A stretch of DNA of 64,000 nt from Anaerolineae bacterium (GTDB taxonomy: Bacteria > Chloroflexota > Anaerolineae > UBA1429): NCBI GenBank assembly GCA_040766725.1, contig JAXGPZ010000001.1:2414328-2478327 (forward strand), given 5' to 3'. This document shows, piece by piece, positions 1 through 64,000 of the stretch. The position numbers and the translations under genes are program-made. A model generated the notes under the pieces. That model searched no databases. It worked only from the letters and a program-made list of their open reading frames with translations, and was not told the DNA's origin. The stretch's first letter is position 1, and every line of letters begins with the position of its first letter.

Positions 1-899
1 TGGCTGGCGGCCTCGACGGCAGCGCGCAGCGCGGTGACGCGGTCTGAGGGCGTCCACCCGGCGATGAGATAGACGTGCTCGCGGTGGCCAAAGCGCGCGA
101 TGGCCTCGACGACGGCGCGATCGGCGCGCACCCGGGCCAGCATCTCGAGCAGCGTCGTGCGCGACTCGCGGGCCGCCGCGCGGATGTCGGCGCGCACGTC
201 ATCGAGCCGGCCGCGGTCGCGCTGCTCCTCGACCATCAGCTCGGCGAGGGTCTCTTGGGCGGTGCCGCTGTACTCTTCGGGGAGCGCCAGCGGCTCGAGA
301 AAGGCGCTCTCGAGGGCGCGGTCGAGGATGGGCGCGTGCTCCTGGGCGCAGAAGGCAAACACCAGCGAGCGGTCGCCATAGCGGTGCACCGGGATGAGCG
401 AATAAGGGATGCGGAACAGGCTGGCCTCGAGGCGCGCCATGTTCTCGGTGGGGATGGTGCCGGCCACCAGGTGCAGATGTTGGAGCTGGCGCAGCTCGGA
501 CAGGCGAATCCACAGCGGCGCGAGGCGGTCCATCGAATGCGAGACGAGGGTCCAGCGTTCGAGGGCGCGGCGCAGGGCGGCTTCTTGCTCGCGCAGGGCG
601 CCGACGCGCTCCTCGATGCCGCTCAAGCTGGCTTCGCAGAGCGAGATATCGTGGCGCAGGTCCAGGTCGTCGGGTATGGGCACGGGCTGCGGCTCGAGAT
701 CGAGTTGGGCGAGGAGATCGAGCAGGCGTCGCTCTTGCTGAGCGTACTGGTTGGCGCGGCCCGACCACTCGGTGCTGCCGCCGGTGGCCCACTGGCCCAG
801 GGCCTTGTCTTCGGCGAGGTGCAGCGCACCAAAGCGGGCGATGGCCATGGCGACGGCCTCGATCTGCTCGTCATAGACAAAGATGTCGACCTCGGACAT
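1..899 (-). CDS. V/A-type ATP synthase subunit I (membrane a-subunit), N-terminal ~299 aa; the gene runs off the left edge of the window
   Basis: Minus-strand frame read manually. ATG at 899..897 gives MSEVDIFVYDEQIEAVAMAIARFGALHLAEDK..., a typical subunit I cytoplasmic N-domain. A GGAGTGAG RBS lies 21 nt after the subunit C stop. The track ORFs 75..941(+) and 199..792(-) are antisense or wrong-frame artefacts of this gene. Confidence 0.6.
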   Translation of the reverse strand, partial: MSEVDIFVYDEQIEAVAMAIARFGALHLAEDKALGQWATGGSTEWSGRANQYAQQERRLLDLLAQLDLEPQPVPIPDDLDLRHDISLCEASLSGIEERVGALREQEAALRRALERWTLVSHSMDRLAPLWIRLSELRQLQHLHLVAGTIPTENMARLEASLFRIPYSLIPVHRYGDRSLVFAFCAQEHAPILDRALESAFLEPLALPEEYSGTAQETLAELMVEEQRDRGRLDDVRADIRAAARESRTTLLEMLARVRADRAVVEAIARFGHREHVYLIAGWTPSDRVTALRAAVEAAS

Positions 900-920
900 C
901 TCAGCGGGTGTAAACAACGC

Positions 921-2015
921 TCACTCCACCTGGCGGCCTGAAGCTGCCCTGTTGTCGATCAGACGATGGTGAATGCGCTCTGGGCCCCAGCCCAGGCTCT
1001 TGGCCTCGACCAGGGTCACCAGGTCGGTGACCTCCAGCTCTTGCAGGATGAGATAGCCCAGCACCTGGCCCAGGCCAAAGGGATAGCCCTGCATGGCGCG
1101 GCGCGCGAGGCCATGCCAGTAGCGACGCAGGGCCAGCTCGAGCTCGGGCAACTGGTCGGCCTCGCTGGCGTTGGGCGTCAGGCCGGATAGATCGACGGTG
1201 CCGGGCCCCCAGATGCGTTCGACGATCTCGATGGCCGGCGCGCCGGTGGCGATATCCTGGATGAGGGCCACGTTGGTGTGCACCGTATGCCAGATGGTAA
1301 AGTTGACGATCTCTTCGGCCGAGAGCTGGTAATAGACGCGGTAGCGAAAAGCCCACAGGATATTGAGTATATCCAGTTGCGTGCCCAGCAGACGGGTGGC
1401 CACGGCCCGCTCGTTGGCGCCCAGGCGCTTGATGGCGGCCGGCACGTCGCGATAGTAGCGCACGTCCATGGCCACCTCGAGCGGGAAGAGGGTGCCATAG
1501 CGGGCATAGAGGTGCAGCGCGTTGCGCAGCGGGTTGATATAGTGGGTGCCGGCCATGCGCTCGACCAGCGCCGGCACCGAGCGCTCGTGGAGCAGCACTT
1601 CCCAGTCGATGCGCGAGCGCTCGCCCAGCGGGATGAGATAGTCGCGCATCTGCGCCGGGCTAAGGCCGTGCTCGATGCCGCGAAAGACGGCCTTGAGGTT
1701 CTCGAGCTCATAGTGGCCCCACCAGACGTCGAGCAGGGTGCGAGCGGCGCCGCGCACCTGCCCCCTGGCCTTGAGCACGTTGTCGGCCGAGAGGCCCAGC
1801 AGGCGGCGCTCCAGCGTTTCGAGGTTGGGCTCACCAGACTCGCCGGGGCGCAACGCGCGCCCGTAGGCGGTGGCGCGCATTGCGTCGAGGACGCGGCGCA
1901 CGTCCTCGGCGCCGAGCAGCGTGTGCCACTCTTGCGGCCCCAAGAGTTGCGCCTTGAGGCCGGCCACGCGGGCATAGGCGCCGGCGTAGCCAACGGCCTC
2001 AATGCCCAGGGCCAT
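921..2015 (-). CDS. V/A-type ATP synthase subunit C (V0 d-like)
   Basis: 364 aa. The pattern YAGAYARVAGLKAQLL...DVRRVLD resembles Thermus AtpC (YLNARVRVRRGTLL). The ATG at 2015 has a GAGGAG RBS 4 nt upstream. The track start at 2033 is TTG. Confidence 0.65.
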   Translation of the reverse strand: MALGIEAVGYAGAYARVAGLKAQLLGPQEWHTLLGAEDVRRVLDAMRATAYGRALRPGESGEPNLETLERRLLGLSADNVLKARGQVRGAARTLLDVWWGHYELENLKAVFRGIEHGLSPAQMRDYLIPLGERSRIDWEVLLHERSVPALVERMAGTHYINPLRNALHLYARYGTLFPLEVAMDVRYYRDVPAAIKRLGANERAVATRLLGTQLDILNILWAFRYRVYYQLSAEEIVNFTIWHTVHTNVALIQDIATGAPAIEIVERIWGPGTVDLSGLTPNASEADQLPELELALRRYWHGLARRAMQGYPFGLGQVLGYLILQELEVTDLVTLVEAKSLGWGPERIHHRLIDNRAASGRQVE

Positions 2016-2382
2016 GTTGCTCCTCGCGGCCAAAGGCCACCAGAGCGCTCACCCGCGCCGCGGCCGCGTCGAGCCGTGCCTGCGCGCGGCGCTCCCAGGC
2101 CTCTAGCTCGGCCTCGACGCCGGCGCGCATGGTGGCGGCCTCTTGTTGGGCCTGCTGCAGGGTTACGGCGGCCGCCTGCTGCGCCTCTTGCTGGGCCTGC
2201 TGCTCGGCCTGCTGAATTAGGTCCTCGGCCTGCTGGCGGGCGCGTTCGAGCAAGCGGGCGGCCTCGGCCTCGGCCTCGGCCAGGATGGCCTGCGCCTCGC
2301 GCTCGATGCCGAGCACCTGCTGCAGAGCATCCTCTTCGGCCGAGTGCCCGGCCTGGGTGGGTCGAGATGTGGTGTTGTCCAT
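1999..2382 (-). CDS. V/A-type ATP synthase subunit G/H-like coiled-coil stalk protein
   Basis: 127 aa starting MDNTTSRPTQ... It is Ala/Glu/Gln-rich coiled coil (AEAEAEAARLLERARQQAEDL), like V-type subunit G. It overlaps the subunit C start by 17 nt. The longer track ORF start (2556) would overlap the promoter. Confidence 0.5.
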   Translation of the reverse strand: MDNTTSRPTQAGHSAEEDALQQVLGIEREAQAILAEAEAEAARLLERARQQAEDLIQQAEQQAQQEAQQAAAVTLQQAQQEAATMRAGVEAELEAWERRAQARLDAAAARVSALVAFGREEQHGPGH

Positions 2383-2528
2383 CGCTCTTCTCAAGGCCCC
2401 TGTGGACAAAAAAACGCCTAACGGTGCGATCGACACGGAACGTCTCTCGTCATCACCGGCGCGGCGTTCTGGTTGCGACGTCCCGCTCTGCCACATTGTA
2501 CACCGAGACAGAGCGGAAAACATCCCCG

Positions 2529-2556
2529 ATTGTAGGCTCATGTTGGCAAAAGTCAA
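2529..2556 (-). promoter_or_regulatory. Sigma-70-type promoter of the V-ATPase operon (-35 TTGACT, 16-nt spacer, -10 TACAAT on the minus strand)
   Basis: Plus-strand agtcaa at 2551-2556 and attgta at 2529-2534. It sits in the only AT-richer stretch upstream of the first operon gene. It implies a ~140-nt leader. Confidence 0.4.
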
Positions 2557-2667
2557 CTTTCATGGCGGTCGCCAGTACGATTAGCGGCCGCTGTGGCGGG
2601 CACAAGCCAACCGCCCGGTTGGCGATGACCGCCGGACGGTTGGCATGGTGAGCGGGGCAAGAGGCGG

Positions 2668-3714
2668 TCAGTCGAGCGGCAGCCTGATGGCCCGGCCCTG
2701 TTCGGCAGAGAGGTAGCCGGCCTCGATAGCCGCCTGGACGTGGCAGGCGCCTTCGGGGCTGATGATGCCCTCGAAATCGCCGCCGGCCAGCACGGTGTCG
2801 ACGAAATGGGCGGCCTCGGCGGTGCCGCGCGGCTCGCGCATGACGGGCACCTCGAGCCAACCCTGCATGTCGCTGGGCAGGCTGCGCCGCGAGTAGATGC
2901 GCAGCGACTCCCAGCCCTGCAGGATGGTGCCGTCGGTGCCATGATACGACTGCGCAAAGGGCGTCTGGCCGATCTGGCCCCAGCGGCTGTCGATGACGCC
3001 CAGGGCGCCGCTCTCGAACTTTAAGATCGCTGCCGAGTTGTCCTCGATCTAGGGCGCGAGATAGTCGCGCCAGCCCTGCTGCACCATGAACGCGCTCACG
3101 TCGGTGACGGGGCCGAGATTATCGACCATGGCGCTGATCATATAGCCAGCCTCATCGACCCAGGCGCCGCCGCCGGCGCGCTCTTTGTCCTCGAGCCATT
3201 CGCAAAAGTACTTGCTCAGGTTGATCTCACGCGGGCCGGCGTGGCCGATGGACGCCCGGGCGAGGTAGACCTGGCCGATGCGGCCCTCGGCGATCCAGCT
3301 CTTGACCTTTTGGTAGCCGGCGCCGAAGCGAAAGTGGTAGGCCACCATGAGCTTGATGCCCGCCTGGCGGGCCACCGAGACCATCGCGGTGGCCTCGGCG
3401 TAGCGGGCGCTCATGGGCTTGTCGACATAGCAGTGCACACCGCGGCTGGCAGCGGCCGTGACGATCTTGACCTTTTCAGCGTTGTCGCTGCAGATCATCA
3501 CGGCGTCGAGCTTTTCGCTGTCGAGCATGTGCTCATAGCTGGCGTAGCAGGACGCGAGGCCATAGCGCTCGACGGCGCGCTGGGCCAGCTCCTGGTGGGG
3601 CTCGGCCACACTCACCAGCTCGGCATTGGGCAGAGCGTGCAGGGCGTCGGCCATGAACCAGACGTGGTCGTTGACCATGCCGGCGATGCCCATGCGAAGC
3701 CGTTTCTCAGCCAT
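2668..3714 (-). pseudogene. Gfo/Idh/MocA-family NAD(P)-dependent oxidoreductase interrupted by an in-frame TAG at 3049..3051
   Basis: Track ORFs 3049..3759(-) and 2668..2868(-) are in the same frame. The read-through translation is continuous (…QGWRDYLAP*IEDNSAAILKFESGALGVIDSRWG…) and is a typical Gfo/Idh/MocA C-terminal domain. ATG at 3714 has a GGGGGT RBS. Confidence 0.6.
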
Positions 3715-4023
3715 TGTGCATACCCCCTTGAGCCTGTGGAATCGAACTGCCATCATCATCGACCGCCACGGGCGATTGTCAATAGGGGGCAGCGCGAGGG
3801 CGGCTGTGGATCGAGACGCAAGTGCGCGGGTGTGGGTGAGGGGAGAGGCGGGGCCGCGTTATGCCCGGCAGCGCGACAGGCGGCGTCAATGGCATGTCGA
3901 GCTGTGCTGCCGGGCGCCATACCCCGCGCTTGACCGACCGCCTGCTCCATGCCAGACTGTGCGCGGGCTAGGCCGCCGGCAGGCGACTGGCCCGCACCCC
4001 ATTCCCCTACAGGAGCCATTGAC

Positions 4024-4794
4024 ATGCGTTCAGCCCGGCCCATCGCCCTCGTCACCGGCGCCAGCCGCCGCATCGGCATCGCCGCCGCCATCGCCCGCGC
4101 GCTGGCCGCCGACGGCTGGGATGTGGCCAGCACCTACTACCGGCCCTATGACGCCACCATGCCCTGGGGCAGCGCCCCCGAGGAAGCCGAGGCCCTCGTC
4201 GACGAGCTGCGCCAGGCCGGCGCGCGCGCCCTGGCCCTCGAGGCCGACCTGGCCGACCCCGACGCGCCCGCGCGCCTGTTCGACGCCGTGCAGGCCGAGC
4301 TGGGGCCCGTCACCGCGCTGGTGCTCTCGCACTGCCACTCGGTGGATAGCGCCATCCTCGACACCACGCTCGAGAGCTTTGACCGGCACATGGCCGTCAA
4401 CGCCCGCGCCACCTGGCTGCTGGTGCGCGAGTTCGGCCGGCGCTATGCCGGGCCGCACGGCGCCGGGCGCATCCTCGCAATCACCAGCGACCATGTGGCG
4501 TTCAACCTGCCCTACGGCGCCAGCAAGGGCGCCCTGGAGCGCATTGTGCTGGCCGCGGCCAAAGAGTTCGCCCAACTGGGCGTCACCGCCAACGTCATCA
4601 ACCCCGGGCCGGTGGATACGGGCTGGATGACCGCCGAGTTCATGGCCGAGATCGCTGCGCAGACGCCTCTGGGCCGCGTGGCGCGGCCAGAGGACACCGC
4701 CAACCTGGCGCGCTTTTTGTGTTCGCCCGCCGGCGGGTGGATCAATGGGCAGATCGCCTACAGCAACGGCGGCATCAAGAGCCCGGCCTACTAG
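4024..4794 (+). CDS. SDR-family oxidoreductase (short-chain dehydrogenase/reductase)
   Basis: MRSARPIALVTGASRRIGIA has the TGxxxGIG Rossmann motif. NLPYGASKGA carries the YxxxK catalytic motif. AGGAG RBS before ATG 4024. Confidence 0.8.
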   Translation: MRSARPIALVTGASRRIGIAAAIARALAADGWDVASTYYRPYDATMPWGSAPEEAEALVDELRQAGARALALEADLADPDAPARLFDAVQAELGPVTALVLSHCHSVDSAILDTTLESFDRHMAVNARATWLLVREFGRRYAGPHGAGRILAITSDHVAFNLPYGASKGALERIVLAAAKEFAQLGVTANVINPGPVDTGWMTAEFMAEIAAQTPLGRVARPEDTANLARFLCSPAGGWINGQIAYSNGGIKSPAY

Positions 4795-4839
4795 GCCGTG
4801 GCGGCCGGGCTGGCGTACGCACCTCTTCAGGAGTCGGCG

Positions 4840-5841
4840 ATGGACAAGATCCGTATCGGCGTGGTTGGCCCGGGGCTCATCTGGCAGAATTCGCACAAGC
4901 CGGCGCTCGACCTGCTGCGAGACCGCGTGGAGATCGCGGCTTTTGCCGCCTCGAGCGAGCGCAGGCGCCTGGCGGTCGAGCGCGACTATCCGGGGGCGCC
5001 CTTTTACCTAGACTATCGGGCGCTGCTCGCCTCGCCCGAGGTGGACTGGGTGCTGGTGCTGACGCCCATCGCGCTCAACGCGCCCGTGGCGCTGGCGGCC
5101 ATGCGCGCCGGCAAGGACGTGCTCCTGGAAAAGCCCATGGGCCGCTCGCTGGCCGATGGCGAGGCGCTGGTGCGCACGGCCGACGAGTGCGGTCGGCGCC
5201 TGTACGTGCTCGAGCAAGCCGTCTACCCGCCCTATCTCGACATGGTGGAGCAGGTGCTCCGCGCCGGCGAGATCGGCCAGGTGGTGATGTATGACCAGGT
5301 GGCGCACGAGCTCTTTGACGCCACCCCCGCCCACAGCGCCGGGGGCTATGGGGCCACCGACTGGCGCATTCACCCCGACTTTCCGCTCGGCCCGCTGTTC
5401 GACGGCGGCCACCACCCCATCGCGCGGCTGTCGCGGCTGTTCGGGCGGCCAGCGTCGCTCTACGCCTCGGGCCAGCAGATCCGCCCGACGTATGGCCAGT
5501 TCGATCACGTGCTGGTGCTGATGGAGTATGACAACGGCGTGCGCGGGTCGTTCAGCCATGCCACGGTGCTCAGCGAGCGCAGCAACTATTTGCACATTCG
5601 CGGCACCGAGGGGACGCTGGCGGTGGCAGAGGATCGGCTGGTCATCGAGCGCAACGACGGCGCCCGCCGCGTGGTCGCGCTCCCGCCCGAGCAGCCCTTT
5701 GTGGCGATGTGGCAGGCCCTGCTGGGGGCCATCGCCAGGGGCGCCGAGCCCTACTATACCAAGGAACGCGCCCTGCAGGACCTGTCGATTCTGCTGGCCA
5801 TCGACCGTTCGGCCAACGCCCGCGCCCGGGTGGCGGTGTAG
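4840..5841 (+). CDS. Gfo/Idh/MocA-family oxidoreductase
   Basis: MDKIRIGVVGPGLIWQN... is an N-terminal Rossmann fold, and EKP is present. AGGAG RBS. Confidence 0.8.
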   Translation: MDKIRIGVVGPGLIWQNSHKPALDLLRDRVEIAAFAASSERRRLAVERDYPGAPFYLDYRALLASPEVDWVLVLTPIALNAPVALAAMRAGKDVLLEKPMGRSLADGEALVRTADECGRRLYVLEQAVYPPYLDMVEQVLRAGEIGQVVMYDQVAHELFDATPAHSAGGYGATDWRIHPDFPLGPLFDGGHHPIARLSRLFGRPASLYASGQQIRPTYGQFDHVLVLMEYDNGVRGSFSHATVLSERSNYLHIRGTEGTLAVAEDRLVIERNDGARRVVALPPEQPFVAMWQALLGAIARGAEPYYTKERALQDLSILLAIDRSANARARVAV

Positions 5842-5974
5842 CCCCGGGCGGGCGCCCGCCCCACCCCCTCGTCGACGCGTGCCACCTTCGCTCGCGCAGG
5901 CTGTCTCCCACGACATCGCCCATACGTCATACCGGGTGCGACGCAGGGAGCGCTGTGCGTCGATCGAAAGGAGC

Positions 5975-6604
5975 ATGATGTTGCGAAGCCGATCCGTCCT
6001 TGGTGCGACGCTGGCCCTGCTGGTGATCGCGCTGCTGACCGTCACGCCGGCGCTGGCCGCAGAGCCGCCCAACGCGCCCCCCGAGCCAGCGCAGATGCGC
6101 CTTGGCCCCCTCAACGAGCTGCCCATGCGGGCCTGGGAGCGCCTCCGTCTGTGGCTGGGGCTGGGCGCTGAGGGCCCTGGGCTGCGCCTGGGGCTGCTGT
6201 GGCGCCATGGCGCCGAGGGCGAGGCCTGGGGGCCGCGTGCTGGCGAGGGCGCCTGGCAGGTCGAACGCCCCGTCGTCGAGCCGCAGTTCATCGACGCGGA
6301 TGGCGATGGCGTCTGCGACCGGTGCGGGCGGGTGCACGACGGCATCTGCCCGGGAGATGGCGATGGCGAGCCCGACCGCCTGCGAGAGCGGGATCGGGAT
6401 GGCGCCGGCGATGGCCAGCAGCAAGAGCAGGCTCAGCAGCAAGAGCAGGCCCAGCTGCAAGAGCAGGCTCAGCAGCAAGAGCAGGTCCAGCTGCAAGAGC
6501 AGGCTCAGCAGCAGGAGCAGACCCAGCAAGGCGCCGGGCAGCCCTCTGGCGCCCAGAATGGCGGCGGCGACAGGCAAGGGGGGCAAGGCACAGGCGGGCG
6601 CTAG
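5975..6604 (+). CDS. Secreted hypothetical protein with an Asp/Cys-rich segment and a Q/E-rich hexapeptide repeat (QQEQAQ x6)
   Basis: AAAGGAG RBS. Signal peptide MMLRSRSVLGATLALLVIALLTVTPALA. The DADGDGVCDRCGRVHDGICPGDGDGE segment comes next, then an 18-nt tandem repeat encoding QQEQAQ units. Confidence 0.55.
   Translation: MMLRSRSVLGATLALLVIALLTVTPALAAEPPNAPPEPAQMRLGPLNELPMRAWERLRLWLGLGAEGPGLRLGLLWRHGAEGEAWGPRAGEGAWQVERPVVEPQFIDADGDGVCDRCGRVHDGICPGDGDGEPDRLRERDRDGAGDGQQQEQAQQQEQAQLQEQAQQQEQVQLQEQAQQQEQTQQGAGQPSGAQNGGGDRQGGQGTGGR
6418..6525 (+). repeat. Six tandem 18-nt units (cagcaagagcaggctcag and variants) encoding the QQEQAQ repeat
   Basis: Read directly in the sequence. The units differ only at 1-3 positions. 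Confidence 0.8.
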
Positions 6605-6835
6605 CGCCCCACGCCGCTGACGTTCCACGCGCAGAGGGCTGCCACCGTGGCGGCCCTCTGCGTCGACGTGAGCCGGCGCGAGTTCTGCGCTATGATGGCC
6701 CTCGAGGCGGCGAGGCGTTCAGAGCCAGGGGCAGCAGCCGCAGCGCCGGCGCCAGATGAGAAGGAGCGAGTCTGTCTCCACCATGGGCCAGCAACCGTCA
6801 TACAGGGTAGAGTCCGCGCGCGTCGAGGGGACGGC

Positions 6836-7348
6836 ATGAGCGCTGGCCCTGGCGCCCGAGCACACGAGGCGCTCGAGGCGCTGTATCGCGACCATGCCGA
6901 GCCGCTGCTCAACTATCTGTATCGGCTGTTGGGGAGCCGCAGCGAGGCCGAAGAGGCCCTGCAAGACACGTTCGTCAAGGCCCGTGGCGCGCTGGGCAGG
7001 TTGCCGGCCGATGCCAACCACCGGGCGTGGCTCTACCGCATCGCCACCAACACCGCCACCGACCGGCTGCGGCGTCGCCGGCTGATCCGCTGGCTGCCGC
7101 TGCTCGAGACTGACGGCGCCGACAGTGCGCTCGATCGGCCCGAGGCCGCTGCGCTGGAACGCGCCGACGTGGGCCGCGCGCTGCGGCGGCTGTCGCCGCG
7201 CGATCGGCAGGTGCTGTGGCTCTATAGCGTCGCTGGCTATGACACCGCCGAGATCGCCAACATGCTCGGCATCAGCCGGGCGGCGGCCAAGAAGCGGGTG
7301 GCGCGGGCCCGAGAGCGCTTTGGGCGCGCCTACCAGGGTGAGGAGTGA
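6836..7348 (+). CDS. ECF (sigma-24-type) RNA polymerase sigma factor
   Basis: Regions 2 and 4 are recognisable (LYRDHAEPLLNYLYRLLG, YRIATNTATDRLRRR, YDTAEIANMLGISRAAAKKRVARARE). GAGGGGA RBS before ATG 6836. Confidence 0.8.
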   Translation: MSAGPGARAHEALEALYRDHAEPLLNYLYRLLGSRSEAEEALQDTFVKARGALGRLPADANHRAWLYRIATNTATDRLRRRRLIRWLPLLETDGADSALDRPEAAALERADVGRALRRLSPRDRQVLWLYSVAGYDTAEIANMLGISRAAAKKRVARARERFGRAYQGEE

Positions 7349-7349
7349 G

Positions 7350-8327
7350 ATGAACTGCCGGCAGTCTCGCCGATTGTTGGCCATTCACCGCGAGCTGGGG
7401 GCTCGCGAGCGGGCGGCCGTCGATGCCCACGTCGCCTCGTGCGAGGCCTGCGCGGGGCTGTGGCGCGCCTATCAGGCGCAAGACCGCGCGCTGGCGGCCC
7501 TGCCGCGCATCGCCCCGCCAGCGCGCCCCCCGCGAGCCTCTGCCGTAAGCGGGCCGCGGGCGGCAACGGTGCGACGGGGCTATGCGCTGGCGCTGGCCGC
7601 GGCGCTGTTGCTGGCCGGGCTGGGCGTCACGGCGCGCGTGTCGGCCAGCGCCCTGCCCGGCGAGCCGCTCTATGGCGTCAAGCGGGCGGTCGAGGCGGTG
7701 CGCCAGGCGTTAGTCACCGGCGATGCCGCGCGGCAGGCGCTCGACGGGGCGCTGGCCGAGCGACGCCGCTTTGAGGCCCGCGAGCTGCAGCGCCTGGGGC
7801 GCACGGCCGAGGTCGAGTTCGATGGCATCGTCGAAGACACCGCCGACGGCGAGTGGACGGTGGCCGGGGTGCGCATCCAGGTGCCGCCCGCGGTGCTGGC
7901 CGCGCCCGCGCCGCTGGGGCAGGCGGTGTGGGTGCGGGCGCGCGTCACGGCCGGGCGGTTCGTGGCGCTGCAGGTCAGCCCGCGCGAGGCGGCGTCTGCC
8001 CCGGCCGAGCCGCCCGCCTCGCTGCCGGGCCAGGCGCCCGCGCCGGACGTGGGCCCGCAGCCGGGCGCCGCTGGCCAGCCTCAACAGGGCGCGCCGGCTG
8101 GCCCCGAGTCTACGCAAACGCCCCAGGCTGAACCGCTGCCCCAGCAGCCCGCCGCGGGGCCAACCGCGGCGCCGCGCTCGGGCGACGGGCCGGGGCCCAT
8201 GTCGACGGCCACGCCTGCCAGCCAGGGCGAGCAGCAGGGCGGACCCGCAGGCGGGCCCACGGCCGCGGCCACCCCGCGACAGCCCGGCGGCAGCGGCCCG
8301 GGCGCGGGCACCGGCTCGCAACGCTGA
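7350..8327 (+). CDS. Anti-sigma factor (zf-HC2 HxxxCxxC) with one TM helix and a long Pro/Gln/Ala-rich extracytoplasmic tail
   Basis: HVASCEAC motif and TM segment YALALAAALLLAGLGV. Its ATG is 1 nt after the sigma-factor stop (GTGAGATG), so the two genes are translationally coupled. Confidence 0.7.
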   Translation: MNCRQSRRLLAIHRELGARERAAVDAHVASCEACAGLWRAYQAQDRALAALPRIAPPARPPRASAVSGPRAATVRRGYALALAAALLLAGLGVTARVSASALPGEPLYGVKRAVEAVRQALVTGDAARQALDGALAERRRFEARELQRLGRTAEVEFDGIVEDTADGEWTVAGVRIQVPPAVLAAPAPLGQAVWVRARVTAGRFVALQVSPREAASAPAEPPASLPGQAPAPDVGPQPGAAGQPQQGAPAGPESTQTPQAEPLPQQPAAGPTAAPRSGDGPGPMSTATPASQGEQQGGPAGGPTAAATPRQPGGSGPGAGTGSQR

Positions 8328-8477
8328 GCTGGGCTGTGGCGAGCGTTCACGCCGCCGGTTGAGCCCTGACGCGCGAGGCCGGACGCAGCGCCTGGCAACC
8401 CAGGCCAGCGGCTCCGCGCGCAAGAGGACGAGGCGCGCCTTGCGGCGCGCCTCGTGTGTGCATCCCAGCGTCGACGA

Positions 8478-10364
8478 TCACTGGGTGGGCTGCAGCTTGG
8501 ACCACATCAGCAGTTGATCGCGGAGCCAGTAGCCGCCCGCGGTGTAGGGATCGTGGCAGCTTGGCCAGCCGCTCCAGTAGGTGGTGTTCATAGGCACCTG
8601 GATGACCGTCTGGATGAGCGGCACGATGGGCAGCTCGGGCAGCCAGATGGCGAGCATCTGCTCCCACAGCGGCATCACGCCGGGATCATCAGGCGGCAGC
8701 TTGGCCATCTCGTCGAGGATGTCGCTGAACTCTTTGTTGTCCCAGCGGAAGAAGCCGATGTTGGCGCGCTCGCCAGTGGGCTTCAAGTTCATCTGCTGGA
8801 AGCGGTAGAAGGTGGCGTGCGGGTCGTTCATGGCGCCGCCGATGCCAAACATAAAGATCTTGGCATCGCCCAGGTAGATGCGGTCGGCAAAGTCAGCGGG
8901 CAGCAAGAAGGTCGCGTCAAAGCCGGCGCGGCGCAACTGCTCGGTGACGATGGGCACCGAGGGCGTCAACGAGGGATGCTGCGGGTAGGTGATGATCTCG
9001 AACGAGAAGGTCTTGCCCGCCGAGTCAGCCCAGAAGCCATCGGCATTCTTCTTGTAGCCCTTGGACGTCATGATGGCGTCCACCTTGGACTGGTTCTGCT
9101 CGAGCGTGTTGTACTGCTCGAGCAGCGGCGCCGCGGCATCAAAGTACTTTTTCAGTCCGCCATAGTCGGGGATGGGCAGGCTGGTGACCTGGCTGTAGCC
9201 GTTGAACGCCAGGTTGACGATCTGCTGGCGATCGATGGAGTAGCTGACGGCCCAGCGGATGTCTTTGTCGTTGAACGGCGGCTCGGAGCAGTTGAACCCG
9301 ACATAGACCGGCCACCAGTCGATAAAGCCGTAGGGCGGCTCATCGCAGAAGGTGACGACCTGCGGGTTCTGGCTGTTGACGAGGCGCATGTTGGTGGGCG
9401 TCATCGAGAACGCCATCTCCAGCTCGTTGTTCATCAGCATCTGCGCCTGAGTGATCTCGCTCATGGCGGGCAGCACGATGATGCGCTCGATCTTGGGCAT
9501 GTCGCGAAAGCCGGTCTCGGCGCCCCACCAGCTGTCGCGCAGGTCCCACACCTTTTGCTCCACCGAGGTGGCCACCAGCTTGTAGGGGCCGGTGCCGAGC
9601 GGCCAACCCTTGGCCGGATCATAGTTGGTGAAGGTGAGGGGATCCTTGTCCTTCCAGACGTGCTCGGCCACAAACACCAGGCCGAGCGAGCCGCGGTAGG
9701 TGAGATAGTCCCAGATAAAGCGCGGCGAGGGCATGTTGAAGGTGATCTTGACCGTGAGGGGGTCTACCACCTCGATCGACTTGCAGTACTTTTCCACGTC
9801 CATGCCATAGGTAAGCTCCTTCTTACCCTTGAGCATGTTCAGGGTAAAGGCCACATCCTCGGCATCGAACGCCTCGCCATCGCTCCACTTGACGTCGGGA
9901 CGGATCTTGATGGTCGCCTCGGTGAAATCGGCGTTGTACTCGTGGCCCTCGGCCTGCCAGTTGTAGTAGTCGCCGCCGATCATGTTGTAGACAAAGAGGC
10001 CCTCGCCGCCGATGTGGTGAATGCCGCCACGCGAGATGCCCGTGACGTACGGGTTGAACATCTCGACGTCGGTAAAGCCACCCACCATCTCGCCGCCCAT
10101 GCCGGCAGCGATCCAGGTGCGGTTGCGCGGCACCTCGGCGATGCCGCCCGTTGGCTTGGTGGGCTCGACCACCTTTTCGATGACGACGGTCTCTTTGACG
10201 ACCTTTTCGACGACCTTGGGAGTGCCCTCAACGATGACGGTCTCTTTGACGACCTTCTCGACGACTTTTTCAACGGTCTCTGGCTGGCACGCGGCCAACA
10301 GACTGGCGGCTGCGACCGCAGCGCTGCCCTTGAGCACGGCACGACGGGTGATTCTCCTGCTCAT
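8478..10364 (-). CDS. ABC transporter substrate-binding lipoprotein, family 5 (Opp/Dpp-like; peptide or oligosaccharide)
   Basis: TAT-like SRRITRRAVLKG and lipobox LLAAC. VVEKVVKETVIVEGTPKVVEKVV linker. Family-5 SBP body. AGGAGCAGAAG RBS. Confidence 0.85.
   Translation of the reverse strand: MSRRITRRAVLKGSAAVAAASLLAACQPETVEKVVEKVVKETVIVEGTPKVVEKVVKETVVIEKVVEPTKPTGGIAEVPRNRTWIAAGMGGEMVGGFTDVEMFNPYVTGISRGGIHHIGGEGLFVYNMIGGDYYNWQAEGHEYNADFTEATIKIRPDVKWSDGEAFDAEDVAFTLNMLKGKKELTYGMDVEKYCKSIEVVDPLTVKITFNMPSPRFIWDYLTYRGSLGLVFVAEHVWKDKDPLTFTNYDPAKGWPLGTGPYKLVATSVEQKVWDLRDSWWGAETGFRDMPKIERIIVLPAMSEITQAQMLMNNELEMAFSMTPTNMRLVNSQNPQVVTFCDEPPYGFIDWWPVYVGFNCSEPPFNDKDIRWAVSYSIDRQQIVNLAFNGYSQVTSLPIPDYGGLKKYFDAAAPLLEQYNTLEQNQSKVDAIMTSKGYKKNADGFWADSAGKTFSFEIITYPQHPSLTPSVPIVTEQLRRAGFDATFLLPADFADRIYLGDAKIFMFGIGGAMNDPHATFYRFQQMNLKPTGERANIGFFRWDNKEFSDILDEMAKLPPDDPGVMPLWEQMLAIWLPELPIVPLIQTVIQVPMNTTYWSGWPSCHDPYTAGGYWLRDQLLMWSKLQPTQ
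10140..10270 (-). repeat. Copy 1 of a dispersed coding repeat encoding the SBP linker KETVIVEGTPKVVEKVV (also at 19440..19540 + and 51170..51310 -)
   Basis: All three SBP genes share a ~45-nt core (gagaccgtcatcgtcgagggcacNcccaaggtcgtcgagaaggtNgtcgag) at roughly 85-90% identity, flanked by gtcgtcgagaag-type units. Confidence 0.7.
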
Positions 10365-10551
10365 CTTCTGCTCCTGTGCGAATGTGAACGCCGGCCCCAG
10401 GCCGTTGCGTTCATGAGCCCATCGACCTACACGACCTGCGCCCTGTCAGCATGGCAGGGTGCGTCAGCCGGCCGAGCTCTTGGTGGCTGGTCACCTCCTT
10501 TGCAGCCACAGCTCACACCGCGGCGGCCCGTGGACGGGGCGCCGCACACGC

Positions 10552-11583
10552 TCAGGCGCCGATATACAGCGCCGAAACGTCCTCTGGCGCCACCACGGGC
10601 GCGTCACGATAGAGATAGCAGGCCACGGCGCGGTTGGCGCTGGCCGCATAGAGCGGCGGCGTGGCCGCGCGGCAGATATCCATCACCTGCGGGCAGCGCG
10701 GCGCAAAGGGGCAGCCCTGCGTCGTCGAGTGCTGGCCGGCCGTGCTGGCCGATACGCGCACCTCGGCCCAGCGTTTGGTGGGGTCGGGCAGCGGAATGGA
10801 GCCCACCAGCAACTGGGTGTAGGGGTGCAAGGGGGCCTTGATCACCGGCTCGACGCTGCCCACCTCGACCATAGCGCCGCTGTACATCATCAGGATGCTG
10901 GTGCACACCTGGTAGGCGGTCGTCAGATCGTGGGTGATGTAGATGATGGCGATGTCGCGCTGATCGTGGGCGTTGAGCAGGCTCTCGAGGATGCTGGCGC
11001 GCAGCGAGGCGTCGACCATTGAGACGGGCTCGTCGGCGACGATGATGCTGGGGTTGAGCATCAGGGCGCGGGCCACCATCACGCGCTGGCGCTGCCCGCC
11101 CGAGAGCTGGTGCGGGTAGCGGCCCAGGGTCTCGTCGACGCGCAGCCCCACCACCTGCAGGGCCTGCTCGATCATCGTGCGGCGCTCGGCGGCGGTCCTA
11201 TGCGGCTCAAAGCGCCTGATGGGCACCTCGAGCGCGTGGTCGACGCGGTAGAACGGGTTGTAGACCTCAAAGGGGTCCTGGAAGATGGCCTGCACGTCAC
11301 GGCGAAAGGCCATGCGCTCGTCGCCCTGGATTGCGGCCGTGGGGCGGCCGCGGTAGAACACCTCGCCCGAGGTGGGCGAGATCAGGCCCAGCAGCAGGCG
11401 CGAGAGCGTGGTCTTGCCGCTGCCGCTCTCGCCGGCGATGGCCACGATGGACGGCGGCTGCGCGTGAATGGTCAGCGAGGCCTGGTTGACCGCGACGGTG
11501 GTGGCGCCTTTCTTGCCGATGGTGCCGCGGCTGGCAAACACCTTGGTGACATTGCGCGCCTCGAGCAGGGGTATGGCGGTCAT
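10552..11583 (-). CDS. ABC transporter ATP-binding protein (OppF/DppF-like)
   Basis: Walker A GESGSGKT, signature LSGGQRQR, Walker B IIVADEP. The ATG at 11583 overlaps the upstream stop (ATGA). Confidence 0.85.
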   Translation of the reverse strand: MTAIPLLEARNVTKVFASRGTIGKKGATTVAVNQASLTIHAQPPSIVAIAGESGSGKTTLSRLLLGLISPTSGEVFYRGRPTAAIQGDERMAFRRDVQAIFQDPFEVYNPFYRVDHALEVPIRRFEPHRTAAERRTMIEQALQVVGLRVDETLGRYPHQLSGGQRQRVMVARALMLNPSIIVADEPVSMVDASLRASILESLLNAHDQRDIAIIYITHDLTTAYQVCTSILMMYSGAMVEVGSVEPVIKAPLHPYTQLLVGSIPLPDPTKRWAEVRVSASTAGQHSTTQGCPFAPRCPQVMDICRAATPPLYAASANRAVACYLYRDAPVVAPEDVSALYIGA

Positions 11584-12551
11584 GCGGCGGCTCCTGCATG
11601 GCATGGGCAGGCCACCCAGCGACCGGGCAGCACTTCGGTGAGCACCTGGGGCGTCGTCCAGCAATCTCCCACGGCGTCGGGACAACGCGCGTGAAAGGCG
11701 CAGCCGGGCGGCGCATTGAGCAGCGAGGGCGTTTGCCCGGGGATGCCCTTGAACACGGCCTTGGCATCGAGCGAGGGCAGCGTGTTGATGAGCAGGCGGG
11801 TGTAGGGGTGCAGCGGCAGGCGAAAGACGTCTGTCACCGGCCCCAGCTCCACCAGGCGGCCGGCATACATGATGCCGATTTTGTCGACGAACTGGGCCAT
11901 CAGGCCCATATCGTGCCCCACGAGGATGATCGAGGCCTCGAGCTGACGCTGGATGCGCCCGAGCGTCTCCATCACCTGGCGTTGCACCACCACGTCGAGG
12001 GCGCTGGTGGGCTCGTCGGCGATGATCACCTTGGGCCGCAGGCAAATGCCCATGGCGATGCAGACGCGCTGCTTCATGCCGCCGCTCAGCTCGTGTGGGA
12101 ACATGCCCAGCACGTTGGGCCGCAGGCCCACCGCCTCGATGAGCGTGGCGGTGTGCTCGGCCAGGCGCGCTCGATTCATCGTACGATCGTGCGCATAGAT
12201 GGTGTCGTAAAAGTGATCGCGCACGCGCATCACCGGGTTGAGCGAGTTCATGGCCGCCTGGGGGATCAGCGAGATGGCCGAGCCGCGCATGCGGCGCATC
12301 TGCTCGGGAGAGAGCGCCATCAGATCGACGCCATCGAGCAGCACCTGCCCGCCACGGATGCGCCCGGGCGGCGTCACCATGCGCAAGAGCGCCAGCACGG
12401 TGGTCGACTTGCCCGAGCCGCTCTCGCCCACCAGCCCCATGCGCTCGCTGCGGGCGAGGTCAAAGGTGACGTCCTCGGCCGCCTTGATGGGGCCGGCGTC
12501 GGTTTCGTATTGCACGCAGAGATTGCGCACCTGTAACACTGAAGCGCTCAT
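11580..12551 (-). CDS. ABC transporter ATP-binding protein (OppD/DppD-like)
   Basis: GESGSGKS, LSGGMKQR, IIADEPTSALD. Confidence 0.85.
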   Translation of the reverse strand: MSASVLQVRNLCVQYETDAGPIKAAEDVTFDLARSERMGLVGESGSGKSTTVLALLRMVTPPGRIRGGQVLLDGVDLMALSPEQMRRMRGSAISLIPQAAMNSLNPVMRVRDHFYDTIYAHDRTMNRARLAEHTATLIEAVGLRPNVLGMFPHELSGGMKQRVCIAMGICLRPKVIIADEPTSALDVVVQRQVMETLGRIQRQLEASIILVGHDMGLMAQFVDKIGIMYAGRLVELGPVTDVFRLPLHPYTRLLINTLPSLDAKAVFKGIPGQTPSLLNAPPGCAFHARCPDAVGDCWTTPQVLTEVLPGRWVACPCHAGAAA

Positions 12552-13396
12552 CTGGCCCTCCGCAGACGCGGGTTGGCAAGCTCATCGAGGCCTGAAGAGA
12601 TGGCGAATAGCGCGGCGAACACGTAAAGGATGGCGATGATGGGCGGCGCCCACCACCACCACATGCCGCGCAGCAGCGCCCCATAGTAGTTGCACCAGAA
12701 GATGGTCATGCCCAGGGTGGGCTCGGTTTGCGGGCCCAGGCCCATGGCCTCGAGGCCGATGGCGGCCAGCAGAGCGCCGGCCACCGCGCCCACCAGCGTG
12801 GCCGCCAGATAGGGCAGCAGGTTGGGCAGCAGCTCTTGGACGATGATCTGCCAGTCGTTCATGCCCGAGAGGCGCGCGATCTCGACATAGGAGCGCTCGC
12901 GCATCGAGAGCACCTGCGAGCGGATGGTGCGGGCCGGGCGCATCCACGAGAGGGCAGCCACGATCAGCGCCAGGTTCCTGACGTTGAGCACCTCTTTGAT
13001 GACCGAGGCGATGACCACCAGGACGGCCAGCGCCGGGATGGTCAGCGCCACGTCGGCGGCGGTGCTGATGACCGAATCGACAAAGCCGCCGAAATAGCCG
13101 GCGATGAACCCGAGGATGGTGCCCACCACCAGGCCGATGATGCCGGCGGTGAGGCCGATCTCAAAGGTGTAGAGGGAGCCCACCAGCAGGTTGGGCAAGA
13201 GCTCGCGGCCCACCGAGTCGCTCCCTAGAGGGAGCCCTGCCGAGGGGCTCTGATCGGCCATGGCCGAGATGGGACGGGCTTTGGTGACGTCGACAAAGGT
13301 CGGGCCGATGATCCAGAACAGCAACAGCATGGCGAACATGGCCACGCCGACGAGCAAGAGCGGGTTGCGGCGTACATAGCCCCAGGTGCGTGACAT
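12548..13396 (-). CDS. ABC transporter permease (OppC/DppC-like)
   Basis: Six TM helices, EAA-like loop. Start overlaps neighbouring genes by 4 nt. Confidence 0.85.
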   Translation of the reverse strand: MSRTWGYVRRNPLLLVGVAMFAMLLLFWIIGPTFVDVTKARPISAMADQSPSAGLPLGSDSVGRELLPNLLVGSLYTFEIGLTAGIIGLVVGTILGFIAGYFGGFVDSVISTAADVALTIPALAVLVVIASVIKEVLNVRNLALIVAALSWMRPARTIRSQVLSMRERSYVEIARLSGMNDWQIIVQELLPNLLPYLAATLVGAVAGALLAAIGLEAMGLGPQTEPTLGMTIFWCNYYGALLRGMWWWWAPPIIAILYVFAALFAISSGLDELANPRLRRAR

Positions 13397-13410
13397 GCGT
13401 GCTGCCCCCT

Positions 13411-14418
13411 CTATTTGCGGGTGTAACGGATGCGCGGATCGAGGAACGGGTAGACCAGGTCGAGCAGGAGCGTGGCCACGCCCACCGCAAGGATCACAAA
13501 GAACACCACTCCATAGATCATGAAATAGTCAAAGCCGGTGATGGCCCGATAGAGCACCGAGCCCATGCCCGGGTAGCGAAAGATCACCTCGACGAGCAGC
13601 GAGCCCGAGAGGATGGTGCCGGCAGACAACGCCAGGCCGGTGGTCTGGGGGAGGATGGCGTTGCGCATGGCGTACCGGAAAAAGATGCGTCGCGGAGAGA
13701 GCCCACGGGCCTCGGCGAGCATGACATAGTCCTCGCCGAGGGTGGTGACCATCATGCCGCGCATCGACAGCGCCCAAAAGCCCACGCCGGCCACCACCAT
13801 CGAGGCGGCCGGCAGGATGGCGTGGTGGACCACGTCCCAGGCGAACTTGAGGGAGAAGGTGGGTACGGTGCCATATTGAGAGCCGCCGCCCAGCGGCAGC
13901 CATTTGAACTTGAAGGCAAAGATGTACATCATCACGAGGCCGAGGATGTAGTAGGGCACCGAGGACATCATCAAGAAGGGGGTCGAGACCCAGTGGACGA
14001 TCTTGGGCGTGCGCGGCCAGCCCAGCAGCGCCCCCACCAGGCTGCCCACGGCAAAGGCCAACAGCGTCGAGACAAGGAGCAGGCCCACGGTCCACGGCAC
14101 GGCGCGCATGATGATTTCAAAGACGGTGGCGGGGTACATGGCGATCGAGTAGTTGAAATCAAAGCGCAGCATGTCGAACATATAGTTGAGATACTGCTTC
14201 CAGAGAGGCTGATCGAGGCCGAACTTGGCGCGGTAGGCCTCGACCATCTCATCGAGGCCCTCGGTGTTGATGCCACCGGTGGCGGCCAGGTTGCCGAGGC
14301 GCTGAGCCACAGGGTCGCGATCGGGCGCCAACCTGGGCAGGAAAAAGATCAACGACGTGCCCACCCAGATGACGAGTAGAAAGAGCAGGACCCGGCGAAC
14401 GATATACCTCCAGCTCAT
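13411..14418 (-). CDS. ABC transporter permease (OppB/DppB-like)
   Basis: MSWRYIVRRVLLFLLVIWV... GGGGGGTG RBS before ATG 14418. Confidence 0.85.
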   Translation of the reverse strand: MSWRYIVRRVLLFLLVIWVGTSLIFFLPRLAPDRDPVAQRLGNLAATGGINTEGLDEMVEAYRAKFGLDQPLWKQYLNYMFDMLRFDFNYSIAMYPATVFEIIMRAVPWTVGLLLVSTLLAFAVGSLVGALLGWPRTPKIVHWVSTPFLMMSSVPYYILGLVMMYIFAFKFKWLPLGGGSQYGTVPTFSLKFAWDVVHHAILPAASMVVAGVGFWALSMRGMMVTTLGEDYVMLAEARGLSPRRIFFRYAMRNAILPQTTGLALSAGTILSGSLLVEVIFRYPGMGSVLYRAITGFDYFMIYGVVFFVILAVGVATLLLDLVYPFLDPRIRYTRK

Positions 14419-14690
14419 CACACCCCCCTTGGTCGATGTGGCGGGCGGCAAAGGTGCGTCGCGGGCCATGACGGCGAGCTTTGCGGTCCGTACGGGAGCA
14501 TTATGACGGGGCCGATTATCGTTGTCAAGTGGTATTTTGGTGGACGCTATCGGGCCGCCGACCCCGAGGCGCGCGACGCTATTCGGGCTGGGCGGGCGCG
14601 CACGCGGCGCGGCGAGCGGTTGACGTCATGCCCGGCATCGCCGACCATCGCCTGGCCCTGTCTCAACGCCGGCCACCCATGAGGGGCGCT

Positions 14691-14948
14691 ATGCACGAAT
14701 CGCCAGACGATGGGTACAACTCGGTCGGACAAGAGGCGTTCGAGGTCACGATCGCGCCGCTGCAAGCCGCTCAGGCCCCGGGCGCCAACAGCGCGCGCCA
14801 ACTGCCGGCTGCGTGCCTGGCGCGCAGCGCCGCGCTGGACCGCGCCGGGCCAGGCCTGCGGGCCGTCGTCGAGGTCAACCCCGAGGCGCTGAGCGATATG
14901 CCCAGCGCCCCTTGGCGGCCAGTGCCGCTGGCTAGGGTCAGCGCCTAG
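14691..14948 (+). pseudogene. N-terminal remnant (~85 aa) of an amidase (Asp-tRNA/Glu-tRNA amidotransferase-like amidase-signature family)
   Basis: FEVTIAPLQAA...ARSAALDRAGPGLRAVVEVNPEAL matches the usual amidase N-terminus pattern (LTIAELaaa...ARIEAlnP.LNAvvevnpeAl). It stops 45 nt before the convergent cassette. Confidence 0.4.
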
Positions 14949-14993
14949 TGCAGCGCTGGCTCTTGCCAGCCCTCGTGGCGCAACGGCAGACCA

Positions 14994-15335
14994 TCATGCC
15001 GACGGCTCTAGGGCTGCCTGCAAAGCCGCTTTGAGCTGGTCGGCGCTGGGTGGCTTGCCGGCAAAGCGCACCATTTCGCCAATGAGCACGGCCGGCGCAA
15101 AGGTGGCGCCGCGCGTCTCAAAGAGGGTCATGATCTGCCTGTGCTCCGCCGCCGTGAGCCCACCCTGTCCCGCGAGGATGGCACTCAGTGAGGCGTGGTG
15201 CACCTCGATGGTGAGCCCCAGTTGGCTGCATGCCTCCTTGAGGTTGCCTGCCAACACTCGGTCAAGACGCGCCAGATGCGGCATGCAGCAAGCGCCCGAG
15301 ACCGTGACGACGCGTAGTTTGCTGTCGTGTTCCAT
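14994..15335 (-). CDS. Thioredoxin_3-family small redox protein (redox-active-disulfide-protein-2-like, Cys-Cys variant, ArsD-reminiscent)
   Basis: 113 aa. KLRVVTVSGACCMPHLARLD...GLTIEVHH...APAVLIGEMV matches the thioredoxin-fold pattern that accompanies DUF318 permeases. A vicinal CC replaces the usual CxxC. Confidence 0.5.
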   Translation of the reverse strand: MEHDSKLRVVTVSGACCMPHLARLDRVLAGNLKEACSQLGLTIEVHHASLSAILAGQGGLTAAEHRQIMTLFETRGATFAPAVLIGEMVRFAGKPPSADQLKAALQAALEPSA

Positions 15336-15359
15336 GAACCGCTTCTCTCCTTCGAGTGA

Positions 15360-16283
15360 CTAGTGCGCAATCCAGTTCACGGCATAGCCGGTGCACATGG
15401 CCCCAAGGACCATGGCCAGGCCAAAGCCAATGACGTACTTTTTTCTGAACAGCTTGGTCAGCATCAGAATCTCTGGCGGGCTGATAGTTGTGGCGGTGAT
15501 CAGAAAGGCGAGCACCGCCCCCTGACTGAGACCCTTGAGCGAAAGCGAGTAGATGATCGGCACCACCGCCGCAGCGTTGACATAGAGCGGAACGCCGATC
15601 AGGGCGGCAATCGGCACGGCCAACAGCCCGGCGCCTCCAGCGTACCGGACGATGATCTCTTCCGGCACAAAGCCATAGATCAGGGCGCCGACCGCGCTGC
15701 TGATGACAATAATCGGCAGCAGGCTGCGGGCAAAGCCCAGGGTATAGTCCCAGGCGCGGGCCGCCTTGGCTCTAAAGCCATCCTCGAGCACGAGATCGAG
15801 CGCGCTCCCGTCAGCACTGGGATCAGCTGCGCGGGGCGGGCCACTGGCCACCTTGATCTGGTTCTGCCAGCCGGCCCGTTGCGCCAGCGTGCCAAAGACC
15901 AGCGCCAGCAGCCCCCCGGCGGTCAGAAAGACCAGGGCAGAGCGCACGCCAAAGAGCGGCGCCAGAATAGGCAACGCAATCTCCACTGGATATGGCGATG
16001 ACAACAGGAAGGTGGTCATCACCCCGATGGGAATCCCCGCCCTGGCCATAGTGGCCAACACCGGGACAGTCGAGCAGGAGCAGAATGGCGTCACATAGCC
16101 CAGGCCCAGCGCGATGCCTTGGCCGAGCAAGCCTTTTCTGCCTGCGAGGCTCTTGCGCAGTGTTTCCGGAGAGATATACTCCATCAGCAGGCCTGAAATA
16201 AAGGTGACGATCAAGAACAGCGGTATCAGTTCGGCCAAGATGATCAGGAAAAAGCGTCCGGAGCTGAGCAGCGTCACTAGCAT
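15360..16283 (-). CDS. DUF318 / ArsP-like permease with the TPFCSCS motif
   Basis: Eight predicted TM segments. YVTPFCSCSTVPVL matches the TPFcSCS signature of organoarsenical efflux permease ArsP and other DUF318 permeases. Confidence 0.7.
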   Translation of the reverse strand: MLVTLLSSGRFFLIILAELIPLFLIVTFISGLLMEYISPETLRKSLAGRKGLLGQGIALGLGYVTPFCSCSTVPVLATMARAGIPIGVMTTFLLSSPYPVEIALPILAPLFGVRSALVFLTAGGLLALVFGTLAQRAGWQNQIKVASGPPRAADPSADGSALDLVLEDGFRAKAARAWDYTLGFARSLLPIIVISSAVGALIYGFVPEEIIVRYAGGAGLLAVPIAALIGVPLYVNAAAVVPIIYSLSLKGLSQGAVLAFLITATTISPPEILMLTKLFRKKYVIGFGLAMVLGAMCTGYAVNWIAH

Positions 16284-16286
16284 GGC

Positions 16287-16637
16287 CTATGTCTCACTTT
16301 CCCACAAAGCCTTTTCGAGATAGGGCAGCACTTCTCGCCAGGTCTGGACGGCCACCTGGTAGGCTGCTTCGCCTTTGGGCGTCAGCTCAAAGACTCTGCG
16401 TGGCCGCCCGTCTTGGACTCTTTCGTCTATTTGTGCATATTCGCCCTCCAGCAGCGCTTTGAGAACGGGATATATCGTTCCATAGGCAGGCGTGCAGCAC
16501 CCTGCAGTGAACTCGGAGAGTTTCCCCAACAGAGCATATCCATGGGTTGGCTCGTCATGGAGCGTGCGCAGGATAAAGAACCGAGAGAGACTCATGTTGA
16601 TGAGCGACTTCCAATAGTCCGGGCTTTCGAGTTGCAC
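16287..16637 (-). CDS. PadR-family transcriptional regulator
   Basis: ILRTLHDEPTHGYALL...RRVFELTPKG is the winged-helix PadR signature. GTG start at 16637 has a GGGAGG RBS 6 nt upstream. The alternative ATG at 16595 gives 102 aa. Confidence 0.75.
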   Translation of the reverse strand: MQLESPDYWKSLINMSLSRFFILRTLHDEPTHGYALLGKLSEFTAGCCTPAYGTIYPVLKALLEGEYAQIDERVQDGRPRRVFELTPKGEAAYQVAVQTWREVLPYLEKALWESET

Positions 16638-16699
16638 CGTGAGCCTCCCGCATCCAGGATCTATATGCTGACCTTCTATATATCGAACATCGGCATATT

Positions 16700-17098
16700 A
16701 GCACCTGACGAAGATCGCGTCAAGACCCCTGGGGGCCGATCGGCCATGAATGCAGCGATGGCGTTGGGCCGTGGAGCGCCTTCAGACGGTGTCTGAGCGT
16801 GCTGGCGTGGCTGTGGCACGCCTCAGGGTTGGGCTGATGACCAGCGGACGCGCCCTGCCCGCGCCGCGCTCACCTGGGAGTGCCTATGTTGTAGCACCTA
16901 CGGCGGGTGCACGCCGCCGGCGAGGTGCGCGGCCTGTCGCTGGGGCTGACCTTTATGGGAACGGCCTTTAGCGAGCCGGCGCTGATTCGGCTGGCGTATG
17001 GCTTTGAGCAGCACACGGGCGCGCGCCGCCCGCCACGCTACCTGCCCACTTTGAGGCTGCCCCAGCCCGCTTGCGGCGGCGGCCTCGCTGGGCCCTAG
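16700..17098 (+). pseudogene. C-terminal remnant of the same amidase, with frameshift and in-frame TAG
   Basis: Frame 1 gives TPGGRSAMNAAMALG, an echo of the GGSSGGSAAAVAAG amidase signature. Frame 2 gives GLSLGLTFMGTAFSEPALIRLAYGFEQHTG, the amidase C-terminal GLPvGLQliG..fdE..Llr.A.a.E motif, preceded by a TAG at 16892. Confidence 0.4.
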
Positions 17099-17727
17099 TT
17101 CACGATGCGCACTTGCTCGAGGGTGACCGATACGTCCGTCGTCCCCACCTGAGCGATCGACTTGATGTAGCCCTCAAAGGCCACCAGTTGGCCCTTGCTG
17201 AGCTCGAGCGCGCTCTCTTTGGGCAGGTCGAACCTGATGGCGAACAGGCCACCCTTGTCCAGTCTGAGCGACAGCTCGTGCGCCACAGCGTCGCCTACGG
17301 GAAACTGGACGTTCTCGGGGTCGAGCGTGACCAGGCCGCCGGGCGTCACCTCGATGACCCTGCCCTGCCAGGCCACCCGCATGTCGATGATGCTATCGAC
17401 GTACACGGGCCATTGCAGCTCGGTCGCGCTCTTGTGCCGAGCCCACAGCTCGGCCGTGGTGAGCGCATAGTTGATGGTGGGCGTGGGCACCGGCGTGGGC
17501 GTGGGCACGGGTGTGGGCGTGGGCACCGGCGTGCGCGTGGGGCGCGGCGTACGGGTCGGGCGCGGCGTGGCCACTTCGGCCAGGCGCTCGACGATGGCCT
17601 GCGCTGGCTCGCTCTCGCGCTGACCATAGACCACGCCCGACAGAAACCCCACCAGCAGCGCTGCCAGCAGCGCGGGAACGATGACATACCAGCGATTGAG
17701 CACCGGCCGTGGCTCTCTAGGTTCCAT
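17095..17727 (-). CDS. Membrane-anchored hypothetical protein with a Pro/Thr-rich linker
   Basis: 210 aa from ATG 17727 (GGGGGAGAG RBS). N-terminal TM helix, then a TPRPTRTPVPTPTPVPTPTPVPTPT linker, then a ~120-aa C-terminal domain of unknown function. Confidence 0.6.
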   Translation of the reverse strand: MEPREPRPVLNRWYVIVPALLAALLVGFLSGVVYGQRESEPAQAIVERLAEVATPRPTRTPRPTRTPVPTPTPVPTPTPVPTPTINYALTTAELWARHKSATELQWPVYVDSIIDMRVAWQGRVIEVTPGGLVTLDPENVQFPVGDAVAHELSLRLDKGGLFAIRFDLPKESALELSKGQLVAFEGYIKSIAQVGTTDVSVTLEQVRIVN

Positions 17728-17880
17728 CGCCACTCTCCCCCACCCAGACTGGCTTTCAGTATGGACGCAGGGCGGCCGCCGCACAAGTGCGCCTGGCCAG
17801 GGGCGCCAGGCGCGCGGTGGTCCAGGCCCGCGCATCGATGGCGGCCTCAGCGAGGCCCGCGCAGGCCGGTCATTGACGCC

Positions 17881-18981
17881 CTAGAAGGTGGTCTGCAGCT
17901 TGATCGTCTTGCCCTCGCGCGCCGCCTCATAACAGCGCGTCATGATCTCGATCACGTGCCGCGCGTGCTCGGCGCTGGCCACCACGGGCTGCGCGGGGTC
18001 GAGGATGCACTCGATCAGGTTCTCGACGCCGGCGGGCAGGCCCCAGGGCTTGGTGTCCTTGGGAAAGCTGAGGTCGGTCCAGCCATACACCTCTCGTTCG
18101 CGGTCGTCGCGCCACAGCGAGAGCTTGTCGAGCGAGCCATAGATGCCGTTGACGGCGATGGTGCCATCAGAGCCAAAGATCTGCATGGCGGGCTGGCTGG
18201 TCTGCTCGCGCGTGGCGCGCACGCAAAAGGTCGAGTCGACAAAGCCAAAGCGGGCATCGCCAAAGTCGAGCAGCAGGAGCGTGTTGTCATCGACCTCGAC
18301 ATCGATCACCTTGCCCTTGTAGGGCCCAGCCCTGACGACGCGCTGCGGCCAGGAGATGCCCGACATGACGGCCACGCTTTTGGCGGGCCCCAGCAGGCCG
18401 GTGACGGTGTGCAGGCCATAGACGCCCATATCGAGCACCGGGCCAGCGCCCTGTTTGTAGAACCAGGTGGGGTCTGTCTCCCATTCCTCGTCGGGCCACG
18501 AGCCGGGGCCGCCGTGCGAATTGTGCGACAGCAGCCACGACACCTTGCCGATGGCGCCCTCGCGCAGCAACTGGGCGATCTTTTGGTTGATCGGGTCGAG
18601 CATGGTGCAGGCGGCTGCGCCCAGTTTCAGCGAGCGCTGGCGCGCCTCGTCGATCAGGTGCGTGGCCTCGGCCACCGACCCGGCCATGGACTTTTCGCTG
18701 TACACATGCTTGCCGGCGCGCAGGGCCTTGAGGTTGACCTCATAGTGCGACTGGATGTTGGTGGTGTCGACGAGCAGGTCGATCCCCGACCTGGCCAGCA
18801 TCTCGTCCAGGTCGGTGTAGACCTGCGGCACGCCGAGTTTGGCGGCCAGGCTTGCGGCGCGGCCCGGAACAGAGTCGCACACGGCGACAAACTCGGCCTT
18901 GGCGAGCGCCTTGATGCCCGGGCCATAGCTGCCGTTAGCGATGACCCCACAACCGACCAGCCCAACCTTTACCTTTTCCAT
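17881..18981 (-). CDS. Gfo/Idh/MocA-family oxidoreductase
   Basis: MEKVKVGLVGCGVIANGSYG... AAGGAGTGGAG RBS before ATG 18981. Confidence 0.8.
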   Translation of the reverse strand: MEKVKVGLVGCGVIANGSYGPGIKALAKAEFVAVCDSVPGRAASLAAKLGVPQVYTDLDEMLARSGIDLLVDTTNIQSHYEVNLKALRAGKHVYSEKSMAGSVAEATHLIDEARQRSLKLGAAACTMLDPINQKIAQLLREGAIGKVSWLLSHNSHGGPGSWPDEEWETDPTWFYKQGAGPVLDMGVYGLHTVTGLLGPAKSVAVMSGISWPQRVVRAGPYKGKVIDVEVDDNTLLLLDFGDARFGFVDSTFCVRATREQTSQPAMQIFGSDGTIAVNGIYGSLDKLSLWRDDREREVYGWTDLSFPKDTKPWGLPAGVENLIECILDPAQPVVASAEHARHVIEIMTRCYEAAREGKTIKLQTTF

Positions 18982-19151
18982 CTGCTCCACTCCTTTGTTG
19001 ACGGCCACCATGCCGCGGCTGCGCTCATTGTACTCGTCTAGCCAGGGCGCAGCCAGCGGCGCAGGCTCTGGCTGGCCGGTGGCGCGGGGTTGCGGCCAGA
19101 GGCCTGGCTCCAGATCGTGAGGCAATAGCTGCGGATTCCGGCGCTAGAGCA

Positions 19152-19181
19152 TTGACAAACGTCGCATAATCCAGGTAGAAT
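19152..19181 (+). promoter_or_regulatory. Sigma-70-type promoter (TTGACA, 18-nt spacer, TAGAAT) for the sugar ABC operon
   Basis: Read in the sequence, ~165 nt upstream of the SBP start in a divergent intergenic region. Confidence 0.4.
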
Positions 19182-19348
19182 GGCGCCAAGAGGACGGTTT
19201 GTGGCCAACACGAAAGGGGGTGTATCGCCTCATATCGCCTTTGGCGGATCGGCACTCCGAGCTGGGGCCCTATGAGCCGCGGCACTGGCGAGTTGGTGTT
19301 GGCGCCGGGCGCCGCAATGGAGCTAGCGTTCTGCGAGGAGAGGGTGGT

Positions 19349-20788
19349 ATGAACAAGCTGACACGTCGCGATTTTCTGCGGGCGGGCGAGCTGGCGGCAG
19401 CGGCCTGGGTTTTGTCGGCCTGTGCTCCGGCCGCGCCCCAAGTGATCAAAGAGGTCGTCAAGGAAACGGTCATCGTCGAGGGCACCCCCAAGGTCGTCGA
19501 GAAGGTCGTCGAGAAGGTTGTTGAGAAGACGGTGGTGGTCGAGGCGGCCGCCAAAGAGCCCATCACGCTGGAATGGTGGCCTGGCTGGCCCGGCAACTAT
19601 ATGCTGGCCATCGCCAAGCTGTTTGAGGATGCCAACCCCGGCATCAAGCTGAATGCCGTGCTCAACTATCCCGAGAAGCAGGCAGTGCTGGCGGCCGTTG
19701 CGGCCGGCACGACCCCCGATCTGATCGCCGACATTCCCTACATGGAGCTGATCGTCCGCGACGTCTTTTTAGAGATCGACGATCGCCTCACCGAGTTCCC
19801 CGATCTGGCGATCAAGGACGGCGACATTCCTGAAGCCCTGTGGGAGGTGTTCGCCTGGGAAGGCAAACATTATGGCATCCCCAGCGTAGACACGGCCGGC
19901 CGGCAGGGGTTGGGCATCAACGCGCGCGTTGCCGAAGAGGCGGGGCTGGACCCGGAGAACCCGCCGCGCACGTGGACCGAGGCGTTCGAGTGGCACAAGA
20001 AGATGACCACGTACGACGACGCCGGCAACCTGAACGTGCTGGGCTTTGACCCGATGGCCGAGCGCACCGACGCCTGCACCGACGGCGACCCCTGGATGTG
20101 GCCGCACATGTGGGGCTTTGCCTACATCAAGGACAACGTCTATGACATCGACCGCGCAGAGACGGTCGAGTTCCTGACGGTCATCAAGCGCTTTGCCGAG
20201 GACGTGGGCCCGGAAAAGATCGATGGCCTGAACACGGCCTTTAGCGGCATGAGCCGTGGCCCCTTTGGCCAGGGCAAGGTGGGCATGCGCATCACCTACC
20301 CGTCGGGGCCTGCGGGCGTGTATCGCATCAACCCCAAGGACAAGTACGTCTTTACCTGGGTGCCGATGCCAGACAACCGCCGCGATGTGACCATGCAGAC
20401 GGCCGGCGGCCACGCGGGCATGATCATGAAGGCGTCCAAGCATCCTGACGAGGCCTTCAAGCTGGCCGTGTTCCTCACGCAGGACGCGGCCTGCAACGTG
20501 CTGTTCAAAGAGGTCGGCTGGATTGGCCCCCGCCTGTCGTGGCAGGCCAAGGCCGATCTGAGCAGCTATCCTGACCATGTGGCCTCGGCGATCAAGTACT
20601 TTACCGACTCGATGAAGAACGCCGACGAGGTGTGGTGGAACAACGACCCTATCGAGGGCATCACGGCCTCAGAGTGGGAGCGTGTGTTCCAGGGCGTGCG
20701 CCATGGCGAGATCACGCCAGAGGATGGCGCCCGGCAGATGCAGGAGAACCTGACCAAGGAACTCGAGCAGATGTTGGAAGCCCGCTAA
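19349..20788 (+). CDS. Sugar ABC transporter substrate-binding lipoprotein (family 1)
   Basis: TAT motif MNKLTRRDFLRAG, lipobox LSAC, KEVVKETVIVEGTPKVVEKVVEKVVEK linker. GAGGAGAGGG RBS. Confidence 0.85.
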   Translation: MNKLTRRDFLRAGELAAAAWVLSACAPAAPQVIKEVVKETVIVEGTPKVVEKVVEKVVEKTVVVEAAAKEPITLEWWPGWPGNYMLAIAKLFEDANPGIKLNAVLNYPEKQAVLAAVAAGTTPDLIADIPYMELIVRDVFLEIDDRLTEFPDLAIKDGDIPEALWEVFAWEGKHYGIPSVDTAGRQGLGINARVAEEAGLDPENPPRTWTEAFEWHKKMTTYDDAGNLNVLGFDPMAERTDACTDGDPWMWPHMWGFAYIKDNVYDIDRAETVEFLTVIKRFAEDVGPEKIDGLNTAFSGMSRGPFGQGKVGMRITYPSGPAGVYRINPKDKYVFTWVPMPDNRRDVTMQTAGGHAGMIMKASKHPDEAFKLAVFLTQDAACNVLFKEVGWIGPRLSWQAKADLSSYPDHVASAIKYFTDSMKNADEVWWNNDPIEGITASEWERVFQGVRHGEITPEDGARQMQENLTKELEQMLEAR

Positions 20789-20873
20789 GAGAGGGATCAG
20801 GGTCAGGGCAGCAGCGTTGCCTGCTGCCCTGACCTGCGATGCATCTTGAGCGACCAAGCGAGAGGTGAACGCC

Positions 20874-21767
20874 ATGACGAACGTGGCTCGTCGTGAAGCG
20901 CGGCGCACTCTGCAGGGCCTGGCCTTTGCCTCGCCCTGGGTCATCGGTTTTCTGGCCTTTACGATCTACCCACTGCTGGCCTCGACATACTATAGCCTGA
21001 CGCGCTATGACGTGATTCGGCCGCCCAAGTACGTCGGCCTGGAGAACTATGTCGAGATCTTTTCCTCTGACCCGATCTTTCGCCTGGCCCTGGTCAACAC
21101 GCTGTACTTTGTCATCATCGGCGTCCCTGCCGCCTTTATCACGGCCTGGCTGGTGGCCAACCTGCTGAACAACGAGATGTGGGGGCGCCCCGTGTGGCGC
21201 ACCATCTTTTTTCTGCCATCGATCACGCCCATTGTGGCCAGCGTCATGGTGTGGCTGTGGATCTATAACACGCAGTTCGGCCTGATCAACGGCGCGCTGA
21301 TGGCGCGCGGGCTCAAGGTGATCCCCTTCCTCAGCAGCCCCAAGCTGGCCAAGCCCTCGCTGATTCTGGTGCAGTGTTGGGCGCAGGGCAGCTCGATCGT
21401 GATTTTTCTGGCCGCGCTGCAAGATGTGCCCCGAGAGCTGTATGAGGCGGCGACCATCGATGGCGCCAACAGCTGGCGCCGCTTTTGGAGCATCACTATT
21501 CCCATGTGCACGCCGGTGATGCTCTTTGTGCTGTTGACAGAGCTCATCGGCACGTTCCAGTCTTTCTCGCTGCCGTGGCTGCTCACCGAGGGCGGCCCCA
21601 ACTATGCCACCGAGCTCTATAGCCTGTACCTGTTCAGGAACGCCTTTGTGTTCTTCAAGATGGGCTATGCCTCGGCGCTCTCGTGGATTCTGTTCGTCGT
21701 CATCGGCCTGTTCACAGTGGCTATCTTTCGCAGCTCGGCACGCTGGGTCTACTACCGCAGTGAGTAA
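20874..21767 (+). CDS. Sugar ABC transporter permease (MalF/UgpA-like)
   Basis: Six TM helices and an EAA loop (LYEAATIDGANSWRRFWSITIP). ATG 20874 is preceded by GAGAGG. The track start 20865 is GTG. Confidence 0.85.
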   Translation: MTNVARREARRTLQGLAFASPWVIGFLAFTIYPLLASTYYSLTRYDVIRPPKYVGLENYVEIFSSDPIFRLALVNTLYFVIIGVPAAFITAWLVANLLNNEMWGRPVWRTIFFLPSITPIVASVMVWLWIYNTQFGLINGALMARGLKVIPFLSSPKLAKPSLILVQCWAQGSSIVIFLAALQDVPRELYEAATIDGANSWRRFWSITIPMCTPVMLFVLLTELIGTFQSFSLPWLLTEGGPNYATELYSLYLFRNAFVFFKMGYASALSWILFVVIGLFTVAIFRSSARWVYYRSE

Positions 21768-21845
21768 CCAGGGCGCCCAGCAGCGGTTCGTGCGCGAGCA
21801 GATCGACCTACCGTGGCTGAGCCAGCCAGAGATGGAGTGCTGACG

Positions 21846-22778
21846 ATGGCAGTTATCAGGCCTTCTTCTGCGTCGCCCTGGTCGACACGCAACAACCAGG
21901 ATGAGGCCGCCGCTGCGGCGCGACGAAAGCAGCGCGCGGCGAGGCGCTTTGGCCGCAAGTCTTTGATCACCCTGGCGGTGGCCCTGCTGAGTTTCATCTT
22001 CTTTCTGCCTTTTCTGTGGATGGTCTCCACCTCGCTCAAGATCGACCCCGAGGTGTACCAGATTCCGCCCGTCTGGATTCCGCGGAGCTTTCGCCTGGCG
22101 AACTACTTTGAGGCCATGACCTATGTGCCCTTTGGGCGCTATGTGCTGAACACGCTCCAGTATGGCATCCTGTCGGACATTGGGGTGGTGCTCTCGTCGG
22201 CCGTGTGCGCCTATAGCTTCTCACGGCTGCAGTGGAAGGGGCGCGATGCGCTCTTTGCCATTGTGCTGGCCACCATGATGGTGCCCTACCAGGTGACGAT
22301 GATCCCGCTCTACCTGATCTTTAAGCGGCTCAACTGGCTCAACACCTATCTGCCGATGGTGGTGCCCAACTATCTGGGGTCGGCGTACTTTATCTTTATG
22401 TTGCGCCAGTTCTTTATGACCATCCCGATGGAGCTATCCGACGCGGCGCGCATCGATGGCTGCAGCGAGCTGCGCATCTTTACGAGCGTCATCCTGCCGC
22501 TCTCCAAGCCGGCATTGGCGGTGGTGGCGCTGTTCCGCTTTATGGACTGCTGGAACGACTATATGGGGCCGCTGATCTATCTGCGTGACACGAAAAAGTA
22601 CACGGTGGCGCTGGGGCTGCAACACCTGCGGCAGTATGGCACGGCGGCCAGCGTCGAGCAGGTGTGGCCCCACCTGATGGCAGCCAGCACGGTGGTCACA
22701 CTGCCGGTGGTGCTGCTCTACTTTTTCACGCAGCGCACGTTTGTCGAGGGCATTGCGCTCACGGGCATCAAGGGCTGA
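21846..22778 (+). CDS. Sugar ABC transporter permease (MalG/UgpE-like)
   Basis: SDAARIDGCSELRIFTSVILP is the EAA motif. GGAG RBS before ATG 21846. Confidence 0.85.
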   Translation: MAVIRPSSASPWSTRNNQDEAAAAARRKQRAARRFGRKSLITLAVALLSFIFFLPFLWMVSTSLKIDPEVYQIPPVWIPRSFRLANYFEAMTYVPFGRYVLNTLQYGILSDIGVVLSSAVCAYSFSRLQWKGRDALFAIVLATMMVPYQVTMIPLYLIFKRLNWLNTYLPMVVPNYLGSAYFIFMLRQFFMTIPMELSDAARIDGCSELRIFTSVILPLSKPALAVVALFRFMDCWNDYMGPLIYLRDTKKYTVALGLQHLRQYGTAASVEQVWPHLMAASTVVTLPVVLLYFFTQRTFVEGIALTGIKG

Positions 22779-22849
22779 ACGCGCCAGCGACCACCGATCC
22801 GAACTGTGGCCCGCGGCCGTGCCGCGGCCAGAGATGCGAGGAGAGCCCT

Positions 22850-25177
22850 ATGGCTGCTATCGACACCAACGCAGACGCCGAGTGCTCGGCGCAGGCGCTG
22901 CGCCTGCGGCTGCAACGTAGCGCGACGCTGGCCCATCTGTTGGCGACCTACGCCACCGACGAGGGCATCGATCCCCAGAACGCGCCGCACTTTGAGGCCT
23001 GGCTGGCTCGCAGCGGCGAGCTGCCGCCCGATTTCGACGCGCTGCCCACCAACGCCGGCCTGCCGCCGCTGCTGGTGCGGGCCGATGGCAGCCCTGTGGC
23101 GTCGGCCGAAGAGTGGCCCGCGCGGCGCGCCGAGATGCTGCGCATGCTCGTGCACTATCAGCTCGGCCAACCGCCCCCACCGCCCGGCGCGATGTTCGTC
23201 GAGGATGTGGATGAGCAGCCCCTGGCGGGCGGCGGCGCGGTGTTGCGCAAGGTGCTGGTGTATGGGCCCGATGCCAAGGCCGTGGCTGCCGATCGGGCTC
23301 TGGCCGCGGTAGACGCGGCCATGTATCGCACGGTGCGGCTGCGCGTCGAGATCACCCTGCCCGACGGTGGCGGGCCCCATCCGGCGCTGGTGACGCTCGG
23401 CAGGCGCGACGGCGACCATCTGCGGGGCTGGCTGGGCGAACAGGCCGTGGCCGCGGGCTATGTGGTCTGCGCCTTTGACCGCGACGACGCCTTCCAGGCC
23501 CACGACGTCTATGCCGGCCAGGAGTGGACCGAGCTGGGCTGGTGGGCCTATGCGGCCAGCCGCTGCGTGGATTATCTGGCCGGCCTCGAGGCGGTGGATG
23601 CGGCGCAGGTGGCCATTGTCGGGCATTCGCGCGGGGCCAAGATGGCGCTGATCGCCGCCGCCCTCGACGAGCGCTTTGCCGCCGCCGTCATCAGCCACCC
23701 CGGTTCTGGCGCCGGCATGACCGAGCCCTGGCGCTACATCGGCGAAAAGTTTGGCGGCGAGACGCTCGAGTACAGCACGCGCGTCTTTCCCTATTGGAAC
23801 CATCCCCGGCTGCGCTTTTTCGCCGGCCGCGAGAACAAGCTGCCTTTCGATGCGCACTTTATGGTGGCCTTGGTGGCGCCGCGGGCGCTGTTGATGACCG
23901 AGGGCGACGCCGACGACGTGGGCGAGCCCTGGGGGGCGCAGCAGAGCTACCTGGCGGCCAGCGAGGTGTGGGCGCTACACGGCCAGCCAGAGCGGCTGGG
24001 CATCGCGTTTCATGCTGGCGGGCATCGCCTGGCGGCTGCGGTGCTGCAAGGTTATGTCGACTGGCTCGACATGCAGTTCGGCCGGCGGCCGTTCGCCTTT
24101 GCCAACACGCTGATGTACCCTTACACGTTTGAGGCCTGGCGCGCGGCCACGGGCCAGCAGGTGCACCCGCTGGCCTATCCCGATCGGCTGGGCCAGAGCC
24201 CCCTCACCCGCGACGATGGCAGCGCGGTCGACAGCGCAGCGGCGTGGCCCCAGCAGCGCGCCGCCCTGCAGCGGCGGATTCTGGACATGGTCGGCGCGCT
24301 GCCGCCGCTGGGCGCGGGCGGGCTGACGATCGTGAAGCAGGTGGAGCGCGACGGGCTGGTGGCGGCCGAGGCCGTGCTGCCCGACGGGCTGCCGGTGCAC
24401 CTGACGTACTGCGCCGACGCCGAGGGGCCGCTGCCGGTGGCGGTGTATCTGCATGGCCATCTCGACACCTGCGGCTGGGCCTGGTCGGCCGAGTATGGCT
24501 GGACGCCTGCGGTGGGCGAGCGCCTGGCGCGGCAGGGCCTGCTGGCCGTCGAGTACGACCAGTACGGCTATGGCCGCAGAAACCGCGTGGACGTGCTCGA
24601 GATGTTTGCCGCCCACCCGGAGTGGTCGGTGCTCGGGGTGATGGTGCAAGACGCCCGCCGGGTGGCGAACGCGGCCGCGGCCCTGCCGATGGCAGCGGCC
24701 GGGCAGGTGGCGGTGGTCGGGTACTCGCTCGGGGGGCTGGTGGCCATGCTGGCGGCCGCGCTCGACGAGCGCATCGCCGCTGCGGCCAGCACCTGCGGCA
24801 TCGGCTCGTTGCGGCGCGATGCCCATGGCGCCGCGACCGAGGGCCTGCGCCGCTATGCGCATCTGCGCCCGCTGCTGCCGCGGCTGGGATTTTTCGTGGG
24901 GCACGAGGCGCGCGCGCCGTTTGACATGGACGATGTGCTGGCGTTGATCGCGCCGCGGCCGGCGCTGGTGCTGGCGCCCACGCTCGATCAGGACTGGCTG
25001 CACGCCGATGTGCGCGCCTGCTATGAGGGCGCCAGGCCGGTCTATGCGCTGCTGGGGGCTCCCGAGGCGCTGGCGTTCATGGCGCCGGACGATTTCAACC
25101 GCTATCCGCCCAAGTATCAGGAGCTGGTCAACCGCTGGCTGCTGGGGGCCCTGCACAGCGCAGGTGCCGCCGGCTAG
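22850..25177 (+). CDS. Two-domain alpha/beta-hydrolase carbohydrate esterase. The N-domain is CE15 (glucuronoyl esterase)-like. The second domain has its own GxSxG nucleophile.
   Basis: 775 aa. GAGGAGAG RBS. VAIVGHSRGAKMA resembles the CE15 GCSR(x)G serine motif. The second domain carries VAVVGYSLGGLVA. Confidence 0.7.
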   Translation: MAAIDTNADAECSAQALRLRLQRSATLAHLLATYATDEGIDPQNAPHFEAWLARSGELPPDFDALPTNAGLPPLLVRADGSPVASAEEWPARRAEMLRMLVHYQLGQPPPPPGAMFVEDVDEQPLAGGGAVLRKVLVYGPDAKAVAADRALAAVDAAMYRTVRLRVEITLPDGGGPHPALVTLGRRDGDHLRGWLGEQAVAAGYVVCAFDRDDAFQAHDVYAGQEWTELGWWAYAASRCVDYLAGLEAVDAAQVAIVGHSRGAKMALIAAALDERFAAAVISHPGSGAGMTEPWRYIGEKFGGETLEYSTRVFPYWNHPRLRFFAGRENKLPFDAHFMVALVAPRALLMTEGDADDVGEPWGAQQSYLAASEVWALHGQPERLGIAFHAGGHRLAAAVLQGYVDWLDMQFGRRPFAFANTLMYPYTFEAWRAATGQQVHPLAYPDRLGQSPLTRDDGSAVDSAAAWPQQRAALQRRILDMVGALPPLGAGGLTIVKQVERDGLVAAEAVLPDGLPVHLTYCADAEGPLPVAVYLHGHLDTCGWAWSAEYGWTPAVGERLARQGLLAVEYDQYGYGRRNRVDVLEMFAAHPEWSVLGVMVQDARRVANAAAALPMAAAGQVAVVGYSLGGLVAMLAAALDERIAAAASTCGIGSLRRDAHGAATEGLRRYAHLRPLLPRLGFFVGHEARAPFDMDDVLALIAPRPALVLAPTLDQDWLHADVRACYEGARPVYALLGAPEALAFMAPDDFNRYPPKYQELVNRWLLGALHSAGAAG

Positions 25178-25187
25178 GGAGGGACAG

Positions 25188-26234
25188 ATGGCTCACGCGC
25201 AGCGCAACTTTTCGATGCAGGCCTACTGGGAGCGGGTCACCGCCGAGTGGACGCCGCAGCTCCACTTTCGGGGCGCCACCCGCGCCGACTGGGAGGCGTG
25301 GCGGGCTGAGGCCAGCGCCAGGTATCGCCAGTTGCTGGGCGAGCTGCCCGAGCCGGCGCCGCTCGACGCCGAGGTGGAGTACAGCGTCGAGGACGGCGAC
25401 CTGATCCGTGAACGGGTGGTGTTTCAGGCCGAGGCGTTCATGTCGGTGCCCTGCATCGTGCTGCGGCCCAAGGCCATGGCGGCCGATCGCTCGCACGCCG
25501 CCATCCTGTGCAGTCACGGGCATGGGCCTTTTGGCAAAGACCCGGTGGCCGGGGTGCGCTCGTCGGCGCAGCATGTGGCCCAGATAGAGCAGCACAACTA
25601 TAACTATGGCGAGCAGATGGCGAGGGCCGGCTATCTGACGCTGAGCCCCGACCTGCGCGCCTTTGGCGAGCGGCGCGACGGGTGGTCGCAGGGGATGCCG
25701 GGCGAGGCCTACTGCAACTCGACCTTTGTGCGCGGGGCCTTGCTGGGGATCTATCCGCTGGCGCTCAACGTGTTCGACATGATGCGCTGCGTGGACTATA
25801 TGCAGACGCGGCCAGAGGTGGACCCCGAGCGGATCGGCATGATGGGGCTGTCGCAGGGCGGCACGATGACGACCTTTACCATCGCGGCCGAGCCGCGCAT
25901 CAAGGCCGCCGACATCATCTGCTACGTGAACCCGTTTCGCGCCTTTGCGATCGAGCAGTGGGACAACCTGTGCGGCTCTCAACTGCTGCCCAACCTGTAT
26001 CGCTATCTCGACACCGACGATGTGGCCGGCCTGATGGCGCCGCGCCCGTTGCTGATCGAGATGGGCATCTATGACAACTGCTTTCTGTTGCAGGATACGC
26101 TCCAGGGGTTCGAGGGAGTGCGGCGCATCTATCGCGCCGCCGGCGCCGAGGCCGATCTATGGAGCGACGTGCATGCGGGGCCGCACGCATTTGGCGGCAA
26201 CAAGGCGTTCGAGTTTTTTGACCGGTATCTCTAG
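25188..26234 (+). CDS. Alpha/beta-hydrolase esterase, CE7 (acetylxylan esterase / cephalosporin-C deacetylase)-like
   Basis: MMGLSQGGTMT resembles the CE7 GxSQGG motif. GGGAGGG RBS. The start is 11 nt after the upstream stop. Confidence 0.65.
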   Translation: MAHAQRNFSMQAYWERVTAEWTPQLHFRGATRADWEAWRAEASARYRQLLGELPEPAPLDAEVEYSVEDGDLIRERVVFQAEAFMSVPCIVLRPKAMAADRSHAAILCSHGHGPFGKDPVAGVRSSAQHVAQIEQHNYNYGEQMARAGYLTLSPDLRAFGERRDGWSQGMPGEAYCNSTFVRGALLGIYPLALNVFDMMRCVDYMQTRPEVDPERIGMMGLSQGGTMTTFTIAAEPRIKAADIICYVNPFRAFAIEQWDNLCGSQLLPNLYRYLDTDDVAGLMAPRPLLIEMGIYDNCFLLQDTLQGFEGVRRIYRAAGAEADLWSDVHAGPHAFGGNKAFEFFDRYL

Positions 26235-26262
26235 CGAGCCACGCACAGCAGCAAGGAGCGAC

Positions 26263-27597
26263 ATGACGCATCGGATCGTGGTGGTAGGTGGGGGCAGCGC
26301 TGGCTGGGGCCCCAAGCTGATGTCTGACCTGTTTCTGACGCCTGCCCTGGCCGACAGCACCTATGTGCTGCATGACCTCAACCAGGGCAATGCCGACCGC
26401 ATCGCGCGTTTTGCCACCAAGCTGGCAGACCAACTGGGGGTGCAGCCCACCATCGTCGTGGAGGGCGATCCCGACCAGGCCTATGCCGAGGCTGACTTTG
26501 TGCTCATCACCATCTCAACGGGCGGCCTGGAGGCCATGGGGCATGACCTGGCCGTGCCCGAGCGCTATGGCATCTATCATACGGTGGGCGACACGGTGGG
26601 CCCCGGCGGCTGGGCCAGAGCGTTGCGCAACGTGCCGGTCTTTCAGCAGATCGCCCAGCGGGTCAACGTGCTGGCGCCAGACGCCGTCATCCTCAACTAC
26701 TCGAACCCGATGGCGCAGCTCACCAAGACGCTGGCCGTCAGCACCGACCAGCCGGTGGTGGGCCTGTGCCACGGGCTCTTTGAGACGCTCGAGTTTCTGC
26801 AGTTCTTGCTGAACATCAAGGACGAGCACGATATACAGGCGGTGTATGGCGGCGTCAACCACTTTTTCTGGATCACCGACCTGCGCATCCGGGGTAACGA
26901 CGGCTATGAGCTGCTGGAGGAGCTGCTGGGCGAGCGCTCGCTGCTCGAGGTGGCCGCCGAGCTGAACCCTGAGCTGGCGCATCGCGTGAGCCTGGCGTCA
27001 GAGCTGCTGCGCGTGACCGGCATGCTCACCTACGCCGCCGATCGCCACACCAGCGAGTTCTTTAGCCACATCCTGACGTCGACCGAGCGCATGGCCGAGT
27101 ATGGGATCGTGCGCACCAGCATCGCCGATCGCCGGCGCAACATGACCAACACGATGGCGCGCATCGACGACATGACCCGCAGCGGCATACCGGCGGCCTA
27201 TGGCCAGCGCTCGCGCGAGACGGCGGCCGACATCATCAACGCGTTCGTCACCGGCAAGCCGTTCATCGACGTGGGCAACGTGCCCAACGTCGGGCAGATC
27301 GCCAACCTGCCGATGGGTGCCGTGGTCGAGACGCCGGTGCTGGTATCGCCGAACGGCTTTCAGCCGATCACCGTGGGCGAGTTGCCCGAGCCGACGGCCA
27401 CCTGGCTGGACCGCATCGTGCGCGTGCAAGAGATGACCGTTGACGCGGCCCTGCTGGGCGACCTGGACGAGGCGCTAATGGCGCTGGCGCTCGATCCGCT
27501 GTGCGCCCACCTGGACTGGACGCAGGTCGAGGAGCTGGGCATCGAGCTGTTGCGCGCCAACGCGGCCTATCTGCCCCAGTTCCAGGGCATGCTCTAG
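26263..27597 (+). CDS. Glycoside hydrolase family 4 (NAD+/Mn2+-dependent glycosidase)
   Basis: MTHRIVVVGGGSAGW is the GH4 Rossmann N-terminus. Also LCHG, NHFFW. AAGGAG RBS. Confidence 0.8.
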   Translation: MTHRIVVVGGGSAGWGPKLMSDLFLTPALADSTYVLHDLNQGNADRIARFATKLADQLGVQPTIVVEGDPDQAYAEADFVLITISTGGLEAMGHDLAVPERYGIYHTVGDTVGPGGWARALRNVPVFQQIAQRVNVLAPDAVILNYSNPMAQLTKTLAVSTDQPVVGLCHGLFETLEFLQFLLNIKDEHDIQAVYGGVNHFFWITDLRIRGNDGYELLEELLGERSLLEVAAELNPELAHRVSLASELLRVTGMLTYAADRHTSEFFSHILTSTERMAEYGIVRTSIADRRRNMTNTMARIDDMTRSGIPAAYGQRSRETAADIINAFVTGKPFIDVGNVPNVGQIANLPMGAVVETPVLVSPNGFQPITVGELPEPTATWLDRIVRVQEMTVDAALLGDLDEALMALALDPLCAHLDWTQVEELGIELLRANAAYLPQFQGML

Positions 27598-27609
27598 AGC
27601 GAGGTGCGT

Positions 27610-28920
27610 ATGAAGATCACGATCATCGGCGCGGGCAGCTATGTGTTCACCCGCAACCTGCTGACCGATTTTCTGACGTTTCCAGCGCTGCAAGAGGCGG
27701 ACATCTGGCTGGAGGACATCGAGCCAGAGCGCCTCACGGTGATGGCGGCGTTGGCAGAGCGGATGGTGTCGCAGCAAAAGTGCGGCGTCAGCATCCACAC
27801 CACGACGGATCTGCGCGCGGCCCTGGACGGCGCCGACTATGTGTTCAGCACCGTGCGGGTGGGCGACACGCGCAGCAACCTGGAGATACCGGCCCGGTAT
27901 GGCGTCAGCGTGTCGGTGGCCGACACCACCGGCGCGGGCGCGGCCTTTTACTTTTTGCGGAATGCGCCCGTCATCTTGCAGGTGGCGCGCACGATGCAAG
28001 AGGTGTGCCCCAACGGGCTGCTGCTCAACTACACGAACCCGATGGGCATGTTGTGCTGGGCGGTCAGCCTGCAGAGCAAGATCCGCAGCGTGGGGCTATG
28101 CCACTCGGTGCAGGGCACAGCGATGACGCTGGCCTCGTACATCGGCGCGCCCTTTGAGGAGATATCGTTCTGGGTGGCGGGGCTCAACCACATGGCGTGG
28201 TTCCTCGAGTTCCTGTGGCGCGGCGAGGACGCGTACCCTCTGCTGTGGCGCGCCATGCAAGACCCGGACCTCTATGCGCGCGACCGCGTGCGCTGGGACC
28301 TGATGCGCTACTTTGGCGCGTTTGTGTCCGAGTCGTCGACGCACAGCTCCGAGTATCACCCCTACTTTCGGCGCACGCCGGCGCTGATCGAGCGCTATCT
28401 GGGCCTCGAGATCGGCGGCCCCGGCCAGCCGAGCTATCTGGACCATCTGCGCAGCAGCCAGGCGCGCGGCGCCGAGCGGCGGCAGGCGCGAGAGGCGGAG
28501 AACCGCCAGCTCGCCTATGGTAGCGAGCCGATCCCGATTGTGCGCGGCCGCGAGTATGGCAGTTGCATTCTGAACGCCATCGAGACCAACACGCCGTTCC
28601 TGTTCAACGGCAACGTGGCCAACGACGGGCTGATCACCAACCTGCTGCCGGGCGCCATCGTCGAGGTGCCGATCATGGTGGATGGCACCGGGCTTCATCC
28701 GCTGCACGTTGGCGCCCTGCCGCCGGCGCTGGCGGCTTTGAACCGCACGGCGCTGAACTGCCAGGAGCTGGCGGTGCGCGGCCTGCTCGAGGGCCAGCGC
28801 GAGTACATCTACCAGGCGGCGCAGCTCGACCCGCTGGTGGCCGCGCTGCTGTCGCTCGACCAGATCAGGGCGATGGTCGACGAGCTCTTTGCCTCTGACG
28901 CCGAGTACATCACGATCTAG
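27610..28920 (+). CDS. Glycoside hydrolase family 4, second tandem paralog
   Basis: MKITIIGAGSYVFT, NYTNPMG, LCHSVQGT, NHMAWF. ~35% identical to the upstream GH4. Confidence 0.8.
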   Translation: MKITIIGAGSYVFTRNLLTDFLTFPALQEADIWLEDIEPERLTVMAALAERMVSQQKCGVSIHTTTDLRAALDGADYVFSTVRVGDTRSNLEIPARYGVSVSVADTTGAGAAFYFLRNAPVILQVARTMQEVCPNGLLLNYTNPMGMLCWAVSLQSKIRSVGLCHSVQGTAMTLASYIGAPFEEISFWVAGLNHMAWFLEFLWRGEDAYPLLWRAMQDPDLYARDRVRWDLMRYFGAFVSESSTHSSEYHPYFRRTPALIERYLGLEIGGPGQPSYLDHLRSSQARGAERRQAREAENRQLAYGSEPIPIVRGREYGSCILNAIETNTPFLFNGNVANDGLITNLLPGAIVEVPIMVDGTGLHPLHVGALPPALAALNRTALNCQELAVRGLLEGQREYIYQAAQLDPLVAALLSLDQIRAMVDELFASDAEYITI

Positions 28921-28944
28921 CAACGGGGGAGGACGCCGGCGGTC

Positions 28945-30168
28945 GTGGCCAGTGAACTGATGACTTCAGAGACATCGATCCGGGTGATCAACCGCAAGCG
29001 GGTGCTCACCTTGATCTTGTACCGACCGGGGCTGACGCGCACCGAGCTCGCCGAGGCTTGCGGGCTGAGCGCCGCCACGGTGAGCAGCCTGGTTGCAGAG
29101 CTACTGGACGAAGGGATTCTGCACGAGCACGACGGCGGGGGGCGCCTGCAGCGCAATCGCACGCTGTGGCTCAACCGCAATGCCGGCTGCGCGGTGGGCA
29201 TCGAGCTCTCGCCGCGACACTGCCGGGCCGTGTTGGTGGACATGGAGATGAACGTGGCCCGCCGCACAGAGCGCGCCCTGCCGAACACCCTGGTCGACGA
29301 CACGATCGTGGCGCTGGCCGACACCGTGCGTGAGCTCTGCGCGGGGGCCCACGCCCCGCTGGTGGGCGTGGCGGTGGCCGTGCCAGGCCCCGATGACGTC
29401 GAGGGCCGACGGGTCGTCTTTTCTGAGAGCCTGGGCTGGACCGACGTGGCGCTGGCCGAGCGACTGGCGGCGTTCACCGGCTGCTCGGTGTCGGTGATCA
29501 ACCGCCCCAAGGCGGGCGTGTTGGGCGAGCACTGGTATGGCGCCGGCCAGGGCATCGACAACCTGGTCTATGTCTCGGTGTCGAGCGGCGTGGCGGCCGG
29601 CATCTTTATCGGGGGGCAGCTCTTTGCCGGCGCTTTTGGCTATGGTGGCGAGCTCGGCCATACTACGATCATCGAGGACGGGCCGCTGTGCGTCTGTGGC
29701 AACCGCGGCTGCCTGGAGGCGGTCGCCAGCCTGCCGGCCATCGCAGCGGCGGTGGGCCGGCGCATGCGGGCGGGCGAGCCCTGCGTGCTCGCCGAGACGC
29801 CCGAAGGGCAGGCTGCCGGAGACTATGAGCCGCTCATCGCCGCGGCGCGCAATGGAGACCTGTTGGTGCGCGACGAGATTCGCGCCGCCAGCCGCTACAT
29901 CGGCATCGCGGTGGCCAACCTCATCAACCTGTTCAACCCACAGATGGTCATCGTGGGGGGCCAACTGGCGTTGGCCGGAGAAGTGGCGCTCAACACCGTG
30001 CGCGAGACGGCCCAACGGCGGGCCTTTCCGCTCAGCTATCGTAACGTGCAGATCGTCGCCAGCGCGCTGGGGGGCGATTCGGCCTGCCTGGGGGCGTGTG
30101 CCTATGTCATCGCCGAGCACATCAGCCGCCTAGGCGCCCGACAGCCGCTCAGCACCACCCAGAACTGA
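28945..30168 (+). CDS. ROK-family transcriptional regulator (NagC/XylR-like repressor)
   Basis: N-terminal HTH (RKRVLTLILYRPGLTRTELAEACGLSAATVS). ROK domain with zinc motif CVCGNRGC. The GTG start at 28945 has a GGGGGAGG RBS. An alternative ATG sits at 28960. Confidence 0.75.
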   Translation: MASELMTSETSIRVINRKRVLTLILYRPGLTRTELAEACGLSAATVSSLVAELLDEGILHEHDGGGRLQRNRTLWLNRNAGCAVGIELSPRHCRAVLVDMEMNVARRTERALPNTLVDDTIVALADTVRELCAGAHAPLVGVAVAVPGPDDVEGRRVVFSESLGWTDVALAERLAAFTGCSVSVINRPKAGVLGEHWYGAGQGIDNLVYVSVSSGVAAGIFIGGQLFAGAFGYGGELGHTTIIEDGPLCVCGNRGCLEAVASLPAIAAAVGRRMRAGEPCVLAETPEGQAAGDYEPLIAAARNGDLLVRDEIRAASRYIGIAVANLINLFNPQMVIVGGQLALAGEVALNTVRETAQRRAFPLSYRNVQIVASALGGDSACLGACAYVIAEHISRLGARQPLSTTQN

Positions 30169-30180
30169 CAGGAGTCTAGC

Positions 30181-30960
30181 ATGAAGTCAGCCAACACCGC
30201 CCTCTGGGCCAGACGGTATGGCCAGCTCGAGGCCCGCAACTATGCCGACGCCGTGACGATGGGGGCGGCCGCAGCCGACGACCTCGCCGCCATCATCAAC
30301 CAGGCGGTGCGCGAGCGGGGCCTGGCCTCGATCATCGTGGCCACCGGCAACTCGCAGTTGCGCTTTATGGAGGCGCTGCGCACCCGCAAGGACATCGCCT
30401 GGGAGCGCGTGGTCGTCTTTCATATGGACGAGTATCTGGGCATGGCGGCCGATCACCCGGCCAGCTTTCGCAGGTACATTCACCAGGAGCTGACCGACAT
30501 TGTGCGCCCACAGGCGTTCTATGGCGTCGACGGCGATGCGCCCGACACAGCCGGCGAGCTGGCCCGCTACACCGCCCTGCTGGAGCGTTACCCCGCTGAT
30601 GCCTGCGTGATGGGCATCGGCGAGAACGGCCACCTGGCGTTCAATGATCCGCCGGCCGACTTGACCACCACTGCAACGATCCACGTGGTGACACTGGACA
30701 TGGCGTGCCGGCAGCAGCAGGTGGGCGAGGGCCACTTTGCCACGCTGGACGAGGTGCCCACGCACGCGCTGTCGCTGACGGTGCCGGCGCTGCTCAAGCC
30801 CGCCCATGTGCTGGTGGTGGTGCCCGAGGCGCGCAAGGCGCCGGCCGTCAAGGCTGCGCTCACCGGCCCCGTCACGCCGCTGTGCCCGGCCTCGGTGTTG
30901 CAGACGCAGCCGCAGGCCGTGATCTATCTGGAGCCCGCCTCGGCGGCGCTGTTGCCGTAG
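30181..30960 (+). CDS. Glucosamine-6-phosphate deaminase / 6-phosphogluconolactonase family (NagB-like) sugar-phosphate isomerase
   Basis: IVATGNSQL and MGIGENGHLAFNDP motifs. AGGAG RBS. Confidence 0.75.
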   Translation: MKSANTALWARRYGQLEARNYADAVTMGAAAADDLAAIINQAVRERGLASIIVATGNSQLRFMEALRTRKDIAWERVVVFHMDEYLGMAADHPASFRRYIHQELTDIVRPQAFYGVDGDAPDTAGELARYTALLERYPADACVMGIGENGHLAFNDPPADLTTTATIHVVTLDMACRQQQVGEGHFATLDEVPTHALSLTVPALLKPAHVLVVVPEARKAPAVKAALTGPVTPLCPASVLQTQPQAVIYLEPASAALLP

Positions 30961-30981
30961 GCGAGCAGCCCCTGGCTGACC

Positions 30982-32307
30982 TCACCGGAACGCTACCTGC
31001 GCGCTCATGCCGGCGCGCAGGCTGGCCGGGCGCTCTTCGAGCAGGATGGTGACGCGATAGACGACATCGCCTCCGAGGGTGTCGGCCAGCGGGGCGATGG
31101 CCTGCACGCGGCCTGCGATGTCGACGCCGAGCGCCTCGACCGTCACCGTGACGGGCTGCCCCACCGCGACGCGGGGGACATCGCGTTCGCCGAGATCGGT
31201 GGTCTCGGCCAGGAGCGTGTCGAGGTCGGCCAGCGCTGCCGCCGCCTGGCCGGGCAGCAGCCATTGCCCCAACTCTGCCGACAGCCGGGTCAGCACACCG
31301 TCAAATGGCGCTCGCAGGCTCAGTTGCTCTTGCAGCGCCAGGGCAGACTGCACCTGCGCCTGGGCGGCCTCGACCTGCGCCTCGGCAGCGGCCAGCTCTG
31401 GGCGACGAGGGCCGGCCTGCAGAGCAGCCAGCGCCGCCCGAGCGGCATCGACCTGGGCCTGGGCAGCGGCCAGATCATAGCGGGTGGCAGGCTGGCGAGC
31501 CAGCGCCAGTTGCGCCTCGGCCGAACGCACGGCCTGACGAGCCCGCTCGACCTCGGCCGGATCGGCGCCCCGTTCGACTGTAGCGAGCTGGTTCTCGGCC
31601 AGACCGACACTCGTCTCTGCCACCAGCACGCGAGCCCTGGCGCCATCGCACTGCGCGCCCGCCAGCGCCGCATTGCCGCAGACCACATCGCGCTCGCTCT
31701 GCGCCGCCCAAAGGGCATCTTTGGCGGCGGCCACGCCCAGATGCGCGCGCTGCACCGCGAGGTCGTCGGGGGCGCTCTGAAGCTGCCCGAGCGCTGCCTG
31801 CGCCGAGGCCAGGTTGGCCTGGGCCTGCGCCACCTGCTCGGGGCGGGGACCGGCTGCCAGCGCGTCATAGTGGGCCTGGGCGCCATCGAGCGCCGCCTGC
31901 GCCTGCTGCAGCGCCTCGGCCGACGGGCCCGCCAGCAGCAACGCGTGGTTGGCCTGCGCAGCATGCAGCGCCGCCTGCGCCAGAGCCGCCTGAGCGGCCA
32001 CTACGTCGTCCTCGAGAGCGAGTAGCAGGTCGCCGGCCGCCACGGCGTCACCCTCGGCAAAGGGCAATGCCACCACCCGGCCGGCGCCCACGGCAGAGAG
32101 CTCGACCTGTCTGGCCGGCACGATCCTGGCGGCCGCCACCACGCCCGCGGTGGAGCTTGGCGAGGGCGATCGAGAGGCGTCCGTCGAGGGTGGCTCTTTG
32201 CCGAGCACCACGGTGGGCAGCGGCACGCGCGAGGCGCCGGGCTGTCTACAGGCCGTCAACAGCAGCGCGGCGATGGTCAACGCAGGCCAGAGGCTCGAGG
32301 CGCGCAT
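30982..32307 (-). CDS. Efflux-transporter periplasmic adaptor (HlyD/MFP family, MacA-like) lipoprotein
   Basis: Lipobox LLLTAC. Long Ala/Gln-rich coiled coils. C-terminal beta-barrel (VTVTVEALGVDIAGRV). ATG 32307 has a GAGGAG RBS and is adjacent to the upstream stop (TGAGATG). Confidence 0.75.
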   Translation of the reverse strand: MRASSLWPALTIAALLLTACRQPGASRVPLPTVVLGKEPPSTDASRSPSPSSTAGVVAAARIVPARQVELSAVGAGRVVALPFAEGDAVAAGDLLLALEDDVVAAQAALAQAALHAAQANHALLLAGPSAEALQQAQAALDGAQAHYDALAAGPRPEQVAQAQANLASAQAALGQLQSAPDDLAVQRAHLGVAAAKDALWAAQSERDVVCGNAALAGAQCDGARARVLVAETSVGLAENQLATVERGADPAEVERARQAVRSAEAQLALARQPATRYDLAAAQAQVDAARAALAALQAGPRRPELAAAEAQVEAAQAQVQSALALQEQLSLRAPFDGVLTRLSAELGQWLLPGQAAAALADLDTLLAETTDLGERDVPRVAVGQPVTVTVEALGVDIAGRVQAIAPLADTLGGDVVYRVTILLEERPASLRAGMSAQVAFR

Positions 32308-32308
32308 C

Positions 32309-33031
32309 TCACTGCTCCTCGGCTGGCGGCGGCACGGCTCCGTTCGCCACCACCAGCCCATCGCGCAGGGTGATGACCCGCCGCGCATACCTGATGACGC
32401 GCGGATCGTGGGTGGCAAAGATAAAGGTGACGCCCGTCTCCGCGTTGAGGCGCAGCATCATCTCCATGATCTGCTGGCCGTTGGCCGTGTCGAGGTTGGC
32501 CGTGGGCTCGTCGGCCAGCACGATGCGCGGGCGCTTGACCAGGGCCCGCGCCACGGCGGTGCGCTGCTGCTCGCCCCCCGAGAGCTGATCGGGGCGGTGC
32601 TGCGACCGGTCGGCCAGCCCCACGGCCTCGAGCAGGTGCATCACGCGAGCGCGGCGTTCGTCGGCGCCGATCCCGGTCAGCAGCAGAGGCATCTCGACGT
32701 TCTCGTAGGCGCTGAGGGTGGGAATCAGTGCATAGAACTGAAAGATGAACCCGATGGCGTTCTGGCGGATCTCGGCGCGCTCGTCGCGGCTGAGACGGCT
32801 CACCTCGCGCCCGTCGAGCCACACCGAGCCGCTGGTAGGCTGATCCAGGCAGCCCATCAACTGCAACAGCGTGGTCTTGCCCGATCCCGACGGCCCGACC
32901 AGCGTCAGGAACTCGCCCTCGTCGACCTCGAGGCTGACGCCGCGCAGGGCTCGCGTGGTGAACTCGCCGACAACATAGTCGCGTGTGACGTTGTCAACCC
33001 GGGCAACTGGCATAGTCTCCATGCTCCTCAT
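32309..33031 (-). CDS. ABC transporter ATP-binding protein (MacB/LolD-type)
   Basis: [28 protein letters not shown]. Confidence 0.85.
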
Positions 33032-34260
33032 GCTTCTCCGCCGTGCAGAGACTGAACCGGCTCCATACGCGCCGCCAGCATGGCCGGATAGAGCGCGCCG
33101 AGCATCGTCACCACCAGCGCTGCGATCACCAGGGCGACGGCATCGTTCAGGGTGAGATAGCCATACAGGCGCTCGCCGAGCATCATGTTGGTTACGCCCA
33201 TATCGGCGGTGAGGCTGCCGATGTAGACGCCGCGGGTGCTGAGCCAATAGACGGCGACGCCACCCAGCAGCAAGCCGATGACCACACCGACCAGGGCCAG
33301 CAGAAAGGACTCGAGCAGGAACAGCGCCATGATGCGCCGGCCCTTCATGCCGAGGGCGGCCAGCACGCCGATCTCTCGCGTGCGCTCAAAGACGGCCATC
33401 ACCATGGCATTGACCACGACGGTGGCGGTGATGCCCAGGACGATGAGGTAGAAGACGGCCATCATGGCGCTGGCGTATTCTTCCATCGAGAGCAGCAGGG
33501 CGTTCATCTGCTGCCACGTCTTGACCTCGTACTGGGCCGAGGTGAGCGCCGCCGCCACCTCATCGGCGCGGAACATGTCGTCGAGCTGCACCCAGACCAC
33601 GCTGGCGCGATCGCCCGTCTGGCTGATGGCCTGCGCCTTGGCCAGGGGCATGAGCACGTTGGCCTGGTCGTAGCTGGGCGTGTTGGTGCTGTAGATGCCA
33701 CGGATGACAAAGGCCTGCTGGTCCACCGCGCCGCCGGCGGTGTTCACCAACAGGGCGACGCGGTCGCCGACGTGCAGTCCACGTTTGAGCGCCAGCGACT
33801 GGCCAATGAGCACGCCCTCGCGGTCTCCGGCAGCGAGCCAGTCGCCGCCGCGGAGGCCATCGCGATAGACGCCGCTGCTGTCGGCGTCTGGATCGAGGCC
33901 GACGATGCGCACGCCAAGCGTTTCGTCGCCAACCAACATGATGCCGCTGATGTAGAGCCTGGGCGAAGCGGCTCTGACGGGGGGCAACGTCTCGATCTGT
34001 GCGGCGATGGCGGACGGTGTGTTCACCAGATCGTCCCAGGCCAGGCTCGCCTTGGTTTCGTCGTAATCGCGAGCACGCACCTGCAGGTGACCGCTCTCGA
34101 GGCGGATGCCAAGCTCGAGGGAACTGCGCATCTCGCCCTCGACAAAAGCCGCCATCATCAGCAGCAGCGCCAGACCTGCCCCGAGCGCCAGGGCCGATAG
34201 CAGCGTGCGGCGCCTGTTGCGCCCCAACCCTCGATAGGCGATCTTGAGCATCGGTATCAT
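33028..34260 (-). CDS. ABC transporter permease, FtsX/MacB-type
   Basis: N-terminal TM, large periplasmic domain, C-terminal three TM helices carrying the [14 protein letters not shown] motif. Confidence 0.8.
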
Positions 34261-34270
34261 GGTGCGCGCC

Positions 34271-35506
34271 TCACAAAAAGTGCAGCGCCGCGGCGGGCTC
34301 GCGGCGGGCAGCCTCGCGGGCCGGATAGAGCGACGCCAGGATCGAGATCAGCACTGCAGAGAGGATGTAGCGAGGCGCGCTGTTCAGCGCCAGGGTCGAG
34401 TAGACGCGCCCGTCGATGAGCGCGGTGAACTCGGTCATCTGAGTGAACTGGCTGAAATCGAGCCCAACGCGGCTCAACAGGGCATTGCCCAGCAGGCCCA
34501 GGGCAACACCCGCCAGCGCGCCCAGCAGGCCCAAGAGGGAGCCCTCGAGCAGAAAAAGGAGCGTGATCTGCCGGGCTTTGAGCCCCAGGGCCGCCAGCAC
34601 CCCGATCTCGCGCGTGCGCTCATACACGGCCATGAGCAACAGGTTGAGGGTGCCGATGCCCGCGATGCCCAGCATGATGATGCCAAAGACGTCCATCACC
34701 GCGCCCTTGATGGCCATCGTCTGCGCCAGCTCTGGAAAGTTGACGCGCCACGATGCCACCTCGTAGCCGGCCAGCCGGGGGGCCAGCGCCCTGATCACTG
34801 TGGCCTCGTGGCCCATGTCGCGCAGCCAGACGACGGCCTCGGTCACCTCGCCAGGGGCCATATAGAGCGACTGCGCCGTGGCCAGCGGCATGTAGAGGGT
34901 GGCTTTCTCGACCTCGGCCATGTCGAGGTCAAAGATGCCGACGACCGTCATCGAGCGCTGACGCATTTGCTCATGCTCCGCACGGCCCACGAGCGTGAGG
35001 CGATCGCCCAGGCCCAGCTCGAGGGCGTCGGCGAGGCCCTGCCCGATGACGATGGCATCGCCGTCGTCAGGCGCCAGAAAGCGCCCCTGACTGATGCGCT
35101 GCCCGATCAGGCTGACGGGCAGCTCGACGTCGGGCTCGATGCCCACGATGCCCACGCCCAGCGCGCCATGCCGACTGCTGGCCATGCCGCTGGTGTTGAT
35201 GCGCCGCGACACCGCCAGCACCTGCGAGAGAGATGATGCCGCCCGGTTCACGACGTCAGGTTGCTCGACCGGCAGCAACGGGCGCTCATCGGGGTGGGCG
35301 GCATAGCCGGGCGCGTGCACCTGAATGTTGCCCCCCAGCACCTTGATGGCATTGCCGTAGATGGCCTGGTCAAAGCCGCTCATCAGGCCCCGGTAAAGGA
35401 TCATCAGAGCGGTGGTGAGGCCAATCGCCAGCGCCACGATCACCGTGCGGCGACGGTGCCGCCAGAGGTTGCGCCATGCCAGGCGCGTCAAGAGCGCTGT
35501 ACTCAT
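34271..35506 (-). CDS. ABC transporter permease, FtsX/MacB-type (second paralog)
   Basis: MSTALLTRLAWRNLWRHRRRT... [23 protein letters not shown] before ATG 35506. Confidence 0.8.
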   Translation of the reverse strand: MSTALLTRLAWRNLWRHRRRTVIVALAIGLTTALMILYRGLMSGFDQAIYGNAIKVLGGNIQVHAPGYAAHPDERPLLPVEQPDVVNRAASSLSQVLAVSRRINTSGMASSRHGALGVGIVGIEPDVELPVSLIGQRISQGRFLAPDDGDAIVIGQGLADALELGLGDRLTLVGRAEHEQMRQRSMTVVGIFDLDMAEVEKATLYMPLATAQSLYMAPGEVTEAVVWLRDMGHEATVIRALAPRLAGYEVASWRVNFPELAQTMAIKGAVMDVFGIIMLGIAGIGTLNLLLMAVYERTREIGVLAALGLKARQITLLFLLEGSLLGLLGALAGVALGLLGNALLSRVGLDFSQFTQMTEFTALIDGRVYSTLALNSAPRYILSAVLISILASLYPAREAARREPAAALHFL

Positions 35507-35895
35507 GCCCTGCTCCTTACACCGAGAGCGATCGCGTTGCGCGATGGCGTGCATCTGTTGGCTCGAGTAGCGGCCGAGAGCGGCAGGGCCAGCCCCGCTA
35601 TGGAGACGGCAATCTGCCCCACCGCAATGTCGGCGACTTTGCCTCGAGGCCGATACGCTGCGCCTGCGCCAAGGCCACCGAACCTACCCCTAGAGAATAG
35701 TCGGTCTGCGCCCTGTTGTCGATGCCGTACGCTCGGCTCCAGCGTGCCAGCAGGGGGCCGCGCCATCGAGCGGGCCAGCAACAGGTGGGCGGTGGAACCG
35801 GCCCCCGTGAGCAGTTGCGGTGCCCTCTGAGTGCAGCCATCGCGCGGACGGCGCTGCTTTGATGTGAGAGCCTATCAGGCTGTGACGCGAGCCCA

Positions 35896-35923
35896 TTGAC
35901 GGGCTCACGCTGCATGCTAGAAT
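35896..35923 (+). promoter_or_regulatory. Sigma-70-type promoter (TTGACG, 16-nt spacer, TAGAAT) upstream of the AOR gene
   Basis: Read in the sequence. It implies a ~190-nt GC-rich leader before ATG 36116. Confidence 0.4.
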
Positions 35924-36115
35924 GCGGCAGTGCTGGGCTCTGGCGTCTGGCAGCGCCGAGGCGGGCCGCTGAGGGCGGCTGCGGCTGACGCAGGGCCATG
36001 TGGATGAGGCGTCGGCAGCCAATAGACGGCCGGCGCAGGCGTCGCTGCTCTTGGCGTTGACGATGGCGGGGCAGAGACGGCGGCTACTATGGTCTGTGCA
36101 TATGGAGGGCACACT

Positions 36116-38017
36116 ATGGCGCGTTCGTATCACAACCGCATTGTGCGCGTGAACCTCTCCACTGGGGCGATCACGGTCGAGGAGCCCGGCATCGCCTACC
36201 TGCGACGCTACATGGGCGGCTGGAACCTGATCGCTGACGTGTTGCTGAGAGAGGTGCCCAGGGGCGCCGACCCTCTGGGGCCAGCCAACAGGCTCGTCTT
36301 TGCGCCTGGCGTCATCACGGGGCTGCCCATCTCGGGGGCCTCGCGGAGCGCCGTGGGCGCCAAGTCTCCGCTGACGGGTGGGTTTGGCGCCGCCGAGGTG
36401 GGCGGTGGCTTTGGCGCCTGGCTCAAGCGCGCCGGCTTTGATGCCCTGATCGTCGAGGGCGCGTCGCCCACGCCGGTCTATTTGTGGATCCACGACGGCC
36501 AGGTCGAGATTCGCGATGCCACCCACCTGTGGGGCCTGACCACCAAAGAGACTGAGGCTCTGGTGCGCGCCGAGGTGGGCCAGCCTCGTGCCGAGCTGAC
36601 GATGATCGGCCTGGGCGGCGAGAACCTCGTCAAGTACGCCTGTGTGATGAACGGCCTGAAAGACGCCGCCGGTCGCACAGGCATGGGCGCCGTGATGGGC
36701 TCCAAGCGGCTCAAGGCCGTAGCCGCCTGGGGCAGCGAGGGCCTTCAGGCCAGCGACCAGGAGACCATCGGCGCCATGGCGAGGCGCGCCGCACAAGAGG
36801 TGCGCGGCGGCACCCGCGCGTCGTGGCTGGCCAAAGCGGGCACCGGAGGCGAGAGGCTCGAGGATGGGATTCTGCAGGGCAACATGCCCATCCGCAACTT
36901 TCGCGATGGCGAGTTCCCGCAGATCGGCGACCTCGAGTACATCATGCAAAAGATCGGCGTCAAGATGGAGGGGTGTTGGGGCTGCGCCGTGCGCTGCAAA
37001 AAAGTGGTCAAGGCCGAAGCCGAGGCCTACAGCGTCGATCCGGACTATGGCGGACCAGAGTACGAGTCGATCGGCTCGCTGGGCACCACCTGCGGCGTAA
37101 GCGATATCGTAGCCATGTCGCAGGCCACCGCCCTATGCAACGCCTACTCGCTGGACACCATCGGCGCGGGCGTGACCATTGCCTTTGCCATGGAGTGCTT
37201 TGAGAAGGGGCTGCTCACCCTCGACGATACCGACGGCATCGACCTGCGCTTTGGGAACGGCGATGCCATGATCGCCATGGTGGAAAAGATCGCTCGGCGT
37301 GAAGGGCTGGGCGATCTGCTCGCTGAGGACCTCGCCACGATCGCCAGGCGCATCGGGCATGGCGCCGAGATGTTCGCCGTGCACGCCAAGGGGCAGGCGT
37401 ATCCGATGCACGAGCCACGGTTCAAGCGGGGCATGGCCATCGGCTATGCCGTATCGCCCACGGGGGCCGACCATTGTCACTCGCTGCACGATTCGGGCCT
37501 GGCCAACGCCACCGACGAGGGACTGAACCCCAACAAGGCGCTGCGCGGCATGGGCGTACTCGAGCCGCTGCCGCTGGCCGAGCTTGGCCCTCAGAAGGTG
37601 CGCGCCACGATGTACCACCAGATCGGTCAGGTCATGCTGAACTGCGCCTGTATGTGCATGTTCACCGGCTGGAGCCTGACCGAGATGACCGCGATCGTGC
37701 AGGCCGCGACGGGCTGGGACGTAACCGACGTAGAGCTCTATCGCGTGGGCGAGCGCGCGCTCAATCTGGCGAGGGTGTTCAACCTGCGCGAGGGTTGGAC
37801 CGTGGAGGATGATCGGCTGGCAGAGCGCAGCTATGGCCCCACCGTGGGGGGAGCGCTGGCCGATGGCGGCATCGACCGCGAAGAGCTGCGCGAGGCCGTT
37901 CACACCTACTATGCGATGATGGGCTGGGACAAGCTCACCGGCGCCCCGACGGTCGACAAGCTCGAGGAGCTCGGCGTGGGCTGGGCGGCAGCGCAACTCG
38001 GGGCGCCGGCCAGATAG
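36116..38017 (+). CDS. Aldehyde:ferredoxin oxidoreductase family (tungstopterin/[4Fe-4S] enzyme)
   Basis: 633 aa. MARSYHNRIVRVNLSTG is the AOR N-terminus. The AOR_N and AOR_C architecture has conserved Cys residues. GGAGGG RBS 6 nt before the ATG. Confidence 0.8.
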   Translation: MARSYHNRIVRVNLSTGAITVEEPGIAYLRRYMGGWNLIADVLLREVPRGADPLGPANRLVFAPGVITGLPISGASRSAVGAKSPLTGGFGAAEVGGGFGAWLKRAGFDALIVEGASPTPVYLWIHDGQVEIRDATHLWGLTTKETEALVRAEVGQPRAELTMIGLGGENLVKYACVMNGLKDAAGRTGMGAVMGSKRLKAVAAWGSEGLQASDQETIGAMARRAAQEVRGGTRASWLAKAGTGGERLEDGILQGNMPIRNFRDGEFPQIGDLEYIMQKIGVKMEGCWGCAVRCKKVVKAEAEAYSVDPDYGGPEYESIGSLGTTCGVSDIVAMSQATALCNAYSLDTIGAGVTIAFAMECFEKGLLTLDDTDGIDLRFGNGDAMIAMVEKIARREGLGDLLAEDLATIARRIGHGAEMFAVHAKGQAYPMHEPRFKRGMAIGYAVSPTGADHCHSLHDSGLANATDEGLNPNKALRGMGVLEPLPLAELGPQKVRATMYHQIGQVMLNCACMCMFTGWSLTEMTAIVQAATGWDVTDVELYRVGERALNLARVFNLREGWTVEDDRLAERSYGPTVGGALADGGIDREELREAVHTYYAMMGWDKLTGAPTVDKLEELGVGWAAAQLGAPAR

Positions 38018-38073
38018 CGGCGCGGCCGAGGGCATCCCTCGCGATCGCTGGTACTGGCCAACGACGATGCAAG

Positions 38074-38118
38074 CTGCGCGTGCTGGCGACTCTCTGGTGA
38101 GGCTGCCAGCACGCGCAG
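38074..38118. terminator. Perfect 14-bp inverted repeat (CTGCGCGTGCTGGC / GCCAGCACGCGCAG, 17-nt loop) between convergent genes. It may be a bidirectional terminator or RNA-stabilising hairpin.
   Basis: Seen in the sequence. It lies 57 nt after the AOR stop and 150 nt after the minus-strand DUF4389 stop. There is no clear U-tract. Confidence 0.35.
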
Positions 38119-38269
38119 AGGCAGGGCGTGAAATCACCTGCAGCACGTACACGCCAGGGTTCAGGGCGCAGGCCCACTGCCCTGCCCGTGACAGGCACAG
38201 ATGCGAGCTCCAGCCAGTATGGTGGCCCCTGGCGGTCTGCTCGCCTGCCGCAGGGGCTCGGCCGCCATG

Positions 38270-38941
38270 CTAGGGCTGCAGGCTAAAGGGCGGGTACTTG
38301 TCGGTGACCAGGAGCGTCACATAGGCCTGCACGCGGAGCCCGTAGCGCATGACACCCACCACAAAGTCGAACAGCCCGCGCGGATAGCGACCTGTGAACA
38401 GGATTGCGAACCAGGCGATGATCACAAAGATCACCGCTACGATGGCCAGCACCGCCAGCACAACATAGTGGGGGATCGCCAGGAGCCACTTGACCAGCGG
38501 CATCCAGCGGTTGAGATCGTGCTGGACGTCGGGGTAGTCGATCTCGACGTGCACCGCTTGCTCGTCCTCGGTGGAGGGATACTGATCGGTGAGCAAGGCG
38601 GCATAGGCCCCCACTCGCGCGCTAAAGCGGGCCAGCTCGCGCGTGAACTCGAACCACCAGCGCGGGTAGCGCTGGCGGAAGAGGATCATCAGGCCGGTGG
38701 CCATCGCCAGCCCGCCGGCCAGTCCGCCAGCGGTGTCGCGTGTGCGCCTGAGCACTTCTCCCGCCTCGTTGACGAGCACCGTGTTGGTGACCGTCTGCCC
38801 AGCGCCTACCACCAGAGACAGGATGATGGCGATGGGTATGATCCACAGGATGCGGAAAAGCGTCGTCAGTCGGTCCAGTTCTTCTGGGTAGTCGATCTCC
38901 AGGCGTGCCGGATAGCTCGTGGGTATGGCTTTTGTCTCCAT
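38270..38941 (-). CDS. DUF4389-like membrane protein with an internal tandem duplication
   Basis: Two copies of IDYPE..L.R..LF..I..IPH/IA.L. with hydrophobic helices (IDYPEELDRLTTLFRILWIIPIAI and IDYPDVQHDLNRWMPLVKWLLAIPHYVVLAVLAI). AGAGGAAAG RBS. Confidence 0.65.
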   Translation of the reverse strand: METKAIPTSYPARLEIDYPEELDRLTTLFRILWIIPIAIILSLVVGAGQTVTNTVLVNEAGEVLRRTRDTAGGLAGGLAMATGLMILFRQRYPRWWFEFTRELARFSARVGAYAALLTDQYPSTEDEQAVHVEIDYPDVQHDLNRWMPLVKWLLAIPHYVVLAVLAIVAVIFVIIAWFAILFTGRYPRGLFDFVVGVMRYGLRVQAYVTLLVTDKYPPFSLQP

Positions 38942-39248
38942 CGCGCTTTCCTCTTTTCACTCATCGACAAGAGCCAGAGGACCCGGCGTCACCCGCCATG
39001 CCAGCGGCCAGCAGCCTGCAAGGCATGGCAGAGTGTCGCCCTTGCGAATATCATCTCCGATGGGCGTGCATATGTCAAGCCGAACGGGCGGCCGCAGGGG
39101 CGCTCTGGCGCGACGGGTGGGCGCCGTCTGGCCAAACCTCTTGGGCGGCAGGCCGTGGCGAGGCGGCCATGCTGTTGTGCTGACGAGGCGGTTAGGGGGC
39201 CTAGGCCCACTGCCTGGCGCGATGGCCATACGGCCTCTCGGCCCTGCC

Positions 39249-42200
39249 CTACCTGAGCACCCAGCCCTTTTCGGCCTGGATGTTGCAGTAGCCGTTGGCG
39301 TGTTGCACCTGCCCCTGCACCAGCAACACCAGGCTGGTGCGCCACACGACGCGCTGCCCCTGGAACACGTCGGGGCGGATGATGACGTTGATCAGCCCCC
39401 ACTCGTCCTCGAGGGTGACGAACACGAACCCCTTGGCCGTGGGCGGCGCCTGCCGGGTGATGACCATGCCGGCCACGCGCACGGTGGCGCCCTGGCGCGC
39501 CGCGGTCAGCATGGGGCTACTGAGCACGCCCTGGCGGTCGAGCGACGCGCGGTAGAGCTCGAGCAGGTGCCCGTCGGCGGCCACGCCGGTGGCGCCATAT
39601 TCCTGCAGCAGTCGCTCGGCCTCGTCCATCGCGGCCAGCTCGACGCCATCGGGTGGCAGCGGCAGGGGCAGCTCGTCGGCCTGGTAGCGCAGGCGGCCCA
39701 GCTCCCACACCAGGCGGCGTGGCTCGACGCCCCACGCCTCAAAGCCGCGCGCCATGATCAGTTGCTCGATCAGCCGCCGCGGCAGGCGCGTGCGTCGGCA
39801 AAAGTCGGCCAGGCTGGCAAAGGCACCCCGGGCACGAGCCGCCAGAACGCGCTCGGCCTGCGCCTCGCCCAGGCCATCGACATAGCGGAGCCCGAGGCGA
39901 ATGGCGTCGCCCTCGAGGGTGCAGTCATAGTCGCTGCGGTTGACATCGACCGGGCGCACCTTGACCTGGTGGCGCAGCGCGTCGCGCACCAGCACGCGGG
40001 GCGCGTAAAAGCCCATCGGCTGGTTGTTGAGCAGCGCGCAGTAATACTCGGCGGGATAGTAGGCCCGCAGGTAGAGGGTGTCGTAGGTGGTCTTGGCGAA
40101 CGAGGCCGCGTGGCTCTTGCAAAAGCCATAGGCAGCAAAGCCCGAGAGCTGAGCAAAGACCTGCTCGGCCACCTCGAGCGACACGCCCTGAGACAGCGCC
40201 CCCTGCACAAACTGCTGCTGCAGGGCGGCCATCCTTTCGTGGCTGCGCTGGTGCGACATGGCCCGTCGCAGCAGGTCGGCCTCGCCCGGAGTGAACCGCC
40301 CCATGGCCATGGCGATGCGGATCACCTGCTCTTGAAAGACGATCACGCCCAGCGTCTCTTGCAGGATCGGCTCGAGCAGCGGGTGTAGATAGGTGACCGG
40401 CTCCTGGCCCATGCGCCGCCTGAAAAAGGGGTGCACCATATTGCCCAGCAACGGCCCCGGGCGGATGATGGCCACCTCGATGACGATGTCGTTAAAGGTG
40501 CGCGGGCGCATTTTGACCAGCGCCTGTTGCTGCGCCCGCGACTCGACCTGAAAAAGGCCCACCGTGTCGGCGCGCTGCAAGATGGCATAGAGGCGGGGGT
40601 CGTCCAGCGGCAGGCGGTCGAGATCGATGCGTCGGCCGTGGCGCCGCTCGATGGTGGCCAGGCACTCGTCGAGCACGCCAAAGGTGCCCAGCGAGAGCAG
40701 GTCGAACTTGATCAGGCCGGCCTCTTCGAGGCTGTCTTTGTTCCACTGGACGACGACGCGCCCCGGCATGGTGGCGCGCTCGAGCGGCACCAGCTCGACC
40801 AGCGGCCGCCGCGTGATGACCATGCCGCCCACATGGATGCTCAGATGCCGCGGCAGGCCCTGGATCTGCTCATAGAGCGCAAGGAACTGGCCCCACGTCT
40901 CGCCAGAGACGTGGGCCATCAAGGGGTGGCCCACGTCGCCGTGGTGATAGCTGCCCAGCCCGCCCTGGGCCTTGGCCAGGTGGTCGATCAGGTCGGGCGG
41001 AAAGCCCAGCGCCTTGCCCACATCGCGGACGGCGCTGCGCTGGCGATAGGTGACATAGTTGCAGACCATGCCCACGTGGTCCTCGCCGTACTTGGCATAG
41101 ACGTACTGGAGCACCTCTTCGCGGCGGCTGGCGTTGAAATCGAGGTCGATATCGGGCATGACGCGCGACTCGGCCGACAAAAAGCGCTCGAACAGCAGGT
41201 CGTTGGCCAGGGGGTCGACGTTGGTGATGCCCAGCAGATAGGCCACGATCGAGTTGGCCGCCGAGCCGCGCCCGCGCACCTGAATGCCCTGCTCTCTGGC
41301 ATAGCTCACGATATCCCACACGGTGATGAAATAGCCGGCCAGCCGCGTCTGGGCGATGACCTGCAGCTCGTGGGCCAACTGGCGCTCGGCGGCGCCGCGC
41401 TCATGGGGGTAGAGCCGCGGCAGCGCCTCGCGGCAGAGGCGTTCGAGCTGCGCGGCGGGGGCCTCGCCGTCGTGGGGCGTGGGCGGCAGGGCGTCGCTGC
41501 GCAGGTTCAGGTCGACGCGGCAGCGGGCGGCGATGCGCTCGGTGTTGGCCAGCGCCTCGGGGTAGGCGCCCAGCAGCGCGGCCATCTCCTCGGGGCCCTT
41601 GAGGTAGTATTCCGAGTTGGGCAGCAGGTGCGGGCGCGCCTCGTCGAGGGTGAGGTTGCGGTCGATGGCCAGCAGCAGGTCATAGAGGCGGTGCTGCCAG
41701 CGCTCGGCATAGTGCACGCCGTTGGTGGCCACCACGGGCAGGCCCAGCGCGGCGGCCAGCTCGGCCAGGTCGGGCAGCAAGAGATGGTCGTGGCGGTGCA
41801 GGTGGTGTTGCAGTTCGACATAGAGGTTGCCCGGCGGCGCCAGGCGCTGCAGCGTGCGCAGCCAGGCGGCGGCCTCGTGGCTCTGCCCGGCCAGCAGCAG
41901 CCGGTTGACGCGCCCGCGATAGCCGCCTGTCAGCACGATCAGCCCGCCGGTGTGGGGCGTCAGTTGCTCCAGGGTCAGGCGGGCGTTGCCCTTGGCGCCG
42001 GCCAGTTGGGCCGCGCTGATCAGCCGGCAGAGGTTGGCATAGCCCTCGCGGTTCTCGACCAGCAGCACCAGCCGGCCGCCCTCGCCCTGGTCGTCGTCGG
42101 CCAGGTGCACCTCGGCGCCGATGACGGCGTGCAGGCCGCGCTCTTGGGCCGCGCTCCAGAACTCGACGGCGCCATAGAGGGCGTTGTTGTCGGTGATGGC

Positions 42201-42311
42201 CAGCGCCGACATGCCCAGCGCCTGCGCCCGGTCGAGCAACGCCTCGGGGCGCGAGGCGCCATCGAGCAGCGAGTAGCAGGTGTGGCAGTGCAGCTCGACA
42301 TAGCCGCTCAT
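39249..42311 (-). CDS. dnaE2: Error-prone DNA polymerase III alpha-type subunit DnaE2 (ImuC)
   Basis: 1020 aa. PHP domain MSGYVELHCHTCYSLLDGASRP. Pol III alpha core (GYFITVWDIV, PDIDLDF). Cassette context with imuA and imuB. The ATG overlaps the upstream ORF stop (ATGA). Confidence 0.85.
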   Translation of the reverse strand: MSGYVELHCHTCYSLLDGASRPEALLDRAQALGMSALAITDNNALYGAVEFWSAAQERGLHAVIGAEVHLADDDQGEGGRLVLLVENREGYANLCRLISAAQLAGAKGNARLTLEQLTPHTGGLIVLTGGYRGRVNRLLLAGQSHEAAAWLRTLQRLAPPGNLYVELQHHLHRHDHLLLPDLAELAAALGLPVVATNGVHYAERWQHRLYDLLLAIDRNLTLDEARPHLLPNSEYYLKGPEEMAALLGAYPEALANTERIAARCRVDLNLRSDALPPTPHDGEAPAAQLERLCREALPRLYPHERGAAERQLAHELQVIAQTRLAGYFITVWDIVSYAREQGIQVRGRGSAANSIVAYLLGITNVDPLANDLLFERFLSAESRVMPDIDLDFNASRREEVLQYVYAKYGEDHVGMVCNYVTYRQRSAVRDVGKALGFPPDLIDHLAKAQGGLGSYHHGDVGHPLMAHVSGETWGQFLALYEQIQGLPRHLSIHVGGMVITRRPLVELVPLERATMPGRVVVQWNKDSLEEAGLIKFDLLSLGTFGVLDECLATIERRHGRRIDLDRLPLDDPRLYAILQRADTVGLFQVESRAQQQALVKMRPRTFNDIVIEVAIIRPGPLLGNMVHPFFRRRMGQEPVTYLHPLLEPILQETLGVIVFQEQVIRIAMAMGRFTPGEADLLRRAMSHQRSHERMAALQQQFVQGALSQGVSLEVAEQVFAQLSGFAAYGFCKSHAASFAKTTYDTLYLRAYYPAEYYCALLNNQPMGFYAPRVLVRDALRHQVKVRPVDVNRSDYDCTLEGDAIRLGLRYVDGLGEAQAERVLAARARGAFASLADFCRRTRLPRRLIEQLIMARGFEAWGVEPRRLVWELGRLRYQADELPLPLPPDGVELAAMDEAERLLQEYGATGVAADGHLLELYRASLDRQGVLSSPMLTAARQGATVRVAGMVITRQAPPTAKGFVFVTLEDEWGLINVIIRPDVFQGQRVVWRTSLVLLVQGQVQHANGYCNIQAEKGWVLR

Positions 42312-42562
42312 TCGTACACCCGCTCCAGCCGCCAGGCCAGGGTCAGCCGATCTTGATAGATGCTGCACAGCAGCCGCGTTTCGGTGACCACCTCGCAATA
42401 GTCGCGCCAGACCTCGTGCTCGGTCCACCAGGCAAGGTGCACCCGCCACTGCACGCTGACCCAGCGCACGCGGTGTTCTTGTCGCTGCCAGCGAAAGCTC
42501 TGCACGGCGCCGTCGGCATCCAGCTCCACCTCGATGGGCTGCCCCTCGGGCCAAAAGGGCAT
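42308..42562 (-). CDS. 84-aa Trp-rich hypothetical protein translationally coupled between imuB and dnaE2
   Basis: ATG at 42562 is preceded by a GGAGG RBS. It lies 2 nt after the imuB stop, and its stop overlaps the dnaE2 start. It has GC3-rich coding codon usage. The protein composition is not junk (MPFWPEGQPIEVELDADGAVQSFRWQRQEHRVRWVSVQWRVHLAWWTEHEVWRDYCEVV...). Confidence 0.5.
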   Translation of the reverse strand: MPFWPEGQPIEVELDADGAVQSFRWQRQEHRVRWVSVQWRVHLAWWTEHEVWRDYCEVVTETRLLCSIYQDRLTLAWRLERVYE

Positions 42563-42564
42563 GA

Positions 42565-43743
42565 TCAGCGCCTCCGCAGGCGGTAGCGCTCGGCCACCAG
42601 CTCGTCATCGGGCAGGTGAGGCTGCGCCTGCAACACGCTGTCGCCGGGGTGCTTGTGGGCGAGCCTGTCGAGGGCCTCGGCCAGGCGGTAGCGGTCTTCC
42701 ATCTGGGCAAAGAGCTGCAGTTGGCGGCCGTCGGTGGCCTCGAGGGCGGTGAGTTGCAGCTCGATGGCCAGCACGCCCTCGTCGTCGCGGTGAGCGCGCT
42801 GCAGCTCGCGCAACAGGCCGGCCAGCAGCCCTTGCAGCCGTTGCGGGCCCAGGCCCTCGCTGGCCCAGGCCGATTTGCTCCAGCTCTCGCCGCCGGCCAG
42901 CTCAAAGCGCACCTGCAGGCGGCGGGCCACCAGATGCGCCTCGTTCAGTTCGGCAAAGAGGCGCTGCCCCAGCCGCTGCAGCAGGGCCAGCAGCGCCTCG
43001 CCACGGGCCTCGGGCAGCTCAAAGGCGTGCCGCGCGGTGAGCAGTTGACGGCGGCGGCCCTGCAGCGGGCGGTCGTCGCGGCCCGCCGCACGACGGTGCG
43101 CCGTGAGGCATTCGGGGCCAAACTGCTCGGCCACGGCGGCGGCGGGCAGCCGCGCCAGGTCGCCCAGGGTGGCAATGCCGAGCATCCGCAGGCGCCGTTG
43201 CGCCTCGAGGGGCAGCTCCAGGCAATCGACCGCCAGGGGCGCCAGAAAGGCGGCGTCGTCCTCGGCCAGAGTATAGCCGCGCCAGGGTGCGCTGCGTTGG
43301 GCTGCCATCCAGGCGGTGAACTTGGCGCTGGCCACGCCCACCAGCGCCGACAGGCCGGGGTGCTCTTGTAGCGCGCCGCGCAGCGCCCGGCACCAGGCGC
43401 CCTCGTCGCCATACAGCGCGCCCATGCCCTGCGCCTCGATATAGGCCAGGCCCAGGCTGTCATCTTCGACGGCGGGGCTGTGCAGGGCCAGGGCGGTGAG
43501 GGCCTCGTCCCACGCCTGGCGATAGCGCGGCAGGTCGGCCTCGACCAGCAGCGCCTCGGGGGCGCGCGCCAGCGCCTGCGCCAGGGGATCGCCGGGCTGC
43601 ACGCCCTGCGCCGCGACCTGCTCTGAGGCGTCGAGCACGATGCCCTCTTGCCGCACGATCAACGGCTGGCGTGGACGTCGCAGCCGTTGCTGTTCGAGCT
43701 GCGCCGGCAGATGGGGCGCCCACACACAGGCCAAACGCGACAT
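42565..43743 (-). CDS. imuB: ImuB, the Y-family (DinB-like) polymerase homolog of the SOS mutasome
   Basis: MSRLACVWAPHLPAQL...LIVRQEGIVLDASEQAAAQGVQPGD is a Y-family palm/finger-like N-terminus without obvious catalytic acidic triad spacing. At 392 aa it is shorter than typical ImuB (~470-530 aa). Confidence 0.75.
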   Translation of the reverse strand: MSRLACVWAPHLPAQLEQQRLRRPRQPLIVRQEGIVLDASEQVAAQGVQPGDPLAQALARAPEALLVEADLPRYRQAWDEALTALALHSPAVEDDSLGLAYIEAQGMGALYGDEGAWCRALRGALQEHPGLSALVGVASAKFTAWMAAQRSAPWRGYTLAEDDAAFLAPLAVDCLELPLEAQRRLRMLGIATLGDLARLPAAAVAEQFGPECLTAHRRAAGRDDRPLQGRRRQLLTARHAFELPEARGEALLALLQRLGQRLFAELNEAHLVARRLQVRFELAGGESWSKSAWASEGLGPQRLQGLLAGLLRELQRAHRDDEGVLAIELQLTALEATDGRQLQLFAQMEDRYRLAEALDRLAHKHPGDSVLQAQPHLPDDELVAERYRLRRR

Positions 43744-43752
43744 ACGCTCACC

Positions 43753-44490
43753 TCAGGTCAAAGGGATTTCCAGCTCGACGGCCGGCCCGATCGGCGCGAG
43801 CTTGTTCTTGAGCACCCGCACCTCGGCCAGCAGGCCCGTCACCTGGCGGCGGCGCTGTCGCCAGCGACGCCCCTCGCAGGCCAGCCGCAGGCTGGCGAAA
43901 TAGGGCAGCCCCAGCCCCTCGGGATACCAGTCCAGGCAGATCGTCTCGGTGAGCACCAGCAGCGTCGACATGGTGCTGTGCACCAGCGGCGTCCAGGCGC
44001 GCAGGGCCTGGTCGAGCAGGGCCAACGAGGCGTCCTCAAAGAGCAGCGGCTGCAGCCGGTCAAAGACGATCAGCGCCGCACCGCCCTCGGCCAGCAGGTC
44101 GCCGGTCATCTCGAGGGCGTGGCGAAAGCCGTGCGGCCGCAGGATATAGAGCCGGCGCAGGTCGATGTCGCGGCGCGCCAGCAGGTCCAGGTCGAGGCTC
44201 TGGTCGACATCGACATAGACAACGGCCTCGCCGCCGCGCTGCGTCTGCCGGATGAGGCTGGCCAGCAGCAACGCCTGCCCGCTGCTGCCCGCCGTCACCA
44301 GCTCGGTGACGCGCCCGCGCGGCAGCCCGCCGATGCCCAACGCCTGGTCGAGGGGGGCCAGGCCGGTGGATAGCACCGGCGGACGGGTGGCGGTCAGTTG
44401 CCGCATCGGGCGAATGGCGCGCTGGCCCCATTTGCGCTGCAGCAGCGTGACGGTCTGTTCGAGCTCATGTAAGCGTGCCTGCTTGGCCAC
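43753..44490 (-). CDS. imuA: ImuA (RecA/SulA-fold mutasome protein)
   Basis: It has a degenerate RecA-like P-loop region (VTELVTAGSSGQALLLASLI) and is the first gene of the cassette. The proposed start is GTG 44490 with a GGAGGG RBS. The upstream in-frame ATG at 44508 and TTG at 44535 lie inside the -10 and LexA box of the promoter and are unlikely to be translated. Confidence 0.6.
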   Translation of the reverse strand: MAKQARLHELEQTVTLLQRKWGQRAIRPMRQLTATRPPVLSTGLAPLDQALGIGGLPRGRVTELVTAGSSGQALLLASLIRQTQRGGEAVVYVDVDQSLDLDLLARRDIDLRRLYILRPHGFRHALEMTGDLLAEGGAALIVFDRLQPLLFEDASLALLDQALRAWTPLVHSTMSTLLVLTETICLDWYPEGLGLPYFASLRLACEGRRWRQRRRQVTGLLAEVRVLKNKLAPIGPAVELEIPLT

Positions 44491-44506
44491 GGCGCCCTCC
44501 AAAGCC

Positions 44507-44535
44507 ATGATACCGAACAAACGTTCGAGTGTCAA
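44507..44535 (-). promoter_or_regulatory. SOS promoter: -35 TTGACA, 17-nt spacer containing the LexA (Cheo-type) box CGAACAAACGTTCG at 44514..44527, -10 TATCAT
   Basis: Read directly on the minus strand: TTGACA CTCGAACGTTTGTTCGG TATCAT. GAAC-N4-GTTC is a perfect dyad matching the Gram-positive/Chloroflexi LexA consensus CGAACRNRYGTTCG. Confidence 0.65.
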
Positions 44536-44735
44536 TGGCGGGACGTATCGGCAGGCGCGGTGTGCTTGTGGCCCTGTCGCGCATCGCGGGGGATGGGGCG
44601 GGGCGTAGCGGCGCGTGGGGGCTACGGATGAACCGGCGCACCTGCAGCACTGGCATGACAGCTGCGCCGTGGCGTTCTATACTTGGTCCTCAAGCGGCTA
44701 TCGGCGCTCGCGATTGGCCTAACAGAGACTTGACG

Positions 44736-45683
44736 ATGGGCAGACTCTACATTGGCGTCACCGACAACGACTGGTTCCATTTCCTAGCAGCCCGCCGGCC
44801 CGATGAGGTCAACTTTTGGCTCCCGGGCGACCAGCGTCGCTTCCGCACGCTCGAAACAGGCGAGCTCTTCCTGTTCAAACTACACAGCCCCGATGACTAT
44901 ATCGTCGGCGGCGGCCTGTTCGTCAGCCACACCCTGTTGCCCCTATCCATGGCATGGGAGGTTTTCGGCACCAGCAACGGAGTGCCGGATCTGGCCACGC
45001 TAAGCAGCAAGATCAGGCACTACCGTGCCTCTAGAGGAGCCATCGGCCGCGACCCGACGATCGGCTGCATCGTGTTGGCCGAGCCGTTCTTCCTCGAGCC
45101 TGCTGCATGGTTGCCGATGCCAGCTGGCTGGCACAGGAACATCGTCCAGGGCAAATCCTACGAGATCGACAGCCCTGAGGGGCGCCGTCTGCTCGACAGT
45201 GTGCTGCCGCTGATGGGGCATCGCATTGGCTCGCCGGCCGTCGGAGAGGTTGCCCCCCGAGTCATTGCAGAGGAGGGGCCACGATACGGGCCCGAGACCC
45301 CCATCAGACCGCGGCTCGGTCAGGGGGGCTTTCGCATCGTGGTCACTGAGGCCTATGAGCGGCGCTGTGCTGTCACCGGCGAGCGCGTACTGCCCGTGCT
45401 GCAGGCATCGCACATCAAGCCCTTCTCATTCGAAGGGCCCAACACGGTGGACAACGGCATCTTGTTGCGGTCAGACCTGCACGCGCTGTTCGATCGTGGC
45501 TACCTGACCATCACCGAGGACCACCATGTCGAGGTTAGCAGGCAGATCGAGCAGGAGTTTCACAACGGCAAGGCGTATCGGCGCCTGCACGGCGCAGAGT
45601 TGTCGGTGTTACCGCAGCGCGAGGTAGAGCGGCCATCTGCAGAGTTCATCGGCTGGCATAACGAGCATTGCTACCGCGGATAG
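44736..45683 (+). CDS. HNH endonuclease with an N-terminal PUA-like (EVE/ASCH-type) domain; candidate modification-dependent (type IV-like) restriction nuclease
   Basis: The C-terminus RCAVTGERVLPVLQASHIKPFSFEGPNTVDNGILLRSDLHALFDRGYL is an HNH (HNH_2-like) motif. The N-terminus YIGVTDNDWFHFLAARRPDEVNFWLPGD...GELFLFKLHSPDDYIVGGGLFVSH has a PUA-like beta-barrel pattern. Confidence 0.65.
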   Translation: MGRLYIGVTDNDWFHFLAARRPDEVNFWLPGDQRRFRTLETGELFLFKLHSPDDYIVGGGLFVSHTLLPLSMAWEVFGTSNGVPDLATLSSKIRHYRASRGAIGRDPTIGCIVLAEPFFLEPAAWLPMPAGWHRNIVQGKSYEIDSPEGRRLLDSVLPLMGHRIGSPAVGEVAPRVIAEEGPRYGPETPIRPRLGQGGFRIVVTEAYERRCAVTGERVLPVLQASHIKPFSFEGPNTVDNGILLRSDLHALFDRGYLTITEDHHVEVSRQIEQEFHNGKAYRRLHGAELSVLPQREVERPSAEFIGWHNEHCYRG

Positions 45684-46296
45684 CTAGCCCTACTCAAGCC
45701 AACCTCCCGACGATCAAAGCCAGGATGAGCACCTCTGTGATGGCTGTAGGTCATTTGCAGCGCAGTCACGGGGCTGCGCTGTACTGCTCCATCTCAAATG
45801 GAACTGGCAAGAGCTGATCCTCTATGCTCCTGATCGTTCTTGGCTCAGTGGGGAGCAGCAGCTGGCGAGCCTTGCACTCCGCGATCGCATCATAGACGCA
45901 ATGCCGCAGGTAGCCCAAGGTATTCGCACTCGCGCCGGAGGGGCGGGTGGTGGCGCCATCCGAGTCGCCTCTGCTCCCGTCAGGTCGGTGGAGGGCGCCT
46001 CGGGGCCAGGTGCCTGTTGCTCAGGCCCAACAGGCGGCCACCTGAGGACCCGGAACCGCAGGGCAGCTGATGCCGTTGCGCGGATCGTGTTGGGCCGGAC
46101 GGATGCGGACTCTCGCGAAAACTGTTCCAGCAGTGTCAGAGCCCTTTGTGCAGTCAGGCCCCAAGGGCTCTGGAGGAGAGCGGACGGGCACACCAAGACC
46201 CCAGCAAGGCTCTACGTAACGCTCTGCGATGCGGGTGGTGAGAATCCGCAGCCTGCGCTGTGGCCACCGTAGGCCAGCCCGATCGCCGCCAGCGCG

Positions 46297-46328
46297 CAAG
46301 CCAAACGGGCGCTCCACGGAGCGCCCGT
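46297..46328 (-). terminator. GC-rich hairpin (ACGGGCGCTCC / GGAGCGCCCGT) followed by TTGGCTTG, downstream of the corrinoid-protein gene
   Basis: Seen in the sequence 29 nt after the stop at 46357. The U-tract is weak. Confidence 0.4.
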
Positions 46329-46356
46329 CTGCAATCACTCGTCTCGGTTGCGGCCG

Positions 46357-46992
46357 TCAGCCCGCGATCAACTCGGCCACCAGCCGCGCCGCACCCGCCG
46401 CGTCGCGCGCATAGCCGTCGGCGCCGATCTCGTCGGCGTACTTTTGCGTCACCGGCGCACCGCCGATCATGATCTTGATCTTGCCGTGCAGCCCCGATTC
46501 CTTGAGCGCCTCGACCGTCGCCTTCATGCTCGGCATCGTCGTCGTCAGCAGCGCCGACAGCCCGATCACCTGCGCTCCGCGCTCGATCGCCGTCTGCACA
46601 TAGTTCTCCGGCGCCACGTCCACCCCCAGGTCGATCACTTCGTATCCCGCACCCTCCACCATGATCGCCACCAGGTTCTTGCCGATGTCGTGCAGGTCGC
46701 CCTTGACCGTGCCCACCACCACCTTGCCCTTGGGCTCCACGCCCCTCGCCACCAGCTCTGGCTTGAGTATGGCCAGCCCCGCCTTCATCGCTCGCGCCGC
46801 AATCAGCAGCTCGGGCACATAGTACTCGTTGATCTCGAACAGCCGCCCCACCTCGGCCATCGCCGGGATCATCGCCTCGTTCAGCACCCGGCCTGCCTCG
46901 ATGCCCGCCACCAACGCCGCACGCGTCCCGGTTTCGCAAGCCGCCATGTCGCCGTTCAAGATCGCTTCGTAGATCGCTTCTGGAAATGACAT
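46357..46992 (-). CDS. Cobalamin (B12)-binding corrinoid protein (MtaC/MtbC-like, DxHxxG)
   Basis: The B12-binding motif VKGDLHDIGKNLV (DxHxxG) and GGAPVTQ are present. The N-terminal helical cap resembles methyltransferase corrinoid proteins. Confidence 0.8.
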   Translation of the reverse strand: MSFPEAIYEAILNGDMAACETGTRAALVAGIEAGRVLNEAMIPAMAEVGRLFEINEYYVPELLIAARAMKAGLAILKPELVARGVEPKGKVVVGTVKGDLHDIGKNLVAIMVEGAGYEVIDLGVDVAPENYVQTAIERGAQVIGLSALLTTTMPSMKATVEALKESGLHGKIKIMIGGAPVTQKYADEIGADGYARDAAGAARLVAELIAG

Positions 46993-47004
46993 GCCTTTGC
47001 TCCT

Positions 47005-48003
47005 CTAGGGCTTGATCGCGGCGCGTCGCCAGGGGTCGGCCTGCAGGAATGCGTCTAGCATGACCTGCTTCTTTTCAGGCACTACACCGATGGCCTCGCC
47101 ATCGCCATAGTCGCTAAGGATAAAGCCGCCTTCGGGCGTCGCCCACCGCTCGAGCAGCAGTTGTGCCTCCTCGCGAATGTCGTCAGCGTCTTTGAAGGGC
47201 AGCGTGTGTTGAATATCACAGAGTGACTCGAAGCATATCCGACCGCGATACCTTGCGCCGATCTCCTCAATGCCCAAAGCGCGCGGCTGCTGCAAGTTGA
47301 TCACGTTGCAGCCGATCTCGATCAACGGCTCGATGACCTCGTTCACCTTGCCGCAGCTATGCATCCACACGTGCCAGCCCTTGGCGTGCATCGAGTCGAA
47401 AAGCACCTTGTATCGTGGCTTGAAAAACTCGTTCCACATCTTGGGGCTCACAAAGGTAGCGAGCTCGGTGCCCCAGTCATCAGTAAAGGAAAACCCGTGG
47501 ATCTGCCCGGGGAAGCGTGCATGGATATTCTCCATGATGCCCAGGTTGTACTCCATAACCTTGTCAGCCAGCCATTCCATGCTCTGCCGTTCGGCATACA
47601 GGTCTGTCAGTGTGTTCTGAAACCCATGCAACATGTGCATACGCTCGAACAGGAAAAACCCGATGCCGGTCATGATGTACTTGCCATCCGAGCCTTCGAA
47701 CCGCTCCTCCATGCCTTCATAGAACAGCGGGTTGTCGGGGTCAGGCCACCGATAGGAGTCCGCTTTGCTCAGATCTTCCAGCGGGTGCCCTTTGACCTGC
47801 CCCATATTGGACATCTCGGTCCGCTCCCACAGACACCCGAACCAATCATAGTCCTGACGTTTGGCACGGTCGCCCACGCCCTTGTTGTTCCAAGCCACAC
47901 CGAAAGTGTCATTGAGCCCCAGGAGCGCAAAGCGCACCGGTATGCGGTCAGGTGTTCGAAACTCGATCGCCCGCCGCACAACTTCGTATGATGACATGGC
48001 CAT
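47005..48003 (-). CDS. Uroporphyrinogen-decarboxylase-family (MtaA/MtbA/CmuA-like) methylcobamide methyltransferase
   Basis: N-terminus YEVVRRAIEFRTPDRIPV is URO-D-like. Putative Zn ligands are in WMHSCGKV (HxC) and a downstream Cys (FESLCD), as in MtaA. It lies 12 nt before the corrinoid protein gene. Confidence 0.75.
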   Translation of the reverse strand: MAMSSYEVVRRAIEFRTPDRIPVRFALLGLNDTFGVAWNNKGVGDRAKRQDYDWFGCLWERTEMSNMGQVKGHPLEDLSKADSYRWPDPDNPLFYEGMEERFEGSDGKYIMTGIGFFLFERMHMLHGFQNTLTDLYAERQSMEWLADKVMEYNLGIMENIHARFPGQIHGFSFTDDWGTELATFVSPKMWNEFFKPRYKVLFDSMHAKGWHVWMHSCGKVNEVIEPLIEIGCNVINLQQPRALGIEEIGARYRGRICFESLCDIQHTLPFKDADDIREEAQLLLERWATPEGGFILSDYGDGEAIGVVPEKKQVMLDAFLQADPWRRAAIKP

Positions 48004-48046
48004 GGCAGTCTCCTGATGCGTGGTAGATATGGCGCGAGGCAGACCG

Positions 48047-48895
48047 CTAGCCTTTGAGCCCGCTCATCGCCATGCCTTCGACGAATTGCCGCTGAAAGAT
48101 AAAGTAGACGATCAGGATAGGCACAGTGGCCACCGTGGTAAAGGCCATGACCGTACCCCAATCCACCGAAAACTCGCTATAGAAGCGCGTGACAGCAATC
48201 GGGATAGTGAACATCTCCGTTTCGTTGACCACAATGCTCGGCCACAGGAACGAGTTCCACGCACCCATGGCGGTGAACACAATCACCGTCGACACCGCCG
48301 ACTTGGACAGCGGCAATACCAGGCTGAACAGGATGCGCAGATCACTAGACCCATCTATGTAGGCCGCGTCGACCAGATCCGTCGGAACGGCCAGAAAGTG
48401 CTGTCGAAGCAGAAAGATAGCAAATGGCGTCATCAAGCCCGGCAATATCAGGCCGAGGTAGGTGTTTGTCAGGTGCAGGTTGCGCACCATGATATAGAGC
48501 GGGATAAGGATCACGTACGATGGGATCATCATGGTCAGTAGACACAAGGTGAAGACGGTATCGCGCCCTGGAAAAGTAAAGCGCGTCAGCCCATAGGCCA
48601 CGATGGCCGAGAGCAGAAGCGTAGTCAATACCTGGATCAAAGCAGTAAAGGCACTGTTGAAATAGACGCGTGGAATGTCCACCAGTCGCCAGGCTTCGCG
48701 ATAGTTGCGTAATGTGCCCAGTCCCGGCGTAATCCACCGCGGCGGGTAGGCCATCACCTCCGTATTGGGCTTGAACGAGGCCAGCGCCATCCACACCAGC
48801 GGCGCCAAGGCGATCACCGCGCCTGCCGTCAGCATGACGTAGATGATCCCTAGCAGAATCCACCTGCGAACACGAGGCCATCTGCTGGCCTGCAT
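48047..48895 (-). CDS. Sugar ABC transporter permease (MalG/UgpE-like)
   Basis: EAA motif DAAYIDGSSDLRILFSLVLP. ATG 48895 has a GGAGGAGGAG RBS. The track start 48913 is TTG. Confidence 0.85.
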   Translation of the reverse strand: MQASRWPRVRRWILLGIIYVMLTAGAVIALAPLVWMALASFKPNTEVMAYPPRWITPGLGTLRNYREAWRLVDIPRVYFNSAFTALIQVLTTLLLSAIVAYGLTRFTFPGRDTVFTLCLLTMMIPSYVILIPLYIMVRNLHLTNTYLGLILPGLMTPFAIFLLRQHFLAVPTDLVDAAYIDGSSDLRILFSLVLPLSKSAVSTVIVFTAMGAWNSFLWPSIVVNETEMFTIPIAVTRFYSEFSVDWGTVMAFTTVATVPILIVYFIFQRQFVEGMAMSGLKG

Positions 48896-48943
48896 AGGGC
48901 ACTCCTCCTCCAAAGCGACCGGCTGACGGGTCGAGGCTTGGAC

Positions 48944-49858
48944 CTAGTACGTTACCTCGCGCTCAACGACGCGCCGCTGGATGATCGTCACCAGTAGGAT
49001 CACGAGCGTCAACACAATGCCCATCGCCGTGCCATAGCCCAGCCGAAGATATTGGAACGACTCGCGATACAGCAGATAGACTGGCGTCCAGGTGCTGTTG
49101 AGCGGTCCGCCAGCAGTCATGAGGAATGGCTGCATGAACACCTGAAAGCCCCAGATGCCGTTTAGGATGATGCACAGCACAATGGTGGGGTTGAGCAGTG
49201 GAATGGTGATGCGCAGCAACTGCTGCATCGAGTTTGCTCCGTCAATCCGCGAGGCCTCATAGTACTCTCGGGGAATGTTCTGCAGGCCCGCCAGAAAGAT
49301 CACTGTGTAAAAGCCCACGCCCTTCCACACGTCCATCAGGGCGATGGATTCCATGGCTTGCTTGGGCGATGAGATAAACTGCTGTTTAGGAATGCCCAGC
49401 TTCCCGAGGTAGTAGTTGATCAGCCCCATCGAGGGCGAATACAGCGACGTGAACAGCACCGCGATGACGGTTAACGAGACGACGTTGGGCACAAAGTAGA
49501 CCGTCCGGAAAAAGCCCCGCAAGAACTGCAGATTATTGAGCGCCAGTGCGGCCAGTAGCGAAAGCACCAACGTTAGGGGTATCTGCACCACCATATATCT
49601 GCCCACGTTGGCATAGCTCTTGAGGTAGAGATCATCTTGCAGCATTGTCCTAAAGTGCTGCAAGCCGACAAAACGCGGCGTCTCATAGAGTGTCTCAAAC
49701 TCGCGGAAACTGAGCCAAAATGCATAGAGCAGCGGAAAGAGCCAGAATATCAGAAAGAAAAGCAGGTATGGTGAAAGAAACGCGTAACCCTTCAGCACCT
49801 GGCGATGCCGGTACAACAGCCGGTCGATCTTTTCGCCCAGGCTGGGTTTCTCTGGCAT
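48944..49858 (-). CDS. Sugar ABC transporter permease (MalF/UgpA-like)
   Basis: MPEKPSLGEKIDRLLYRHRQVLKGYAFL... EAA loop YEASRIDGANSMQQLLRITIP. Start chosen at ATG 49858. The RBS is distant, so the start is uncertain. Confidence 0.75.
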   Translation of the reverse strand: MPEKPSLGEKIDRLLYRHRQVLKGYAFLSPYLLFFLIFWLFPLLYAFWLSFREFETLYETPRFVGLQHFRTMLQDDLYLKSYANVGRYMVVQIPLTLVLSLLAALALNNLQFLRGFFRTVYFVPNVVSLTVIAVLFTSLYSPSMGLINYYLGKLGIPKQQFISSPKQAMESIALMDVWKGVGFYTVIFLAGLQNIPREYYEASRIDGANSMQQLLRITIPLLNPTIVLCIILNGIWGFQVFMQPFLMTAGGPLNSTWTPVYLLYRESFQYLRLGYGTAMGIVLTLVILLVTIIQRRVVEREVTY

Positions 49859-49957
49859 CACAGCGCGAGTAGCCAAGTCTCTCCTTTCTCCCCGTCTCCA
49901 TAGGGAGCACCCGGAGCGAACGCAGAGCATCCGCTCCGGGGTCATGCTGCACAAAAC

Positions 49958-51403
49958 CTATCTGGCGGCGCGCGCCTCTTGGACAGCCTGGAGCAGCTTG
50001 TCGAACTCGGCGCTGGCGGTCTCCATCGCTTCTTCGACGGGCTTGTTCTCAAAGAGAATGCTCTGGTACTCTTGCTGGATCACGGCTTCGATACGAGTGT
50101 ATTCCATGCCCACCCGAGGAATGCCGTTGACCGCCAGGGCTACCGCTTGTTTGTGCTGCGGAATGCCCTCTTCTAGATAGGGATGATCGCCCATGTCGTT
50201 GCGGGCTGGCGTGTAGTAGTTTCGACCAAAGTCGGCTTCCTGATCGGCCTGCGTGCAAAAGTTGATCCAGTCCCAGGCCTCGGCCTTGTGCTCGGCGATC
50301 TTGAAGATCACCTGGCCCATGCCATCGCCCACGCCCGTCACAGCGGGCTCCTTTTTCTTGGCGTTGGGCGGGAGCGGATAGCCCATTGGCGCCCAGCGGA
50401 ACTTGTCACCGATGGCATCCTGCATGCCCTTGTAGCCACGGTTCGACGGCGTGAAGGAGATCGGGACAAGCTGGTCGTTGAAGAAGCTGGTACCTGGCGC
50501 AGGCTTCTCGGGCGATACCCAACCCTTGTCAAAGATGTCCTTGAACAGCTTGACCGTGTTCACCACGGGCTCGGTGTTCAAGAGCGACTTGAACTCTGTG
50601 GTGTCGGCGATGGTGACGATCGAATCGGTATACATGCCCGGATACGAAGCCAGATAGAGCATGATGGCCCAGGCGGTGTGAACAAGCATATCCACCGGCC
50701 AGTTGCCACTTCCCTGCAGTTTCTCCAGCCAGACGAGGTACTCTTCCCAGGTCTTGGGCGGCTTGTCAGCATCCAGCCCGGCCTTGTCGACCATATCGAG
50801 GTTGTAGGTCGGGCAGTGAATGTCGATGCAGTTGGGCATGATGTAGACGTCTTCCATATCGAGCTTCAATCGCTCGATCATCTGAGGGAAGATCGCCTTT
50901 TCCAGGTCCGAGTAGCCGGGGTAGACGGTGTCGTCATTCAGCTTCTCGAGCACCTGCAGACGCACAAACTCGTACGTCCGCAACGTGTGGAGCCACATGG
51001 TGTCGGGGCGTTCGCCAGCCGCCAGCCGTGTGATCATGCGCTCCTCGGTCTCACCTGGGGCGGCTGCATACGACTTGGAGAGCACGTCCACGTCGGGGAA
51101 CTGCTCCATAAAGCGCGGCGCGATGGCGGCGAAAGTCGGCTCTAGCGCTGCTCCCTGAAAGCCATAGATGGCCAGTTCGACCTTTTCTTTGGGCGCAGGG
51201 GGAGCGGTCGCGATCTTCTCGACCACCTTCTCGACGACCTTGGGCGTGCCCTCGACGATGACGGTCTCCTTTACAACCTCCTTGACAACCTTCTCGACCT
51301 CGACGACCTTGGGCTGGCAAGCGGCCAGCAACGCAGCGCCGGCTCCGGCACAGCCGAGGCGCAACACAGCACGTCGTGTCAACATTCTTCCCTGAATCGC
51401 CAT
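49958..51403 (-). CDS. Sugar ABC transporter substrate-binding lipoprotein (family 1)
   Basis: MLTRRAVLRLG, lipobox LLAAC, VVEVEKVVKEVVKETVIVEGTPKVVEKVVEK linker. AAGGAGGG RBS before ATG 51403. Confidence 0.85.
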   Translation of the reverse strand: MAIQGRMLTRRAVLRLGCAGAGAALLAACQPKVVEVEKVVKEVVKETVIVEGTPKVVEKVVEKIATAPPAPKEKVELAIYGFQGAALEPTFAAIAPRFMEQFPDVDVLSKSYAAAPGETEERMITRLAAGERPDTMWLHTLRTYEFVRLQVLEKLNDDTVYPGYSDLEKAIFPQMIERLKLDMEDVYIMPNCIDIHCPTYNLDMVDKAGLDADKPPKTWEEYLVWLEKLQGSGNWPVDMLVHTAWAIMLYLASYPGMYTDSIVTIADTTEFKSLLNTEPVVNTVKLFKDIFDKGWVSPEKPAPGTSFFNDQLVPISFTPSNRGYKGMQDAIGDKFRWAPMGYPLPPNAKKKEPAVTGVGDGMGQVIFKIAEHKAEAWDWINFCTQADQEADFGRNYYTPARNDMGDHPYLEEGIPQHKQAVALAVNGIPRVGMEYTRIEAVIQQEYQSILFENKPVEEAMETASAEFDKLLQAVQEARAAR

Positions 51404-51536
51404 AGCCTCGTTCCCTCCTTTGCCTCTATACACTCCCTGTAGGGCGTCGGGCCAAGGCGGCTACTCGCGGACCGGGCGGATCATCCCTCTGATGAGGGCG
51501 CTCCGACAATCCCGTTCCGCAGCAGGCAAGAGCCTT

Positions 51537-51572
51537 TGCCGCGCCGCCCAGACTGTCTACAATTATGACAGC
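51537..51572 (+). promoter_or_regulatory. Promoter-like TTGCCG, 16-nt spacer, TACAAT, overlapped by the palindrome CTGTCTACAATTATGACAG (candidate operator), in the divergent region between the sugar operon and the regulator gene
   Basis: Seen in the sequence at 51554..51572 (palindrome) and 51559..51564 (-10). Confidence 0.3.
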
Positions 51573-51635
51573 AAACCACCATCGCGAGAGGGCGTTCCTG
51601 CTCAATTGCGGCCACGATGAGGCTATCACCCGGAC

Positions 51636-52856
51636 ATGACGTCAAGCGATCAGCTGGCAGGTATGGTGCGCTGGGCCCTGCGTCGACTTTACGATCCTGT
51701 GGCGCTGCGCACCAGTCCGCTGGTAGCGCTTCTTGGGTTGGATGCTGACCGCAATCCCGCCAAGCGTCTGCAGCAGGTGCTCATCAGCGCCATCGAGGCG
51801 TGCGAGCCAGGGCCAGAAGTGCCTGAGCAGTCGCGGGCCTGGCGCCTGCATGAGGTACTGCGCTCTCGTTATGTGGAGCAGTCGGGTCAGCAACAGGTCG
51901 CCGACCAGCTCGGCATCGGGGTGCGCCATCTTCGCCGTGAGGAGGTCGAGGCGATCACGGCGTTGGCCCATCTACTCGAGCCCGCCATCGCCCCCACAAC
52001 TGGCCTGGCACACGCTGAGCCCGGCCGGCATGAGCCCACGCCGCCTTTCTCAGCCGACGAACCACAACGCTGTGCCACGCCGCTCAACGAGGTCTTGATC
52101 GGCGCAATAGAAACGGTGGCTCCCTTGGCCGACAGGCACCTGGTGCACCTGGCTCCACCTCCGGCCGACATGTTGCAGAGCATATGCTGCTGCATCGAGC
52201 CCATGGCCTTGCGCCAGGTCCTGATCAACCTGCTGTGCGTGGCGGTGCGACAAACGCCGGGTGGCGAGGTGCGTGTAGATGTTCACTCCGATGGCGTCGA
52301 GCTCGTTCTCATGCTCATCGGCGTTGGTCGCAGCCATCCTGTGCCACGCGATGCCGATGACTGCGAGAACATCGCGTTGACAGCCGCGCTTCTCAACAGG
52401 TATGAGGCTACGTTGACGCTCTCGCCGCCCGAGGCCGATTTCGTGGCCACCCTGATCACACTCGCCAGCCCAGCCATTACGGTCATGGTGGTTGAGGACA
52501 ACGCCGATACCCTGAGTCTGTTGCAGCGCTACGTGGCCAGCTCGCCCTACCGAGTGCTCGGTCTTGGGCAGGCCGAACGGGCCATTGAGATGGCATGCGA
52601 GAACCAGCCGGACGTCATCGTGCTGGATGTGATGATGCCTACGGTCGATGGCTGGGAGTTGCTGGGCCGCCTGCAGCAGCATCCACAGACCAGTCATATC
52701 CCGCTGATTGTCTGCACGATTTTGGCGCAAGAGGAACTAGCACGCACACTCGGCGCTCGCGACTTTGTGCACAAGCCGGTTACGCGTCAGGCGTTCCTGG
52801 CTGCGCTCGATCGGCAGGCGCCTGCGATTGGCGGCCCAGCGCATCGGTCACACTGA
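51636..52856 (+). CDS. Atypical regulator: N-terminal HTH-like domain, degenerate HATPase_c-like domain (no recognisable HisKA), C-terminal receiver domain
   Basis: QQVADQLGIGVRHLRR is HTH-like. LRQVLINLLCVAVRQTPGGEVRVDV is N-box-like. The REC domain is VMVVEDNADT...DVIVLDVMMPTVDGWELL...PLIVCT...FVHKP. Confidence 0.65.
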   Translation: MTSSDQLAGMVRWALRRLYDPVALRTSPLVALLGLDADRNPAKRLQQVLISAIEACEPGPEVPEQSRAWRLHEVLRSRYVEQSGQQQVADQLGIGVRHLRREEVEAITALAHLLEPAIAPTTGLAHAEPGRHEPTPPFSADEPQRCATPLNEVLIGAIETVAPLADRHLVHLAPPPADMLQSICCCIEPMALRQVLINLLCVAVRQTPGGEVRVDVHSDGVELVLMLIGVGRSHPVPRDADDCENIALTAALLNRYEATLTLSPPEADFVATLITLASPAITVMVVEDNADTLSLLQRYVASSPYRVLGLGQAERAIEMACENQPDVIVLDVMMPTVDGWELLGRLQQHPQTSHIPLIVCTILAQEELARTLGARDFVHKPVTRQAFLAALDRQAPAIGGPAHRSH

Positions 52857-55023
52857 GCACCTGTCCGAGCAGTGCGGCCAGGGTGACGCCTGACGGACGC
52901 ACCACTGTCACGCAGCGTCCATCGGCGAACGAAGCAGCTGCTACCTGTCCGGTGATGGCGATCACGGGAATGGACCGCAGGCGCGCATCGCCTTGCTTGA
53001 TGCGCAGTAGCTCATAGCCATCGAGACCAGGCATGACCAGATCCAGCAGCACCAGATCGGGAGCGGCGTGGCGCATCAATGTCAACGCTCGCTGAGCACG
53101 AGTGGCCCGCAAGATCTCATAATGGCGATCACCTCCTTGCAGCAGCCTGACGAGGAGCTGGATGGCTTCCCTATCGTCATCCACGATCAGCACGCGCCGC
53201 ACCGCATCGCCCAGTTGATCCAGAAGTGCCAGCAAACGCCGCCGTTCGATCGGTTTGACGACATAGTCGAGAACGCCCAGTCGTTCTGCGAGTTCTCGCT
53301 CACTAGGCGCCCAACAAAGTATGCCAGGGGTGCCTTGCGGCAGCGCAGCAAGAGGACTCTCGCTCTGTAGAGCGTGCTCGGCCAGTTCGCTGTTAAGCAC
53401 CATTGCGTTGGCTGGCGAAGCTTCGAGTGACTGCACCGCCTCTTTGATGCTGGCCGCGGGCACAATCTCGGCGTCATAGTACTCGCGGCGCAACATACGC
53501 TGCATCACCTCACCCGACTCGACAACCACGAAACGAGGTCTGGTCACTGGGAGGGGTGCCCGTGAAGGGCGCGTTCGCACCTCAACCTGCGTGTCTGGGC
53601 CAAACCAACGCGATATATCAGCCCCGTTCGGCAAGGTTGGGGACAAAGTTGGCAGCTCAAAGTAGACTGAGGTGCCTTGCCCCAGCTCGCTCTCGAGCCA
53701 CATACGACCGTGGTGCAGCTCGATAAAGCGTCTGCTGATACTTAGGCCCAGGCCTGAGCCCTCAGTTCGCCGCCGAATTGCACTGCCCGCCTGCTGAAAG
53801 GGCTCGAATACGCGCTCGAGATCCTCAGCGGCTATCCCGGGCCCTGTATCGATCACGCCGCACCTGACCTTGCCAGCAGCCTCTGAGGCGACAACCTGGA
53901 CACCACCCGCCATGGTGTGCCGCCCGGCATTGCTGAGCAGGTTGAGCAACACCTGGCGCAGGCGGGTGCGGTCGCCGTGGATCAGCGGGAGCCCAGGGGC
54001 GATCTCGATCGTCAGGCCCAAGCCCTTGGAATCGAACAGCGGTCGGACCGCTACCACGGCAGCCTCGACGATGTCTCTCAGTGAGACCCACTCTTTTGTA
54101 AGGGCCATGCGCCCTGCATCGGCGCGGCTCAGATCCAGAATGTCATCCACCAGGCCGGCAAGGTGCTGGCTATTGCGCTGAATGGCAGCGATGTCAGCCA
54201 ACAGCGACGGTGGCAGTCTGGCGCCATAGACGCCGGGAGATTCGGTGATCATCTCGCTGAACCCGATGATGATGTTCAGTGGGGTCCGCAGCTCGTGGCT
54301 GACACTGGCCAGAAACTCCTCTTTGGCCGCCCGCGCATCTTCAGCGATCCGAGTCATCAGCTCGAGGCGCTCTGACAGACGCTCGAGCTGTAGGTTGGCG
54401 CTGATCAGGTCCTCCTGGGTCTCCTTAAGAACTACGCGCTGGGAAAGCGCCTCATCGAGACTGGCCCGCATATCTTGGCATTCGTGCCACGCCCAGTCGA
54501 CAACGTCGAGCACACGGCGTCTATAGAGCCAGATGAAGGCGGGCACCGCCCAGCACAGGATGCTCGTCATCGCCGCCAAGAGCCGATCAGGCAGGTCCTT
54601 TGGACTGTTGGCCCACCACAACACCAAAGTGATGGCCGTAACGATGGCACTACCCCAGGTCGGGCCGGTCGCCAGCCCTACTAGCCCCGCCGCAAGCACC
54701 CCCAGCAGGGCCGCCCCACGATAGCCGAGTCCACGCGAGCAGTAGGCAGCGATGAGCAGCGAAACCCCGGCCAGCAGGAGCAGGCCTGCTTTCGGCCGCC
54801 TTTCCTGCAACAAGATCGCGGTGATAGCGGCGCCAATCGCCAGTGCCGACTGTGGCACCAGCGCCCAGGGAAGCCCCCATAGGTCCACCGCAACGACTCC
54901 GACGATGGCGCAAGCGCATATCAGCATCGCGCTCGCGATCAGTGCACTGCGTCCGGCCTCGGCGTCCAGGTCGGATCGAGGATAGATGACGGCAGTCTTC
55001 TTGCTGAACACGGCTCCCTCCAA
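52780..55023 (-). CDS. Hybrid sensor histidine kinase: multi-TM sensor, HisKA, HATPase_c, then two receiver-like domains
   Basis: SHELRTPLN is the H-box. The G-boxes are DTGPGI and GSGLGLSI. The C-terminal REC is VLIVDDD...LVLLDLVMPGLDGYELL...PVIAITG. The start is uncertain (TTG 55023 or GTG 55008). The 3' end overlaps the convergent gene by 77 nt. Confidence 0.8.
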   Translation of the reverse strand: MEGAVFSKKTAVIYPRSDLDAEAGRSALIASAMLICACAIVGVVAVDLWGLPWALVPQSALAIGAAITAILLQERRPKAGLLLLAGVSLLIAAYCSRGLGYRGAALLGVLAAGLVGLATGPTWGSAIVTAITLVLWWANSPKDLPDRLLAAMTSILCWAVPAFIWLYRRRVLDVVDWAWHECQDMRASLDEALSQRVVLKETQEDLISANLQLERLSERLELMTRIAEDARAAKEEFLASVSHELRTPLNIIIGFSEMITESPGVYGARLPPSLLADIAAIQRNSQHLAGLVDDILDLSRADAGRMALTKEWVSLRDIVEAAVVAVRPLFDSKGLGLTIEIAPGLPLIHGDRTRLRQVLLNLLSNAGRHTMAGGVQVVASEAAGKVRCGVIDTGPGIAAEDLERVFEPFQQAGSAIRRRTEGSGLGLSISRRFIELHHGRMWLESELGQGTSVYFELPTLSPTLPNGADISRWFGPDTQVEVRTRPSRAPLPVTRPRFVVVESGEVMQRMLRREYYDAEIVPAASIKEAVQSLEASPANAMVLNSELAEHALQSESPLAALPQGTPGILCWAPSERELAERLGVLDYVVKPIERRRLLALLDQLGDAVRRVLIVDDDREAIQLLVRLLQGGDRHYEILRATRAQRALTLMRHAAPDLVLLDLVMPGLDGYELLRIKQGDARLRSIPVIAITGQVAAASFADGRCVTVVRPSGVTLAALLGQVLSVTDALGRQSQAPADRAQPGTPDA

Positions 55024-55570
55024 GACGAGTGCGGCCTTGATGGTCAGGCTATCGACTACTCATGCCGACAGGCTGCAGTGGGTCAGCAGGTCTACGCCGG
55101 CTTTAGGTCGCAGCTGAGGAGACCACCGCTGACGTTGTCGGCGGGGCGGGCGGCATCGATGCAACAGCCTAGAGTCCTCAGTGGCCGCCTTCTTGCAGGA
55201 CTCGGAGCCCGGCGCCGCCGTGGAGCCTGCAGACATTGTAGAGGAACAGTGCGAGCAGGGAAATCTGGAGGTGGGTGATGCTCTGGTAGGCCTATACCAG
55301 AGAGGTGTGATAGAACTCGGTCACGGCAGCAATGACTACGCTCGACCCGTTGGAGGTGCCGTGTGCGCCCAGACGTAGTTCGACAGGCGGAGCGGGGGAC
55401 AAAGGCGCGTGGTGCCATCGAGGGCGAGCACGGGCGCGCGCTGCGCAATCCTGGTGGCTTGGTGCGTGCGATCCACCCGATACGCGACCGCCCCGATGCG
55501 CTTTTGGCGCGCCAAAGCGCCTGGGGTGACTGTGCGCTGGCGCTGAGCAGGCGTGCCATATCATCACATC

Positions 55571-56750
55571 CCATACACATTGGGTCAGGACATCCCATAC
55601 ACTATCCATGGCGCAAGGAGGTGTGGGGATGCCTTTCATGCGGACGGACACGATAGATGCACGCATTCGCTTTGTGTGTGCGGCCTTGCAGCGACAGGGG
55701 AGGCAGACGATGGCCTCGCTGTGCCAGGAGTATGGCATTGCGCGGTGAACGGGCTACCACTGGCTGCGACGCCACGAAGACGCCGGGAGCTCTAGCGCTC
55801 TGGCAGACCGGTCTCGGGCGCCGCACGAGCAACCCCACAAGACGCCTTGCGAGGTCGAGGCCAGGGTGGTCGCCTTGCGCGAGCGGTATGGTTGAGGCGG
55901 GGAGGAGTTGCAGGGGCTACTGAGGCAGCAAGCCCAACAGCCCGCCGTGGGGCGCTTCGAGGCTGCCGAGCCGAATGACCTATGGCAGATGGACTTCAAG
56001 GCGCCCCTGGCCCTGACCCAAGGCTGCTGCTACCCGCTCGCCGTCCTCGATGACCACAGGCGCTACCTGCTGGGCCTGTGAGCCTTGCCCAGCACGGGCG
56101 CCAGGGCGACCTATGCCGCTCTACAGGCGACTATGCTCGTTTGCGGTCTACCGGAGGCCATCCTGATGGATCACGGCACGCCTGGTGGCACAGCAACAGC
56201 GCCTGTGGCCTCACACGCTGCTCCACGCAGCTCATCGAACAAGGGATTGAGGTGCTCCACGGTCGCTTCCGCCATCCTCAGACCCCGGGCAAGGTGGAGA
56301 CGCTGCATCATGCCCCGGCCCGTGACCTGCGCCACCATCGACGACCCGAGACGTTGGCCTCGGCGCAATCCTACTTTGATGGCTTCCGCCAGGAGTACAA
56401 CTGCCTGCGGCCGCATCGGGCTTTGGCCCTGGGGGTGCCGGCTGACTATTACCGCACCAGCAGCAGGAGCTGTCAGCCCTCGCCAGCGCTCTGGACCTAC
56501 CCCGCTGACTACCAGGCTGTCAGGCTGAACAGTGAGGGCAGCATGGACTACCATGGCGTGCGCTGCTGTGTGGCCAAGACGCTCGCCAGGCAGACCGTGG
56601 GGGTGCCTGAGGCCGATGCCAAACTGCCCGTGCAATACCGTGGCAGATATATCCGCGAGATCGATCTCACTACGGGCAAGAGCCGTGCCTTCGACCGCCC
56701 GCACCACGACATCCCAATGGTGTCTGGAATGTCCTGACACACATTGTATG
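55571..56750 (+). mobile_element. Decayed IS481-family insertion sequence (~1.18 kb) with imperfect ~25-bp terminal inverted repeats and a transposase gene broken by at least 3 stops/frameshifts
   Basis: Left IR CCATACACATTGGGTCAGGACATCC versus the right IR complement CCATACAATGTGTGTCAGGACATTCC. The ORF from ATG 55629 (AAGGAGG RBS) has an HTH N-terminus, a DDE core (NDLWQMDFK...ILMDHG), and an IS481-type C-terminus (HPQTPGKVETLHH...YNCLRPHRALALGVPADYY). These are spread over three frames, with TGA stops after ...GIAR, ...RYG and ...LGL. Confidence 0.6.
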
Positions 56751-56989
56751 GAATATCTTGACACAGTACATATGTTGTAAGGCTATGATGCGTCGATTGC
56801 GGTAACAGCCAGACAGACTCGCCAGGGCTCCGATCCGCTCGGTCAGCAGTATTCCTGCATCGTCCCTGTGCCTTGGTGTGGCTGAATGGAGCGAGGTTGC
56901 GCCAACGACCGACGGAGACATTGCTCCGGCACCTGCAGGACTTGCCTGACGCGCTCCACCACCTGCCTGCGCATGGCCAGACTCGTCGG

Positions 56990-57410
56990 TAGCCATGCAT
57001 CACCTCACACGAGATGGCATCGTCCAGCGACAGGTCGGCCACCAGCCTCTTCAGCTGGGCGTTCTCTTTCTCCAGCGTCTCCACCTTTGTGTCAACGCTC
57101 ACTGTGGAGTCTCCAGGATCGCCCAGATAGGGGTCCTCACTCTGGTCAAGTTGCCTCCTATCGACACAATGACCCGGTTGGCCCGAGTGTCATGGGGGGC
57201 AGCCATGCGCAATGTGGAGGGGCGTTTCGTCATCTGGCATTTGCGCGACAGAGGCTGCTCCGTGAGCGAGATCGCGGGGGAGAGTGGTCATGATCGCAAG
57301 ACGGCGCCGAAGGTGCTGCCGCAGGAGCTGTTGCCTACCCCAAAGCCGCGGCAGGCGCGGGCTTACAGGATAGAACCGTTTGCGATCATCCACAGAGAGG
57401 TTTGAGCGCA
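56990..57410. mobile_element. Fragments of other IS elements: an IS3-OrfA-like leucine-zipper piece on the minus strand and an IS21 IstA-like HTH N-terminus on the plus strand
   Basis: Minus 57013..57102 gives VETLEKENAQLKRLVADLSLDDAI. Plus ~57212..57340 gives RNVEGRFVIWHLRDRGCSVSEIAGESGHDRKTAPKVL. Neither continues into a full transposase. Confidence 0.35.
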
Positions 57411-59344
57411 GGGGTCTGGAATGCGCACAAACGCTATACGAGGTTAAGGCTCGGGAGATCGGCTCGACTATGCCCTCTACTCGTGACCGTGGTGGTGGCA
57501 CTCTCCTGCCTCGAGGCCACTGTGTTCGTCCAAGCAATTGCAGCATACGAATGGGTGCAGACACGCTAGACCAGGCTCGTGGAGCCAGACCTGATGGCGA
57601 TGCTATGGAGAGCTGCAAAAGCCCACTGCCTGAACGAGAAGCAGGGATCAAGCCCTGACGCGGTAGTGACGCCCGCACCAAGCTCTTTCGTCCCCTGGAT
57701 GCTCGAACGGGGTGCGGCCAGCCCGCAGCTTCGCCCCGGATAGACTGCCCAACTGCTCTTCAGACCCTACAGGTCATGCTGCGCGAACACCGATACGGTG
57801 GCACGATGCCGAAGTGATCAGATGAGTGCCCGTGTTGCCGCTAGACACCCAGACCGACCTGCTGGACGTCTCTGGACAGGCACCTCAAGACAATTCGCTG
57901 GCACGCAACTCTGGCCGCAATAACCTGCTCGTTGTATCAGCGGGAAAGGGGCATGGCTGGACTCGGATGGGATGGTGAGCATGCCCAACGGATCATCAAG
58001 CCGATCGTATCTTCGTCCGGGCGCGATCGCTCCTGATGACGATCCCGCAGCGCCAGCTCATCTGCAGTTCGTACAGTGGGCGATCGCCGATTGGCCTATG
58101 TTTTTGCCTCATACGGGATGGTACCAGATCTGGTGCCCCGCGAAAGGTGCGGCAGACTGGCCTACCTGAGCACACGTACGGTCTATGGGCCATAGTGCTG
58201 TCGGCATGGCTCGACGCGGCTTTCAGTCGCGCGCCTGCGGCGTTCGCAAGTCAGATCCTGTCGGTCGAAGGTCTCGCCTCCAAGTACGTAAGCCTGTCTC
58301 GCCGTATGTGTCTGAGGCAGCAACGCCATCGGACCGGCCGATCCTCTCTGAACCCGGCCACTTGGGCGGCACGGATTGGGAAGAGAGTCCAGTATGCTGT
58401 GGATTGGCCTGACTATCGGGTAGGTCACCCACAGGCTGCGCGCGATGGAGGGGCCCTTTGAACGCGGAGGAACCGTTGGCACGTTGTACCAGCGCTTGAT
58501 ATCAGTGAGCAAACCTTCTCCACTAGCCTCAGGTCGCGCTGCCAGAGGGAGCGGCTACGACCGCGGATGGCTAGGTTCACCCAGAAAACTGCCAGCAGTC
58601 GATGCCTGCTTGGGTACGTCTGGAGCCGGCACAGCGAGGCGGCCTCGCAGGTACCCCAACCGCGGCAGCCTCGTGCCCGCCGTAGGGGCCTTCAGGCACG
58701 GTGAGTCGTGCCTCTCGATGGTCGCGCCGTCGGCAGCACCCGTGCCTCTTCAGAGCAAGCCGATAAAGCTTGGTATCTTGCGACACCAGCCTGTTGTCCT
58801 CATAGCACGCCTCGACACCAGCTTCGCCAATTGCCCGACTGCGCACGAACCATCTCGACGGCACACTGAATGGCAACGTCGCGCCGTTCCTGTCACAGGA
58901 GAGCTCGTGGCGGCGAGGGCAGACATCGGTGCTATACCACGCTACGCCATGCGGTATGAGGAGCCTGCAGCTACACCCTCTTGACCTTCCTGCGCCCCGA
59001 CGACAGCCTGAGCGGTTGGTGACCATCAGGCTCTTCAGCGCCTCGCCCCAACCCACGCTACGGCATTTCTCTAACGCGTGGACGCTCAAGGGGCAATCGT
59101 ACGCGAGCTCATGTTCTTCGTGTCCACCCTTGACCAGCTCAACGCACTGATGTCCGAGATAGCGCTCTGCCGGCTAGAGAGGCCATAGGCTGGGCTGCTA
59201 GAGTGGTGACCAACTGCCCTAGCCGTCGCTGCTCGCTGCGGCCATGGCCAGCACGCGGCGCGGGCGGCCGGGCAAGGGGAAAGCCCCAGCCTTGGGAAAG
59301 GCTGGGGCCCTAATGCCGAGTGCTCGTTGTGGTGCAGAGGGCCG

Positions 59345-60241
59345 CTAGAGCAGCCCCAGCGCCATCAGCGCCTGTTCCATCCCGTGGCGCTCGTCGGAGC
59401 TGATCTCGCGCATGGGGGCGCGAACGCCGCCCCCTGTGAGCCCACGAAGCTCCAGAGCGGCCTTGAAGAAGGCAGGGTGCATGCCGTCATGCAGAATGTG
59501 TCGCACCTTGTTGATCCGCACCTGTGTCTCGCGCGCCTGCTGCAGCGCTCCCCTATGGAACGCGTCGTACAAGGCGCAAAAGAGCTCGGGGAACACATTC
59601 GCATTGCCCGACACACCCCCACGAGAGCCCACAGCAAGGCCTGGCAGCATGAGCCCGTCGGAGCCGGTGAAGACCATCAGCGCCCCGTCGTCTAGGGCGA
59701 TGTACTCCTGGATCCTGACCAGGTCAGAGCTGCTCACTTTGAGCCCGGCAAGGTTAGGCGCACCGGCCGACAGGTGCTGCACCAGCTCCACCGAGATGTC
59801 GTTCTTGGCGTTGCCAGGGAAGCTGTAGATGAACATGGGATAGCCAGGCACCGCTGCCAGCGCAGTCTCGTAATGAACCCGCAGGCTCTGCTGGTCGTAG
59901 GTGTAGAAGAACGGCACGATCGCGCTGCCGGCATCGGCTCCGCACTCTGCGGCGTGCCGAGTGAGGGCCACGGTGTCTGCAGTGGACATGCAACCGACGT
60001 GAGCCAGAGTGAGGCAGCGACCGTTGACCTGGCGCACCACCAACTCTGTCAGATGCCTGCGCTCATCGAGGCTCATCAATGCCCCTTCGCCGGTCGAGCC
60101 CCCAATCATGAGGCCGTGGATACCTTTCGCGATCAGGAACTCGACCAGGGCAGCCACTGCCTGCTCGTCGACCCGGTCACTATCATCAAAGGGCGTGACG
60201 ATGGGGCAGATGACTCCGCCAAACCCCTCAGGAACTGCCAT
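59345..60241 (-). CDS. DapA-family class I aldolase/lyase (dihydrodipicolinate synthase / N-acetylneuraminate lyase / KDG-aldolase family)
   Basis: ICPIVTPFDDSDRVDEQAV...GLMIGGSTGEGALMS is the DapA/NanA-family N-terminus with GSTGE. A Schiff-base Lys region is present. Confidence 0.8.
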   Translation of the reverse strand: MAVPEGFGGVICPIVTPFDDSDRVDEQAVAALVEFLIAKGIHGLMIGGSTGEGALMSLDERRHLTELVVRQVNGRCLTLAHVGCMSTADTVALTRHAAECGADAGSAIVPFFYTYDQQSLRVHYETALAAVPGYPMFIYSFPGNAKNDISVELVQHLSAGAPNLAGLKVSSSDLVRIQEYIALDDGALMVFTGSDGLMLPGLAVGSRGGVSGNANVFPELFCALYDAFHRGALQQARETQVRINKVRHILHDGMHPAFFKAALELRGLTGGGVRAPMREISSDERHGMEQALMALGLL

Positions 60242-60254
60242 GACTCGCTCCCCT

Positions 60255-61040
60255 CTACGGTGTGCTCGCAGGTGCCATGGTCAAGGCACGTGCGCGGGCA
60301 GGTACGTATCCCATACGTCGTGAGATCTCTTGCGCCGTCTGCAGGACCCGCGGCGCCACTTGCTCAACCGACAGGTCGAGAGTGCCCGAAACACTGCAGG
60401 CACCTACAACCACGCTGCGGTCGCCCAGAATAGGCGCTCCCACGCAGCGGATGCCCAGTTCGTGCTCCTGCTCATCGATGGCATAGCCCCGTCTCTGAGC
60501 TCTATCCAGGTCTGCCTGCAGCACTTGTGGGTCGACAATGGTGTGCGGCGTGTAGCGCGCCAGGCCTGTGCGCTGAACCAGGCTAGCCACCTGTTCAGCG
60601 GGCAACTGGCTGAGGATCGCCTTGCCCACGGCCGTACAGTGCGGCGACACACGATCGCCGACGGCGGTGCGGGCCAGCAGGCGTTGTGGCGTCTCAACCG
60701 CATAGATATAGAGTACATGATCGTGGTCTAGCACAGTAAGATAGACCGACTCTCGGCACACGGTGGAGAGCTCGCGGAGCAAGGGCGCAGCACGGTCGCG
60801 CAACTCGACGTTCACTCGCACCGCCTGGGTCAAGGGCACAACAGCCGTTCCCAGTGCATAGCGACCATCATCCGAACGCTCCACATAGCCCTTGACGACG
60901 AGCGTGTTGAGCAGGCCATGCGTGGTGCTCTTCGGGAACCCCAGACGCTCGGAGATGGTCCCCAGCGTGAGCCATGGCCCGTCGCTACTGAACAGTTCGA
61001 GTATCTCCAGCGCCTTGACCACCGAGTTGATCATCGACAT
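60255..61040 (-). CDS. IclR-family transcriptional regulator
   Basis: The N-terminal HTH is INSVVKALEILELFSSDGPWLTLGTISERLGFPKSTTHGLLNTLV. The C-terminal IclR effector domain is present. Confidence 0.8.
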   Translation of the reverse strand: MSMINSVVKALEILELFSSDGPWLTLGTISERLGFPKSTTHGLLNTLVVKGYVERSDDGRYALGTAVVPLTQAVRVNVELRDRAAPLLRELSTVCRESVYLTVLDHDHVLYIYAVETPQRLLARTAVGDRVSPHCTAVGKAILSQLPAEQVASLVQRTGLARYTPHTIVDPQVLQADLDRAQRRGYAIDEQEHELGIRCVGAPILGDRSVVVGACSVSGTLDLSVEQVAPRVLQTAQEISRRMGYVPARARALTMAPASTP

Positions 61041-61169
61041 CGTTGCCCGTCATCCTACCTGTACACGGCCCAACCACACCCTGGAATCGCGACAGCCCAT
61101 TATACACCAAAGCGCCAGCACTCTGCCCAGACCACACCATGGCCCGTGCGTACCTCTGCGACCATGGGC

Positions 61170-62999
61170 CTATCTGGCCCGGCAGGCTCTGAGCCGGGCG
61201 ATGCGAAACGCGCTCTCTCGCGTCGGCAGATCCACGTCCATCAGGTCAGCTCCAGGGTCGCGCGGCGTGTCTGGCAGGGGCGTTCTTGCCGGGTTGCCTG
61301 TCGCAAAAAGGATCCGTTCGACGCTGCTGACCGATGCGTCGAAAGCAAAGGCCGCACTGATGCCCAGTTGTTCACAGGCGACCTCAAAGCGCTGCATGTC
61401 TGCATCGACGGCTATCTCGATGTCGCACCACTCATCGACAGGGAACTCACCGAGATCGCGCGCCAGGCATCCATCCATCGCCCACAGGTGCCCGGCACTA
61501 TCCAGCCACACCCTGACCGGCACCTGACCGCGGGCATCTCGTACGTGCACATAGAGCCCATCGGTGCCCAGGCTGGCCGCCATGATCCGAGCCGAGATGC
61601 GCACCTGCGTAGACTCGGGAAAGACGCGCTCGGCTCGAGCGGCGTCGCACGGGTCGGCATCGCGCAACTCGAGGCAGTTGCCCGATCCATCGGTGGCAGG
61701 CGCCAAAGCGATGGGGGCCCACAGAGGGCTGTAGATGTTCCAGTCCGGAATCTCACCATGTGCTGCCATCGACGAAAAGTCGTCATCGACGGTCTCGTCG
61801 ACTCGGGCGCGCACGGGCACAGGCACTCGGCTGACCCAGATATCCTCCTTATTCATGCTGTAGGCGAGCCACAAGTCGCCGTCGGCGGGCGAACCGTTGC
61901 CCTCGACTATGCCGCGGACATACTGGGCTCCAAAGTCTTTGGCATGTCCATAGTAGCGACGAGGGGGCACGTGGCCGGCCACGCACAGCAAGTTGTCAAA
62001 AACATAGCCATCGTCGCCGGTGACGATGGCCAGCGGCCAACGGTGATACCCATGCGTGCTGGGGTTGTACACCAGCGCGTAGCGGCCATCGTTTGTACGC
62101 TGCCCCCAGATCTTGGCGCCAGCCATCACCAGCGAGGGGACTGCCGCCACAGGCGACCAACTGCGTCCCTCGTCGGTCGAGACTGCTGCCCGCGACCACT
62201 TCCACAGGCCTACCACCCGCCCATCGGCGGCATGGTAGAACGATGGCGCCTGATAGCCGGTGACGGCATAGAAGCCTTCCTCAGAGCGGTCCTCCTCCCA
62301 CCACTGCATAGTCATCAGGCGGTTGGCCACCAGGGTCTCACAGGCATCGACAAAGCCTGCGTCAGGAGCCTGAGCATAGTGCGGGTAACGCGTATTGGTT
62401 TCGTTCCAGCCTGCATGCCGGTTGTAACGGATAAAGTAGATGGGGCTCGGGGTCCCGTCGGCATGCACCTCGCGCACCACACGCCCGATGCCCCTGCCAT
62501 CCTGGGGCGAGCTGCGTGGATGAGGGCAGATGCCGTAAAAGCCCAACACCAGCAGGCGGTCGTTGGGTGCGACGTAGAACCCCATGCGTTGATGCATGAC
62601 GGCAAACGTCGCGGGCATGAGGCGGTAAGGGGCTTCGTCGGGATAGACGCCGTCGGGCACCATGTATGGTGGGAAGACCACTCTCGGGCGCGACCAGTTG
62701 CGGCCATCGCCCGAGTCCGTCAGCAGCGTTTGCCCAGGGGGCGTGTGCTCTCCGATCGGGTTGCTCAGGTACTCGAGATAGAAGCGGCCGCGCCAGTGCG
62801 CCAGCATGGGCGCATGGTTGTAAGTCCAGCCGTAGCCATCGGCCAGGTCTGGGTGCGAGCGGTTGCACCTCTGCACCTGATAGCTCTGCACGCCGACGGC
62901 GGGTCGCAGTTGGCCATCATGATAGTCTATGTTGGCCTTGACGTTGCCGGCATACTCTACTAGTGCAGGCTGCTTGTCCACGCATCCCCCATGCTGCAT
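61170..62999 (-). CDS. BNR/Asp-box repeat glycosyl hydrolase (sialidase/neuraminidase-like)
   Basis: 609 aa. Asp-boxes SGDGRNWS and TDEGRSWS. No signal peptide detected. Confidence 0.6.
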   Translation of the reverse strand: MQHGGCVDKQPALVEYAGNVKANIDYHDGQLRPAVGVQSYQVQRCNRSHPDLADGYGWTYNHAPMLAHWRGRFYLEYLSNPIGEHTPPGQTLLTDSGDGRNWSRPRVVFPPYMVPDGVYPDEAPYRLMPATFAVMHQRMGFYVAPNDRLLVLGFYGICPHPRSSPQDGRGIGRVVREVHADGTPSPIYFIRYNRHAGWNETNTRYPHYAQAPDAGFVDACETLVANRLMTMQWWEEDRSEEGFYAVTGYQAPSFYHAADGRVVGLWKWSRAAVSTDEGRSWSPVAAVPSLVMAGAKIWGQRTNDGRYALVYNPSTHGYHRWPLAIVTGDDGYVFDNLLCVAGHVPPRRYYGHAKDFGAQYVRGIVEGNGSPADGDLWLAYSMNKEDIWVSRVPVPVRARVDETVDDDFSSMAAHGEIPDWNIYSPLWAPIALAPATDGSGNCLELRDADPCDAARAERVFPESTQVRISARIMAASLGTDGLYVHVRDARGQVPVRVWLDSAGHLWAMDGCLARDLGEFPVDEWCDIEIAVDADMQRFEVACEQLGISAAFAFDASVSSVERILFATGNPARTPLPDTPRDPGADLMDVDLPTRESAFRIARLRACRAR

Positions 63000-63013
63000 T
63001 GCTGCCGGGCTAC

Positions 63014-64000
63014 CTAAGGCCGCCAGATGGTGGCAGCGATGTAGCGCTCACCGTCGGCCCGGTCGTCATAGTAGTAGGCCGTCACCAAGGCGCCATCCGG
63101 CCGCTCGAGCGCCCTGGGATAGCCGATATCGTGGTTACCGCCGTCATCTCGCAGAACGATGGGCTCGCCCCACGTGCGGCCGAGGTCATCGCTGCACACA
63201 GCACGCATGCCAAACGGGGGTCTGCGTAGGCCGTAGGTGATGACCAGGCGCCCGCTCTGCATCAGGGTGAGCGTAGGTGGGTTGCCGCCGAGCCCGGTCT
63301 CAGCCACAGGCACGCCTAGGTGTTGCCAGGTCTGCCCTTCGTCGTTTGAGGCATAGAGATCGATGCTGTGACGAGAGACCTGTCGATCCGGGTTGCCATC
63401 ACGGCTGCGGAGTGCAACCAGAATGCGTCCATCAGCGAGCCGCACCGACGCTGGCATGATGGTCCAGCCTGCAGGCTCGGGCCCAATCCACGAGACGAAC
63501 TCGAACGTTCGCCCGCGATCGTCGGTGCGGGCGCAGAAGGCGTGGCCCTCCTCCCCATCCTGCTTGGCCGCCGTCATAAAGAACAACTGGCCTTGATCGC
63601 TCGGGAGATAGTCTGTGCGGGCGGCCACGCCCGGCAGCCCCAGCGTGGGGAACAGATACGGCCCTGACCAGACGCTACCGCGATCATAGCTATAGTAAAG
63701 ACAGGAGTAACCACCTGCCCTCAGGCCGTGGTGACTGAGTTTGAGGGCAAAGTCGGGATGCGCGAAATCGAGAGGCTCGGGCAAATTGGTTGCATGCACG
63801 TCGGTAGATCCAGCCGGTGGCTCCACAAACCCCGGGCCCTCTAGGTGCCAGGTCTCGCCCCCATCCAGGCTGCGAGCCTGGGCCCAGATGGACGGGCGCG
63901 CCCTATCGATCGCATGAAAGCCGCCCGCGAGGTCCATGTAGCCCTGACGGAAACCAACCAGCAGTTCGTTGCCCCAGGCCCACATGCCCCCATTGGCGGG
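63014..64000 (-). CDS. BNR/Asp-box exo-alpha-sialidase-like protein (C-terminal ~325 aa; the N-terminus lies beyond the window end)
   Basis: Five Asp-boxes (SLDGGETW, SYDRGSVW, TDDRGRTF, SNDEGQTW, SDDLGRTW) form a six-bladed propeller pattern. The ORF stays open to position 64000. Confidence 0.65.
   Translation of the reverse strand, partial: PANGGMWAWGNELLVGFRQGYMDLAGGFHAIDRARPSIWAQARSLDGGETWHLEGPGFVEPPAGSTDVHATNLPEPLDFAHPDFALKLSHHGLRAGGYSCLYYSYDRGSVWSGPYLFPTLGLPGVAARTDYLPSDQGQLFFMTAAKQDGEEGHAFCARTDDRGRTFEFVSWIGPEPAGWTIMPASVRLADGRILVALRSRDGNPDRQVSRHSIDLYASNDEGQTWQHLGVPVAETGLGGNPPTLTLMQSGRLVITYGLRRPPFGMRAVCSDDLGRTWGEPIVLRDDGGNHDIGYPRALERPDGALVTAYYYDDRADGERYIAATIWRP

Follow-up and report, generated by a model that had tools for sequence, protein, structure and literature searches.

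An operon in a 64,000-nucleotide stretch of the genome of an Anaerolineae bacterium (henceforth the window) joins an ABC importer, a zinc-type MtaA-like enzyme and a B12 carrier protein, and this arrangement is real and recurs in relatives. The reading we favour, with a probability of roughly 45%, is that of a substrate-inducible uptake-and-demethylation unit, in which the methyl group of an imported and probably carbohydrate-like solute would be transferred by way of the corrinoid protein.

The five co-directional minus-strand genes claimed in the first-pass annotation of this DNA were recovered as open reading frames between 46357 and 51433 (henceforth operon A), with gaps of 3, 30, 43 and 12 nt between the longest ORFs. 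From 5′ to 3′ they encode a CUT1-type solute-binding lipoprotein (SBP; 49958–51433, Pfam SBP_bac_8/SBP_bac_1), two ABC permeases with Pfam BPD_transp_1 domains (permease 1, UgpA/MalF-like, 48944–49954; permease 2, UgpE/MalG-like, 48047–48913), a UroD-superfamily TIM-barrel protein with a putative zinc site at H215, C217 and C262 (47005–48003, Pfam URO-D; henceforth the UroD-like protein) and a carrier protein for corrinoid (B12), built of a cap and a Rossmann domain (46357–46992, PF02607 and PF02310). The GC hairpin expected 3′ of the corrinoid gene was found 25 nt past its stop codon as a 13-bp GC-rich stem and is likely the operon terminator (46302–46331, minus strand; computed folding gives a dG of −34 kcal/mol for a 67-nt stretch, z = −2.85). 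A T-run-based terminator scan missed it because its tail is only UUUGG. That the UroD-like/corrinoid pair closes a carbohydrate-type (CUT1) ABC operon at its 3′ end is supported. Upstream lie a response-regulator-like gene on the plus strand, divergent from the operon (51636–52856), and a hybrid histidine kinase gene on the minus strand (52780–55023; membrane N-terminus, HisKA, HATPase_c and receiver domains in Pfam). In the response-regulator-like protein the receiver is C-terminal (Pfam Response_reg, residues 283–391), behind an uncharacterised N-terminal part of ~280 aa.

The divergent regulator pair forms a conserved block together with operon A. A search for the arrangement in related Chloroflexi, which the first-pass annotation had proposed as a check, found this block in L004, L009 and L093/94, collinear over its whole length with DNA identities of 77–78% in L004 and L093 and 97% in L009. 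The histidine kinase (65–66% identity) is collinear in L004 and L093, where the response-regulator-like protein is 57–61% identical. Kinase homologues with 34–36% identity precede the ABC and UroD-like operons of L041 and L059, and the response-regulator-like protein is found in the same position in L041, L057 and L059 at 31% identity. The gene order at these three loci is homologous kinase and regulator, permease, permease, SBP and UroD-like gene, without a corrinoid gene. The corrinoid gene is also missing from L010/11, which carries the same ABC–UroD operon (L011 being an 83%-identical relative), and from L069 (permease, permease, UroD-like, GH13, URO-D, sulfatase). This recurrence of the ABC link even without the corrinoid gene counts in favour of a demethylation unit.

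The UroD-like protein scores 37 bits against Pfam URO-D (cut-off 23.9), over residues 126–318 only, and has the superposable (β/α)8 barrel of the UroD/MtaA structural superfamily, the best structural match being MtaA (PDB 4ay7/4ay8). H215-S-C217 and C262, as well as C57, H73, H123, H169 and D175-D176, are invariant across 31 homologues. The zinc-ligand spacing of the HxC...C type noted in the first pass holds only in part: HxC aligns onto the MtaA zinc motif LHICGNVN (alignment E-value 0.31), whereas C262, two strands later, comes 44 residues after C217, compared with about 75 residues between the HxC motif and the distal Cys of MtaA. True HemE was rejected as an identity for this protein, given the lack of a TIGR01464 match (E ≤ 0.01), the partial PF01208 match and the invariant HxC...C motif; haem-biosynthesis families gave no match among the scanned window genes. 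In NCBIfam it matches MtaA/CmuA-type models only and none of HemE, and it is this resemblance to MtaA, not to HemE, that speaks for demethylation. Failure of the curated MtaA/CmuA cut-offs (TIGR01463, 20.1 vs 235.4 bits; NF040654, 22.9 vs 400; NF004889, 26.2 vs 244) speaks against it, as does an identity to MtaA of 13–15% in structural alignment. Alignment with HemE and loss of the zinc ligands, which together would have left the first-pass proposal unsupported, were looked for and neither was seen; nor was any relative found placed with betaine or methylamine genes, the other sequence-based refutation named there.

The 211-aa corrinoid protein shows the predicted B12-binding DxHxxG motif (D99-L-H-D-I-G104, with S146-x-L and G177-G). 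It has the architecture of methyltransferase-cognate carriers of the MtaC/MtbC/MtgC type (PF02607, the B12-binding_2 cap, 73.8 bits; PF02310, B12-binding, 102.6 bits; no DNA-binding domain), another point for demethylation. The curated carrier cut-offs are missed (TIGR02370, 189.3 vs 215.3 bits; MtgC NF047996, 200.1 vs 370), and the protein lies near the general carrier family while being the equivalog of no named carrier. Its gene exists in addition to a copy that Anaerolineae carry in their core genome (DUF92–CP–RuvB–QueH). All extra copies that we found adjoin UroD-superfamily genes, in five contexts: operon A (window, L004, L009, L093/94), operon B (L091/92), operon C (L105–107), L109 and L060. 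The CUT1 ABC operons A, B and C are distinct from one another (permeases about 40% and SBPs about 25% identical), and each has the corrinoid gene at its end. Such repeated coupling to UroD-superfamily genes again favours a demethylation unit. Across operon types, in what is probably one population, the corrinoid copies are 91% identical as against 81–86% between orthologues, which points to recent duplication or gene conversion; the gene would thus be a recently duplicated or converted copy of the core gene rather than an old partner reserved for the enzyme.

With 623 clusters at 50% identity (E ≤ 1e-30), the family of the UroD-like protein is large, and it is highly conserved. Among its 74 non-redundant loci (36 of them with at least 2 kb of flank on both sides), ABC permeases lie directly upstream in five and a corrinoid gene is present in three, a low number that weighs against the demethylation reading. 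The 102 immediate neighbours map to 111 Pfam families, none of them dominant. Those of carbohydrate type include GH13, sulfatases, glucokinase, ROK, GH2, GH95, GH42 and GH127; sulfatase, GH13, glucokinase and GH38 are recurrent, and one family member is fused to a GH38. Both the neighbours and the fusion argue for a carbohydrate solute. The corrinoid genes of L060 and L109 additionally have a second URO-D paralogue next to them; only operon A pairs the family alone with a carrier. Adjacency in operon A, L060 and L109 suggests methyl transfer to or from the corrinoid protein. Given the three loci in 74 and the L011 operon, we infer the corrinoid dependence of the enzyme only cautiously; it may require no corrinoid partner or have one encoded elsewhere.

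Taken further, this distribution would fit a corrinoid-independent metal enzyme acting on carbohydrates (e.g. a decarboxylase, isomerase or direct transferase), with the corrinoid gene a duplicated passenger or in the service of another enzyme. The carrier is missing from 71 of the 74 loci and from the end of the L011 operon, no carrier accompanies the GH38 fusion or the GH13, sulfatase and glucokinase neighbours, and the corrinoid gene has a deviating GC3 (0.88 vs 0.75–0.79 in the other four operon genes) and looks recently inserted. We nevertheless consider this improbable: five UroD-superfamily contexts for the extra corrinoid copies are not what a passenger would be likely to show, HxC is invariant and common to MtaA and to all paralogues found beside carriers, and the 12-nt spacing between the UroD-like and corrinoid genes is retained in the orthologues.

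A different role would be that of an unloading, MtaA-like MT-II that passes the methyl group of a methyl-corrinoid to a thiol, possibly homocysteine, as a housekeeping function, with the MT-I elsewhere. Zinc sites of the HxC...C type are a typical feature of those enzymes in the clan that alkylate thiols (MtaA, MetE), and here the HxC aligns to MtaA. The enzyme is 57–70% identical across phyla in a "floating" genomic context. The associated transporters diverge to ~22–34%, a combination that is easier to reconcile with a co-substrate that stays the same than with a sugar that varies and that counts against the demethylation unit. Genes of mtaA type are often unlinked to their carriers, the core-locus corrinoid copy has no methyltransferase adjacent, and the second URO-D paralogue, which is found nearby in L060, L109 and nine other loci, could be the MT-I. 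Zinc TIM-barrel synthases that use methyl-corrinoid proteins are also documented: the core methionine synthases MesA-D/core-MetE are, like the UroD-like protein, small zinc TIM-barrel enzymes of the same clan, folate-independent and supplied with methyl groups by corrinoid proteins encoded elsewhere (PMC7857596, PMC7005905). Operon A, however, contains no other methyltransferase although an importer and regulators are dedicated to it, the three other URO-D paralogues found in operons B and C all lie outside the UroD-like family, and carbohydrate-gene neighbours would be unexpected for a methionine synthase. On these grounds an MT-II role seems unlikely to us.

With its SBP_bac_1/8 binding protein and two MalF/MalG-type permeases (Pfam), the importer is of the CUT1 type. 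Translation of the SBP most likely starts at an ATG at 51403, behind AGGAGG; the protein has a lipoprotein signal (...LLAAC, lipobox) and a K/V/E-rich linker. The orthologues of permease 1 have a length of 310 aa, which places its probable start some 80–100 nt downstream of that of the longest ORF. No cognate ATPase is encoded in the operon, the sole ABC ATPase in the window being of oligopeptide type (11580–12551); unlinked, shared ATPases are common among CUT1 systems. The best solved relatives of the SBP are sugar-binding (trehalose/maltose-binding protein 1eu8, E 4e-14; 4zs9/4zza), which is further evidence for a carbohydrate solute.

The permeases have as top NCBIfam matches UgpA (153 bits) and GlcT for permease 1 and UgpE (136 bits) and GlcU for permease 2, all under the cut-offs. 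UgpA and UgpE would suit a non-sugar methyl donor taken up through a CUT1-type SBP, such as a methoxylated aromatic glycoside, a methylthio compound or a glycerophosphodiester, as would the phosphodiesterase and sulfatase genes that follow operon B. Aryl methyl ethers, methylthiols and methyl halides are the substrates of the known MT-I enzymes from the UroD family (covered in part by PMC10418091). The solved relatives of the SBP, on the other hand, bind di- or oligosaccharides, its matches to UgpB are far weaker (E 6e-5 vs 4e-14), and glycoside hydrolases and sugar kinases neighbour the family, all of which makes a non-sugar donor quite improbable.

Among sugars, the first-pass annotation had singled out 4-O-methylglucuronoxylan as the source of the substrate, on account of CE15 and two GH4 genes some 20 kb off. 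These are indeed present (22664–28920), in a locus (19199–30168) encoding an 837-aa protein with two CE15 (GCE) halves, two GH4 enzymes, a ROK protein and a second CUT1 ABC system, whose SBP is the closest to that of operon A among those compared (25–32% identity). Operon A would then import 4-O-methylglucuronate or methylated xylan fragments from this locus and remove the 4-O-methyl ether. The locus is, however, self-contained, with its own ABC system and ROK regulator, and is separated from operon A by 20 kb holding an unrelated MacB-type exporter, AFOR and dnaE2 cassette. In L004 and L093 it does not occur within the 5–8 kb flanking the orthologous operons, and no xylan or glucuronate genes occur among the 102 family neighbours. 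We therefore find no support for this substrate and regard it as highly implausible.

As already noted in the first pass, the window contains no cobalamin riboswitch, there being no Rfam match at all, and no match to a pterin-binding methyltransferase (MT-II) or a RACE-type activase among 45 scanned proteins (from the longer ORFs); the same scan revealed no second URO-D. A complete three-component corrinoid O-demethylase would be expected to group MT-I, corrinoid protein, pterin-binding MT-II and reductive activase; operon A has one methyltransferase-like gene and a carrier only. The lack of MT-II, activase and riboswitch in the window counts against the demethylation unit, and so does the chemistry, since we know of no biochemical precedent other than methanol for Co(I) cleavage of an alkyl methyl ether.

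The full-text literature that we searched bears out the claim that no characterised system pairs B12-dependent methyl transfer with a carbohydrate ABC importer. MtsA/MtsB of Methanosarcina, a methylthiol:coenzyme M methyltransferase made of two proteins, resembles the operon pair in combining a UroD-superfamily zinc enzyme with an MtaC-type corrinoid protein, neither being accompanied by a gene for a separate MT-I or MT-II. In contrast to it, the operon module is bacterial (Chloroflexi), shows no detectable sequence relationship beyond the superfamily, resides within a CUT1 ABC operon with a two-component regulator and is unlikely to use coenzyme M as acceptor. Compared with MtaA (methylcobamide:CoM methyltransferase) and MtaC, the operon pair comes without MtaB. 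The O-demethylases of acetogens and Desulfitobacterium also join a UroD-superfamily enzyme to a corrinoid protein for anaerobic O-methyl removal, and MT-I enzymes of this type are reported to contain zinc; their substrates, though, are aryl methyl ethers, and their operons include an MT-II, often an activase, and no ABC importer. Type 1 mlp clusters encode widespread bacterial MtaA-like and corrinoid proteins with no assigned substrate (Kountz & Balskus, PMC10418091). The definition of Mlp used there, which asks for over 25% identity with one of the characterised CoM methyltransferases, leaves out the UroD-like protein (13–15% to MtaA 4ay7/4ay8 in structural alignments), and the main text of that paper makes no mention of sugar or ABC transporters. 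Only one characterised sugar methyl-ether demethylase from a polysaccharide-utilisation context came to light in our search of the literature, a cytochrome P450 of marine Bacteroidetes that demethylates 6-O-methyl-D-galactose (PMC6292453, PMC10033563). It is O2-dependent, works by haem chemistry, releases formaldehyde and is unrelated in sequence and fold to the UroD-like enzyme, of whose operon it would be the functional analogue if the methyl-sugar reading is true.

In the uptake-and-demethylation unit that we favour, the two-component system (52780–55023, 51636–52856) would control a single transcript for the CUT1 importer (SBP and two permeases), the zinc-type MtaA-like methyltransferase and the corrinoid carrier, the importer drawing its ATPase from elsewhere. 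What is imported would most likely be a methylated carbohydrate or glycoside, which would bind at the metal site of the barrel and cede its methyl group to the Co(I) form of the corrinoid protein. The resulting methyl-Co(III) could be unloaded to a thiol or tetrahydrofolate, either by the same enzyme (cf. MtsA/MtsB) or by a methyltransferase encoded outside the window, where a gene for reductive reactivation would also have to lie. A broader proposition, which we regard as doubtful, is that a radiation of UroD-superfamily zinc-type methyltransferases in Anaerolineae and other anaerobes, served by a shared and repeatedly duplicated corrinoid protein, strips O- or S-methyl groups from CUT1-imported carbohydrates.

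Operon A is a good but unproven lead to oxygen-free methyl removal from imported compounds. Glycoside hydrolases and the catabolism of sugars are blocked by methyl ethers, such as those of 4-O-methylglucuronate, 6-O-methylgalactose and 2-O-methyl-fucose or -xylose. The P450 route requires oxygen (PMC6292453), which raises the question of what strict anaerobes that break down the glycans of plants, algae and microbes do with the methylated sugars among them. If the broader proposition is true, the enzymes of this radiation would do under anoxia and with cobalamin what the P450 demethylases do to methyl sugars, and would provide the first case of corrinoid-dependent cleavage of an alkyl (sugar) methyl ether. 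Operon A offers a testable set of candidates, namely a small soluble enzyme, a 211-aa carrier and a binding protein that can be screened for ligands, and a function assigned to the UroD-like family would annotate thousands of genes now called "uroporphyrinogen decarboxylase family". Even if the enzyme turns out to be a thiol methyltransferase or independent of corrinoids, this would define a widespread, so far uncharacterised family with ties to carbohydrate loci.

The five minus-strand genes reported in the first-pass annotation are present as open reading frames: a solute-binding protein (SBP, 49958-51433, Pfam SBP_bac_8/SBP_bac_1), two permeases (48944-49954 and 48047-48913, both BPD_transp_1), a UroD-like protein (47005-48003, a weak URO-D match of 37 bits over residues 126-318) and, as the last gene, a corrinoid protein, henceforth the carrier (46357-46992, B12-binding_2 and B12-binding). 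The tight spacing described for them holds as well, with gaps of 3, 30, 43 and 12 nt between the longest ORFs. Judging from start contexts, the ATG at 51403, preceded by AGGAGG and giving the SBP a lipoprotein signal, is its more likely start, and permease 1 probably begins some 80–100 nt further in, because its orthologues are 310 aa long. The terminator noted 3' of the corrinoid stop codon is a GC-rich hairpin with a 13-bp stem (46302-46331, z = -2.85) and no more than a short U tail. Within the operon, promoter-like sites numbered 4 against 2.1 expected and terminator-like sites 7 against 4.6, none of either kind falling at a gene junction, an uninformative outcome.

The conserved block exceeds these five genes: a receiver-domain response regulator (RR, 51636-52856, divergent from the operon) and a hybrid histidine kinase (HK, 52780-55023) are collinear with them and belong to it too. 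From HK to carrier, the block is collinear at 77–78% DNA identity in an Anaerolineales MAG (L004) and in L093/L094, and at 97% in L009, so that the arrangement recurs in related Chloroflexi. Outside it the flanks differ from locus to locus, which defines the conserved unit as HK, RR, SBP, two permeases, UroD-like gene and corrinoid gene. In the window, 39249-45683 holds a mutagenesis cassette of dnaE2 (1218 aa), an imuB-like gene (IMS) and a RecA-like imuA' and, after it, an HNH_2 endonuclease gene directly downstream of the operon. Third-position GC (GC3) drops at about 44500, from 0.83–0.90 (1–44.5 kb) to 0.70–0.79 (44.5–64 kb), and an integrase-core (rve_3) fragment is found at 56078-56737; the two may reflect the edge of a genomic island or a join in the assembly. 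The cluster at 59345-63985 (DHDPS-family lyase, IclR regulator, BT_1020-like beta-propeller protein with a sialidase-like CBM, BNR-repeat protein) may be a utilisation locus for a sialic-acid-like compound or another nonulosonate.

A word-index search with the UroD-like protein gave more than 2,000 matches, the best 120 at 66–100% identity, and the family comprises 623 clusters (50% identity, E<=1e-30) among 1.84 billion representatives; even a Planctomycetota MAG homologue is 57% identical. By these comparisons the family is large and strongly conserved, and it is uncharacterised. Invariant in 31 homologues are C57, H73, H123, H169, D175, D176, H215, C217, C262, D263 and Q265. Against solved structures of the UroD/MtaA superfamily, a single stretch aligned by sequence, at an E-value of just 0.31, placing 'vwmHsCGkvn' on the MtaA zinc motif 'vlHiCGNVN'; a PDB sequence search with the family profile returned nothing better than E 0.05–0.3. 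The first-pass annotation had named a true HemE without zinc ligands as one outcome that would count against it. No HemE model matches the protein, its HxC and C262 are invariant and its gene context is wrong for HemE, so HemE is rejected. Assignment to MtaA/CmuA fails too (20–26 bits against curated cut-offs of 235–400), as does assignment to the mlp proteins as defined in PMC10418091, and the carrier does not reach the curated threshold for MtgC.

Loci gathered through the enzyme alone (88, collapsing to 74 non-redundant ones, 36 of them with flanks of 2 kb or more on each side) show the company that this family keeps; a genome-contig search with a single UroD-like query sequence gave 5 loci. 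A corrinoid gene is present in three of the 74 (L004, L009 and L060), and CUT1 permeases occur in seven, five of which have them directly upstream in the same orientation. Among the 102 immediate neighbours 111 Pfam families are represented and none dominates; glucokinase and PALP were each counted 5 times. Within 5 kb we found a second URO-D paralogue in 9 loci and a sulfatase in 8, and a xanthine-dehydrogenase-like flavoprotein, an amidohydrolase and an SDR also recur. Relatives at 83% identity, L010 and L011, carry the same ABC operon as the window, and L011 continues for 3.2 kb past it with a malectin-domain gene instead of a corrinoid gene. In L041, L057 and L059 the UroD-like proteins are 66–68% identical to that of the window (HK homologues 34–36%, RR homologues 31%) and the order is HK/RR, permease, permease, SBP and UroD-like gene, the carrier being absent. 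L069 has permease, permease, UroD-like, GH13, URO-D and sulfatase genes, all co-directional. From the census and these cases, the family is recurrently tied to importers and carbohydrate genes and seldom to a corrinoid gene. Protein P0352 (Logan contig L110, 8373-12344), with a second GH38 gene in front of it, joins a GH38 alpha-mannosidase to a C-terminal UroD-like domain in which every family-invariant residue is retained; it is weak evidence, since it is a singleton on one contig and may be a merged gene call. Neither the window nor any related locus has an MttB-type gene, which removes the betaine or methylamine context that had been named as a refuting one. An aldehyde:ferredoxin oxidoreductase (AFOR) gene lies in L001 (12120-14108), beside an aldose epimerase and 1.1 kb from an 80%-identical UroD-like gene, and another in the window (36089-38017), consistent with a strictly anaerobic host.

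The carrier has a different history. It contains the DxHxxG motif claimed for it (D99-G104), together with SxL and GG, and relatives at 70–85% identity occupy a conserved core site in Anaerolineae, seen in five lineages (L089 6979-7614, L095 6001-6636, L099 6001-6639, L102 6001-6639, L108 8001-8636), in the order bPH_5/DUF1648, DUF92, corrinoid protein, RuvB, QueH, QueA. No methyltransferase adjoins it there in any of the five. All non-core copies found adjoin UroD-superfamily genes. Besides operon A, the window type, they occur in operon B (L091/92; L091 995-8636: permease, permease, SBP, three URO-D paralogues, carrier), in operon C (L105-107; L105 269-8636), which has the same layout with different paralogues, in L109 (URO-D, a 62%-identical UroD-like family member, an unknown gene, carrier) and in L060 (URO-D paralogue, a 69%-identical family member, carrier). 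A phosphodiesterase and a sulfatase gene follow operon B in L091, and a phage-type integrase gene follows operon C in L105. The three paralogues per operon B or C represent two subfamilies, of about 357 and 390 aa. Every paralogue adjoining a carrier has the HxC, and their NCBIfam matches are of MtaA/CmuA type, far below cut-off, except for a weak HemE match in the L078 paralogue.

Sister samples have operon-A and operon-B carriers that share 91% identity, against 81–86% for operon-A orthologues across organisms; one and the same protein (P0157) is encoded both at the core site and in L109; and L060 (1360-1605) and the window (46747-46992) are 100% identical over 246 nt of the carrier gene, starting exactly with its ATG, while the upstream UroD-like gene and spacer are just ~70–76% identical. 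These three identities point to duplication or gene conversion of the carrier. The L060 match reflects either chimerism in the metagenome assembly or a corrinoid cassette recently transferred or spread by gene conversion. The carrier's GC3 (0.88 in the window, against 0.75–0.79 in its four partners) is suggestive only, being clearly higher in the window and L004 and weakly so or not at all in L093 and L091. We read these patterns as a single generic carrier gene that duplication or conversion has placed, time and again, in operons with UroD-superfamily genes at their end.

In our most likely but tentative reading (probability about 0.45), the operon combines regulated uptake of a carbohydrate-type solute with corrinoid-mediated methyl transfer involving that solute. 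What argues for it most strongly is that the carrier gene has repeatedly and independently come to lie behind UroD-superfamily genes where three different CUT1 operons end. In the simplest version, an imported methylated compound would be demethylated, Co(I) taking up the methyl group before it goes on to a thiol or folate; unloading would fall to the same UroD-like enzyme, as in MtsA, which carries out this step itself, or to an unlinked enzyme. Several points weigh against it. The family mostly lacks a linked carrier; a corrinoid-independent enzyme is an unlikely alternative. Sequence conservation is much stronger in the enzyme than in its transporters (66–68% against 22–34%), which fits a constant co-substrate; that it is an unloading methyltransferase (MT-II) or housekeeping enzyme we consider similarly improbable. 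As the first-pass annotation had stated, no pterin-binding methyltransferase or activase matched among the 45 window proteins scanned, and the window has no cobalamin riboswitch, having no Rfam match of any kind, so that B12-riboswitch control of the operon was discarded. No second URO-D matched among the scanned proteins either; the lack of MT-II, activase and riboswitch nearby is a further weak point. We know of no precedent for Co(I) cleavage of a sugar methyl ether. We infer the substrate and even the cofactor dependence of the UroD-like enzyme.

For the methyl-transfer reading, 4-O-methylglucuronate had been put forward as substrate because of CE15-like domains and two GH4 genes in the same window. 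Those genes do exist, accompanied by a ROK gene and by another CUT1 ABC system (19199-30168), the CE15-like domains being two halves of one 837-aa protein (22664-25177). The locus is self-contained, with its own importer, ROK regulator and a glucosamine-6-P-isomerase-family gene, and nothing beyond the shared window links it to the operon; a MacB-type exporter, the AFOR gene and the dnaE2-imuB cassette lie between them. It does not recur in the flanks of orthologous operons, and no xylan or glucuronate genes occur among the UroD-like family neighbours. We regard this substrate as very improbable.

Among known systems, MtsA/MtsB comes closest in architecture, likewise pairing one UroD-type enzyme with one carrier, MtaA has a similar fold, and the bacterial O-demethylases perform chemistry like that proposed; the locus qualifies as a member of none of them and also falls outside the mlp clusters (PMC10418091). 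The P450 6-O-methylgalactose demethylase would be a functional analogue, but it is O2-dependent (PMC6292453, PMC10033563). The full-text literature searched, incomplete in that many subscription papers were outside reach, so that absence is no proof, contained no corrinoid-dependent methyl-sugar demethylase, no UroD and corrinoid genes in sugar ABC operons and no corrinoid system linked to carbohydrate import, in agreement with the earlier claim that none has been characterised. We regard the locus as a corrinoid methyltransferase module whose genomic setting is new and whose substrate setting probably is too: a solid, recurrent comparative-genomic lead that is cheap to test experimentally.
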